Shown: positions 1-64,000, counted from the first letter of the stretch. The stretch is DNA of 64,000 bases from Lepidodermella squamata (GCA_047495785.1 JBLDXI010000066.1:124001-188000); one strand, 5' to 3'. Program-made: numbers and translations. Notes: a model not told the origin generated them from the sequence alone.

Positions 1-134
1 TCTAAAATTTCAACTTTTTAAAAATATTTAAAAATTCTTTGAAATACCTAAAAATAATGGAAAATATTAAATTAGAAATTGGAAATCTCCTTGGCGAAAA
101 ATTATGCAAATTTATAATTTTTATAATTTTTCAG

Positions 135-804
135 ACTCATGGCAAGAAGTTCACAAGGGTCAATATGTGCCAAGTTGCGATCACCAAGGCAATCTTTACA
201 CTCCAAAATCGTATCAAACGTTGTTCCCAGGTGGAAAGCGGATCGACTACATATTTTACCGACCTCGTAAATAATTTTTCAAAATTTTAATTTTTATAAG
301 TCAAATTTTTCTAAATTTTCAGAAAACGTTCGATGTGAAGTGATGAACAGTGAAATTCACAATCTGAAAGTCGCGACAACTGACATACCGCTGTCCGACC
401 ACGAAGCCGTGACGACGTCGTTCAAAATTACGCCAGCATCGGACGGTAATAGTAAAAAGCAATCAAACCCTACAGCGAAGCATGGACCTCGAATCCGGAA
501 GCTGCAGCATCACGAGGATGATTTGCTGCTGAAAGTGCATGAAATTTTTCAACAATCTGCTAAAAAGAGCGAACAATCTGGCAAAAAGTGCCTCAATGTT
601 ATTGCAGGTCTTTTAGTATTCGGCGTTTTAACCTTGATACTTGCTCCCTTTCTGTGCTCTCTCGTTAGCGTTTTGATCTACACTTTGGTGGTTGTTATAC
701 TTTCAATTCATTACTTTGTTGCGAAACGTCAGGAATATAGCCATTTTCTGGAAATTCAGCATCAAATTGAAGCCGATTTGCGGGCTAGGAAGCATTTCGA
801 CTGA
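135..804 (+). CDS. Neutral sphingomyelinase (SMPD2/ISC1-like, EEP superfamily), last two exons (135-266, 323-804); 5' part outside the window
   Basis: Spliced translation gives ...FPGGKRIDYIFYRP|ENVRCEV...DIPLSDHEAV. RIDY and SDH are EEP catalytic motifs, followed by two C-terminal hydrophobic helices as in SMPD2. Paralogous to 21785-23277. Confidence 0.85.
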
Positions 805-1745
805 TAATTCGAAGAGTAAATGAGGATTTTAATAAAATGACTTTGAGTATTTTCGGCGGTCGAAAAGAGTCTGATTTGAGGTTCATGGCATTGCTAGAAT
901 ATTGACGCCAATTTCAGCCAGGTTAGTTTCACCGATATTTCGAAGCGATTTCCAAAGAATAAGGCCAATGTCCCCAGGTGTTTCCAAGTTTTGAATGGAA
1001 AAAATATCATTAATCGCAAAACTTTTGTTTATATTATTACAGAGTGTCCCAGAAGTTGCGCAACTATTATTTTTCGATTTGGCAACATTTTGTAGGAAAT
1101 TAAGCTAATTTTAAATTAACCTACTGAGAGAAAATTCCATGAAATTTCGAGATTTTATCGAAGAAATCAAATATTTACCGGAGAAACCCCGGAAAACCGC
1201 GATGGTTCGGTAATTTTCGGTATTACCCGGTTAGGCCAAATTAGGGCATTTAATTGCCTAATTCCGGCCAGGAGTCTAGGTGGCTTCAAAATTAGCCATA
1301 AATCAAGGTAAAATCGTCCGGACTTGCGGTAAGAGGCTTCGATAGCCCAAGAACTCCTCTAAAATTATGTATCTGCCGAATATTTTCTAAAAATTCAGCT
1401 GACTGGAAAAGTTGGAAAAATCCAAGAAAAAAGGCCGAATTTAGGGCGGGAGGCTCAAGGCTGATTTTAAAGTTATCGAAAAATGCATGGCGCATCGTTC
1501 GAGAGGAATTACTCAACCGCTCGTGCCTTTTTAAATTTTTTTGTAATTTTCTGTGTGAAACCAGAATAGCAGCGAGGTTAAAAAAGGACCCCATCCTTCT
1601 TTTTCACGCGTAAAATCCAAAAATTCGACGCGTGTAATGCCGCGGGAGATCAAGCACATTAAATGACTGAATGACATTCAATCGTCATTCATTTAAATTT
1701 ATTTTCTCGAATTTCTGATTTTTTTCGAAATTTCGAAACTTCTTG

Positions 1746-2408
1746 ATGGGCTATTCAATTCTAATATATTTGGCAGTGATGCTATCAGCAATAGCCATCG
1801 CCAACTCACAGCAAGCATACAAGCGCTGCTTCTCCCGATTCAATGACAATTTCTCTGGTTGTAAAACCAATTGCGCTTATTTCGAAGAAGTTCAGGTAAA
1901 ATAAAATTTAATAAAAATTAATGAAAAAAATGTATTCTTAATTTCCATCAGCTCGGGCTTGCTTTGACTGGCCTCGACAGCTGCACGGCCGGAGTGCGTT
2001 TATTATATTATATCAAATTTTCTAGCAGCTGCTATATTCTATTTTGTCTAATATGTAGTCAGTTCGAAGCTGTTTCAATTTCAAGCAAATCAGCATGAGG
2101 TGCATTCCCAGGAATTTGGGATGCTCAGCTGATGAAGTTCAGGTTAAGTTCAATTCAGTAACAAAAATTCTAGAGATTCTAAAGATTTTCTCTGTTAGAC
2201 GAGTGAGTTCCTGGGCCAGTCGTTCAAAGCGAAGTACGAAGAATGTCGAGCAGATATCAACAGTTTCATAGTTTGTTTTTTTTTGATCTCGCGAAATCTC
2301 GGGTGAAACGATATTTTTTGTATTTTGCAGATTCGGCCGGCTTATCTATGCGATAAAAATGGCGCCCGGCTCTGCATACCGATCAATGGAACCTGCCCTA
2401 ACAACGGG
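1746..2408 (+). pseudogene. 5'-only copy (exons 1-5) of the secreted Cys-rich/EGF/AbfB gene family; truncated copy or alternative 5' cassette
   Basis: MGYSILIYLAVMLSAIAIANSQQAYKRCFSRF... across five GT-AG exons homologous to 7791-8462. Downstream sequence switches to neprilysin fragments instead of exon 6. Confidence 0.7.
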
Positions 2409-2691
2409 GTGAGGCTATTCAACCCTCCTTCTAGTTTGTTGCGACCAAAACACGCTTCTGAATTATTTTTCAAAATATATTAAAATTTATCAGCAAGTTA
2501 AAAATAATGATCTCAGATTAAAAAGGCAAATATATAATAATTTTCAAAAATAAAAAATCGAAGAACTTTTTATTTTATTTATTTTCATCGAAAACCGTCC
2601 GAGTCAAGCTTGAATTCATTTGAATAAAATGCGGATATTTACGTGAGACGTACTATAGGATGCCGCGGCTTTAAATATTTGCTGGAAAATA

Positions 2692-3412
2692 CTTATTAAC
2701 TTGATTTGTTCGGTCAGAATTTCAAATTACGGAAGATATGGCTGTTTTTATCCTACCACCTTGAGCATTTCCGGTTTGGATTCATCGCCTCGGACTCGAA
2801 TCGGCGCTGGCGAAAACCGACTAGATGGCTCCTCGTGCCGAAACTTCCGCATCGCCGCGATTCACTAATAAATTACTTTATATTTATGTAAAAATGGCCT
2901 TGCCACACCCTCGGTGTCCATTGACCACGAGCGTAAACCCCATAATAATCGTAGAAATCTGCTGGGGCAAAGAACACTTGTAGCAAAAATGTCATGGATC
3001 GCACGACTATGACTATGACTCCCGGACGTTGCTATGACTCCCGGATGAAACACAATCAGTGCGCGCCCAGAAATGCTACTATTTATCCTAAGCACAATGG
3101 ATAATTTACGGAATTTCGCTGCGAATCAGGGTAGTCGTAAAAATACGCTGAATCGATTAACAGAGGCAGAGTGATTGTAACAGCATTATCCGTCTTAATG
3201 TAGAATCCGTACGGAAGTCGTGAAATTCGACCGGCCAAACGCGAAATCGACCTCGCATTTCAGAACGAAATTTGCGCCGAAAATGCTATTGTTAAGGTGG
3301 ACGTCACGCCTGGTAGGAAAATACATCGCAAATATTTTCATCGGCGTAAATTGAATCGCTGCCAATTCTATCAATCAGGCCAGTTACAATTTTCGTCCAG
3401 CTTAAAATTTCG
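2692..3412 (-). pseudogene. Internally deleted fragments of the M13 neprilysin-like gene
   Basis: 2692-2862 matches the 3' end of 18334-20082. 3103-3412 matches about 18815-19045 joined to about 19445-19545, with indels. Confidence 0.8.
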
Positions 3413-3469
3413 CAAGACTTGTTTTGGCGTTTCATTCTTCTTCATTTTACTTGGTTAATGAGGATAATA

Positions 3470-3836
3470 CAGCGTGTCCCATAAGTAACGCAATAAAAGA
3501 AAATACACGATAAAGGGTTCAAAACTCTAATAAAATGAGAGAAGTCACCATGGCCAGAAAATGTTTAGAATACTTCAAAAATTCACAAGAATAGTATAAT
3601 CAAATATGTCACTTTTGTTACTGGGATTAAAAAGTCCGGAGAAATTTGCCCCAGCCGGGTAAATTAGCACAATTTACCGAACCAGTTACCATCGGGGTTT
3701 TCCGGGTTTCCTCCGGTATATTTTTAATTTTTTCGGTGAAATCGCGGATAAAAGATCTAATATTCTCTCGGTAGGTTCAATCAAAAAAATTAATTGAATT
3801 TCCTACAAAACTTTGCGCGACTTCTGGGACACGCTC
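3470..3836. mobile_element. Tc1/mariner-type MITE
   Basis: TA|CAGCGTGTCCC...GGGACACGCTC|TA termini. Related copies at about 1040, 6497-6863, 17880-18243 and 40117-40437. Confidence 0.75.
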
Positions 3837-4220
3837 TATCGCCGTCTTAGGCTTTGCTGGCGAATAGCCCAACAAACGCAGATTTTGTCGCAAACAATTT
3901 GTGCCGTCTCGAATGGCGTAAAAGACCTAAGACGGTGTTCGGAGAAATGCTTTATTTTTTGGAGAATCTCAATGCTAAAATGTTTAACAAAAATATGGGA
4001 CTGTCGGAGTAAAATACGCCACCACTCGTGCCCTCCTAATTTTTTGCAATTTTCTGCGTGCGCTCCAGGTTGAAAGAGACTGCCCCCAACTGTTACGTGG
4101 ATAAAAGCTCCACGCGTGTCATGGCGGGATAGTTGCAAAAGAAGGATAGTATCTTCATTCATATAAAAATTATGTTTTAGAGAATTTCTGATTTTTTTTC
4201 GAAATTTCGAGAATTTCTGA

Positions 4221-4762
4221 CATTATACTCCCGTTTTGCAGGTCAAAGGTCACACGTTCACACGTGATCAAAACGTGTGATCAAAACACTAAAATTTTAA
4301 GTTGTTGTTGGTGTGGTAGTTTCGTTATTTCGTCATTTCGTCACCATGAAGAAAAAATTATAAAAAAAAATGATGTGAGCTGGAGTCGAACTATCAACCT
4401 CTGGTTTCCTGAGCTACAGCTCGAACCACTAAACCACACTGGAGACACATGGAACTCGTGTTGGAATCAATTGATATAGGTCACAGTGAAAGCATACTTC
4501 AACAAGATAGATGCACACGATTTTAAGGTAACTTGCTTGCTTAGTGGTTCCAGCTCTAGCACTCGAAACCAGAGTTTGATAGTTCGACTCCAGCTCACAT
4601 CATTTTTTTTTATAATTTTTTCTTCATGGTGGCGAAATGACGAAATGACGAAACTACCACCAACTTAACAACAAGCAACAACTCAAAAGTTGAGTGTTTT
4701 GATCACACGTTTTGATCACGTGTGAGCGTGTGACCTTTGACCTGCAAAACGGAAGTATAATG
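4221..4762. mobile_element. Hairpin/MITE with ~230-bp inverted arms, each containing a tRNA-like A/B-box segment
   Basis: Arms run cattatactcccgttttgcaggtcaaaggtcacacg... / ...cgtgtgacctttgacctgcaaaacggaagtataatg. It ends immediately before the ATG at 4764. Confidence 0.8.
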
Positions 4763-4763
4763 G

Positions 4764-5435
4764 ATGAGGTCGTATTTTTCAACGTTATTTTATTCGGCGG
4801 TGATGCTATCAGCAGTGGTAGCGAACACCAACTCACAGCAAACGTACAAGCGCTGCTTCTCTCGATTCAATGACAATTTCTCCGGTTGTAAAACCAGTTG
4901 CGCTTATTTCGAAGGAGTTCAGGTGAATTTATTGCCAATTTTTTCGCGATATTACCAATTTAAATTGTGGTTTTTCTATTTCAGCTCGGGCTTGCTCTGA
5001 ATAGCCCTGCTGCCTGCGCCGATGGAGTAGGTTTATCATATTATATTATTTTTATTATATTTTGCTATCCTAATTTGCCGTACAGTCCGCTCGAAGCTGT
5101 TTCAATTTCAAGCAAATCAGCATGAGGTGCATTCCCAGGAATTTGGGATGCTCAGCTGATGAAGTTCAGGTTAAGTTCAATTCAGTAACAAAAATTCTAG
5201 AGATTCTAAAGATTTTCTCTGTTAGACGAGTGAGTTCCTGGGCCAGTCGTTCAAAGCGAAGTACGAAGAATGTCGAGCAGATATCAACAGTTTCATAGTT
5301 TGTTTTTTTTTGATCTCGCGAAATCTCGGGTGAAACGATATTTTTTGTATTTTGCAGATTCGGCCGGCTTATCTATGCGATAAAAATGGCGCCCGGCTCT
5401 GCATACCGATCAATGGAACCTGCCCTAACAACGGG
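4764..5435 (+). pseudogene. Second 5'-only copy (exons 1-5) of the Cys-rich/EGF/AbfB gene, apparently identical to 7791-8462
   Basis: Part of the 3027-bp duplication; has the signal peptide and exons 1-5 but no downstream exons of its own. Confidence 0.7.
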
Positions 5436-5718
5436 GTGAGGCTATTCAACCCTCCTTCTAGTTTGTTGCGACCAAAACACGCTTCTGAATTATTTTTCAA
5501 AATATATTAAAATTTATCAGCAAGTTAAAAATAATGATCTCAGATTAAAAAGGCAAATATATAATAATTTTCAAAAATAAAAAATCGAAGAACTTTTTAC
5601 TTTATTTATTTTCATCGAAAACCGTCCGAGTCAAGCTTGAATTCATTTGAATAAAATGCGGATATTTACGTGAGACGTACTATAGGATGCCGCGGCTTTA
5701 AATATTTGCTGGAAAATA

Positions 5719-6439
5719 CTTATTAACTTGATTTGTTCGGTCAGAATTTCAAATTACGGAAGATATGGCTGTTTTTATCCTACCACCTTGAGCATTTCCG
5801 GTTTGGATTCATCGCCTCGGACTCGAATCGGCGCTGGCGAAAACCGACTAGATGGCTCCTCGTGCCGAAACTTCCGCATCGCCGCGATTCACTAATAAAT
5901 TACTTTATATTTATGTAAAAATGGCCTTGCCACACCCTCGGTGTCCATTGACCACGAGCGTAAACCCCATAATAATCGTAGAAATCTGCTGGGGCAAAGA
6001 ACACTTGTAGCAAAAATGTCATGGATCGCACGACTATGACTATGACTCCCGGACGTTGCTATGACTCCCGGATGAAACACAATCAGTGCGCGCCCAGAAA
6101 TGCTACTATTTATCCTAAGCACAATGGATAATTTACGGAATTTCGCTGCGAATCAGGGTAGTCGTAAAAATACGCTGAATCGATTAACAGAGGCAGAGTG
6201 ATTGTAACAGCATTATCCGTCTTAATGTAGAATCCGTACGGAAGTCGTGAAATTCGACCGGCCAAACGCGAAATCGACCTCGCATTTCAGAACGAAATTT
6301 GCGCCGAAAATGCTATTGTTAAGGTGGACGTCACGCCTGGTAGGAAAATACATCGCAAATATTTTCATCGGCGTAAATTGAATCGCTGCCAATTCTATCA
6401 ATCAGGCCAGTTACAATTTTCGTCCAGCTTAAAATTTCG
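5719..6439 (-). pseudogene. Duplicated neprilysin fragments
   Basis: Copy of 2692-3412 at +3027. Confidence 0.8.
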
Positions 6440-6496
6440 CAAGACTTGTTTTGGCGTTTCATTCTTCTTCATTTTACTTGGTTAATGAGGATAATA

Positions 6497-6863
6497 CAGC
6501 GTGTCCCATAAGTAACGCAATAAAAGAAAATACACGATAAAGGGTTCAAAACTCTAATAAAATGAGAGAAGTCACCATGGCCAGAAAATGTTTAGAATAC
6601 TTCAAAAATTCACAAGAATAGTATAATCAAATATGTCACTTTTGTTACTGGGATTAAAAAGTCCGGAGAAATTTGCCCCAGCCGGGTAAATTAGCACAAT
6701 TTACCGAACCAGTTACCATCGGGGTTTTCCGGGTTTCCTCCGGTATATTTTTAATTTTTTCGGTGAAATCGCGGATAAAAGATCTAATATTCTCTCGGTA
6801 GGTTCAATCAAAAAAATTAATTGAATTTCCTACAAAACTTTGCGCGACTTCTGGGACACGCTC
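6497..6863. mobile_element. Tc1/mariner-type MITE (duplicate of 3470-3836)
   Basis: Same TIRs and TA flanks. Confidence 0.75.
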
Positions 6864-7247
6864 TATCGCCGTCTTAGGCTTTGCTGGCGAATAGCCCAAC
6901 AAACGCAGATTTTGTCGCAAACAATTTGTGCCGTCTCGAATGGCGTAAAAGACCTAAGACGGTGTTCGGAGAAATGCTTTATTTTTTGGAGAATCTCAAT
7001 GCTAAAATGTTTAACAAAAATATGGGACTGTCGGAGTAAAATACGCCACCACTCGTGCCCTCCTAATTTTTTGCAATTTTCTGCGTGCGCTCCAGGTTGA
7101 AAGAGACTGCCCCCAACTGTTACGTGGATAAAAGCTCCACGCGTGTCATGGCGGGATAGTTGCAAAAGAAGGATAGTATCTTCATTCATATAAAAATTAT
7201 GTTTTAGAGAATTTCTGATTTTTTTTCGAAATTTCGAGAATTTCTGA

Positions 7248-7789
7248 CATTATACTCCCGTTTTGCAGGTCAAAGGTCACACGTTCACACGTGATCAAAA
7301 CGTGTGATCAAAACACTAAAATTTTAAGTTGTTGTTGGTGTGGTAGTTTCGTTATTTCGTCATTTCGTCACCATGAAGAAAAAATTATAAAAAAAAATGA
7401 TGTGAGCTGGAGTCGAACTATCAACCTCTGGTTTCCTGAGCTACAGCTCGAACCACTAAACCACACTGGAGACACATGGAACTCGTGTTGGAATCAATTG
7501 ATATAGGTCACAGTGAAAGCATACTTCAACAAGATAGATGCACACGATTTTAAGGTAACTTGCTTGCTTAGTGGTTCCAGCTCTAGCACTCGAAACCAGA
7601 GTTTGATAGTTCGACTCCAGCTCACATCATTTTTTTTTATAATTTTTTCTTCATGGTGGCGAAATGACGAAATGACGAAACTACCACCAACTTAACAACA
7701 AGCAACAACTCAAAAGTTGAGTGTTTTGATCACACGTTTTGATCACGTGTGAGCGTGTGACCTTTGACCTGCAAAACGGAAGTATAATG
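7248..7789. mobile_element. Hairpin/MITE with tRNA-like arms (duplicate of 4221-4762)
   Basis: Same inverted arms; abuts the ATG at 7791. Confidence 0.8.
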
Positions 7790-7790
7790 G

Positions 7791-10700
7791 ATGAGGTCGT
7801 ATTTTTCAACGTTATTTTATTCGGCGGTGATGCTATCAGCAGTGGTAGCGAACACCAACTCACAGCAAACGTACAAGCGCTGCTTCTCTCGATTCAATGA
7901 CAATTTCTCCGGTTGTAAAACCAGTTGCGCTTATTTCGAAGGAGTTCAGGTGAATTTATTGCCAATTTTTTCGCGATATTACCAATTTAAATTGTGGTTT
8001 TTCTATTTCAGCTCGGGCTTGCTCTGAATAGCCCTGCTGCCTGCGCCGATGGAGTAGGTTTATCATATTATATTATTTTTATTATATTTTGCTATCCTAA
8101 TTTGCCGTACAGTCCGCTCGAAGCTGTTTCAATTTCAAGCAAATCAGCATGAGGTGCATTCCCAGGAATTTGGGATGCTCAGCTGATGAAGTTCAGGTTA
8201 AGTTCAATTCAGTAACAAAAATTCTAGAGATTCTAAAGATTTTCTCTGTTAGACGAGTGAGTTCCTGGGCCAGTCGTTCAAAGCGAAGTACGAAGAATGT
8301 CGAGCAGATATCAACAGTTTCATAGTTTGTTTTTTTTTGATCTCGCGAAATCTCGGGTGAAACGATATTTTTTGTATTTTGCAGATTCGGCCGGCTTATC
8401 TATGCGATAAAAATGGCGCCCGGCTCTGCATACCGATCAATGGAACCTGCCCTAACAACGGGGTGAGGCTATTCAACCCTCCTTCTAGTTTGTTGCGACC
8501 AAAACACGCTTCTGAATTATTTTTCAAAATATATTAAAATTTATCAGCAAGTTAAAAATAATGATCTCAGATTAAAAAGGCAAATATATAATAATTTTCA
8601 AAAATAAAAAATCGAAGAACTTTTTACTTTATTTATTTTCATCGAAAACCGTCCGAGTCAAGCTTGAATTCATTTGAATAAAATGCGGATATTTACGTGA
8701 GACGTACTATAGGATGCCGCGGCTTTAAATATTTGCTCGAAAATAATAATGAGCTAGAATTGTGAATATTCACATCTAAATTTTTGTAAATAAATCAGCA
8801 AGTTGGACTTTGCACCTCATTTAAAAAATCACATTATTCATGATTGTTTGCGAGCCGCGGCGTCCTATAGGTCGTTTTGGTCAGAAAATTTCCAGAAAAT
8901 TCCAGAAATAGGTATTGAATTCAGTACTAAACATCATTGAATTCCGTACCAAATCGTTTCAATCAGTTCCAAATGCCAAATTTCAAGACCCAGCCTTCAA
9001 CTCCAACCAAACTCTAACCCTAACCCTAACCCTAACCCTGAACAGTTTAATAGCGAATAAATTGGTTAGGTATTGAATTAAATGAAATGTTGGTACCGGC
9101 AAAAATTCAATCCATGTTTACTTAATCCATGATTGGAAGGTATCAATTACGGGTAAAAGTTATCAACTAAAATTAAGACCTAAATTATCTAGCTTTCATC
9201 AGAATATTGAATGATTATCGGAATTAAAAATGAAATCTTTTACTTGTTCCCACAGGGATACGTCCGCACAGTAGTATCGCTGCAAGATTGTATGGTTGAG
9301 CAGTACAGTGAGTTGCACGCCATATCGTTCGCTATGTTGAACAACTCGGATTAAAGCTCGGATCAAAGGGTAACAAGTAAAACGTCATTTGAGACATTTA
9401 AGACAGAATCGACTATTTTCAAATTCCTATCGAGCTTAGGTACGGGCCCTTTTTATAGGTACGGCACGTCTCATTGGTTTTCGCATCTTCATCCACGTAA
9501 ACAATGCCTCTTGTTACTTGTCACTCATCACCTTACATTTCAAAGCTTTAATCCGAGTTTTCCAGCAATGCTAACGTTATCATCTCACTTGCCTTCACAT
9601 CTTTTTCTATGCTTTAGTTGTAAGAAAAGAAAGCGATTTCAAACCGCACTACCGCTGTTTCCTGGTCAGCGATCGCTCTTTTCTCGGCTGCCAATCGACA
9701 GCATGCAACAGAACGTTTGCTACACAGGTATAGTTTTGCTGTAAAATTATTGAATTTTTCATATACGATGTTAACATAATAGGAGTTCAGCCTTGGCACT
9801 TATATGGACAAACCTCACTGCACAGTTGGCGTGAGTCCACCTTATTCAAACCATGCATTTCTAATTCAAGGAAATGAAACTTCCAGCCTGCTGCACTTTG
9901 CTCGTCAGCCTCTGGGAACATCTGCCGAGGTTCATGCAGCTCAACCGGACTAACGCTGGTATGACAATGCTGGAAATTGTGCCTTTATAATTCTTCCTTG
10001 AATATTTTAAAATTATCTAAATCATTTTAAACCTTCCACTTGATTTTGAATTCAGGGTGCCACGTTCAACGCCAAGGCAGATTTTGCTGGCAATTATGCT
10101 GATTGCATTGGATCTCAGGTTTTCTTGATTCTTTGATATCTTCGAGGCTATCCCCTGTCGGAAAAAGTTGGACCGTGGTGGACCTTTTGGCCTTTCTCAC
10201 AAGACGGTGGACCATGGTGGCCCATTTTGGACCTGGTATTTCGTGAATTTTTCCGTTTGGCCTCGGCGAATCTGAAAGTTGGTCATTCTATGGCCAGAAA
10301 GTGATTTTTGCGAAATTATTCGAAACATTTTTAAGAAAATTGGTGCAAGCATGGCCAACGCCCGATCTGCTCTGGAGAGTTTTATATGCAACGTCGCACG
10401 TTGGTCATCGCACGGCCAACGAGTCATTCTGCGTCAAATTTCCGGAAAATTAGCTAAACAGCTGGTCCATGGATGGCCATGACATAACCTTCTCCGAAAA
10501 TGAGTTTTTTGAACTTCAAAACTTGGTCATTCCATGGCCAAGAGTTTATTTGTGTGCAAATTTCGAAAATTAGTATAAAATAGACCAGAAAAGGCCAAAA
10601 CACTTCTGCGCTTAAAACACTGGCTTTTTACCTGGAATGGCAAAATTACACATCGGCACCATTTCGCCGGCAAGTCATCATGAGAGACCAAATTAGTCCA

Positions 10701-13700
10701 ATAATTACCCGAAATTTTTTAGCTTTTTCACTAATTTTGGTATTATTTGTAGGAAGAAAAATTGATGAATAATTTGTTCTTAATGTGGAGTTCGTCCCGT
10801 ATTTTGCATTAACATCGAACTGTGTTGATTGATTATTTGATCGAAATTGCATCGAAATTTGATCGATATTCTTAATTTTTTCAGCCTTTTGATGGTGATT
10901 GTGCTGATGGTATTGTGACGAGTAAAAGCAAGCAAGGAAATGGGAATTTTCTAGACACAAGCTTAAAGTCCACATTTCTATCATTTTCTGTGCTTGTTAT
11001 TTATTAGCAAAATTAGGAAAATCGTCAATCATCGGACATAAAAAATGACAACTGAAATCGCGCTAATTCAACTTCGTGATCACCCTGTGATCAAGTGTTG
11101 AAAAATCACAGATGAAATGAAAAATTTGATAGAAATTTGAGCTGCGAGTGGCAGATATCCGCAATTTAAATTATTTTACGAAAATCGAGGAAAAATGCAA
11201 CATTAATTAAAATACCGAGGTTCGATATAATCTATTTGGAGTATTTCAGCGTTGCCATGAATATTAACCTATGCAATTCATGACAATAAACCGGGCTCAA
11301 ATATATGAGCACATTTTCAATTTTATTTATAACTAATAACTATGATAAGAGGCAATTTCATGAGTTCAATTGCAGCGGAAATTCGCAGCCGAGCGGCAGT
11401 CACAGCGCTATTCTGGCTATTATTTTCTGGCTGACCAGTCAATATGGCAAGAATAAATTGGGCTTCAATGCCAGAATGGGATGAAATGATAATCAGCGAC
11501 GAGAAAAAAGTTTTACAAAAATACTAAAAAATATGGGCAAAATGAAATGATAGTCTGGAGAAATGGTTGCGGACCATCGATTTTCGAATTTAAACGACAC
11601 GATCTGGCCTGGAATATTTCTGGACGATTGAGCGGTCTATCACGCTTCAATTAGTATGGCAAAAATCATAGATCAAAGAAACATTAAAAGTTGACTCACA
11701 AACTAAAATAAAAACTCGATTAATGTTTCAAATGCGCGAGTAAAACACTGTTGCGTAATAGAATTAAGACAGTGCATTGTTGAACAACGCAAAAATGAGT
11801 TCAATCGGCATTTACCAAGTTTTCATCCTGTTTTTCACTTGAATTATCTATAGGTAGCGTGCCTCGACTCTTCGTAAATACAAAATAGGTTCATGTTTTC
11901 AATCAGCTTTTAGTACTTATTGATATTTTACCTCGCGATTGCCTGACACAACCTCCCCAACTAAATGCCCATATCGACTAGGTAAAATTCACTTTTCAGC
12001 GATCTTTTTAGCGAATGAATTTTTAAAAAATTGTGATTAAAATTCACCAAGAAATTCCCATAAAGTTGAGCAAATCGTGCTGCTCGCTGCCGATCTATAA
12101 CTATCCTGGTTCTCAAAACGTCTTTCAAAAATGTGCAAGTTGAGTGTTTTTCGGAATTTTCCACTAATTTTTCTCAACTCAAATCTTTTCTTGTAGGACC
12201 TGGAACTTTATTTTCGCAAAGGGCCAGGTGATGGTGTGATCGAATGCCGACCAATGGACCTTGAACAATGCGCTTGTTAGTACCCTTTCCAACCATTCGC
12301 GGTTCGACCATTCGCGGTTTGTTTTTTTCGAAAAATTCAGGATTTTTTTTTAATTTACGCGATAGTTTCAATTTTTTCACTCAAATTTCAGTTCCCCGTG
12401 AGTTTTTTACGTGAAATAATTTATCTAATTGTTAATTTGCTGTAGAATCTAGTCGATTTTTACCACAAGCCAATGCCTGGCAATCAAGTGTTAAACGAAC
12501 TTTGCGCTTTGATTTTTCGATTCACGAGTTTGGGCTAACAGTCGAGGTTCATGGCTTCGATTTCCACCTTGCTCACAATTCTCATCATGGTTTGCCTGAT
12601 AGAAAAGTGAGTTGAAAGTCTACCGAAAATGTGTAATTTTAATTAATTTGTATTGAAAAAAATAATTTTCAATTTTGGAAATAAATTCTTCAATACCTTT
12701 TTTCGTAAAATCCAAACCAATTTTTGGAAAGGTTTATTAATTTTACGGTTTTCTTATGCAATTCTTCCCAATTTTTCTTTCATATTTTTCAAAAAAAAGT
12801 TATCCTGTATATTTTTTAAATGAATTTTTTAATAATTTATGTCCCGTTGTTTTTCCAAATTTCAATAATTTCAATTTTTTATTTTTCATGCATTCAAAAT
12901 ATTGTCAAAATTTCAATCGCTTATTAGCTGAGTCTGAATAAAATGATTTTAGGTTTTCTTAATTTTCGAATTTTACTAAACTGTTCTTATCATGCAGATG
13001 AAGTCCGTCACTGGGTACTGGGTTGGACGAGAGAATGGACGAGAGTCGACGATGGTAACGATGACAATCACTTCTTCTGGCGGCGGCTGTCGACTACTGA
13101 ACTCATGAACATGTTCTTATTAGTTCTCATGACTTATTAATATCTCGTGAAATTTAAATAATTTGAAATAATGTCGAAAATGTATGTTTCTGTGGAATAA
13201 AAATTCATTCGAATTTTAAAGTTGAATTCTTGTACCAGAAACGGAGTAAAAGAAAGCTGGAGGACCAAAACAAGGCGAGGTTTAAGCTGAATTCTGACCC
13301 CATGCATGACCACTGACGGCCAAATGGTTGGCCATGGCATGACCATTTTGCTTGGTAATTCTGGCCCACCGTGGCCCATTCCAAGTTGGCCATGGAAGGT
13401 CCATCATGAGGCCACGAATTTTGGGGCCACCTGGACCCAAATATGAGTGAATTTATTTTGGTCCACCGTGGACCAGATTTTTCCGACAGGGTCCCGTATA
13501 TTTCCAGCCCCACACGCAGTGCCTGAACCAAAATACATCTGCGTTCGTCAAATGTCAGCCTAAAGGAACGTCGTGCCCAGCTGGAAGCATCAGTGGAAAT
13601 ACATTCAATACTCTGAACGATTGCTCAACTTGTAAGCAAATTAATGTCACTTACACGGAATTATTGAATGATTGAGCGGAATTGAATTGTGATTAATGGC

Positions 13701-16693
13701 CTGACTGTGTTTTAGTTTCATGCAGCCAAAAGTGTGCGAATGATGGGACTTGCGTCGCTACAAACAATTGTTCATGTACGCCAGCGTGGCAGGGTTCGGA
13801 TTGTACGACGCGTTAGTCAACACTTACTTTTTAATTCTTCGACAAAGTGTAAAACTGGGTTTTTGAAACAGCAAAATGTACGAATGAGCCATGCTCTGCT
13901 AACGCCCGTTGCGTAACGGCTGGAGGATCATGTTCGTGCGCCCCGGGCTGGAGTGTTCCACCGAATTGTACTAAAGGTATGCGAAACAACGTTGCTAAAT
14001 ATGATTTCAAGATTTCTACTACATTCAGCCGTTTGCTCGGATTGCACTGCTGAAAACCAGCAATGCCTTTTGCCTAGCCAGTGTACCTGCAAGACAGGTT
14101 GGGAAGGAGCCAACTGCACCAAAGGTAGGCTGCTTGTTGTTGGTTGATACGGCACTTATCGATGGTTTCTCCTTATTGAATAGCTATTTGCTCTGATTGT
14201 ACTGGTGAGAACCAGCAATGCCCACAGCCAAACCAGTGCACGTGCAAGACTGGATGGGAAGGAACTAATTGCACCAAAGGTAGGCTACTTAAGGTTATTC
14301 CATAGGAAACCAGATCGATGGTATTGCATAATGTCATTCCCTCACCTCTTTTATCATACCCTTTCCATTAAACAGCCATCTGTTCCGCCTGCGCCGCTGA
14401 GAATCAGCAATGCCTGCTACCTAACCAATGTACGTGCAAAACAGGCTGGGAAGGAACCAACTGCTCCAAAGGCATGCTTGAAGCTATTTTTTACGACACG
14501 CGATCGATGGGACTGAATTTTCTGTATTGAATAGCCATCTGCTCCGAGTGTACTGCTCAGAACCAGCAATGTCTGCAGCCAAACCAGTGCACGTGCAAAT
14601 CAGGTTGGGAAGGTACCAACTGCACTCTGGGTAGGCTGCTCAAGTTACTCCCTCGCCTATTTTATATTTTCCCTACTGAATAGCTATTTGCTCTGATTGT
14701 ACTGGTGAGAACAAGCAATGCCTGCAGCCAAACCAGTGCACGTGCAAGACTGGGTGGGAAGGAACCAACTGCACCAAAGGTAGGCTGCTTGAGTTTGTTT
14801 TCTCACCTGATCGGCAGCGTTATAACGTATCGAATAGCTATTTGCTCGGATTGCGCCGCTGAAAACCAGCAATGTCTGCTGCCTAACCAGTGTACGTGTA
14901 AGACTGGGTGGGAAGGAACTGGCTGCACCAAGGGTAGGCTAGTTAAGGTTTCTCCGTCGCCTCACCAATAGTTTCTTTGTGCTCAACAGCCATCTGTGCT
15001 AACTGCAATAGCCCGAACCAACAATGCTTGCTGCCTGACCAGTGTACGTGCATCGCCCCTGCTAACCAAACATGCGAGCCGCCTAACCTGTGCAATATCT
15101 GGGTGATTCGGCCTGTTTTTCAAATCGCGAGCTGCCGAGGTCTTCGCCATCAAAACTATCTAGCCTACAGCCACCCTGAGCCGAATCCGGAATCAAACCG
15201 AGATTTTCAGTGGAAGAAGCGTACTGGCTTAGCTGGCAGCTGCATTTCATTCGAATCGGTCAACATGCCGAACTATGTATTACGTCACTCCAGCTCTAGG
15301 ATCCTGACTTCTCTGAACGATGGCAGTAGCGCCTTGCTTTCAAACGATGGGACATTCTGTGAAAGGTCCCGCGAAAACGGAGTTTCCTACGAGACTTACA
15401 ACTTTCCCGGCTACTTCATTTACGTCGACTCGAATAACGAAATATGGATTCGCCAGAATGACAATTCAACAGATTTCGCGGTGCGTTCAACGTTTCGTGC
15501 AACAGCCTTGGGTAAGCCACTGCGATTAGGTTTTGTTTTCTAATGATAATTTTTGCGCATAGCTATCTGTACCAACTGCATGGGTGAAAATCGAGAATGC
15601 CTCCAGACTAACCAGTGTACCTGTAAGACGGGATGGGAAGGTTTCAACTGCACGAAAGGTGGGACGCTCGACGTTAGACCCTCACTTATTTTTATGGTTT
15701 CTCCTTAAATAGCCATATGCTCCAACTGCATTGGTGCAAACCAGCAGTGTCTGCAGCCAAACCAATGCACGTGCAAGACGGGATGGGAAGGAACCGGCTG
15801 CACCCAAGGTAGGCTGCATGAGGTTATGTGATGTGTATCATCTGATCCACGGTTTCCCCTTACTGAACAGCAATTTGCTCCGGCTGCACTGCTGCGAACC
15901 AGCAATGCCTCCAGCCAAACCAATGTACGTGCAAGACAGGATGGGAAGGTACCAACTGCACTACAGGTGGGATGCGAGTTGTTGGATTATCTCCTAATTG
16001 ATGGTTTCTTGTCATTTAACAGCCATATGCTCCAACTGCACCGGTTTAAACCAGGAATGCCTTTGGCCCAGCCAGTGTACGTGTAAAACTGGGTGGCAAG
16101 GAACCGGCTGCACTCAAGGTAAGCTGCGTTGTGTTTAAACGATCCCCTATTGTCATGTTTTTCGAACAGCTATCTGCGCAAACTGCACTAGTCCGTACCA
16201 ACAGTGCTTGCAGCCCAATCAGTGTACTTGTATTGCTACAGCCAATCAAACATGCGTGTCGCCCAACCTGTGTACTATTTACTCGATTCGGCCTGTTTTT
16301 CAAATCGCGGGTGGCTATGCTCTTGGCCAATCAAATAATCTCCTGTACAGCAGTCAGGCTAATCCCGTAACGAACCAAGATTACCAGTGGAAGAGGATCG
16401 TTGGCCTTAGAGGCTATTGCTATTCCTTCGAATCCGTCAGCAAGCCCAACTATGTCTTCCGTCACTCCAGCGCTAGGCTCATACTTTCCGTGAAAGACAG
16501 CACTAATACGTTGCTCGTCGCCGACGCGACATGGTGCGAGAGATGCCGTGAATTCGGGGTGGCCTACGAGACCTCTAACTTTCCCGGTTGGTTTCTCTAT
16601 GTCAAATCGAACAACGAGATTTGGGTTGCCCAAAACGATAATACAACAGATTTCACGACGCGTACAACCTTTCAAACACTAGCTATCAACTAA
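7791..16693 (+). CDS. Secreted multi-exon protein: signal peptide, six 4-Cys modules, 8 EGF, EGF-like+AbfB/CBM42, 4 EGF, EGF-like+AbfB/CBM42
   Basis: In-frame exons at 7791-7949, 8012-8053, 8113-8196, 8253-8324, 8385-8462, then from about 9256, 9618, 9783, 9887, 10056 and 13508. EGF exons (CxxC...C.C.TGW.G..C) follow from about 13716. AbfB signature SFESVNMPNYVLRH...DGTF (about 15250) and SFESVSKPNYVFRH...DATW (about 16430). Stop at 16693. Confidence 0.85.
8702..8875. mobile_element. Short MITE-like inverted repeat in intron 5
   Basis: ctataggatgccgcggct ... agccgcggcgtcctatag. Only its left end survives in the copies at about 2650 and 5677. Confidence 0.55.
9014..9039. repeat. Short interstitial (CCCTAA)n telomere-like tract
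   Basis: ctaaccctaaccctaaccctaaccct. Confidence 0.6.
10153..13491. mobile_element. Non-autonomous DNA transposon, CMC/CACTA-like, inside an intron
   Basis: TIRs CCCTGTCGGAAAAA / TTTTTCCGACAGGG flanked by TC on both sides (2-bp TSD), with subterminal GGCCA/TGGCC repeats. Removing it restores a ~50-bp intron like the ~56-bp intron of the paralog at about 43429-43484. Confidence 0.8.
13716..16120 (+). repeat. Diverged ~150-190 bp exon+intron tandem units, one EGF-like module per phase-1 exon (interrupted by the first AbfB exon)
   Basis: Repeated ...cag/CC ATC TGC...ACC AAA G/gtagg structure. Confidence 0.85.
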
Positions 16694-16876
16694 GAATAGC
16701 CACGGAGCAAAATACTTGTTATGTGAACTATTGTTAGGATTTAAACGTATCGTGGCGTTTTCTTGACTTCTTGATTTCGCTACTATAATTGTGATGAAAT
16801 AATTAAATAAAAGTAATACCGTTACTAGTAATGGGATTTTCGCATTTGAAATTTTCCCATTGCTATGCCATATGGA

Positions 16877-17705
16877 TAAGAAAATATTTTAATCTTGATT
16901 TTGTTTTATTAACTTGATTTGTTCGGTCAGAATTTCAAATTACGGAAGATATGGCTGCTTTTATCCTACCACCTTGAGCATTTCCGGTTTGGGTTCATGG
17001 CTGTGTCCTCATCGCAGCTGAAATCCCGCGCAAAATCGGCGCTATTCGCAACAGCGCCTCGCACCCGAATCGGCGCGGGCGAAAACCAAATAGACGGCTC
17101 GTCGTGCCGAAACTTCCGCATCGCCGCGATCCTCTAATAAATTACTTTATATTTATGTAAAAAATGGCCTTGCCACACCCTCTGCACGGTGTCCATTGAC
17201 CACGAGCGTCATCATAGGGCGACTTTGCAGTCTCATGACTGAGGTCTAACTCCGTCTTTTTTTCTGGTCTTGGTCGCGCGGTCGCGCAGTCGTGGTCTGG
17301 CGGTCCTGAAAAAAATGCTCGCTTAAAAATGAGACTGAAAAAAACGATGCACCACCAGGAGTCGAACTAAGGATGTTGGAATAAAAAGCCATGTTTTTGA
17401 TCCGCACTACGCCACCAGCTTGAAGAAATCTGCCGGGAAAGTATTTACACCCATATTGTTGTCAATCGGATCCACTGATGGAAACTCTTAACTGCCATGA
17501 ATTGGTGGCGTAGTGGATCAGAAACATGGCTTTTTATTCCAACAACGAAATTTGCCCCGAAAATGCTATTTTTAAGGTGGACGTCACGCTTGGTTGGAAA
17601 ATACATCGCAAATATTTCATTCGGCGTAAATTGACATGAAATTAGTCGAATCGCTGCCAATTCTATCAATCAGGCCAGTTAAAATTGTCATCCAGCTTAA
17701 AATTT
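16877..17705 (-). pseudogene. Deleted duplicate of the neprilysin 3' end, interrupted by a repeat element
   Basis: About 16877-17130 matches 18245-18500; 17544-17705 matches about 18988-19045 joined to 19445-19545. Confidence 0.8.
17338..17544. mobile_element. Inverted pair of tRNA-like heads (right arm truncated)
   Basis: Minus strand reads TGGCGTAGTGCGG...GTTCGACTCCTGGTGGTGC-ATCG-TTTTTTT. Plus strand reads TGGCGTAGTGGATCAGAAACATGGCTTTTTATTCCAACA from 17506. Confidence 0.55.
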
Positions 17706-17879
17706 CGCAAGACTTGTGTTCAAAATTTGGCATTTCATTTCATTTTGCTTCAACTTGTCAACTTGAAACATCAAGAGAGAAGCTCGGCTCGCTCAGTGTG
17801 ATTGAGCCCAGTTGATAATTAGTACAATGTATGATGAAAACAGCTGATAAAAATGTCTGAAATCACCTCATAACGAATA

Positions 17880-18243
17880 CAGGGTGCTCGAAAAATTTAA
17901 TGCGCATCATTTTAATGAGGAGTTTCAAGAAATTGAGGAGTTCCATTGGCAAAAGAAGGCTTGAAATTCTTCAACTTCTTAAAACTCCTCATTAAATTGA
18001 TGCGCATCGAATTCGCCTTATGCGTAATTTTTGGGCCACCCTGAACAGCGTGCCCGAGAATTTGCGTAACCATGTTTTAATTTGGCAACCTTTGTAGGAA
18101 ATTCAACTGCCTAATTCTTTCAAATTTAACCTACCGGAAGAATATTCCATCTTTTCCGCACTTTAATCGAAGAAATCAAAAATATACTGGGGAAAACCCG
18201 GAAAACCCCTTGCATTTTCCATTCATCTGTCGCGCACCCTGTT
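17880..18243. mobile_element. Two adjacent degenerate Tc1/mariner-type MITEs
   Basis: TA-CAGGGTG...CACCCTG at 17880-18043, then CAGCGTGCCC...CACCCTG. The interior of the second resembles 3470-3836. Confidence 0.55.
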
Positions 18244-18333
18244 GATAAGAATATATTTCAATCTTGATTTTATTTTATCCATTTAATGTTTACGGTCAGA
18301 ATTTCAAATTATGGAAGATATGGTTGTTTTTTT

Positions 18334-21107
18334 TTACCACATTAAGCATTTCCGGTTTGGGTTCATGGGCGTGTCCTCATCGCAGCTGAAAACTCGCGCA
18401 AAATCGGCGCTATTCGCAACAGCGCCTCGCACCCGAATCGGCGCGGGCGAAAACCGAATAGACGGCTCGTCGTGCCGAAATTTCCGCATCGCCGCCTCGC
18501 TGTACGCCGAACAATGCGACTGGGCATAGGCGACGAAAAACAGCAAATCACTCAGCTTCGACGAGTGATTTTTCGCCGGATTCAGGTGGTGAAACAACTC
18601 GTAAGCAACAGGCAGGCTCGCTACATCGGCCATATCCTCGAAAACCGTGGCATAACTCGGCAATTTAACGCCGTAGTGTTTCGCAAAATCCCAATAAAAT
18701 TCCGACACGCAGTCTTTCCGGTCCAATAGGTACATATCCCCGCGGAAAAACGGCGAGCGTAACGACGACCAGCCGTCGAAAATATGCGTCAACTCATGCG
18801 CGAAAACTGTAGACAATTTACCGAATTTCGCTGAATCAGGGTAGTCGTAACGATACGCTGGGTCGATTAACAGAGGCAGGGTGATGGTAACCGCATTATC
18901 CGCCTTAATGTAGAAGCCATACGCCTCTAACGGGTCGTAAGTCGTGAAATTTGACCGGCCAAACGCGAAATCGATCTCGCATTTCAGAACGAAATTCGCG
19001 CCGAAAATCCGATTTTTAAGGTGGACGTCACGCTTGGTTGGAAATTGCGCGTAAAATTCACTGAGGCGTGACGCGTTCATCGCAAATTCTGGCACGCCGA
19101 TATTGAACGCCATTGTATCGACCAGTTTTTTGTAGGTCGTCGCCGTGTTCCAATTGACCTTTTTCGAAGTCGCAATTTCGTTGTAGAGCACAAGTGCGGT
19201 TGCCTTAGCAACACGGGCAATGTCCATCGATGCGTTTTGCGTCAAAAAATTGCGGCGAAACAGCGAACCAATAGCGATAGGCATAACCTGTTTCAACTCA
19301 TTAAGGCAATTTTTCGGCTCAAATTCATCGAAAAAGTCTTTAAAAGGCAATATCGATTTCAGGGTCACGTAATTTTGAATTGTATTTCGCCCGCGATCTG
19401 TGTCTAAGGTATGTCGCAATACGTCGCAAATACCTCGTAAATATTCGCAAATATTTTCATCGGCGTAAATTGAAGTCAAATTAGTCGAATCGCTGCCAAT
19501 TCTATCAATCAGGCCGGTTACAATTTTCGTCCAGCTTAAAATTTTGCAGCAATTGTCGAGTTCAGCCAGGCTGGTTTCAACCAACCATCCATCGCCTATA
19601 GGCTTATTTGCGTTTACGATTTCCAGCTCTTGCTCGAAAGTTGCGAGGTCTTTGACTTCTTGAATAGTTATTCCACCGAAATTGCCAGCAATCAGCAGCA
19701 GATCAGTCGGATTTTCCTCCCCCTCTTTCGGGTTGAAATCGTTGAAGATGGGCCGTTTCATCGCTAGGACGTGCTTCAAATGCCGCCCGACCAACTGGCT
19801 CGTCACGCTTAAATGAACCAGGTGGTTTCGGTTGTAGAATGTCAGTAATTCGAATTTATCCTGGAGGACTGATCGATCGATATCGGTTGATTTATTGAGG
19901 CTCGCCGAGGCGAATGAACCCATCAAATCGACGATTGATTCGAACTCGGCTTTGTTATCAGACCATTTGCTTGATAGGCTGCAGGCATCGTAGTAATCAG
20001 CGATTTTCATATCGGATTCCCATTCGAAATTCGATCGATTATTCTCTATAGCAAAAATTTTAGGAAATTTAAAATATTTCAAAAAATGTTGAAAATTTAA
20101 TAAAAAATTGAAAAATCTTGAATTTTTGTTGAAAATCCGTTATGAATCGAACTCAAAATTATAAAATATTTGTTTCAATATATTTCAAATTTATATAAAA
20201 TTTTACAAATTTTACAAATTTTTCAAAATTTCAGAAAAATTTCGACAAGTAAAATCAAAAGCAAATAAAATCGTTGTTTCAATTTCGGATCAAATTGTTG
20301 CATTTACCGATGAAGCTAAGAAACGCTTCATTAGCCCGTTCGCCTAGAATTTGGCTGAACTCCTTGTACTCTTCATGTTCATTCAACGGATGTACAATCG
20401 CATAGCTGCCGCAGGCGTACTCGTAGAAATCTTCGCAAGGATCAACGGATAAATTCATCCAGTCGAACATTTCTGTGACGTAGTCGAAACAGGCGCGGTT
20501 GCGGCACGACGCCATCACGTCCGCCTCGGTTAAATTGTGCCGATGTTCGTGCATTTTACGCCGCTCGCCCCACGACTCAATAACGTACCACGTGACCAGG
20601 CCGCACGCTAGCATTACAGTTATGAGAAGAGCCGAACGCCGCGGACCGCATTCTTTAGAAAAAAAGGAAAAAATAACGTAAAATGGTTCGAAATATTTGA
20701 AATATTTTCCTTATAGATCAATAATGACCAAGGTACGTGAAAGGATTTCAAAGTGGGTTTACTAGACCTCTTATATTGGAAAAATCACTGATTTTAAAAA
20801 ATCGATATTAAAAATCGATATCGAATCTATCAGATAGGATTGATAACACACAAATTGGGATTATCAAGATGATATAGGAATTTTAGGATCTTGAGCTACT
20901 CGAAATTTTAAATTGAACTTGAAAATGTTGGCTAATTCGCTCTTCATATATTTTCCCAATTTTTGTTTTATTTTTTGGAAAATTATTTTTAAGGATGAAT
21001 AATTATCTCTTACTTTGGCAGCACTGTCCGCTATCTGCACGCCTGCCAGCTAAGCGAGTTGGGCTGTTCCATTCTGCGCCCCCTCCCAAGACTTTACCGC
21101 CTTGCAT
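18334..21107 (-). CDS. M13 (neprilysin/ECE-like) type II membrane metallopeptidase, three exons
   Basis: Exon 1 MQGGKV...QCCQ (21107-about 21014). Exon 2 has a TM helix and VDPCEDFYEYACG. The large exon has DYYDACS, HELTH, EDMAD, LFFVAYAQSHC and FSC...PMNPNRKCLMW. Confidence 0.9.
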
Positions 21108-21784
21108 CGTCGATTATTCTAAAAAAATGAAAAGAAATCAAAATATTTGACGAATTTTGGATCGAAAACTTCTGAAATTCCTAGAAAAGAAATGGTGTAA
21201 TAATGAAAACTGAGAATATTTGCGCATTTTTGCCTCTGTGGTTAGAGGTTACTATAATAAAGTTTTCGCATCCAATCATTAATATAGCCTCCTATACTGC
21301 TTTTATTACCAACCTCCACCGGCCACTGCGTTACAAAATCGCTCTGATACTATGATCAATAATCGATGCGTGTTCGGTGATTATTATAGGAATCATCTTC
21401 ATTACCGCAATTCCCACATTTCCCACGGTTTATGTGCGCTGGTTTTATGACCCCCGCGCATTTCAACGTATATCGATCAGGGTGAGTTATCGCTTTTATC
21501 GCTTCCAAGATATACATAAAAGCGAGAAAAATCATCATTGGTCTTCAAATATTATTCATCCTTTATCTCCAATTTTTCAAAAATTTAGAAAAAAACAATT
21601 TTTCAGGCACGCGCTAACATTTCTCCCCACTATCAAAGCTAATGGCGGCATTATCTGCCTTGATTTCTTATCTTCGTCATTTGTTATCAGAATTTCTTTC
21701 AAAAGATTAGGAAATTCGCAAAGCCACTGCTTTGTCTTCTAACGCCTTCAAGATTTCGAATTTTTCTCTAGTAATATTAGAAAA

Positions 21785-23277
21785 ATGGCAAGCTTCCACC
21801 TCAAAACTTTCACCTTGAATTGCTGGTAAGTGGAAATAGTTGAGTCTAACCAACCTTTAATCCACCTTAAATTCAGGGCTGTTCCGATTATGTCGAAAGA
21901 CACAGCGATAAGGATGCCAGGAATAGGTCGGCATCTCGCTGAATCCGACTACGACATTGTATTTCTGCAGGAGGTTTGGCTGAAAAAATGGTTCGACGTA
22001 ATTTCTGACCAATGCAAAGATCGATTCCCGTACAGCCGCTGCTATTACAGGTAATTTTTCAGATTTTTTAGACATTTTCCTGATTTTTTTTAAATATTTA
22101 TCAGTGGGAGATTAAGCACGTCTGGCCTGGTCATTTTTAGCCGATATCCTATTCTGGACACCTTTTTCCATACTTATATGCTGAATGGTCAATGGTACGC
22201 CCTGGCTCATTGCGATCACCATGTTTCAAAAGGTAAAATTAAAAAAATTAAAAAAAAATCCTAAAAATTCTGAATTTAACCAGGCGTGGCTTACGCTCGA
22301 GTTCTGGTGAATGGAATTCCTGTCGATTGCTTTTTCAGCCATGTAAGTTGGAAATGTCCATTTCTAGGTCAAATTCGATTTGTTTGTTACATTTCAGCTC
22401 CATGCAGTTTACGATCCTAACGAAGATTCTTACGTTGTTCATCGAAACGCCCAGGCCTATGAAATGATGAAATTTGCCGATTTCCTCGCGAATCCAGATA
22501 GAACCGGGCCGAGTTTGACTATCATAGCTGGCGATTTAAATTTGCAAAGCCACGAGCTGGGCGTTCGAATGATCAAACATGCCGGCTTTATAGGTATAAA
22601 TTATTTTCAAAAAATATTAAAAATTATTAAAAATATTTAGACTCATGGGGCGAGGCAAATCCGGGTAACAATGTCCCGACATGCGGCAGGGAAGGTAACC
22701 GGTATATCACGGAAAAATACCGAAAATTATTCCCGGTTGGCGAAAGAATCGATCACATCATGTATCGCCCGCGTAATTTGGAATAAATGGAAAAAAAAAC
22801 TATTTTATTTATTTATTTTCAGAAAATTTGCAATGTGAAGTGGTCAGAAGTGACATTTTTGGTTTCGAAATTCCTAATGGCGATATTCCTTTATCTGACC
22901 ACGAGGCTGTTGTGACAATTTTCAAAATTTCGAAATCGACTGAAAATCCGGTGAATTTCCCGAGTCACAAGTCGAATCGATTGGTGAAAAATGAAAAAAA
23001 TGATCCGCTGCTGGAATTTCGCGAGATGATGGTGAAAAACGAGCGTGACTTCAAGGCGACGTGTAAAAATTGGAATATGTTCACTATGATAATTGCGTTG
23101 CTCGGGATTGTTCTAGTCTCTGTTATTCCATCGCTTTCAAACACGTTTTTCGTGTTTAGCTATTGCTCTGTGATTTTGGGTTGTGTCTTGCATTATTTGT
23201 TAGCTATGCGGCTCGAGCATTGCCATTCTATGGAGATATTAAGCCAGGTTGAGTGTGACCTCAAAACACGACAGTAA
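21785..23277 (+). CDS. Neutral sphingomyelinase (SMPD2-like), multi-exon
   Basis: TLNCW, DIVFLQEVW, SGLVIFSRYP, HLHA, IIAGDLN, RIDHIMY and LSDHEAV motifs, plus two C-terminal TM helices. Confidence 0.9.
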
Positions 23278-23436
23278 TAAAAATGTGAGCGCCAAATGTG
23301 CGACAGGGTGTAGATGACGCACTTTGAAGTTTTATTTATATGACCCATTTCCTGTGAGCTGTCGCGAAATTCGAGATCAACCGCAGTGAAAATGTACATC
23401 GCACGCTCATTTTGCCCAATTTCTTTTCCTAAAAAG

Positions 23437-26400
23437 ATGAATAAATTCATTGTATTGTGGTGCTTTTCTCTAAAAATTTGGCAATCAGGCGCGGTTAAAG
23501 TGAAGATGACCCAGCCGTTGGAGTCGAGAATTTTCGCGTCATTTTACAATAATGGGACAATAATGACTGGAGGTCAGAGTAAGAACGTCATCAGTATTAT
23601 GGGATTTTTCAACTACGGCGGCTCGGCGTTGCCTTTCGGCCCTATTTGCACCGAAGGAATTCGCCTTGTGCTTGATGGCGTGAAACGGAATGGGATGCTG
23701 CCAAATTATGAACTGGCAGTTGATATCTACGACGACCAGGTAGTTTAGACTCCATCTCGAAGAACCGCGCCCTGAACAACTGATATATAGATTTTACGGG
23801 ATTTACATATTTCTTTTTAACAGTTTCGATGTTCGGGGTTCCATAATTAGGACAGAATTTTAGGGCAGAATCCTATATTTTTTTAATTTTATTGATCTTC
23901 GGAATTGAGCGGAGAAATAATCAAATAATTTAACTTTTCTTAATTTAAGAAAATTTCAAGAACAATTTCTGAAAATTCCAGTTTGGCGCCGCTTCTCAAA
24001 TTTTGTTGGAAATTTCGGGAATTACGTAGGTAGCTAAAATAGGTAGCTAAAATAAAAAAAATCAAGGATCAAGGTGCACCACTTTCGATCAAAGCTTTCA
24101 GTGACAGGATTTTTTAATTTAGTTCTATAGCACCTCAATTTTAGGGGTACCACACGCATAATTGAATACTCGAGGATATTCTATAGCGATAAACACTTTT
24201 CCCGTACCTTAGCTCGCGCGACCACCAGCTATCAATCTTCTACTCAATCAACTTCGATTAAACGACTCTGTGAACGATCGGCTACCTTTAACTCTAGGCA
24301 CGTTCGGCGCGGGAAGTTACTACACGGGCCAATTTATGCATCACTTCAACCACATTGGCATAACGATGAATTCAGCCCAGAGCGAACTGCAGTCACAGAG
24401 ATGGCGATTTCCGAGCTATTTCGTCATTTTATCACAGCTAAGCGTGGGATATGAAGCTCTACTATCCTTCATCCTTCGCATGGGTTGGAGTCGAGTTGCT
24501 ATAATATCCGAAAACAGTGATTTTTTCAATCAAATCGAAATCGATTTCGTGAGCCGTTTCGAGAAAAACAGCAATGGCACGAGAAAGACTGAAATTTTCA
24601 AAATTCCTGTAATAGTTGGCGCGCTGCCAGAGTCGCAAAACATCGAAATGGCCGTAGCTGAAGCTCACAAACAAAATCCTAGAATTATCATTTTAAGCTC
24701 AACAACATCGTCTCGAATATCCTGCTGGCTGCATAGGTACAAACTATTCGGCCCGAATTTTGTCATTTTCGTCAACGGACCGTCACTTTTCTCACCGAAC
24801 GACCCCTACCGATTCACGGAGTGGTGCACGCCGGAAATGTTGACAGATGTCATGCAGAGTGTTATAACTTTCGGTTGGACTAATTTGATGAATCTGGGCA
24901 AAAGCGGTGAGATTGATTCGCTTGGCCATTCCGGTTTCGATTTAGATAATTATTTGAAAAATTCAATTGAAAATCCTGAATCAGCAACGGCTTGGATGTA
25001 CTCGCGACATTTTTGCTACGACTCGGCTCTTCTCGCGGTATTTGTCCTGAATCAAACCGAAGCGCTGCTTCAAAAAAGTATAATTTTCGCCGATGATTGA
25101 AAAAATGTGCGCCCGTTTAAGAATTTCGGACGGCGCGCGATGATGTCAAAGGGTTACTTTCGAATAATCTGGCGGTTTTTACACCAATTTAAAATTGAGA
25201 AAATTCTCTTTCGATTGCATATAGGGATCCCGTGCAAAACAATTGATGGGAAAGAATTTTACGCGTACGGTAAATATTGTGTGTGTGTGACAAGTCCACG
25301 CACATGCAACCAAGTCGCAATTCTTTGTGCGCGTAAAATTTTCCCCCATTCATTATTTCGTGTGAGAACCCTATAGTCAATCGATAGAGAATTTTCTGAA
25401 TTTGATATTAGTATAAAAACCGACAGGTTATTCGAAAATAACCCTTTGACATCATCGGTCAAAAGTTACTTGGTCATTTTTTGTAATTGAGCCTATAATA
25501 ATTAAGGAGGATTTTTGTAATGGTTTTCAGGGAATGAGACTCTTTTGGATTGGGTGACTAATGGGCGGTTATTCAAGTCTCAGGGCCATGTAATCAGCGA
25601 TTTGATGAAACAAGCGCTATATTCCGTTCGAGTGACGTCTAAAATCGGCGAAATCGGCTTCGACAAGGCTACAACGAAAAATACAGCCGGGGATCCGATT
25701 CTTGGCTTCGCGCAACACAGAAAGGCTGCTGAAAATGATTCTGAGATAAAATCATTCCCAATATGCATTTATTTTACTGTATCTGGGAAACTTGACTGCA
25801 ACTTAGGGCCACTTGTCTGGCGGACTAAGGACGGAAATAGGCCAATTGGCCACCTTAAAGTCATGGAAATCACCTCGCCACTTTTGAGTCACCCTGTTTT
25901 CATCGGAATTACAGCATTCACTTGTTTGGAATTTGCCGCGATTATTGTTCTAGGCGTGCTAACCCTAAAGAAGCGAAGAGGATTATGGAAATGGGATTTA
26001 GTCACCCTGTTTGGAGAAGCGATGATGCTCAGCCATATTATAGTGCAAAAACCAGATTTCGACCAATTCTACCTCGTCCTCAGCCAAATTTCCCTCAGCC
26101 TGCTATTAATCGGGATATTATTTCTTTTAATCGGAATTATTGCGAAATTTGAAACGGCAACCGTGGAGACTTTCAGCGCAATTTCGTCCTTTGCAAGATT
26201 ATCTAAGAAAAATTCGCGAATTTCTCGCCATGGAAATCCGAGTCAGAAAAAACCTGTTTCGCTAATATATGCCGAAATTTGTCTTTTACCAATCGTCGTT
26301 ATGTTAATTTTGGTCTGGTTTCTTGTCGACCCACCGGAAATTTCGAAAAGCTTCACCGAATCTATGACGGACCTTGGAATTTACCGCGTCAATTATTACT

Positions 26401-26930
26401 CGGTCGATTTTGCGAACAAATCGATCGCGACTTCGATCATTGCTTCTATTTCCTGCATTTACGCCGTGGTTGTACTTCGAGGTGGATTCCTTGCTTATCG
26501 ATTGAGATCAGTGAGTTTTGTTTAATTCCTTTTGCAATCTCCTAATCATGAAATTTTTTATGATTTTGAATGCAATTTTTTTTTAATTTTGCAGAGAACT
26601 GCTAGTTTCACTGATCTCAAACTGACAATACATTGCTTCTATGCGACCTGTCTACTACTTGCCTGTGGAGCTTTGGTTGCCGTCGCAATTTTACCCAGCG
26701 GGGAAATGCGTCGCATCGCTCTGTCTACCACGGCCATGCTAATAGCACTATTGAACCTCATTATGACTCACCTTGTCAGAATTTTGCCGAGGATTGGCAG
26801 AGGTGATAATGTGGCTGACAGCAATAATAATGCGAAAATATCGATGCGATTGCAGAATCCTAGCAAAGGAAATGTCAGCGCAAGCGGAGCAGTCTCTAAA
26901 TTCTGCGATCGCAGTGAAACTTTATATTAA
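23437..26930 (+). CDS. Class C GPCR, GABA-B-receptor-like (Venus flytrap + 7TM), four exons
   Basis: Signal peptide; MLPNYELAVDIYDDQ; MGWSRVAIISE; RIII...CWLHRYKLFGPNFVIF; seven hydrophobic segments with GGFLAYRLRS; no Cys-rich linker. Confidence 0.85.
25138..25457. mobile_element. MITE in a GPCR intron
   Basis: TIRs CGATGATGTCAAAGGGTTACTTTCGAATAA / TTATTCGAAAATAACCCTTTGACATCATCG; second copy at 31580-31893. Confidence 0.8.
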
Positions 26931-27683
26931 TAACAAGCTGACTATTTTTGGAAAATAACTACAATTTATTCATTCAATTTTCGAAATAAATTATTAATTT
27001 ATTTTCGGGCTAAGCATTTTTTGAAATTTCAAGATCAATTTCATCTATATTTTTTGAAATTTCAAAAATTGAAATGTTTCAAAATGTATTTGAAAACCTT
27101 TCAATAGCTCAAGTTTCGAAATTTGGTTCCGCTAAAAATGATAACGAATCATTAGTAATTCTAGTAATTATTTTTCGCTAGTAAAATAAAATAATATTAT
27201 GAAAAAAATTAGGGTCGTTATATTCCTGCTTAAATAAGTACGCGTTTTTTGATATTCATACTTAAATAAGTACGCATTTTTTGATATTCGTACTTAAATA
27301 AGTACGCGTTATTTGATATTCGTACTTAAGCGGCTTTCCGCTTACGTAATATTCGAAATTTTTCGACCATAATATTCAGCTTTTAAAACTGAGTAAGAAT
27401 CATATCTCACCCAGGAAGCTGAGATAACTTGGACTTGTCAAATTTGCATCCAAAAACATGAAATTAGGGTTGGAAAGCTCAGGAAACCTAAAAGGTCCTG
27501 AACCTTAGATCCAACTTGATGAAAATAGGGAGAAACTCCAGGTTTTGCCATCAAATTTGACAAGTCCAAGTTATCTCAGCTTCCTGGGTGAGATATGATT
27601 CTTACTCAGTTTTAAAAGCTGAGTATTATGGTCGAAAAATTTCGAATATTACGTAAGCGGAAAGCCGCTTAAGTACGAATATC

Positions 27684-29125
27684 GAAAACGAAAAGCTTTT
27701 TATTTTGTCCTTTTTTCCAGATAAAACGAACGAAAATATACAATTTGGAAGGTAAGAAAAAAGGCGCAGGCACATCACGAAAAGGCGCTTGTCCGGGACA
27801 GTGCGCCACTCATAACACCGGACGGGCACATACTGAAATTATCACAAGGAGCGGAATTATCATACACAGCAGAAGACAGAAGGCTAGTGATTAGTGGTAG
27901 GACAGCAGAGACGGAAGGTAGAGGACGGGAGAGGAAGAAACAAGGAAATAAGCAGGAAGGGGAAGAAGAAAGAGGAGAGAGACTAACATTGTGGGACAGG
28001 GAGCGGGCCGGGCGGCAGGCGAGCGTTGAGAAGGAAGACAGGCGACTTCACAGGCGGCGACGCGGAAAGCCGAACATTCTCGATGTCTTCGCGAAGCGGC
28101 AACACAAAGCGTACGACGTTGTCGGCATAGCGGCACTGGACGGCTTGTAAGTGCGAGGACAGACTGGGCAGGCGACAGCGCTGCTCCAGCGCACTAACAC
28201 GAACACGATCATCGAGACGGACATGGAGAATGGCGCGCAGACAGTTATTCTGAAGCACGTCTAGGCGGCGGAGCTGCGTCTTCGCAGCAGACGCAAAGGA
28301 AACGAAGCCGAAGGTGGCGATGGAACGGACGAGCGCCAGGTAGGCGGTGCGGCGCCACCGGAAAGACAGCCCTGGCCGGCTAACAACCGAGCGGAACCAC
28401 GACAGATTTTTCCCACAGCGATGGAGCACATGGTCGATATGGGGCTTCCAGGTCAACTTCTCATCGAACAGAATGCCCAGAATTCGAAGTACAGAGACTT
28501 GCGGGATGACAGTGCCTCCAAGCACGAGCCTCACACCGGGGGGACGACGGGAGAATGCGACAACCTCACTCTTTGCGGCGTTGAATTGCTGCCGCCACAG
28601 GCAGGCCCAAGCGGCGACGCGATCGACTTCCGCCTGAGCACACATCTCAGCTTCGGGGAACGAGGCACCAGAACCGACAACCGTCAGGTCATCAGCGTAG
28701 GCATCCAAGTCACAGCCAGGGGCACTGGGGGTCCGGAGAAGATCGCTAGTGTAGATGACATAGAGTAGGGGCGACAGCGGGGAACCTTGCGGCACGCCGC
28801 ACTGCAGCTGGACCTGTCTGCTCAGAAAACCCGCAACGCGAGCTTGCAACTTTCGATCTCGAAGATAGTCGGCGAGCCATCCGACCAGGTTGCGCGGGAG
28901 GGGCAACTGGCCAAGCTTGTAGACGAGACCGGCATGCCATACCGAGTCGTATGCGGCCTTGACATCCAGGCCGACAACTACCACCTTGCGCTTATCCACT
29001 CGAGCCTTGTGCACCCTGTGGGCTACGCGGACAGGGACGTCCACCGCAGACCGGTGCTCACGAAACGCGAATTGATTATCCGGCAACAGATGTTGGTCCT
29101 CCAGCACCTGGCTCACCCAGCGGGC
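27684..29125 (-). mobile_element. 5'-truncated non-LTR retrotransposon (Jockey/I-group-like)
   Basis: GC-rich island in AT-rich DNA. It interrupts the foldback arm exactly, and has an RT ORF plus a ~300-bp 3' UTR ending ...AATAAAAAGCTTTTCGTTTTC. Confidence 0.9.
27983..29116 (-). CDS. Reverse transcriptase (LINE ORF2, C-terminal part)
   Basis: QFAFR, LDVKAAYDSV, GVPQGSPLSPLLY, YADD and LGILFD motifs. Confidence 0.92.
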   Translation of the reverse strand: MSQVLEDQHLLPDNQFAFREHRSAVDVPVRVAHRVHKARVDKRKVVVVGLDVKAAYDSVWHAGLVYKLGQLPLPRNLVGWLADYLRDRKLQARVAGFLSRQVQLQCGVPQGSPLSPLLYVIYTSDLLRTPSAPGCDLDAYADDLTVVGSGASFPEAEMCAQAEVDRVAAWACLWRQQFNAAKSEVVAFSRRPPGVRLVLGGTVIPQVSVLRILGILFDEKLTWKPHIDHVLHRCGKNLSWFRSVVSRPGLSFRWRRTAYLALVRSIATFGFVSFASAAKTQLRRLDVLQNNCLRAILHVRLDDRVRVSALEQRCRLPSLSSHLQAVQCRYADNVVRFVLPLREDIENVRLSASPPVKSPVFLLNARLPPGPLPVPQC

Positions 29126-29391
29126 AAATAACGCGTACTTATTTAAGTACGAATATCAAAAAATGCGTACTTATTTAAGTATGAATATCAAAAAACGCGT
29201 ACTTATTTAAGTACGAATATCCACTCCGAAAAAATTACAACACTTTATTTTAATTAGGCGTACTTAAGCTTCTTTTTAATATGAATTTTAATTTTAATTT
29301 TCCATAAATGAAAATTATAATATTTAAGGCTGTAAGACTCTGGCGAAAGAAAATACCAAGTTTAAGCTATAAAATGTTTTATTGTCATCTC

Positions 29392-31413
29392 TCACCAAAC
29401 TTGACACTTTTTCACCTCAGGATTCATAGGCGTCGCGCTTTGACAGCCGAACGCCTCAGCAAATAGTTTACTACTAATTAGCGCCCCAATAATGTGCGCC
29501 TTTTGATCCACCTTTGATTCATGCGAATTCTCACCCTCGAGACACCGTGATTGGCTGAAAGCGAGGAAGAACAACTGTTCCCTTGGCACGATCGACGACA
29601 ATGATTCATCCTCAATTCCGCTATCAAGAAACAACCGAAGAGCCACTTCGATACCAATTACCTCGGCCATATCTTCCGCAGCAGTGCCAGAATGCTGCTC
29701 ACCCAGCCGTTTTGAAATCAGCGAATAAAACGTTGATAAACAGTATTTCCTTTCGATTAGGAACACATCGCCCTTATTCGCTCCCTGAGCGTGGGGCCCA
29801 ACTGGGCTTGAAGGTAAATCATCCAAAATATGAGCCAATTCACGCGCGATTTTAGTCGACATTATCGCGTATTTCAAAGCATCGGGGTACGACGGGTCGA
29901 AACTCGGCGTTAAGGCTGCTAAAATCGGAATAATCAGCGAATTTCCTATTCGGTTGAAAATCACCGAATCATCGAATGGATCGTAAAGCGCGAGCAGGTC
30001 ATTCTCGGCAAAATCCAACGCGACTCGGTCCGCGAAATTTCGGGCGTTTATCAAAGTTTCAAGCCAACTTTCGCGATTTACGACTAAAGGCTGGTAAAAT
30101 TCAACTAAGGACGAATCGTTTGAAAGGACATCAGGAAGACCAATATCGATATTTAAATTTTGCAATTTTTTCGAAACTGCCATTCGCGAGAACCAATTCA
30201 GGCCATTTTTCGAACTTAACAGCATTTTATCGAATTTTTCAATCGATTCGCGGCCGATTCTTCCCAATTCCTCTTCCGCTTCGTTTGATAGGAAATTTTC
30301 TTTGAAAATATAGGAAATCGCCATAGGCATAGTTTCAGTCAGTTGATTGAAGCAGAAATCGGCTGAAATCGGCAATTTGTCCTCCATAATATCGAAATAA
30401 GGCATCAATGCTTGGATAACGAGGTAATTTTGCAGACCCGTGCTTCCTTTCGTTGAATTAATCATCCTTTCCATCATCAGGCACATTTCATTGATGAAAA
30501 ATCGATTCGCTTGATTGGTGAAAATCGATTTAATTTCGATATTTGTAGAATTTATATGCTGTTTATAGGCTTCGATTATCGATGTCCAATTAATGAGAGG
30601 GCAATAATCATCTAGGTCAATGAGGCTGACCTCTTCGAGATTACCGCGACCTTCATTTCGAAGCTTAATTAATCGAAAACGATGATCGATATCGATTAAA
30701 TCGTTGATTTCCATCGGATTTAAAGTGGTGAATTTTTTAGAAATTATTGAAAATACATCGGATTGATAGTTGAAAGAGCCGCGTTTCAGGATTAAATAAG
30801 GCCGAATTCTGCCGTTTTGGCTACTCGATATCGCTAGCTTGAAAATTTGATTTCGGTTAAATCGAATCAACGTTTCGAGAGTTTCTTGAAGCATTTGCTG
30901 TGACAAAGATAACGACTGATTCAGCTTGGTGAAATTTCCCATTTGAGTGACTATCGATTTGAAATAGTCTCGGTTCACTGACCATGAACTCGAGTTGAGG
31001 CATGAATCATAGAAATTCCTCATTTTTCGATAAATTTCTATCGATTCAACTTTTTCGTCATCTAAATTCAGCAAATTTCGAAAAATTCAAAAATTCTCAG
31101 TTTCTTTTACCAATCAAGCTGAGGAATGAATCTGTTGCGTTGAAACTTGACTGGAATGCCGCTGAGATTTCCGGATTTCCGCATGAATATTCGTAAAAAT
31201 CAGCACAAGGATGCGAGGAAGAATTCATGAGATTTGCCATAGTCGATAGGTAGTCAGCGCATGAATTTGTTTTACACAACAAACCAAGAACCTTTTCCGT
31301 TAAAAGATCCTTTTCTTTGATTCGTTTTTGTGTGGAATTTTCGATATAACCGATCGTGGCGATTAAACTGGCGATAGTCATGACGACAAAAAAGGCGACT
31401 TTACCCTGAGGGC
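29392..31413 (-). CDS. M13 neprilysin-like protein, probably catalytically inactive; 5' exon(s) uncertain (possibly up to about 32012)
   Basis: TM helix, HPCADFYEYSCG, NFYDSC, EDMAE, LFFLAFSQSRC and PMNPEVKKCQVW. The HExxH position reads RELAH. Confidence 0.85.
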
Positions 31414-31579
31414 AAGCTGAAATAGTACATAATTTAGCATTAGGTATTGTTACTTTAAATAACCTCATGAAAAACCTAAATAAGTGCGCTAAAAATATTA
31501 TGAAACATCCTCCTTAAATATTGGGGCTAATTGCAAAAAAATGGCTGAGCGCGCCCTGAGTCCCAAGTAATTTTGCAAA

Positions 31580-31893
31580 CGATGGTGTCAAAGGGCTACT
31601 TTCGAATAACCTGGCGGTTTTTCTACTAAATAAAAATTCAGAAAATACTCTATCGATTGAATATGATGTTCTTGAGCGAAAATCATTAGGAGACCTTTTT
31701 TACGCGTACGCTAAATAAATCGCGTGAGTTACTAGTTCCCGCACTAAACCAGGTCACACGTTTTTGTGCCCGTAAACTTTAACGCCATTATTTGTGTGGG
31801 TTAGGAATGAATATTCAATCGATAGACAATTTCCTGACATTTAATTTGGTATAAAAACCGCCATGTTATTTGAAAGTAGCCCTTTGAAATCAT
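31580..31893. mobile_element. MITE, same family as 25138-25457
   Basis: GATGGTGTCAAAGGGCTACTTTCGAATAAC ... GTTATTTGAAAGTAGCCCTTTGAAATCAT. Confidence 0.75.
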
Positions 31894-32059
31894 AAAAAAA
31901 TGAATCACGCTCGCGCATTTTCTCGTTCTTGAGTGCTGATGAAGATAAAAAATATTAAAATTTAGAAAAAATTACGCGTGAATAATTTCAATTTTTTCTC
32001 TTCTCGTAACATCTCTTCAAAATTTTCGAGTTTCTAAAATCATTAGGAATTTAAGCTGC

Positions 32060-32398
32060 TTATTTTGACTTACTGAATTTGTTGCTTTCATAACGCCGCA
32101 TGACCTCGCCAGCGTAGACAGACTGACCTACATTTTGACCTACATTGCCGCGCATCATTCCAGAGTACAAATCGACGTCGACTGACGACCGGCGATTTAA
32201 CGACGACAACCTTTCAAACGGCATTACAACCGATCTGCACAGGCTATTTAGATAATTGTGCACGGCACAACACCGCCTGGCCATAGTATCTCGATGCCCT
32301 TGGAAAAATTCAATTTCGCAATAAAAGCCGAACAGTACACATCTTAATACGCATGCAGTGAGAACAGCAGCGGCTTTTGGTGGGCAGTAATATCCCAA
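32060..32398 (-). pseudogene. Possible degraded PIF/Harbinger transposase C-terminal remnant
   Basis: YCPPKAAAVLTACVL and CCAVHNYL resemble the Y.P.KA..I..AC..LHN motif of HARBI1-type transposases; weak. Confidence 0.25.
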
Positions 32399-32984
32399 GA
32401 GGCGATAATCGATATTTATTATTCAGAAGTGGCAATAAAAGCCGCTGTTTAGGATTACATTTCATCGCAGTTTTTTTTTCGTTCTCATAATTTTTTTACA
32501 GCAATTCTTTCTTCTTCAAGTTCATTCATGCATATGGCTATTTATACGATTTTACAAAAAATAAAACGAAAACATCCGCATTGATGATTAGGACGAATAA
32601 TGTTCTTTTCCTGATAAAATGTCCATGTCATGTGATTGAATTCAATCTAGGGGGTGAAATTTGAGTCTTGTGCGCTAAAAATAATTCAATTTGACCGAAT
32701 TTTTCATTGTACTCTTTAGATTCCAAGTGCGAGAGTTCGAAACTATAATGTCCTTTAGATCACTGAGTTGTGAAATCAATATTGAAAATCGATAGATCGG
32801 CTCTCAATGCTAGAAATCTATGAAAACCACACGATTGGAAATAAAATGCGAATAATTTTTCTTATTTAAAATATTTTTTAATTTAATTTTCAAAATAAAT
32901 TAAATTTTATTAACAATTTTTATTTTAAAAATGAATTATACGATATTATTTCTAAACGTTTCGGAGATGGGAAAATATATTCTT

Positions 32985-35637
32985 TCAATGGGTCGTCCTT
33001 TTGCTCGTACGGGGAGATTCGAAACGGGACTCGTTCAGTTTCCTCGTTCTGGTCAGCGACATCACCGTTCCAAGGCTTGCATCATGCGTTGTCTCTTCAG
33101 GTTTTTGCGGAAACAGATTAGGCACCAAAATCAGCCCAATATTCATCGCGACGCAAACAATTATCATCATCGATAAAGCTGCTCGTTGATAGCCGAAGTC
33201 TTTGAAGATGCCGACTGAGATCAAAGTTCCGGCCGCAAAAATCATTATCGAGCTTTGAAAGCAAGCAAACGTTTTCGAGAGACCCATTCTTTTCCGCATC
33301 TGTTGTAGAAGAGAAAACATATTAAAAATCCAAAATTCAAAAATATTAATCGAAAAATAATTGACCGCGGACAATCATAAAAGGGACTCACGGATCTCAA
33401 ATAGTAAGCCTTAAGGCCACCCCTGATCACCACCATAACATAGCAGCTCGAAATCACGGCTACAAGGACGCTTGAAGATGTATTCGGCACCAAATTTACC
33501 GAAAATCGCTTCGTTTTAATGATAACGTTGTCATCGACAGCAGACTCAGACATTTCCACGCTTTCGTCAACCTGAATCGGGCTGATAGTGAAGCAGATAA
33601 CAACCAATATTGTTATCGCGAGAATTACGAATATCGCCACTGTTTTCACTAGCTTCAACCCATAAACCGTGTTATTGAGCATAATTCTACGGCGGGAAGT
33701 GGTCGATTGAGTGCGGTCGAGACGGATTCTTATCGATAAGGAAGCTCTCTCGAAAATTCCGATAATACCAATCAGTAACAAAGAAATACCGATCAGCATG
33801 CAACTGTAACCGGCCGAGGTCAAATCTTCGAAATGCAAGCCGTATTCAGCAGGTTGTAGAAGAACGAACAAAATCAAGAAAACATCCCCAGCGATAATGG
33901 CCGAGTCGAAAAATGTCAAGCTTAGTGGCAAAGAATTGCGAAGATTCCCCAAAATTGTTAAGATTACAGCTATTGATAGCACTATGAACAATTCTAAGGA
34001 GCTCAGCGTCAAAAAAGCGATGTAGAGAGCTTCCCCGATGATAGGAGCTTCGATTGCTATGACTTGCATCTCGTCAAAGGGTGGATTGCCGCTTTTCGTG
34101 TTCCAAATCATTTTGCCGAGATTGCAAGACAGATTGCCCGAATAGGCGTAGTAGACGCAGATTGGGAATGCGGCGAATTTCGAGGCATTTTGAGGCTTCC
34201 GGAACTGTGCGAAGCCAAGAACAGGATTCCCAGCCGTATTGCGAGTAGTATTTCGATCGAACTCGATTTCCCCAACTTTGGTTGCCACTCGAATCGAAAA
34301 GATTGCCTCTTTCATTTTATCAGCGATTTTCCAACCTTCTTTTTTGAATCTTTCGCTATTTGTGAACCATTGGGAAAGGGTTTGGTTCTCTGGAAAATTT
34401 GGGGAAGATATGAGCTAGCAGAAGGGATTAACTCTAGACTCACCTCTTTGAAGAAGTTCCTCCGTTTTATTTAGTACCATAACGGCAAACAGTGTATTGT
34501 CGTAGCAGAACGCCCTAGCATATGGCCAGCCTACAGTTGAATCGGGTCGATCAATCATTGACAGCAACCGATAATCCAAATCAGCCCCGGTATTACCCAC
34601 TGAATCCCGCTCATTGTTTAAGTTCAAATTCATCAAATTCGTCCAGCCAAATGTAACAACACTTGCCATGACTTCGTTCAACATTGTCTCTGTACACCAG
34701 TCCGTAAAACGGTATGGGTCGTTTGAAATGAACATTGTCGTGGTGTGGATGAAGATCACGTAGTTAGGCCCGTAAAGTTTCAGCCTGTGCAGCCAGCATG
34801 CGATTCTTGAAGTTGTAACAGCACTTATGATGATAATTCTTGCCCCGGTTCGTTTCAAATCAGTTAGAGCTGATTCTACAGAGGCTGTATCTGGAAGAGC
34901 TCCGGCTATGTATGGCAGCTTGAAAACGCCTAGAACCTTCGAATTCAGGTTCCTCTCGAACTTCGGAATGAATTCAGTCTCAACCTGCCCGTAGTAGTCG
35001 CTGCTTTCTGAAACGAACGCGACCTTCCGCCATTTCATCGCTTCGATGTAGACCCGTAAAGATTCGTAGCTCGTCGCAATTTGCGGTAGAATTACAAAGT
35101 AATTTTGATACCTCCATCGCTGCATTTGAACTTCATTTTGCACAGAAATCATAGTTACACCGACATAATTCAGGTGGTGCATGAATTGGCCGGTATGGTA
35201 GCTGGCCGAGCTGAATGAACCCATTGTGAATGGGAGTCGATCTTGCACCGAATCGTTCAAAATCAACTGATTCAACACCTTTGCCACACCAACTGGCCTC
35301 GAAAGCTAGGAAGCTCGATTATATTGTGAATCATTGGAAAAATTCAAACAATTACTTGATCGTCAAGAATCTCAACTGCTAGATCGTAATTTGGCAGTAC
35401 ACCCAGCTTTTTTGCGCTATTTAGTACCATTCGAATGCCCTCTGAACAAATCGGGCCAAATGGCATAGCTAAACCTCCGTAATTGAATGAACCAAGTATG
35501 CTGATGGTTTGCGATTGGGCGCTATTACTGGGAGAATCTGACATCACCCTTGGCTCAAGCGGCGTAAGCATCGAAAGCTTACCGCAAGAGCCAAACCGAG
35601 CGATCAAAGTGAAGTACAAAATCGCTTGAAAATACAT
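32985..35637 (-). CDS. Class C GPCR, GABA-B-like, paralog of 23437-26930
   Basis: Co-linear similarity (NYGG.A.PFGPIC.EGIR, NDPYRFT.WCT, FGWTNLMNL) and the same three intron positions. Confidence 0.85.
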
Positions 35638-35839
35638 ATCAAGAGAAACAATCCTTGTTTATGTGGATGTGTAAGTTTCAGATTTATAGGCTTGATTTGA
35701 TCTGGGTCAGTAATTTACGCGATTCACTCTAATGCATTTCCCCTCGGAACTGAATGTCTGGGAGAAGGCGTCTGCTGTAAAGCTTGCCAACAATTCTGGA
35801 ATGAACAGTCCCAGACAGTCATTGATTTTTTTCATTCGT

Positions 35840-37029
35840 TCACATTCTCATCGCGAAAATTGCTGCTGTAAGCCCCGCCCACAGTTGAGCAAAAGCGTTT
35901 GCCGCGTCTTCTTTTGTAACGACAAATCCGCTCTGTTCGCCATTCAAAGTGCCACTAGGTAATTCGATGCAGTAAGCGTATGGCACTTTGAAGGCAGACT
36001 TTGCGAAATCTTCCGCGCCTCCGCCGGCTGGGTACATCAGATCAATCGTATTTCCGACCTGCCAATCCTTGCCCGAAATTCCAAGTTCTTGCTTCTCGCG
36101 CTGCATCGCACTACCGCCGATTTTCGCAACTCTTAATATTTCGTCGTAGTCTCTCGGCTTCGGTCCGGAGGCGTAAGGAACAAGCCAGTAACTTCCGAAG
36201 GCATGGATTGAGAAATAAGCGGAAATTCGACCTTTTTCCGCTGCTACGAAGTCACGAAGCGCGGACGTTTCAGGCTCTGAAAATGGTTTAGGCCCTGCGT
36301 AGTCTTCATAAGCACAAATGTCATCCGAAAATCGTCCGGCTAAAAGGGCGAACATATGAAATATGAGATAAATATTGGCGAGAAACCTACTCCTCCATCG
36401 AAAATTGAAGTTCCTGTTCAAATCTACGCCGTAGCAATTATTTCCGTTATTGCGTCTGTTTTTTCGCCATTTCCTATCGACTTGATGCGAATAGACGTAG
36501 CCATCAGGGTTGACTAAAGGAACAATGTGGAAGGTGTACTTGTCAACCAATAGACGGGAAGTTTGATCTGTGTTGTAGCCTCGAATTAAACGATCCATTA
36601 TTTGAAGAACCGTTGCTGGTCCGAGCCATTCTCGAGCATGAACTCCAGACTCAAGAAAAATGACCTTCTTCCTCCGATTTTGAAGGTTCTTCCCAACCTA
36701 GAATAAGTGTTGCAAAAAAATCAATAATAGGGAAATTTCCCAACTTTCATGAACATTATTGGCCGATTTTCGTGGGTCTTCTTGGATAGACTTCCACATC
36801 GGGTAATAGCCGGGTAGTTTTTGCATATTTCATTCATCCAGCTGTAGAGTTCTTGAAGTTTCGGGAAGTCTCCAACTATGGGGTCTTTTTTCGAGCCGGC
36901 ATTTCGTCTTTTCGGGATTTTCAAATGTCTCGACTGGTGATGATTCCTAACTCTCCGAGAATGAACAGATTCGATGAAGGAAAACACAGTTAAGGCTAAA
37001 AGTAGAAGAATCAGGCGTGGTGAAAGCAT
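35840..37029 (-). CDS. M14A zinc carboxypeptidase (CPA/CPB-like), secreted
   Basis: Signal peptide; GVHAREW (about 36625-36645); NPDGY; WRKNR; GVDLNRNF; FSEPET; SIHAF; YPAGG; IELP. Small introns at about 36699-36742 and 36339-36388. Confidence 0.92.
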
Positions 37030-37375
37030 TTTCTTGACTATTTTTCAATATTTTTTATAAAAGGGTAATCCGTCTGTGCTTCGTCTGGAATATTAATTCA
37101 AATATGGCCCCGAAAATTAGCATTTTTTCATCATTCGTAGTTTGTATCCTTTTATGAAAGGATTCCGGCTTCTGAGATGTTTGCTCAGCGTGCTTATCCA
37201 GGGTTTGCTACCTATAAAAAACAGTCCAAGAATGTTTACTCAGATGATGACCCTTTGTTTGATTCAAATGTCATTCGGCGCTCCAAATAAGAGACTCACA
37301 GGCGCGAAAAAAACCGCGTGGGTTGATCAAGAAGCCTTTTGAGACAATTGTAACTAAAAGATTCATTACTCAAAA

Positions 37376-38866
37376 ATGAACCTTTTCACATCTCTGATTG
37401 CGATTTTGTCGATTTTCCAATATGCGGCATCTCAAGTTATGCTGCCTCAACAGGCCAAGATGACAGAGGCTCAGCAATGTGACGCAATTCGAGCCTATTT
37501 CCGCGGCCTTAATGTCACGCTCGATGATCTCGGCCTCGGAGAAATCGAGGACGATGACTTTGGTCTAGTCAGCCAAGCTGTTGTTTCATCTCCCGAACAA
37601 GAGGCGAACAAACCGTCCCGTCGTTGGATGACCACCCTACCTGCAGATGTCCGCAATCGGCCCTTGACTCATCTAGCCATACCAGGTGCCCATGATGCCT
37701 TTACCTATGATTTGGATACCAGTGCCCTAGCAGAATTTGCCCCTGATAACCAGGGCATAGAATGGACGAATAACGCCTTTATTAAGGTGCTAAGCCTGAT
37801 AACTGGCACGAGAGCAGCAGCCCTGGCTTTGGTGAAGCGTTGGAGCAAAACGCAGGATTTGGATTTTGAAGGCCAGTTGGCGGCTGGCATTCGGTATTTC
37901 GATCTCAGAGTGGCATATGATGATAACAAAAGCCAAATACGGATAGTTCACGGCCTTTTCGGTCCGGCTGTTTACGACATTGTAAGTCAAAAAATGTCCA
38001 GGGTCCCAAATAAAAAAATTTCTGTGATGGATAAACTTAGATAATTTTCCCCTCTCCAACTAATTTGCCCGAGGTTTTTGTAATTTGACGACAATTTCGC
38101 CTATAGATATGGGATGTTCCAATCCGATCGAATTTTTTAGCTTATTCTCCCGGTACGAAATCTCCCGGTCCCAGTATTGGGCTTACAAATTCTAACGGTT
38201 CAAACAAACTTGACTCGCTTGCCAAAGAATATCCGATACTTTCACTTGCTTTTACAGCTCGATATCTTGAAAGCCTACCTCGACCGCTATCCAGGGGAGG
38301 TCGTATTAATGCACTTCAATCGATTCTACGCCATGAACCAAGACCACCACCGAGCTCTAGTCACACTGATCCGATCGAAATTCGGCAACAGAATCGCACC
38401 AGCCAGATCCTACAACGAAAAGCCGAACGAAATGACGCTGGCCAGACTTGCTGCTGCTAACCAACAGCTCGTTGTTTTCTACGAAGACTCAGTCGGAGCG
38501 GCGTTTTCCGACGGCGTGTTCTGGCGCTCGTGGATGTATGTCGAAAATCCGTGGCCTGAAACGACAGATGCGAAAAATCTGACAAAATTCCTACAACGCA
38601 GCTACGACTTGCGAAGTCCAACTCAATCGGGGACTTTTCACATTTACCAGGGCGTCTTCACCCCGGATAAGTCATATGTCGGTAAACGGGTCGGTATCAT
38701 CGGCGGTTTGAAAGAATTGGCCCTGAAAGCGACTCAAAATGTGGTTGAGTGGCTGAGGCTGGCGAGATTTGGCCCGACTGGTTTGCCGGGTAGACTCAAC
38801 ATTTGTTCCGCTGATTTCGTCGACCGATTCGATTTTGCAGCCCAAGTTGTTGGCATGAATTTCTAA
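37376..38866 (+). CDS. PI-PLC X-domain protein (PLCXD-like) with N-terminal signal peptide, two exons
   Basis: LAIPGAHDAFTY, TQ, QLAAGIRYFDLRV, IVHG, HP/YP-EVV-like YPGEVVLMHF, LNICSADFV. Intron at about 37982-38257. Confidence 0.88.
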
Positions 38867-39110
38867 TTTGAAAATAAAAGAAATAATAATATGGCTAACA
38901 AACCACAGGATTATTCATCATAAGGCAAAAAAAACAGTAGGCTCTGGCATTTCGAGCGTCATTCCTTTGTCTCGAGCAAACAAAGGCTTAATGGAATACC
39001 TATAGGGTTACACTCTGCTGGTTATGAATCACGTATTACGCCATAACCAACGTATGAATCTTACTACTGGAGTACGCATAGTTGTTGTAGACCACGCATT
39101 ACACCTTGGC

Positions 39111-39147
39111 TATAAAACAAGCAGGGCAGTGCAGGTTACGTTCAGTC
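39111..39147 (+). promoter_or_regulatory. TATA box plus initiator for the 39216 gene
   Basis: TATAAAA at 39111 and TCAGTC at 39142, about 31 bp apart, which is canonical spacing. Confidence 0.6.
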
Positions 39148-39215
39148 ATCAAACCTCAGCGATAAACAGTTTTTTACTATACATCATCACCAGCTCAAGC
39201 AAACACTTCTCAGCT

Positions 39216-39602
39216 ATGAACCCGCAAGCGAAAAGCGTCAAATCGGCTAGTCAGACCGACATTCATTCTCAGGTCTCATTCCCGCCAGCTTTCTACCCGT
39301 CGGCTCAGCCCAGCAACAAGAAATGCAGCCGTAAATGCTGTTTCATCGGAACTGCCCTGGGTGTTTTTTTTGGTCTCTTAGTTCTTGGTGTCATAATCTA
39401 CGTTGTCATGGTTGTTGAGTCTCAATGCTACCGTGGTTGCCAGAGAATGTGTACGAGTGACAATCACTGTGTTGACAACTGCTGGAAGGTATGCTGGAAG
39501 GCGCAGTGGACAAAGTGTCCGGAGGATGGCGCCAAGGCATGCTCTTACATTCTTTGGGACAAGGCTGTTATCAATATTGGCGGCCTGTTTGGCAAGAAGT
39601 AA
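39216..39602 (+). CDS. Small intronless single-pass (type II-like) membrane protein with a Cys-rich C-terminus
   Basis: MNPQAK..., juxtamembrane KKCSRKCC, long hydrophobic segment, then a C-terminal domain with 8 Cys; upstream TATA/Inr. Confidence 0.7.
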   Translation: MNPQAKSVKSASQTDIHSQVSFPPAFYPSAQPSNKKCSRKCCFIGTALGVFFGLLVLGVIIYVVMVVESQCYRGCQRMCTSDNHCVDNCWKVCWKAQWTKCPEDGAKACSYILWDKAVINIGGLFGKK

Positions 39603-40007
39603 TATGCAATACGGTGGTCAAATCAAAGTCTAGCCTTTTTATACATCAAATTCATATTTATTTGCTCTCTTTCAACGCAATCCTGATATTTCGATATTTT
39701 TTATTACGATAATTTCTATTTTTTTTCAAATAAAATAATATTATTTTGAAATTTAAACTCGAGTCATAATAAACGGGTTGATTTTTTAATGATCAGTTAA
39801 TATTTGGGCGTTGAACGTTGAGCGCTTTAAGCTTACCTCCACAACCCATAACCTTAAATCCATACCCAAGCAAGACCGCGATTCCGCCTGGAATCAGCTC
39901 GGAGATTTCGGGCTTGCTGTTGCCGGTGGCAATAACATTATTTTGAGTGCGGATTCTCGGTTCGATCAATTATTCAAAATTTGAGAGTAAAACCTAATCA
40001 CCAAACG

Positions 40008-40545
40008 AAAATGTCAATGAGTGATTTGGCCAGTTTCGAGTTTCGAGTTTGGCTAAATGCCCTCGAATTATGTCAAAACTTGCAGAAGATATTCGCATAA
40101 AAATATCTAATGCATACAGCGTGTCTCAGAAGTTGCGCAACTAGTTTTTTAACTTGGCGAATTTTCGGGTAAATTCAACTAATTATATTAAATTAAACCT
40201 GCCGAGAGGATTTTTTATACGCGAAAAAATTAAATATTTACCGTTAACCAGAGAAAACCCGGAAAACCCCGATAGTAACTGTTTCGGGGATGTTTGGTAT
40301 TTTGGCCTGTTGGATCAAATTTATCTCCGGATTTTTTAATCCCATTACGGACGACAAACTTTTTCATGATAATTATTCATGATTTGGATTTTTTTTAATT
40401 CTAGCCATGCTTATTGCGTTACTTATAAGACACGCTATGTATGCATTTTAGGATTTTTTTGGATATTTTTATGCAAATTTCTGACATTTTTTGGGGCATT
40501 TAGCCAACTCTGAAAAAATGGCCAAATCACCTGTTGAAATTTTTG
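40008..40545. mobile_element. Nested MITEs: Tc1/mariner-type MITE (40117-40437) inside another inverted-repeat element
   Basis: Inner TA-CAGCGTGTCTC...AGACACGCT; outer GTGATTTGGCCA...GGCTAAATGCCC / GGGCATTTAGCC...TGGCCAAATCAC. Confidence 0.65.
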
Positions 40546-41220
40546 TTCAATAAGCTTGGCAATCCAAACCTTGATACAGATGGTGCGCTCGTTCTGATAT
40601 GACCGGTTTCTAATCTTAGTGCCTAATTTGGCCGGTGATTATATTCAACACTGAATTTGAAATTAAATATTGGGCCGCGATCTGCGCGTTCTACCAGCTA
40701 ATCAGCAGCAGACACGCTCGAAAGGTTCGACAAGTTCCAGTGACAGTTGGAATTGATCCAGCTTAATACTTTTTCCGACTTGAAAATTCATTCATTATCA
40801 CGTTGATCAGTCGCTTTTTACTATGACATCAAGTTCTTAACAGCTCATCTGAAATAATAATAATCTTGATGCGGTTCATCCGATCTAGTTTCCAGAATAT
40901 AATGGCGGAAACAAGGCATTTATAAATTATTCTTATTATAATATTTTCTTTAAATTGTCCCCCTCTGTTTCCCGATTGGAACACGTGCCGTCGTTAAAAT
41001 GTCTGATTTGTCTGCGATTTTTTAGCTCGCGCCTTTTCCTAATTTCTCTGTGAAGCTCTGTTTACGTTCAGGCCAACAAACTGACCCCGCCGTCTCCCCA
41101 AAATGATGTGGACAAATCGACCTTATATGCTAGAACTACAAACGAGAACGGTCATTCTTCGTCATTTTGCTTTCGAGAAATTTATATTAGTATTTTTTCG
41201 CGAATAAGCGAGCAACTCTG

Positions 41221-44200
41221 ATGAGATCGTATTTTTCTATTTTATTTCACTCGGGGGTGTTTCTGGCAGCAATAGCGATCGCCAACTGCGAGCGATCGTC
41301 CAAGCGCTGCTACTCCGCCCGAAGCTGTTTCAATTTCAAGGAAACAAGCATGAGGTGTGTACCCAAGAGAGATGGCTGCTCAGCTGATGAAGTTACGGTA
41401 GGGTTTTATTCATGAATAATAATTTTTCTTAGAATATTTGCATTTTTCCCAACTAGACAAACGAGTACACTGGCAATTCATTCAGTGCGGTGTATGACGA
41501 TTGCAAAGCCGATATTAAACGTTTCATGGTTTGTTTTTTGACTTCGTGTTCAATTTTACGGAAATGGGTATATTATTATTTTCTCTATCATAGATTCGAA
41601 AAGCCTATTTGTGCGAAAATGAAAATGGCGCTCGCCTATGCATACCACTCAACGGTACCTGCCCTAACAGCGGGGTGAGTCTTTTATTCACAATTTTTTC
41701 TTAATATCTGTAATTTCTTTGGAAAATTATTGCAATTTCTTTGAAAATAGAAAATTAAGAATAAAGTCTTAACCCTCTTGAATTCTAAATAACCTAAATT
41801 ATCTAAACCTTTCTGAATTATTTTTATTTCACCATTATTTGATCAATTATTCAAAAATTTATTTATTTATTTAATAATTCTGTAACCGTGAGGAATTTTG
41901 TTTTGAGCGATTTTTCACCAGTTTGCGTTAGACTTCCCTGAAATTCTTTAGAATGGGATTTCAGCCAGGGAATCGGTGGCCAAAATGCTTTTTGCGATTT
42001 TTATAACAAACATTCCATCCAATCCCAATAAATTTGAAATAGAATTTGAATTTTTATAAATGAAGTTTTCGGATTTTGGGGTTGGAAAAAGCTTTATCGG
42101 GCCATTTTCTTAAAAGAGAATAGTCAGTGGTTCTTCAACCCCGATTTTCCGGCCCCAAGCGCCCATTTTGGCGGCCGGCATAGGTCTGCTGCCCATCTTC
42201 TGCATTGCGTACAATCGGACGGCTCTTTTGAGGGATTTTCAGAATTTTAAAAGGTTTTAAAGATTCAGGATTTTAGGAAATGTTGCAAATTTCCAACAAT
42301 TTTCTGTGTTATAAATATAGTCACAGTTTTCTCAGATTTCAGTTTTGAAGCTCTCAATATTTTTGGGCAATTTTATCACAGATATAACGCATATGTTTAT
42401 TATCTTCCATCTTTTTATAGAAAACAACAAGAACCTTAGTGGGCTATTTCGTTGATTTTCAAATTTTTTTAAAATAAAACCTTACAAATTTTTCGCTTGA
42501 ATTTCCATGGATGACTCGCTAGGTAATTTATTTCAATATCAATTTTAATATCAATCGATGAATGAATCATTTTTCCGCCATTCAATAACGGCAAAATTGT
42601 CGTCACGTTATTTCCAACAGATGGGAATTCAGGGTTGAATCGAGAATTCAATAGATCTCGAGATACTGTTCCAAGATACAAAATCAATTATACATTCAAA
42701 CCTTCGGGTACTTTGAAAATTCTTGCAGCATCCCTGCGGTGATCGGAAGAGGACATTTTTCGAGCCTTACTTCAGTTGAGCTGGTTGAAATTGGTTGAAA
42801 ATGTGATTTCTTACTTGAAAATGCATAATTATTATTAAATAATTTTATTTTTTTAATGTCCTTACAGACATACATACGGACAGTGGCATCGATGCAAGAA
42901 TGTATGCGGGAGCAGAACAGTGAGTTGAGATACCCTTTAATTAGTCATAATTGTCTACTCCTCTCATTCTACGCAGTTGTCGCAAGCGATTTCAAACCGC
43001 ACTACCGCTGTTTTCTGACTAGCGATCTGTCATTTCTCGGCTGCCAAGCGTCAAGATGCGACAGCAATACCGCGACACAGGTAACCCATTGTTCGAGGGA
43101 TGAGTGGGTTTTGAGTAACATGGCATGAATAATTTAGGAACTTAGCCCTGGTACCTATACGGACAAGGCACTTTGCAAAGTTGGCGTGAGTTCATTTCAT
43201 TATCATGAATCAATCTATTCATAAAGCGAATGTAAACTTCAGCCTGCTGCTCTGTGCTCTTCAGCCTATGGTAACACGTGCCGAGGTTCATGCAGCCGGA
43301 CCGGACTAACACTGGTATGAAACGATGAATATGCTGAAATTTTATATCCCTTATTATAAAATAAGGTTATCACGTTTGATGGAAATACCGATTTTGCCGA
43401 TAACTATGCTGACTGTATTGCATCTCTGGTATTTTCAATAAGTATTTTCAATAGAACGACAAATGCATTTTCTTTCATTTTCAGCCTCATATGCAATGCG
43501 TGGATCAAACAACACTCGCGTTCGTCAAATGTCAGCCTCCTGGAACTTCGTGCCCAGCCGGTACTACTGGCAGAAAAACCTTCAACAATTTAAAGGAATG
43601 CTTAACAAGTGAGTTAATTAAAAACTAAAAAGTTTGGATATAAAAAATTACATTAGAAATTGCGCAAAATGGGCTCACGGGGTTGAAATTAACACAATCA
43701 AGAACCAAACTCTCGTGTACGAACTGTGCAGGTCCGAACCAACGATGCCTGCCGGGCAACACGTGTACATGCGTGGCTCCTGCGAAGCAATCATGCCACC
43801 CGCCCAACAAATGCAACATTTGGGTCATCCGGCCTCTCTGCCAATTCGCAACCTGCAACGCTATTCGCCATCGAGATGACTGCGTAATCAGCGAAACTGA
43901 GCCAGATCCCGAGTTGAAGCAAGACTTCCACTGGAAGAAGATCAGTGGCCTGACAGGCAGTTGCATTTCGTTTGAATCCGTCAACAAGCCGAACTTTGTC
44001 CTGCGTCACTCAAACTTTAAGCTGTTTCTTACGTGGTACGATGGCAATCAGGGGCTTGCTGCTGATGCGACGTTCTGCGAAAGGCAGCTGGGTTCCGGCA
44101 TTGGCTACGAATCTGTTAACTATCCCGGCTACTTCATTCACGTCGATGCCAACAACGAACTCTTCATTCGCCAGAATGCAACGTCGTTGAATTTTCCCTC

Positions 44201-47200
44201 GCGCTCAACCTTCCAAGAAACGGCTTTGGGTAAGTTGCCGGAGATTTAGCTTTCGCATACTGATTGTTTTCTTTTCATAAAACAGCCGTCTGTACCGACT
44301 GCGGTGGCGAAAACCAGCAATGCCAGGAGAACAACAAGTGCACGTGCAAGCCTGGATGGGAAGGCCACGGGTGTAACACACCGATAGGTAGGCTGCGTTT
44401 TGTTACTTGAATACCTCGACGGATCGCCAGAGCCTAGAAGGACAATTTCTGTGAAATTCTTGATTATGGGGGTTTGGTAAATTTTGAAATGCTGATTTGT
44501 TGGCGAAATTCCAAAATTAATTGAACATGAATTCAGTCATAGTTTCCGTAGCGAAAAATCCACTATTATTATTTTCTGCATTTTACTGCTGAATTCGTAC
44601 GCATTTAATGAGATGAAAAACCGGGAAAACCCTAGGGAAATGATGTATCGCGTTCAAATGAAGGACGCCAAAATCACACCTTACCTCGGCGCTTACTAAC
44701 ATTTTGTTTGTAATGTACAGCCTCGTGTAAAAATTGCACTAGTCCGAACCAACGATGCCTGCCGGGCAACACGTGTACATGCGTGGCTCCTGCGAAGCAA
44801 TCATGCCACCCGCCCAACAAATGCAACATTTGGGTCATCCGGCCTCTCTGCCAATTCGCAACCTGCAACGCTATTCGCCATCGAGATGACTGCGTAATCA
44901 GCGAAACTGAGCCAGATCCCGAGTTGAAGCAAGACTTCCACTGGAAGAAGATCAGTGGCCTGACAGGCAGTTGCATTTCGTTTGAATCCGTCAACAAGCC
45001 GAACTTTGTCCTGCGTCACTCAAACTTTAAGCTGTTTCTTACGTGGTACGATGGCAATCAGGGGATTGCTGCTGATGCGACGTTCTGCGAAAAGCAGCTG
45101 GGTTCCGGCATTGGCTACGAATCTGTTAACTATCCCGGCTACTTCATTCACGTCGATGCCAACAACGAACTCTTCATTCGCCAGAATGCAACGTCGTTGA
45201 GTTTTCCCTCGCGCTCAACCTTCCAAGAAACGGCTTTGGGTAAGTTGCCGGAGATTTAGCTTTCGCATACTGATTGTTTTCTTTTCATAAAACAGCCGTC
45301 TGTACCGACTGCGGTGGCGAAAACCAGCAATGCCTGGAGAACAACAAGTGCACGTGCAAGCCTGGATGGGAAGGCCACGGGTGTAACACACCGATAGGTA
45401 GGCTGCGTTTTGTTACTTGAATACCTCGACGGATCGCCAGAGCCTAGAAGGACAATTTCTGTGAAATTCTTGATTATGGGGGTTTGGTAAATTTTGAAAT
45501 GCTGATTTGTTGGCGAAATTCCAAAATTAATTGAACATGAATTCAGTCATAGTTTCGGTAGCAAAAATTCCACTATTATTATTTTCTGCATTTTACTGCT
45601 GAATTCGTACGCATTTAATGAGATGAAAAACCGGGAAAACCCTAGGGAAATGATGTATCGCGTTCAAATGAAGGACGCCAAAATCACACCTTACCTCGGC
45701 GTTTACTAACATTTTGTTTGTATTGAACAGCCTCGTGTAAAAATTGCACTAGTCCGAACCAACGATGCCTGCCGGGCAACACGTGTACATGCGTGGCTAT
45801 TGCGAAGCAATCATGCCACCCGCCCAACAAATGCAACATTTGGGTCATCCGGCCTCTCTGCCAATTCGCAACCTGCAACGCTATTCGCCATCGAGATGAC
45901 TGCGTAATCAGCGAAACTGAGCCAGATCCCGAGTTGAAGCAAGACTTCCACTGGAAGAAGATCAGTGGCCTGACAGGCAGTTGCATTTCGTTTGAATCCG
46001 TCAACAAGCCGAACTTTGTCCTGCGTCACTCAAACTTTAAGCTGTTTCTTACGTGGTACGATGGCAATCAGGGGCTTGCTGCTGATGCGACGTTCTGCGA
46101 AAAGCAGCTGGGTTCCGGCATTGGCTACGAATCTGTTAACTATCCCGGCTACTTCATTCACGTCGATGCCAACAACGAACTCTTCATTCGCCAGAATGCA
46201 ACGTCGTTGAATTTTCCCTCGCGCTCAACCTTCCAAGAAACGGCTTTGGGTAAGTTGCCGGAGATTTAGCTTTCGCATACTGATTGTTTTCTTTTCATAA
46301 AACAGCCGTCTGTACCGACTGCGGTGGCGAAAACCAGCAATGCCTGGAGAACAACAAGTGCACGTGCAAGCCTGGATGGGAAGGCCACGGGTGTAACACA
46401 CCGATAGGTAGGCTGCGTTTTGTTACTTGAATACCTCGACGGATCGCCAGAGCCTAGAAGGACAATTTCTGTGAAATTCTTGATTATGGGGGTTTGGTAA
46501 ATTTTGAAATGCTGATTTGTTGGCGAAATTCCAAAATTAATTGAACATGAATTCAGTCATAGTTTCGGTAGCAAAAAATCCACTATTATTATTTTCTGCA
46601 TTTTACTGCTGAATTCGTACGCATTTAATGAGATGAAAAACCGGGAAAACCCTAGGGAAATGATGTATCGCGTTCAAATGAAGGACGCCAAAATCACACC
46701 TTACCTCGGCGTTTACTAACATTTTGTTTGTAATGTACAGCCTCGTGTAAAAATTGCACTAGTCCGAACCAACGATGCCTGCCGGGCAACACGTGTACAT
46801 GCGTGGCTCCTGCGAAGCAATCATGCCACCCGCCCAACAAATGCAACATTTGGGTCATCCGGCCTCTCTGCCAATTCGCAACCTGCAACGCTATTCGCCA
46901 TCGAGATGACTGCGTAATCAGCGAAACTGAGCCAGATCCCGAGTTGAAGCAAGACTTCCACTGGAAGAAGATCAGTGGCCTGACAGGCAGTTGCATTTCG
47001 TTTGAATCCGTCAACAAGCCGAACTTTGTCCTGCGTCACTCAAACTTTAAGCTGTTTCTTACGTGGTACGATGGCAATCAGGGGCTTGCTGCTGATGCGA
47101 CGTTCTGCGAAAAGCAGCTGGGTTCCGGCATTGGCTACGAATCTGTTAACTATCCCGGCTACTTCATTCACGTCGATGCCAACAACGAACTCTTCATTCG

Positions 47201-50200
47201 CCAGAATGCAACGTCGTTGAATTTTCCCTCGCGCTCAACCTTCCAAGAAACGGCTTTGGGTAAGTTGCCGGAGATTTAGCTTTCGCATACTGATTGTTTT
47301 CTTTTCATAAAACAGCCGTCTGTACCGACTGCGGTGGCGAAAACCAGCAATGCCAGGAGAACAACAAGTGCACGTGCAAGCCTGGATGGGAAGGCCACGG
47401 GTGTAACACACCGATAGGTAGGCTGCGTTTTGTTACTTGAATACCTCGACGGATCGCCAGAGCCTAGAAGGACAATTTCTGTGAAATTCTTGATTATGGG
47501 GGTTTGGTAAATTTTGAAATGCTGATTTGTTGGCGAAATTCCAAAATTAATTGAACATGAATTCAGTCATAGTTTCGGTAGCAAAAAATCCACTATTATT
47601 ATTTTCTGCATTTTACTGCTGAATTCGTACGCATTTAATGAGATGAAAAACCGGGAAAACCCTAGGGAAATGATGTATCGCGTTCAAATGAAGGACGCCA
47701 AAATCACACCTTACCTCGGCGTTTACTAACATTTTGTTTGTAATGTACAGCCTCGTGTAAAAATTGCACTAGTCCGAACCAACGATGCCTGCCGGGCAAC
47801 ACGTGTACATGCGTGGCTCCTGCGAAGCAATCATGCCACCCGCCCAACAAATGCAACATTTGGGTCATCCGGCCTCTCTGCCAATTCGCAACCTGCAACG
47901 CTATTCGCCATCGAGATGACTGCGTAATCAGCGAAACTGAGCCAGATCCCGAGTTGAAGCAAGACTTCCACTGGAAGAAGATCAGTGGCCTGACAGGCAG
48001 TTGCATTTCGTTTGAATCCGTCAACAAGCCGAACTTTGTCCTGCGTCACTCAAACTTTAAGCTGTTTCTTACGTGGTACGATGGCAATCAGGGGCTTGCT
48101 GCTGATGCGACGTTCTGCGAAAGGCAGCTGGGTTCCGGCATTGGCTACGAATCTGTTAACTATCCCGGCTACTTCATTCACGTCGATGCCAACAACGAAC
48201 TCTTCATTCGCCAGAATGCAACGTCGTTGAGTTTTCCCTCGCGCTCAACCTTCCAAGAAACGGCTTTGGGTAAGTTGCCGGAGATTTAGCTTTCGCATAC
48301 TGATTGTTTTCTTTTCATAAAACAGCCGTCTGTACCGACTGCGGTGGCGAAAACCAGCAATGCCAGGAGAACAACAAGTGCACGTGCAAGCCTGGATGGG
48401 AAGGCCACGGGTGTAACACACCGATAGGTAGGCTGCGTTTTGTTACTTGAATACCTCGACGGATCGCCAGAGCCTAGAAGGACAATTTCTGTGAAATTCT
48501 TGATTATGGGGGTTTGGTAAATTTTGAAATGCTGATTTGTTGGCGAAATTCCAAAATTAATTGAACATGAATTCAGTCATAGTTTCGGTAGCAAAAAATC
48601 CACTATTATTATTTTCTGCATTTTACTGCTGAATTCGTACGCATTTAATGAGATGAAAAACCGGGAAAACCCTAGGGAAATGATGTATCGCGTTCAAATG
48701 AAGGACGCCAAAATCACACCTTACCTCGGCGTTTACTAACATTTTGTTTGTAATGTACAGCCTCGTGTAAAAATTGCACTAGTCCGAACCAACGATGCCT
48801 GCCGGGCAACACGTGTACATGCGTGGCTCCTGCGAAGCAATCATGCCACCCGCCCAACAAATGCAACATTTGGGTCATCCGGCCTCTCTGCCAATTCGCA
48901 ACCTGCAACGCTATTCGCCATCGAGATGACTGCGTAATCAGCGAAACTGAGCCAGATCCCGAGTTGAAGCAAGACTTCCACTGGAAGAAGATCAGTGGCC
49001 TGACAGGCAGTTGCATTTCGTTTGAATCCGTCAACAAGCCGAACTTTGTCCTGCGTCACTCAAACTTTAAGCTGTTTCTTACGTGGTACGATGGCAATCA
49101 GGGGCTTGCTGCTGATGCGACGTTCTGCGAAAAGCAGCTGGGTTCCGGCATTGGCTACGAATCTGTTAACTATCCCGGCTACTTCATTCACGTCGATGCC
49201 AACAACGAACTCTTCATTCGCCAGAATGCAACGTCGTTGAATTTTCCCTCGCGCTCAACCTTCCAAGAAACGGCTTTGGGTAAGTTGCCGGAGATTTAGC
49301 TTTCGCATACTGATTGTTTTCTTTTCATAAAACAGCCGTCTGTACCGACTGCGGTGGCGAAAACCAGCAATGCCAGGAGAACAACAAGTGCACGTGCAAG
49401 CCTGGATGGGAAGGCCACGGGTGTAACACACCGATAGGTAGGCTGCGTTTTGTTACTTGAATACCTCGACGGATCGCCAGAGCCTAGAAGGACAATTTCT
49501 GTGAAATTCTTGATTATGGGGGTTTGGTAAATTTTGAAATGCTGATTTGTTGGCGAAATTCCAAAATTAATTGAACATGAATTCAGTCATAGTTTCGGTA
49601 GCAAAAAATCCACTATTATTATTTTCTGCATTTTACTGCTGAATTCGTACGCATTTAATGAGATGAAAAACCGGGAAAACCCTAGGGAAATGATGTATCG
49701 CGTTCAAATGAAGGACGCCAAAATCACACCTTACCTCGGCGTTTACTAACATTTTGTTTGTAATGTACAGCCTCGTGTAAAAATTGCACTAGTCCGAACC
49801 AACGATGCCTGCCGGGCAACACGTGTACATGCGTGGCTCCTGCGAAGCAATCATGCCACCCGCCCAACAAATGCAACATTTGGGTCATCCGGCCTCTCTG
49901 CCAATTCGCAACCTGCAACGCTATTCGCCATCGAGATGACTGCGTAATCAGCGAAACTGAGCCAGATCCCGAGTTGAAGCAAGACTTCCACTGGAAGAAG
50001 ATCAGTGGCCTGACAGGCAGTTGCATTTCGTTTGAATCCGTCAACAAGCCGAACTTTGTCCTGCGTCACTCAAACTTTAAGCTGTTTCTTACGTGGTACG
50101 ATGGCAATCAGGGGCTTGCTGCTGATGCGACGTTCTGCGAAAAGCAGCTGGGTTCCGGCATTGGCTACGAATCTGTTAACTATCCCGGCTACTTCATTCA

Positions 50201-53200
50201 CGTCGATGCCAACAACGAACTCTTCATTCGCCAGAATGCAACGTCGTTGAATTTTCCCTCGCGCTCAACCTTCCAAGAAACGGCTTTGGGTAAGTTGCCG
50301 GAGATTTAGCTTTCGCATACTGATTGTTTTCTTTTCATAAAACAGCCGTCTGTACCGACTGCGGTGGCGAAAACCAGCAATGCCAGGAGAACAACAAGTG
50401 CACGTGCAAGCCTGGATGGGAAGGCCACGGGTGTAACACACCGATAGGTAGGCTGCGTTTTGTTACTTGAATACCTCGACGGATCGCCAGAGCCTAGAAG
50501 GACAATTTCTGTGAAATTCTTGATTATGGGGGTTTGGTAAATTTTGAAATGCTGATTTGTTGGCGAAATTCCAAAATTAATTGAACATGAATTCAGTCAT
50601 AGTTTCGGTAGCAAAAAATCCACTATTATTATTTTCTGCATTTTACTGCTGAATTCGTACGCATTTAATGAGATGAAAAACCGGGAAAACCCTAGGGAAA
50701 TGATGTATCGCGTTCAAATGAAGGACGCCAAAATCACACCTTACCTCGGCGTTTACTAACATTTTGTTTGTAATGTACAGCCTCGTGTAAAAATTGCACT
50801 AGTCCGAACCAACGATGCCTGCCGGGCAACACGTGTACATGCGTGGCTCCTGCGAAGCAATCATGCCACCCGCCCAACAAATGCAACATTTGGGTCATCC
50901 GGCCTCTCTGCCAATTCGCAACCTGCAACGCTATTCGCCATCGAGATGACTGCGTAATCAGCGAAACTGAGCCAGATCCCGAGTTGAAGCAAGACTTCCA
51001 CTGGAAGAAGATCAGTGGCCTGACAGGCAGTTGCATTTCGTTTGAATCCGTCAACAAGCCGAACTTTGTCCTGCGTCACTCAAACTTTAAGCTGTTTCTT
51101 ACGTGGTACGATGGCAATCAGGGGCTTGCTGCTGATGCGACGTTCTGCGAAAAGCAGCTGGGTTCCGGCATTGGCTACGAATCTGTTAACTATCCCGGCT
51201 ACTTCATTCACGTCGATGCCAACAACGAACTCTTCATTCGCCAGAATGCAACGTCGTTGAATTTTCCCTCGCGCTCAACCTTCCAAGAAACGGCTTTGGG
51301 TAAGTTGCCGGAGATTTAGCTTTCGCATACTGATTGTTTTCTTTTCATAAAACAGCCGTCTGTACCGACTGCGGTGGCGAAAACCAGCAATGCCAGGAGA
51401 ACAACAAGTGCACGTGCAAGCCTGGATGGGAAGGCCACGGGTGTAACACACCGATAGGTAGGCTGCGTTTTGTTACTTGAATACCTCGACGGATCGCCAG
51501 AGCCTAGAAGGACAATTTCTGTGAAATTCTTGATTATGGGGGTTTGGTAAATTTTGAAATGCTGATTTGTTGGCGAAATTCCAAAATTAATTGAACATGA
51601 ATTCAGTCATAGTTTCGGTAGCAAAAATTCCACTATTATTATTTTCTGCATTTTACTGCTGAATTCGTACGCATTTAATGAGATGAAAAACCGGGAAAAC
51701 CCTAGGGAAATGATGTATCGCGTTCAAATGAAGGACGCCAAAATCACACCTTACCTCGGCGTTTACTAACATTTTGTTTGTATTGAACAGCCTCGTGTAA
51801 AAATTGCACTAGTCCGAACCAACGATGCCTGCCGGGCAACACGTGTACATGCGTGGCTATTGCGAAGCAATCATGCCACCCGCCCAACAAATGCAACATT
51901 TGGGTCATCCGGCCTCTCTGCCAATTCGCAACCTGCAACGCTATTCGCCATCGAGATGACTGCGTAATCAGCGAAACTGAGCCAGATCCCGAGTTGAAGC
52001 AAGACTTCCACTGGAAGAAGATCAGTGGCCTGACAGGCAGTTGCATTTCGTTTGAATCCGTCAACAAGCCGAACTTTGTCCTGCGTCACTCAAACTTTAA
52101 GCTGTTTCTTACGTGGTACGATGGCAATCAGGGGCTCGCTGCTGATGCGACGTTCTGCGAAAGGCAGCTGGGTTCCGGCATTGGCTACGAATCTGTCAAC
52201 TATCCCGGCTACTTCATTCACGTCGATGCCAACAACGAACTCTTCATTCGCCAGAATGCAACGTCGTTGAATTTTCCCTCGCGCTCAACCTTCCAAGAAA
52301 CGGCTTTGGGTAAGTTGCCGGAGATTTAGCTTTCGCATACTGATTGTTTTCTTTTCATAAAACAGCCGTCTGTACCGACTGCGGTGGCGAAAACCAGCAA
52401 TGCCAGGAGAACAACAAGTGCACGTGCAAGCCTGGATGGGAAGGCCACGGGTGTAACACACCGATAGGTAGGCTGCGTTTTGTTACTTGAATACCTCGAC
52501 GGATCGCCAGAGCCTAGAAGGACAATTTCTGTGAAATTCTTGATTATGGGGGTTTGGTAAATTTTGAAATGCTGATTTGTTGGCGAAATTCCAAAATTAA
52601 TTGAACATGAATTCAGTCATAGTTTCCGTAGCGAAAAATCCACTATTATTATTTTCTGCATTTTACTGCTGAATTCGTACGCATTTAATGAGATGAAAAA
52701 CCGGGAAAACCCTAGGGAAATGATGTATCGCGTTCAAATGAAGGACGCCAAAATCACACCTTACCTCGGCGTTTACTAACATTTTGTTTGTAATGTACAG
52801 CCTCGTGTAAAAATTGCACTAGTCCGAACCAACGATGCCTGCCGGGCAACACGTGTACATGCGTGGCTCCTGCGAAGCAATCATGCCACCCGCCCAACAA
52901 ATGCAACATTTGGGTCATCCGGCCTCTCTGCCAATTCGCAACCTGCAACGCTATTCGCCATCGAGATGACTGCGTAATCAGCGAAACTGAGCCAGATCCC
53001 GAGTTGAAGCAAGACTTCCACTGGAAGAAGATCAGTGGCCTGACAGGCAGTTGCATTTCGTTTGAATCCGTCAACAAGCCGAACTTTGTCCTGCGTCACT
53101 CAAACTTTAAGCTGTTTCTTACGTGGTACGATGGCAATCAGGGGCTTGCTGCTGATGCGACGTTCTGCGAAAAGCAGCTGGGTTCCGGCATTGGCTACGA

Positions 53201-56200
53201 ATCTGTTAACTATCCCGGCTACTTCATTCACGTCGATGCCAACAACGAACTCTTCATTCGCCAGAATGCAACGTCGTTGAATTTTCCCTCGCGCTCAACC
53301 TTCCAAGAAACGGCTTTGGGTAAGTTGCCGGAGATTTAGCTTTCGCATACTGATTGTTTTCTTTTCATAAAACAGCCGTCTGTACCGACTGCGGTGGCGA
53401 AAACCAGCAATGCCAGGAGAACAACAAGTGCACGTGCAAGCCTGGATGGGAAGGCCACGGGTGTAACACACCGATAGGTAGGCTGCGTTTTGTTACTTGA
53501 ATACCTCGACGGATCGCCAGAGCCTAGAAGGACAATTTCTGTGAAATTCTTGATTATGGGGGTTTGGTAAATTTTGAAATGCTGATTTGTTGGCGAAATT
53601 CCAAAATTAATTGAACATGAATTCAGTCATAGTTTCGGTAGCAAAAAATCCACTATTATTATTTTCTGCATTTTACTGCTGAATTCGTACGCATTTAATG
53701 AGATGAAAAACCGGGAAAACCCTAGGGAAATGATGTATCGCGTTCAAATGAAGGACGCCAAAATCACACCTTACCTCGGCGTTTACTAACATTTTGTTTG
53801 TATTGAACAGCCTCGTGTAAAAATTGCACTAGTCCGAACCAACGATGCCTGCCGGGCAACACGTGTACATGCGTGGCTATTGCGAAGCAATCATGCCACC
53901 CGCCCAACAAATGCAACATTTGGGTCATCCGGCCTCTCTGCCAATTCGCAACCTGCAACGCTATTCGCCATCGAGATGACTGCGTAATCAGCGAAACTGA
54001 GCCAGATCCCGAGTTGAAGCAAGACTTCCACTGGAAGAAGATCAGTGGCCTGACAGGCAGTTGCATTTCGTTTGAATCCGTCAACAAGCCGAACTTTGTC
54101 CTGCGTCACTCAAACTTTAAGCTGTTTCTTACGTGGTACGATGGCAATCAGGGGCTCGCTGCTGATGCGACGTTCTGCGAAAGGCAGCTGGGTTCCGGCA
54201 TTGGCTACGAATCTGTCAACTATCCCGGCTACTTCATTCACGTCGATGCCAACAACGAACTCTTCATTCGCCAGAATGCAACGTCGTTGAATTTTCCCTC
54301 GCGCTCAACCTTCCAAGAAACGGCTTTGGGTAAGTTGCCGGAGATTTAGCTTTCGCATACTGATTGTTTTCTTTTCATAAAACAGCCGTCTGTACCGACT
54401 GCGGTGGCGAAAACCAGCAATGCCAGGAGAACAACAAGTGCACGTGCAAGCCTGGATGGGAAGGCCACGGGTGTAACACACCGATAGGTAGGCTGCGTTT
54501 TGTTACTTGAATACCTCGACGGATCGCCAGAGCCTAGAAGGACAATTTCTGTGAAATTCTTGATTATGGGGGTTTGGTAAATTTTGAAATGCTGATTTGT
54601 TGGCGAAATTCCAAAATTAATTGAACATGAATTCAGTCATAGTTTCCGTAGCGAAAAATCCACTATTATTATTTTCTGCATTTTACTGCTGAATTCGTAC
54701 GCATTTAATGAGATGAAAAACCGGGAAAACCCTAGGGAAATGATGTATCGCGTTCAAATGAAGGACGCCAAAATCACACCTTACCTCGGCGCTTACTAAC
54801 ATTTTGTTTGTAATGTACAGCCTCGTGTAAAAATTGCACTAGTCCGAACCAACGATGCCTGCCGGGCAACACGTGTACATGCGTGGCTCCTGCGAAGCAA
54901 TCATGCCACCCGCCCAACAAATGCAACATTTGGGTCATCCGGCCTCTCTGCCAATTCGCAACCTGCAACGCTATTCGCCATCGAGATGACTGCGTAATCA
55001 GCGAAACTGAGCCAGATCCCGAGTTGAAGCAAGACTTCCACTGGAAGAAGATCAGTGGCCTGACAGGCAGTTGCATTTCGTTTGAATCCGTCAACAAGCC
55101 GAACTTTGTCCTGCGTCACTCAAACTTTAAGCTGTTTCTTACGTGGTACGATGGCAATCAGGGGCTTGCTGCTGATGCGACGTTCTGCGAAAAGCAGCTG
55201 GGTTCCGGCATTGGCTACGAATCTGTTAACTATCCCGGCTACTTCATTCACGTCGATGCCAACAACGAACTCTTCATTCGCCAGAATGCAACGTCGTTGA
55301 ATTTTCCCTCGCGCTCAACCTTCCAAGAAACGGCTTTGGGTAAGTTGCCGGAGATTTAGCTTTCGCATACTGATTGTTTTCTTTTCATAAAACAGCCGTC
55401 TGTACCGACTGCGGTGGCGAAAACCAGCAATGCCAGGAGAACAACAAGTGCACGTGCAAGCCTGGATGGGAAGGCCACGGGTGTAACACACCGATAGGTA
55501 GGCTGCGTTTTGTTACTTGAATACCTCGACGGATCGCCAGAGCCTAGAAGGACAATTTCTGTGAAATTCTTGATTATGGGGGTTTGGTAAATTTTGAAAT
55601 GCTGATTTGTTGGCGAAATTCCAAAATTAATTGAACATGAATTCAGTCATAGTTTCGGTAGCAAAAATTCCACTATTATTATTTTCTGCATTTTACTGCT
55701 GAATTCGTACGCATTTAATGAGATGAAAAACCGGGAAAACCCTAGGGAAATGATGTATCGCGTTCAAATGAAGGACGCCAAAATCACACCTTACCTCGGC
55801 GCTTACTAACATTTTGTTTGTAATGTACAGCCTCGTGTAAAAATTGCACTAGTCCGAACCAACGATGCCTGCCGGGCAACACGTGTACATGCGTGGCTAT
55901 TGCGAAGCAATCATGCCACCCGCCCAACAAATGCAACATTTGGGTCATCCGGCCTCTCTGCCAATTCGCAACCTGCAACGCTATTCGCCATCGAGATGAC
56001 TGCGTAATCAGCGAAACTGAGCCAGATCCCGAGTTGAAGCAAGACTTCCACTGGAAGAAGATCAGTGGCCTGACAGGCAGTTGCATTTCGTTTGAATCCG
56101 TCAACAAGCCGAACTTTGTCCTGCGTCACTCAAACTTTAAGCTGTTTCTTACGTGGTACGATGGCAATCAGGGGCTCGCTGCTGATGCGACGTTCTGCGA

Positions 56201-59200
56201 AAGGCAGCTGGGTTCCGGCATTGGCTACGAATCTGTCAACTATCCCGGCTACTTCATTCACGTCGATGCCAACAACGAACTCTTCATTCGCCAGAATGCA
56301 ACGTCGTTGAATTTTCCCTCGCGCTCAACCTTCCAAGAAACGGCTTTGGGTAAGTTGCCGGAGATTTAGCTTTCGCATACTGATTGTTTTCTTTTCATAA
56401 AACAGCCGTCTGTACCGACTGCGGTGGCGAAAACCAGCAATGCCAGGAGAACAACAAGTGCACGTGCAAGCCTGGATGGGAAGGCCACGGGTGTAACACA
56501 CCGATAGGTAGGCTGCGTTTTGTTACTTGAATACCTCGACGGATCGCCAGAGCCTAGAAGGACAATTTCTGTGAAATTCTTGATTATGGGGGTTTGGTAA
56601 ATTTTGAAATGCTGATTTGTTGGCGAAATTCCAAAATTAATTGAACATGAATTCAGTCATAGTTTCCGTAGCGAAAAATCCACTATTATTATTTTCTGCA
56701 TTTTACTGCTGAATTCGTACGCATTTAATGAGATGAAAAACCGGGAAAACCCTAGGGAAATGATGTATCGCGTTCAAATGAAGGACGCCAAAATCACACC
56801 TTACCTCGGCGCTTACTAACATTTTGTTTGTAATGTACAGCCTCGTGTAAAAATTGCACTAGTCCGAACCAACGATGCCTGCCGGGCAACACGTGTACAT
56901 GCGTGGCTCCTGCGAAGCAATCATGCCACCCGCCCAACAAATGCAACATTTGGGTCATCCGGCCTCTCTGCCAATTCGCAACCTGCAACGCTATTCGCCA
57001 TCGAGATGACTGCGTAATCAGCGAAACTGAGCCAGATCCCGAGTTGAAGCAAGACTTCCACTGGAAGAAGATCAGTGGCCTGACAGGCAGTTGCATTTCG
57101 TTTGAATCCGTCAACAAGCCGAACTTTGTCCTGCGTCACTCAAACTTTAAGCTGTTTCTTACGTGGTACGATGGCAATCAGGGGATTGCTGCTGATGCGA
57201 CGTTCTGCGAAAAGCAGCTGGGTTCCGGCATTGGCTACGAATCTGTTAACTATCCCGGCTACTTCATTCACGTCGATGCCAACAACGAACTCTTCATTCG
57301 CCAGAATGCAACGTCGTTGAGTTTTCCCTCGCGCTCAACCTTCCAAGAAACGGCTTTGGGTAAGTTGCCGGAGATTTAGCTTTCGCATACTGATTGTTTT
57401 CTTTTCATAAAACAGCCGTCTGTACCGACTGCGGTGGCGAAAACCAGCAATGCCTGGAGAACAACAAGTGCACGTGCAAGCCTGGATGGGAAGGCCACGG
57501 GTGTAACACACCGATAGGTAGGCTGCGTTTTGTTACTTGAATACCTCGACGGATCGCCAGAGCCTAGAAGGACAATTTCTGTGAAATTCTTGATTATGGG
57601 GGTTTGGTAAATTTTGAAATGCTGATTTGTTGGCGAAATTCCAAAATTAATTGAACATGAATTCAGTCATAGTTTCGGTAGCAAAAATTCCACTATTATT
57701 ATTTTCTGCATTTTACTGCTGAATTCGTACGCATTTAATGAGATGAAAAACCGGGAAAACCCTAGGGAAATGATGTATCGCGTTCAAATGAAGGACGCCA
57801 AAATCACACCTTACCTCGGCGTTTACTAACATTTTGTTTGTATTGAACAGCCTCGTGTAAAAATTGCACTAGTCCGAACCAACGATGCCTGCCGGGCAAC
57901 ACGTGTACATGCGTGGCTATTGCGAAGCAATCATGCCACCCGCCCAACAAATGCAACATTTGGGTCATCCGGCCTCTCTGCCAATTCGCAACCTGCAACG
58001 CTATTCGCCATCGAGATGACTGCGTAATCAGCGAAACTGAGCCAGATCCCGAGTTGAAGCAAGACTTCCACTGGAAGAAGATCAGTGGCCTGACAGGCAG
58101 TTGCATTTCGTTTGAATCCGTCAACAAGCCGAACTTTGTCCTGCGTCACTCAAACTTTAAGCTGTTTCTTACGTGGTACGATGGCAATCAGGGGCTCGCT
58201 GCTGATGCGACGTTCTGCGAAAGGCAGCTGGGTTCCGGCATTGGCTACGAATCTGTCAACTATCCCGGCTACTTCATTCACGTCGATGCCAACAACGAAC
58301 TCTTCATTCGCCAGAATGCAACGTCGTTGAATTTTCCCTCGCGCTCAACCTTCCAAGAAACGGCTTTGGGTAAGTTGCCGGAGATTTAGCTTTCGCATAC
58401 TGATTGTTTTCTTTTCATAAAACAGCCGTCTGTACCGACTGCGGTGGCGAAAACCAGCAATGCCAGGAGAACAACAAGTGCACGTGCAAGCCTGGATGGG
58501 AAGGCCACGGGTGTAACACACCGATAGGTAGGCTGCGTTTTGTTACTTGAATACCTCGACGGATCGCCAGAGCCTAGAAGGACAATTTCTGTGAAATTCT
58601 TGATTATGGGGGTTTGGTAAATTTTGAAATGCTGATTTGTTGGCGAAATTCCAAAATTAATTGAACATGAATTCAGTCATAGTTTCGGTAGCAAAAATTC
58701 CACTATTATTATTTTCTGCATTTTACTGCTGAATTCGTACGCATTTAATGAGATGAAAAACCGGGAAAACCCTAGGGAAATGATGTATCGCGTTCAAATG
58801 AAGGACGCCAAAATCACACCTTACCTCGGCGTTTACTAACATTTTGTTTGTATTGAACAGCCTCGTGTAAAAATTGCACTAGTCCGAACCAACGATGCCT
58901 GCCGGGCAACACGTGTACATGCGTGGCTCCTGCGAAGCAATCATGCCACCCGCCCAACAAATGCAACATTTGGGTCATCCGGCCTCTCTGCCAATTCGCA
59001 ACCTGCAACGCTATTCGCCATCGAGATGACTGCGTAATCAGCGAAACTGAGCCAGATCCCGAGTTGAAGCAAGACTTCCACTGGAAGAAGATCAGTGGCC
59101 TGACAGGCAGTTGCATTTCGTTTGAATCCGTCAACAAGCCGAACTTTGTCCTGCGTCACTCAAACTTTAAGCTGTTTCTTACGTGGTACGATGGCAATCA

Positions 59201-62200
59201 GGGGATTGCTGCTGATGCGACGTTCTGCGAAAAGCAGCTGGGTTCCGGCATTGGCTACGAATCTGTTAACTATCCCGGCTACTTCATTCACGTCGATGCC
59301 AACAACGAACTCTTCATTCGCCAGAATGCAACGTCGTTGAGTTTTCCCTCGCGCTCAACCTTCCAAGAAACGGCTTTGGGTAAGTTGCCGGAGATTTAGC
59401 TTTCGCATACTGATTGTTTTCTTTTCATAAAACAGCCGTCTGTACCGACTGCGGTGGCGAAAACCAGCAATGCCAGGAGAACAACAAGTGCACGTGCAAG
59501 CCTGGATGGGAAGGCCACGGGTGTAACACACCGATAGGTAGGCTGCGTTTTGTTACTTGAATACCTCGACGGATCGCCAGAGCCTAGAAGGACAATTTCT
59601 GTGAAATTCTTGATTATGGGGGTTTGGTAAATTTTGAAATGCTGATTTGTTGGCGAAATTCCAAAATTAATTGAACATGAATTCAGTCATAGTTTCCGTA
59701 GCGAAAAATCCACTATTATTATTTTCTGCATTTTACTGCTGAATTCGTACGCATTAAATGAGATGAAAAACCGGGAAAACCCTAGGGAAATGATGTATCG
59801 CGTTCAAATGAAGGACGCCAAAATCACACCTTACCTCGGCGCTTACTAACATTTTGTTTGTAATGTACAGCCTCGTGTAAAAATTGCACTAGTCCGAACC
59901 AACGATGCCTGCCGGGCAACACGTGTACATGCGTGGCTCCTGCGAAGCAATCATGCCACCCGCCCAACAAATGCAACATTTGGGTCATCCGGCCTCTCTG
60001 CCAATTCGCAACCTGCAACGCTATTCGCCATCGAGATGACTGCGTAATCAGCGAAACTGAGCCAGATCCCGAGTTGAAGCAAGACTTCCACTGGAAGAAG
60101 ATCAGTGGCCTGACAGGCAGTTGCATTTCGTTTGAATCCGTCAACAAGCCGAACTTTGTCCTGCGTCACTCAAACTTTAAGCTGTTTCTTACGTGGTACG
60201 ATGGCAATCAGGGGCTTGCTGCTGATGCGACGTTCTGCGAAAGGCAGCTGGGTTCCGGCATTGGCTACGAATCTGTTAACTATCCCGGCTACTTCATTCA
60301 CGTCGATGCCAACAACGAACTCTTCATTCGCCAGAATGCAACGTCGTTGAGTTTTCCCTCGCGCTCAACCTTCCAAGAAACGGCTTTGGGTAAGTTGCCG
60401 GAGATTTAGCTTTCGCATACTGATTGTTTTCTTTTCATAAAACAGCCGTCTGTACCGACTGCGGTGGCGAAAACCAGCAATGCCAGGAGAACAACAAGTG
60501 CACGTGCAAGCCTGGATGGGAAGGCCACGGGTGTAACACACCGATAGGTAGGCTGCGTTTTGTTACTTGAATACCTCGACGGATCGCCAGAGCCTAGAAG
60601 GACAATTTCTGTGAAATTCTTGATTATGGGGGTTTGGTAAATTTTGAAATGCTGATTTGTTGGCGAAATTCCAAAATTAATTGAACATGAATTCAGTCAT
60701 AGTTTCCGTAGCGAAAAATCCACTATTATTATTTTCTGCATTTTACTGCTGAATTCGTACGCATTAAATGAGATGAAAAACCGGGAAAACCCTAGGGAAA
60801 TGATGTATCGCGTTCAAATGAAGGACGCCAAAATCACACCTTACCTCGGCGCTTACTAACATTTTGTTTGTAATGTACAGCCTCGTGTAAAAATTGCACT
60901 AGTCCGAACCAACGATGCCTGCCGGGCAACACGTGTACATGCGTGGCTCCTGCGAAGCAATCATGCCACCCGCCCAACAAATGCAACATTTGGGTCATCC
61001 GGCCTCTCTGCCAATTCGCAACCTGCAACGCTATTCGCCATCGAGATGACTGCGTAATCAGCGAAACTGAGCCAGATCCCGAGTTGAAGCAAGACTTCCA
61101 CTGGAAGAAGATCAGTGGCCTGACAGGCAGTTGCATTTCGTTTGAATCCGTCAACAAGCCGAACTTTGTCCTGCGTCACTCAAACTTTAAGCTGTTTCTT
61201 ACGTGGTACGATGGCAATCAGGGGATTGCTGCTGATGCGACGTTCTGCGAAAAGCAGCTGGGTTCCGGCATTGGCTACGAATCTGTTAACTATCCCGGCT
61301 ACTTCATTCACGTCGATGCCAACAACGAACTCTTCATTCGCCAGAATGCAACGTCGTTGAGTTTTCCCTCGCGCTCAACCTTCCAAGAAACGGCTTTGGG
61401 TAAGTTGCCGGAGATTTAGCTTTCGCATACTGATTGTTTTCTTTTCATAAAACAGCCGTCTGTACCGACTGCGGTGGCGAAAACCAGCAATGCCTGGAGA
61501 ACAACAAGTGCACGTGCAAGCCTGGATGGGAAGGCCACGGGTGTAACACACCGATAGGTAGGCTGCGTTTTGTTACTTGAATACCTCGACGGATCGCCAG
61601 AGCCTAGAAGGACAATTTCTGTGAAATTCTTGATTATGGGGGTTTGGTAAATTTTGAAATGCTGATTTGTTGGCGAAATTCCAAAATTAATTGAACATGA
61701 ATTCAGTCATAGTTTCGGTAGCAAAAATTCCACTATTATTATTTTCTGCATTTTACTGCTGAATTCGTACGCATTTAATGAGATGAAAAACCGGGAAAAC
61801 CCTAGGGAAATGATGTATCGCGTTCAAATGAAGGACGCCAAAATCACACCTTACCTCGGCGTTTACTAACATTTTGTTTGTATTGAACAGCCTCGTGTAA
61901 AAATTGCACTAGTCCGAACCAACGATGCCTGCCGGGCAACACGTGTACATGCGTGGCTATTGCGAAGCAATCATGCCACCCGCCCAACAAATGCAACATT
62001 TGGGTCATCCGGCCTCTCTGCCAATTCGCAACCTGCAACGCTATTCGCCATCGAGATGACTGCGTAATCAGCGAAACTGAGCCAGATCCCGAGTTGAAGC
62101 AAGACTTCCACTGGAAGAAGATCAGTGGCCTGACAGGCAGTTGCATTTCGTTTGAATCCGTCAACAAGCCGAACTTTGTCCTGCGTCACTCAAACTTTAA

Positions 62201-62572
62201 GCTGTTTCTTACGTGGTACGATGGCAATCAGGGGCTTGCTGCTGATGCGACGTTCTGCGAAAGGCAGCTGGGTTCCGGCATTGGCTACGAATCTGTTAAC
62301 TATCCCGGCTACTTCATTCACGTCGATGCCAACAACGAACTCTTCATTCGCCAGAATGCAACGTCGTTGAGTTTTCCCTCGCGCTCAACCTTCCAAGAAA
62401 CGGCTTTGGGTAAGTTGCCGGAGATTTAGCTTTCGCATACTGATTGTTTTCTTTTCATAAAACAGCCGTCTGTACCGACTGCGGTGGCGAAAACCAGCAA
62501 TGCCTGGAGAACAACAAGTGCACGTGCAAGCCTGGATGGGAAGGGCATAGGTGCACTAAACGCTGTATTTAA
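41221..62572 (+). CDS. Giant secreted protein (~4,200 aa predicted): signal peptide, five 4-Cys modules, then 19 x [EGF-like, AbfB/CBM42, EGF]
   Basis: N-terminal exons are homologous to the 7791 gene. Each unit has a 519-nt exon, 56-nt intron, 102-nt exon and 333-nt intron, all junctions phase 1 and no stops. The last exon diverges to GWEGHRCTKRCI* (stop 62570-62572), with AATAAA at about 62673. Confidence 0.85.
43712..62543 (+). repeat. Intragenic tandem array, 1010-bp period, 19 coding units, differing only at a few recurrent sites
   Basis: ORF stops recur every 1010 bp from 44249 to 62429. Confidence 0.98.
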
Positions 62573-63142
62573 GTTGAAAGAAACCAGAGTTGTGACAATT
62601 GCATCAAATGCTACAATGACATTATGTATTCATTGAAATTAAAACCAAAGTTGTCGATATGTTATATTTACCAATAAAACGTTACAATGCATCGTCTGAC
62701 TTATATCTGCTTTTGTCTTTTGCTGCAATTTCGAATTTTACATCAATTACTTAGCAAAATAAAACTGCGAATAATCTGCCCAATATGCCGTTCTTCGTCG
62801 CGAACTCTCCGCCCCAACAAGGATTGAGGCTCAGAAGGATAAGGGAACATTCTTACAGTAATTTCGGCCTTGCATAGGGCAGTGGTTATCCGTTCCCAGC
62901 TGCGCAATTTCAAGTCTGCAGCTTTTCAGAGCTTTCCAGAGCTTTCATTTTGAACTTCGGTTCGACATGTCAGTGTTGAAATTGCGGACGTGGATGCGTG
63001 AAGAAAAAACTCATCCCTCTTTACTACAATCTATATATATGAATATATGATCTATCGAATGAAGCTATGGCTAATGGTTGTCGCTTGTCGCATGCACATT
63101 ACCCCCTGTGGCAAACATCAAGGCAAACATACATCAACGTCT

Positions 63143-63189
63143 GTAGCCTGTAGCCTGTAGCCTGTAGCCTGTAGTCCTGTAGCCTGTAG
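63143..63189. repeat. (GTAGCCT)n heptamer microsatellite
   Basis: tgtagcctgtagcctgtagcctgtagcctgtag... Confidence 0.85.
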
Positions 63190-63883
63190 TTGACAAAAAA
63201 TAAACGTAAGTGTAGCCTGAGTGTCGCGAGTTTGTTTCGTCCGGTCGATAAGGTGCCCCTGTGTAGTTTCAAAGGCGTTTCCTAGTTAATCATCTTGACT
63301 TTTATCATTTGTTAAATAATCAGTAATGAATATAAACCGGTTATTCGACCAGATAGCAATTTCAGTGTTTCGTGTTGGAAACTGATTTTTGTTGATCCTA
63401 AGTGTCGTTAAGGTGATGACTTGCTAATTTGATTTTCTAATCTAAACCTTTCGTCTTGGCAATCTGTTGTTTTGGCGATGGTAATTTGGTGACCATAATT
63501 CTCCTACCTATAATAGCATCTTTCATTCGATGCCCCTTATTTTTTTATAGTAATTGCCTACTGTTTGCCGATTCATGTCGTCGTTCAGCAAACAAATTGT
63601 CTGAGGTCTGAGGAGCATGGCGCCATGGCCCAATTTTCCTTGAGCGCTCTGCTAGGCTCAGGTCAAAAATTGCCCTTGAACAAAATAGAACAATGAAAAC
63701 ATGTTCTAGTATCTAGCATAATCATCAACCCACCATTCGCCAATTGTTCAAGCAGAAAATGTCTGATGTCTGAGCCTTTTTCAATTTCTCTGTTGGGCTC
63801 AGGTCAACAAACTGTCCATAGAAAAAATAACGTTATTGAAGAATCTTTGCTTTCAAGATTTTCCTATTTTATCGCGAATTCAG

Positions 63884-64000
63884 ATGAACTCGTATTTTTC
63901 AATTACATTTTATTCGGCGGCGATTCTATCAGCGATAGCGATCACCGACTCACTGCAAGCATACAAACGCTGCTTCTCCAGATTCAATGATACGTTCACT
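63884..64000 (+). CDS. Start (exon 1, partial) of another member of the Cys-rich/EGF/AbfB family
   Basis: MNSYFSITFYSAAILSAIAITDSLQAYKRCFSRFNDTFT, homologous to MRSYFSTLFYSAVMLSAVVANTNSQQTYKRCFSRFNDNFS. Confidence 0.8.
   Translation, partial: MNSYFSITFYSAAILSAIAITDSLQAYKRCFSRFNDTFT

What the first reader, a model, noticed from the sequence alone, without database searches (positions are those of the whole stretch)
41221..62572. Giant multivalent AbfB/CBM42-EGF secreted protein with 19 tandem sugar-binding-type beta-trefoils
Seen: the 1010-bp array is coding. Each unit (519+102 nt exons, 207 aa, all phase 1) splices in frame from a signal-peptide N-terminus to a unique terminal stop, giving about 4,200 aa. 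The repeated domain carries SFESVNKPNFVLRH...DATF and YESVNYPGYFIH, the hallmark of the AbfB/CBM42 beta-trefoil. Established: CBM42 binds arabinofuranose side chains in fungal and bacterial arabinofuranosidases; in animals AbfB is mostly known as isolated domains in otogelin-type proteins. Inference: a non-catalytic, high-avidity lectin or scaffold (EGF spacers plus many binding modules). It might capture arabinosylated algal, plant or microbial glycans (food, symbiont or pathogen recognition) or cross-link mucus or adhesive. I do not know of a described animal protein with this architecture.
Basis: partly seen in the sequence, partly recalled or inferred. Interest (0 to 1): 0.9.

Follow-up and report, generated by a model that had tools for sequence, protein, structure and literature searches.

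The report
Giant 19-repeat sugar-binding secreted protein
A small invertebrate carries an intact gene for a very large secreted protein made of 19 almost identical, recently copied microbial-type sugar-binding modules, probably a many-armed glycan-gripping glue or trap, although whether it is expressed and what it binds are untested.

Summary
A 45-exon model (41221-62572, +) reads open for 4,171 aa: signal peptide, unrecognised Cys-rich head, then 19 units of EGF-like/AbfB(CBM42)/EGF. Pfam, PDB and an AlphaFold model confirm the CBM42 beta-trefoil. No catalytic or membrane domain. Each unit has one canonical arabinofuranose-type pocket, one atypical pocket and one probably dead pocket. The units are 98.6-100% identical, introns included, with recombined shared variants and a two-unit rhythm: a very recent unequal-crossover expansion, not an obvious assembly error. 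An intact 991-aa paralog in the window (two AbfB, 12 EGF) gives dN/dS of 0.27-0.40, so the module was under purifying selection; selection on the 19-fold count is not shown. No RNA run holds the gene. Horizontal transfer is not shown. The scan earlier noted AbfB exons in other gene families of this genome and more family members downstream, but not this array elsewhere. The host is probably the gastrotrich Lepidodermella (circumstantial). Verdict: new variant of a known kind.

The parts
41221..41397 (+). Exon 1: ATG, signal peptide (about residues 1-21), start of Cys-rich head; an in-frame fusion of the paralog's exons 1 and 3
   Evidence: hydrophobic peak at residue 7; blastn halves match 7790-7888 and 8113-8211
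41594..43608 (+). Exons 2-7 (41594-41674, 42868-42919, 42977-43080, 43138-43185, 43243-43314, 43485-43608): unrecognised Cys-rich head shared with paralogs
   Evidence: no Pfam match for the five head exons scanned and no Atlas hit for exon 7; 71% identical to paralog, dN/dS 0.28
43657..44229 (+). Exon 8: unit 1 EGF-like + AbfB/CBM42 exon with an 18-residue lead-in (own acceptor absent)
44286..44387 (+). Exon 9: unit 1 six-Cys EGF exon
44721..45239 (+). Representative 519-nt exon (unit 2): 7-Cys EGF-like lead (residues 1-35) + AbfB/CBM42 beta-trefoil (about 36-172); repeats every 1010 bp to 61891-62409
45296..45397 (+). Representative 102-nt EGF exon (unit 2); repeats every 1010 bp to 61456-61557
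43720..62545 (+). Whole tandem array, 19 x 1010 bp, 98.6-100% identity between units 2-18, 15 variable sites, no indels
62466..62572 (+). Exon 45: last EGF with diverged 3' end, donor lost, one extra Cys two residues before the stop
62673..62763 (+). Two AATAAA polyadenylation-signal-like hexamers
7791..16693 (+). Intact 23-exon paralog, 991 aa: signal peptide, Cys-rich head, 8 EGF, AbfB (14990-15511), 4 EGF, AbfB (16170-16693), stop
63884..64000 (+). Start (signal-peptide exon) of a further paralog running off the window

Best explanation
A real, lineage-specific gene for a secreted, non-enzymatic, many-valent lectin or cross-linker of about 460 kDa. An ancestral gene like the 991-aa paralog (head, EGFs, AbfB, EGFs, AbfB) had a symmetrical phase-1 cassette (EGF-like+AbfB exon, EGF exon). 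That cassette was amplified very recently by unequal crossing-over with conversion to 19 copies (shown by sequence). Each trefoil folds as CBM42 (model) and keeps one canonical His-x-Asn-aromatic...Asp pocket plus a possible second (shown by alignment). Disulfide-bonded EGF spacers would hold the trefoils as beads on a stiff string (inferred). Weak single-site binding to furanose- or pentose-type glycan ends would become high avidity, so the protein would cross-link or capture glycans outside the cell: in glue, cuticle coat or mucus, or on microbes and algae (inferred; ligand and tissue not shown).
For: Open 45-exon frame with canonical splice sites. Pfam AbfB; best PDB match is the Aspergillus AbfB CBM42 (E 4e-14). 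AF2 pLDDT 86; Foldseek's top 19 hits are all CBM42 or its parent enzymes, TM 0.85-0.88 to isolated CBM42. Beta pocket H99, N101, F102, D118 matches the H/Y/D contacts of a ligand-bound CBM42 (PMC12493170). dN/dS 0.27-0.40 against the paralog's AbfB exons, 0.13 for EGF, 0.28 for the head. Array variants are all shared (no singletons), 59 of 105 site pairs fail the four-gamete test, even lags are closer than odd lags, and end units diverge. The DNA run gives an exact 11.7-kb flank contig and collapsed unit contigs at far higher depth. Precedent: Hydra AbfB proteins in basal-disc cells (PMC5080974).
Against: No RNA run holds the stretch, although earlier scan notes report other genes of this genome as transcribed. 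Within the array, 6 of 8 exonic variants are non-synonymous, about the neutral ratio, so there is no sign of selection since amplification (tiny numbers). The gamma-pocket Asp is Arg in all three window domains, and the alpha pocket lacks the aromatic residue. No animal AbfB domain has a measured ligand in the papers I found. The AF2 fold leans on an alignment of AbfB homologues.
Confidence: 0.58

Rival explanations
1. Runaway but neutral amplification. A once-functional two-exon cassette expanded like a satellite in a duplication-prone genome. The gene is silent, barely expressed or spliced down to a few units (all array exons are phase 1-1 and skippable), and the copies are too young to have collected stops.
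For: Introns are as identical as exons, with no indels anywhere. Neutral-looking N:S of 6:2 among unit variants. No RNA holder. The same window holds a near-perfect 3,027-bp triplication that yields truncated copies of the paralog's 5' exons.
Against: The head, terminal exon, stop and polyA signals are intact. Several gene-specific changes look protein-driven: an in-frame loss of one Cys module with gain of a new Cys (20 Cys in the head against 22 in the paralog), two new Cys in the trefoil, and a more canonical beta pocket than the paralog's.
Confidence: 0.2
2. The protein is made, but its trefoils are structural or bind a non-arabinose partner (host glycans, sulfated glycosaminoglycans or protein), like otogelin's AbfB or Hydra PPOD trefoils in an extracellular matrix.
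For: One or two of the three pockets are degenerate, and the paralog's domains keep different pockets. Beta-trefoils are promiscuous; Hydra PPOD trefoils bind sulfated glycans in the cuticle (PMC3531485). Animals are not known to make arabinofuranosides (own knowledge).
Against: The exact H-x-N-F...D(+19) spacing of the arabinofuranose pocket is kept at about 30% overall identity to CBM42.
Confidence: 0.15
3. The copy number is an assembly or amplification artefact and the true gene has far fewer units.
For: The array (about 19 kb) is longer than the mean HiFi read (13.4 kb) of the probable source data, which came from MDA-amplified DNA (PMC11660948; the link to this window is circumstantial). 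No laid contig spans the array. The DNA run is probably the assembly's own source.
Against: Twelve distinct unit haplotypes among 17, built from shared multi-site blocks with two-unit periodicity and no singleton errors. Unit contigs have mean depth 1281-1469 against 59 for the unique flank (about 22-25 fold; the tool warns this is not a copy number), which points to many copies rather than few.
Confidence: 0.07

Closest known systems
CBM42 / Pfam AbfB (PF05270) modules of Aspergillus kawachii AbfB (GH54; 1WD3), Streptomyces SaAraf43A (3AKF), Acetivibrio thermocellus CBM42A and AtAbf43C (3KMV, 9NXH)
   Same: Beta-trefoil fold, FESV...RH...DATF signature, beta-pocket His/Asp, the Cys pair flanking the beta subdomain, and one dead pocket (also usual in CBM42; PMC12493170).
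   Different: No glycoside hydrolase domain; 19 copies instead of 1-5; EGF spacers; intron-containing animal gene; gamma pocket dead, whereas it is intact in most homologues (126 of 146).
Tandem-AbfB secreted proteins of Hydra (310 and 588 aa basal-disc adhesive candidates, PMC5080974; P0031), Clytia (P0023, three near-identical domains), Clavelina (P0022, four), Hydractinia
   Same: Animal, non-catalytic where I scanned (P0022, P0031), several AbfB domains in a row; Clytia and Clavelina begin with signal-peptide-like sequences; Clytia also shows homogenised repeats.
   Different: At most four domains, no EGF motif, no Cys-rich head, about 19-28% identity to this unit, and they keep the gamma pocket.
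Otogelin / otogelin-like (vertebrate ECM proteins with AbfB among VWD-C8-TIL units; PMC4948705)
   Same: Large secreted animal protein containing AbfB.
   Different: No VWD, C8, TIL, mucin or cystine-knot region here; AbfB is the repeated core, not an insertion.
Hydra PPOD cuticle lectins (PMC3531485) and multi-lectin adhesive proteins such as sea urchin Nectin (six galactose-binding domains; cited in PMC5080974)
   Same: Works-like analogy: tandem lectin domains giving multivalent cross-linking of extracellular glycans.
   Different: Different domain families (fascin-like trefoil, galactose-binding); much lower valency.

Membership tests
CBM42 / AbfB domain (each unit) | Sequence match above the Pfam PF05270 cut-off | tested here: met
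   72 bits against 22.8; profile positions 13-136 of 137
CBM42 / AbfB domain (each unit) | Beta-trefoil fold closest to solved CBM42 structures | tested here: met
   AF2 pLDDT 86; Foldseek ranks 1-19 are CBM42, E 4e-11 to 1e-8, next fold 6e-6
CBM42 / AbfB domain (each unit) | At least one pocket with His, aromatic and Asp ligand residues | tested here: met
   Beta pocket H99/N101/F102/D118
CBM42 / AbfB domain (each unit) | Second and third pockets intact | tested here: inconclusive
   Alpha keeps H53 and D71 but has Asp at the aromatic position; gamma has Arg164 for Asp and Val or His (register ambiguous) at the His position. Loss of one pocket is common in the family.
CBM42 / AbfB domain (each unit) | Binds arabinofuranose side chains | not testable with these tools
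   Needs a binding assay
GH54/GH43 alpha-L-arabinofuranosidase (enzyme) | Catalytic GH54 or GH43 domain in the same chain | tested here: not met
   Scanned exons match only AbfB or EGF or nothing; PDB matches cover only the CBM42 part; unscanned head exons are 16-17 residues
Otogelin / gel-forming mucin-like proteins | VWD-C8-TIL units, PTS region, cystine knot | tested here: not met
   None in any exon; Ser+Thr only 9-15%
Cnidarian/tunicate tandem-AbfB proteins | AbfB-only architecture | tested here: not met
   EGF exons and a Cys-rich head are present here; no EGF motif in the 168 homologues retrieved
Cnidarian/tunicate tandem-AbfB proteins | Common descent of the AbfB domain within animals | tested here: inconclusive
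   The free tree keeps the window domains as their own clade (100) beside a bacterial protein (89, not significant), but a single animal clade is not rejected (p-AU 0.52)
EGF-like domain (teneurin/tenascin type) | Six-Cys spacing with CxCxxGWxGxxC and a profile match | tested here: inconclusive
   Spacing is complete; best Pfam EGF_Teneurin E 8e-4, 19.9 bits, below the 24.3 cut-off
Animal adhesive/cuticle lectin cross-linkers | Expression in gland or epidermal cells and presence in the secretion | not testable with these tools
   No RNA run holds the gene

The most novel reading that the evidence does not exclude
This is the high-valency member of an animal family of arabinofuranose-type lectins whose avidity is tuned by cassette number (2 and 19 seen here; 1 and 3 reported next door by an earlier, unchecked note). 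It would let a microscopic animal, probably a gastrotrich, glue to or trap algal, plant or actinobacterial arabinans, which would be a first animal lectin system for a sugar animals are not known to make.
Probability: 0.17. Interest if true: 0.78.

Novelty: new variant of a known kind. Interest (0 to 1): 0.5.

Why it matters
No animal AbfB/CBM42 domain has a measured ligand in the literature I could search, including those of otogelin and the Hydra glue candidates, which were labelled glycosidases although the Hydra AbfB protein I scanned has no catalytic domain. This gene offers a 172-residue unit with a clean canonical pocket that is easy to express, so the question is directly testable. If expressed whole, it would carry about five times more AbfB modules than any animal protein found here and nearly four times more than the best bacterial one retrieved (five). 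It is also a fresh snapshot of an exon cassette being amplified next to its un-amplified paralog. If the host is a gastrotrich, it is a candidate component of an adhesive or cuticle system for which my two paper searches found no molecular study. If silent, it is only an example of runaway tandem duplication.

Tried and rejected
So full-length architecture searches were not run, and the search for homologous proteins saw only 95-300 aa candidates (bacterial or unnamed AbfB proteins, 33-46%). The library search listed only the best 150 of 1,151 hits, so a distant EGF+AbfB protein could be missed. Single-sequence AlphaFold failed (pLDDT 42); the alignment-based run worked. Two metagenome scans (AbfB exon alignment, head exon alignment) found no relative. 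The Atlas gave only generic bacterial AbfB clusters and nothing for the head. A neighbouring carboxypeptidase used to identify the host gave only 29-42% hits across invertebrates and bacteria: no close sequenced relative in that collection, and not human. Paper searches for AbfB+EGF, CBM42+HGT+animal, otogelin+AbfB and gastrotrich adhesive found no description of this architecture; one search was uninformative. Rejected: 19 separate genes (no start, signal or stop inside units); minus-strand 107-aa ORFs (shadows of the repeat); enzyme; membrane receptor (no hydrophobic segment in the unit or last exon); demonstrated horizontal transfer.

Full report
OBSERVATION. A 25-mer from the repeat occurs 19 times at an exact 1010-bp spacing from 43960 to 62140. 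Each period holds a 519-nt exon, a 56-nt intron, a 102-nt exon and a 333-nt intron, all AG/GT, all phase 1, with no stop. Seven short 5' exons from the ATG at 41221 connect in consistent phase. The model has 45 exons, 12,516 nt, 4,171 codons and one stop at 62572, followed by AATAAA at 62673 and 62758. Residues 7-21 are the only strongly hydrophobic stretch among exon 1, the unit and the last exon, so the product looks secreted and not membrane-anchored. From exon masses it would be about 460 kDa (arithmetic). One junction is weak: unit 1 has no acceptor at the array position and must use 43657. All splicing is predicted.

DOMAINS. The long exon matches Pfam AbfB at 72 bits and the CBM42 of Aspergillus AbfB at E 4e-14. 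An alignment-based AlphaFold model has pLDDT 86, and its 19 best Foldseek hits are CBM42 structures. In a ligand-bound CBM42 the beta pocket uses H70, Y73 and D89, the gamma pocket H118, N120, Y121 and D136, and one pocket is often dead (PMC12493170). Here the beta pocket is canonical (H99, N101, F102, D118). The alpha pocket keeps His53 and Asp71 but lacks the aromatic residue. The gamma pocket has Arg for the Asp in this gene and in both paralog domains, against Asp in 130 of 146 homologues. So each unit offers one good and one possible site: 19-38 per chain (inference). The short exon has full six-Cys EGF spacing with sub-threshold teneurin-type matches. The first 35 residues of the long exon are a 7-Cys EGF variant. 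The 219-residue head matches nothing.

HISTORY OF THE ARRAY. Units 2-18 are 98.6-100% identical, introns included, with 15 variable sites and 12 distinct haplotypes. No variant is a singleton, 59 of 105 site pairs show all four gametes, and units two apart differ less (4.2-6.1 sites) than odd neighbours (6.9-8.0). The outer edges of units 1 and 19 diverge, and the last EGF ends like the paralog's EGFs. This is the pattern of recent unequal crossing-over with conversion, including two-unit duplications (inference from established repeat biology). In the one DNA run that holds the stretch, an 11,742-nt contig matches 40900-43761 without a difference and ends at the array, where short collapsed contigs take over. 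Their depths (1281-1469 against 59) point to many copies, but the tool warns that depth is no copy number and the run may be the assembly's own source. No RNA run holds the stretch; this is weak evidence against strong bulk expression.

PARALOGS AND SELECTION. The window holds an intact 23-exon, 991-aa paralog at 7791-16693: same head, eight EGF exons, an AbfB exon, four EGF exons and a terminal AbfB exon. Another starts at 63884. Against the paralog, dN/dS is 0.27 and 0.40 for the AbfB exon, 0.13 for EGF and 0.28 for the head, at dS 0.7-2.2: the modules were coding under purifying selection. Exon 1 of the giant gene is an in-frame fusion of the paralog's exons 1 and 3; it loses three Cys and gains one, which keeps an even count (20 against 22; counted). 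Within the array, six of eight exonic variants change the residue, so selection after amplification is not shown. A 3,027-bp near-perfect direct repeat at 2064-8737 has produced truncated copies of the paralog's 5' exons, so tandem duplication is common here and need not be adaptive.

RELATIVES. The library search gave 1,151 hits, all at 30-50% identity over the AbfB part only, and none of the 168 retrieved has an EGF motif. Named animal hits are AbfB-only proteins from Clavelina (four domains), Clytia (three, near-identical), Hydra and Hydractinia; the largest count is five, in a Maribacter protein. Two Hydra AbfB proteins (310 and 588 aa) are basal-disc-specific candidate adhesive proteins (PMC5080974); otogelin carries AbfB in vertebrates (PMC4948705). 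In a quick tree the three window domains form their own clade, nearest to a bacterial protein without significant support, and a single animal clade is not rejected (p-AU 0.52). The origin is therefore open. Fungal and otogelin rows were not deliberately sampled.

HOST. Unidentified by my own searches. Earlier scan notes suggest the gastrotrich Lepidodermella squamata. The published genome fits loosely: a 2024 study with two organisms, 157 contigs against 147 pieces in this scan, 83x MDA-HiFi, and a second organism of about 100 Mb. That paper reports 1.2-fold higher coverage for GC-rich blocks; the array is 47% GC against 41% for the flank, which would reconcile 19 copies with a 22-25-fold depth. 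This is circumstantial. Other unchecked notes report AbfB exons in mucin-VWA and LamG-EGF-ShK-sushi genes of the same genome and one- and three-module neighbours downstream, so AbfB seems to be a mobile exon in this lineage.

MECHANISM AND VERDICT. Most likely (0.58) the gene encodes a secreted beads-on-a-string lectin: CBM42 trefoils spaced by disulfide-bonded EGF modules, turning weak furanose-type binding into high avidity for cross-linking a glue, coat or mucus or for trapping microbes. Shown: frame, fold, pocket residues, past purifying selection, recent amplification. Inferred: expression, ligand, tissue, and any advantage of 19 copies. Rivals: neutral runaway amplification of a silent or short-spliced gene (0.2), a non-arabinose structural role (0.15), and a copy-number artefact (0.07). 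Each unit is a member of the CBM42/AbfB domain family by sequence, fold and one pocket; the protein is not an arabinofuranosidase, not an otogelin and not an AbfB-only cnidarian-type protein. I found no description of the EGF-AbfB x19 architecture, but its parts and its design principle are familiar: a new variant of a known kind, interest 0.5.

Noticed in passing
window 7791-16693 (+): Intact 991-aa paralog with two AbfB domains and 12 EGF exons; its first AbfB has a canonical alpha pocket and a degenerate beta pocket, the reverse of the giant gene's unit. One GC-AG intron after 14471.
   Followed up: yes
window 2064-8737: Near-perfect 3,027-bp direct repeat giving two truncated upstream copies of the paralog's 5' exons (about 1750-2410 and 4764-5435), each with repeat-element and neprilysin-like fragments.
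   Followed up: partly
window 63884-64000 (+): Signal-peptide exon of another family member running off the window.
   Followed up: partly
window 44066-44098 and 41357-41492 (read laying loose end and joint): Contigs from elsewhere in the same run show at least one further AbfB paralog and a head paralog with a different intron length.
   Followed up: no
window 18334-20082 (-) and 29392-31074 (-): Two long intron-poor M13 (neprilysin-like) peptidase ORFs; the second neighbours a reverse transcriptase ORF at 27983-29116 (-) flanked by 32-bp arrays in inverted orientation (27220-27329, 29125-29221).
   Followed up: no
window 24270-26525 (+) and 33245-35287 (-): Two ANF-receptor ligand-binding (Venus flytrap) ORFs with adjacent long unmatched ORFs, in opposite orientation.
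   Followed up: no
window 35840-36700 (-): Intron-poor M14 carboxypeptidase; best database hits only 29-42% identical.
   Followed up: partly
window 37376-38866 (+): Two-exon secreted PI-PLC-X-domain-like gene (weak Pfam match, E 0.014).
   Followed up: no
window 39024-39602 (+): Small ORF with one hydrophobic segment and a Cys-rich C-terminus, no clear family.
   Followed up: no
window 1-804 (+): 3' end of a gene that reads like a neutral sphingomyelinase (by eye only; no Pfam match for the last ORF).
   Followed up: no
window 9010-9039 and 63141-63189: Short (AACCCT)5 telomere-like run inside a paralog intron, and a (CTGTAGC)7 run downstream of the giant gene.
   Followed up: no
P0031 and PMC5080974: Hydra AbfB proteins are described as glycosidases in the adhesion literature, but the Hydra AbfB protein scanned here has only AbfB domains and no catalytic domain.
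   Followed up: partly
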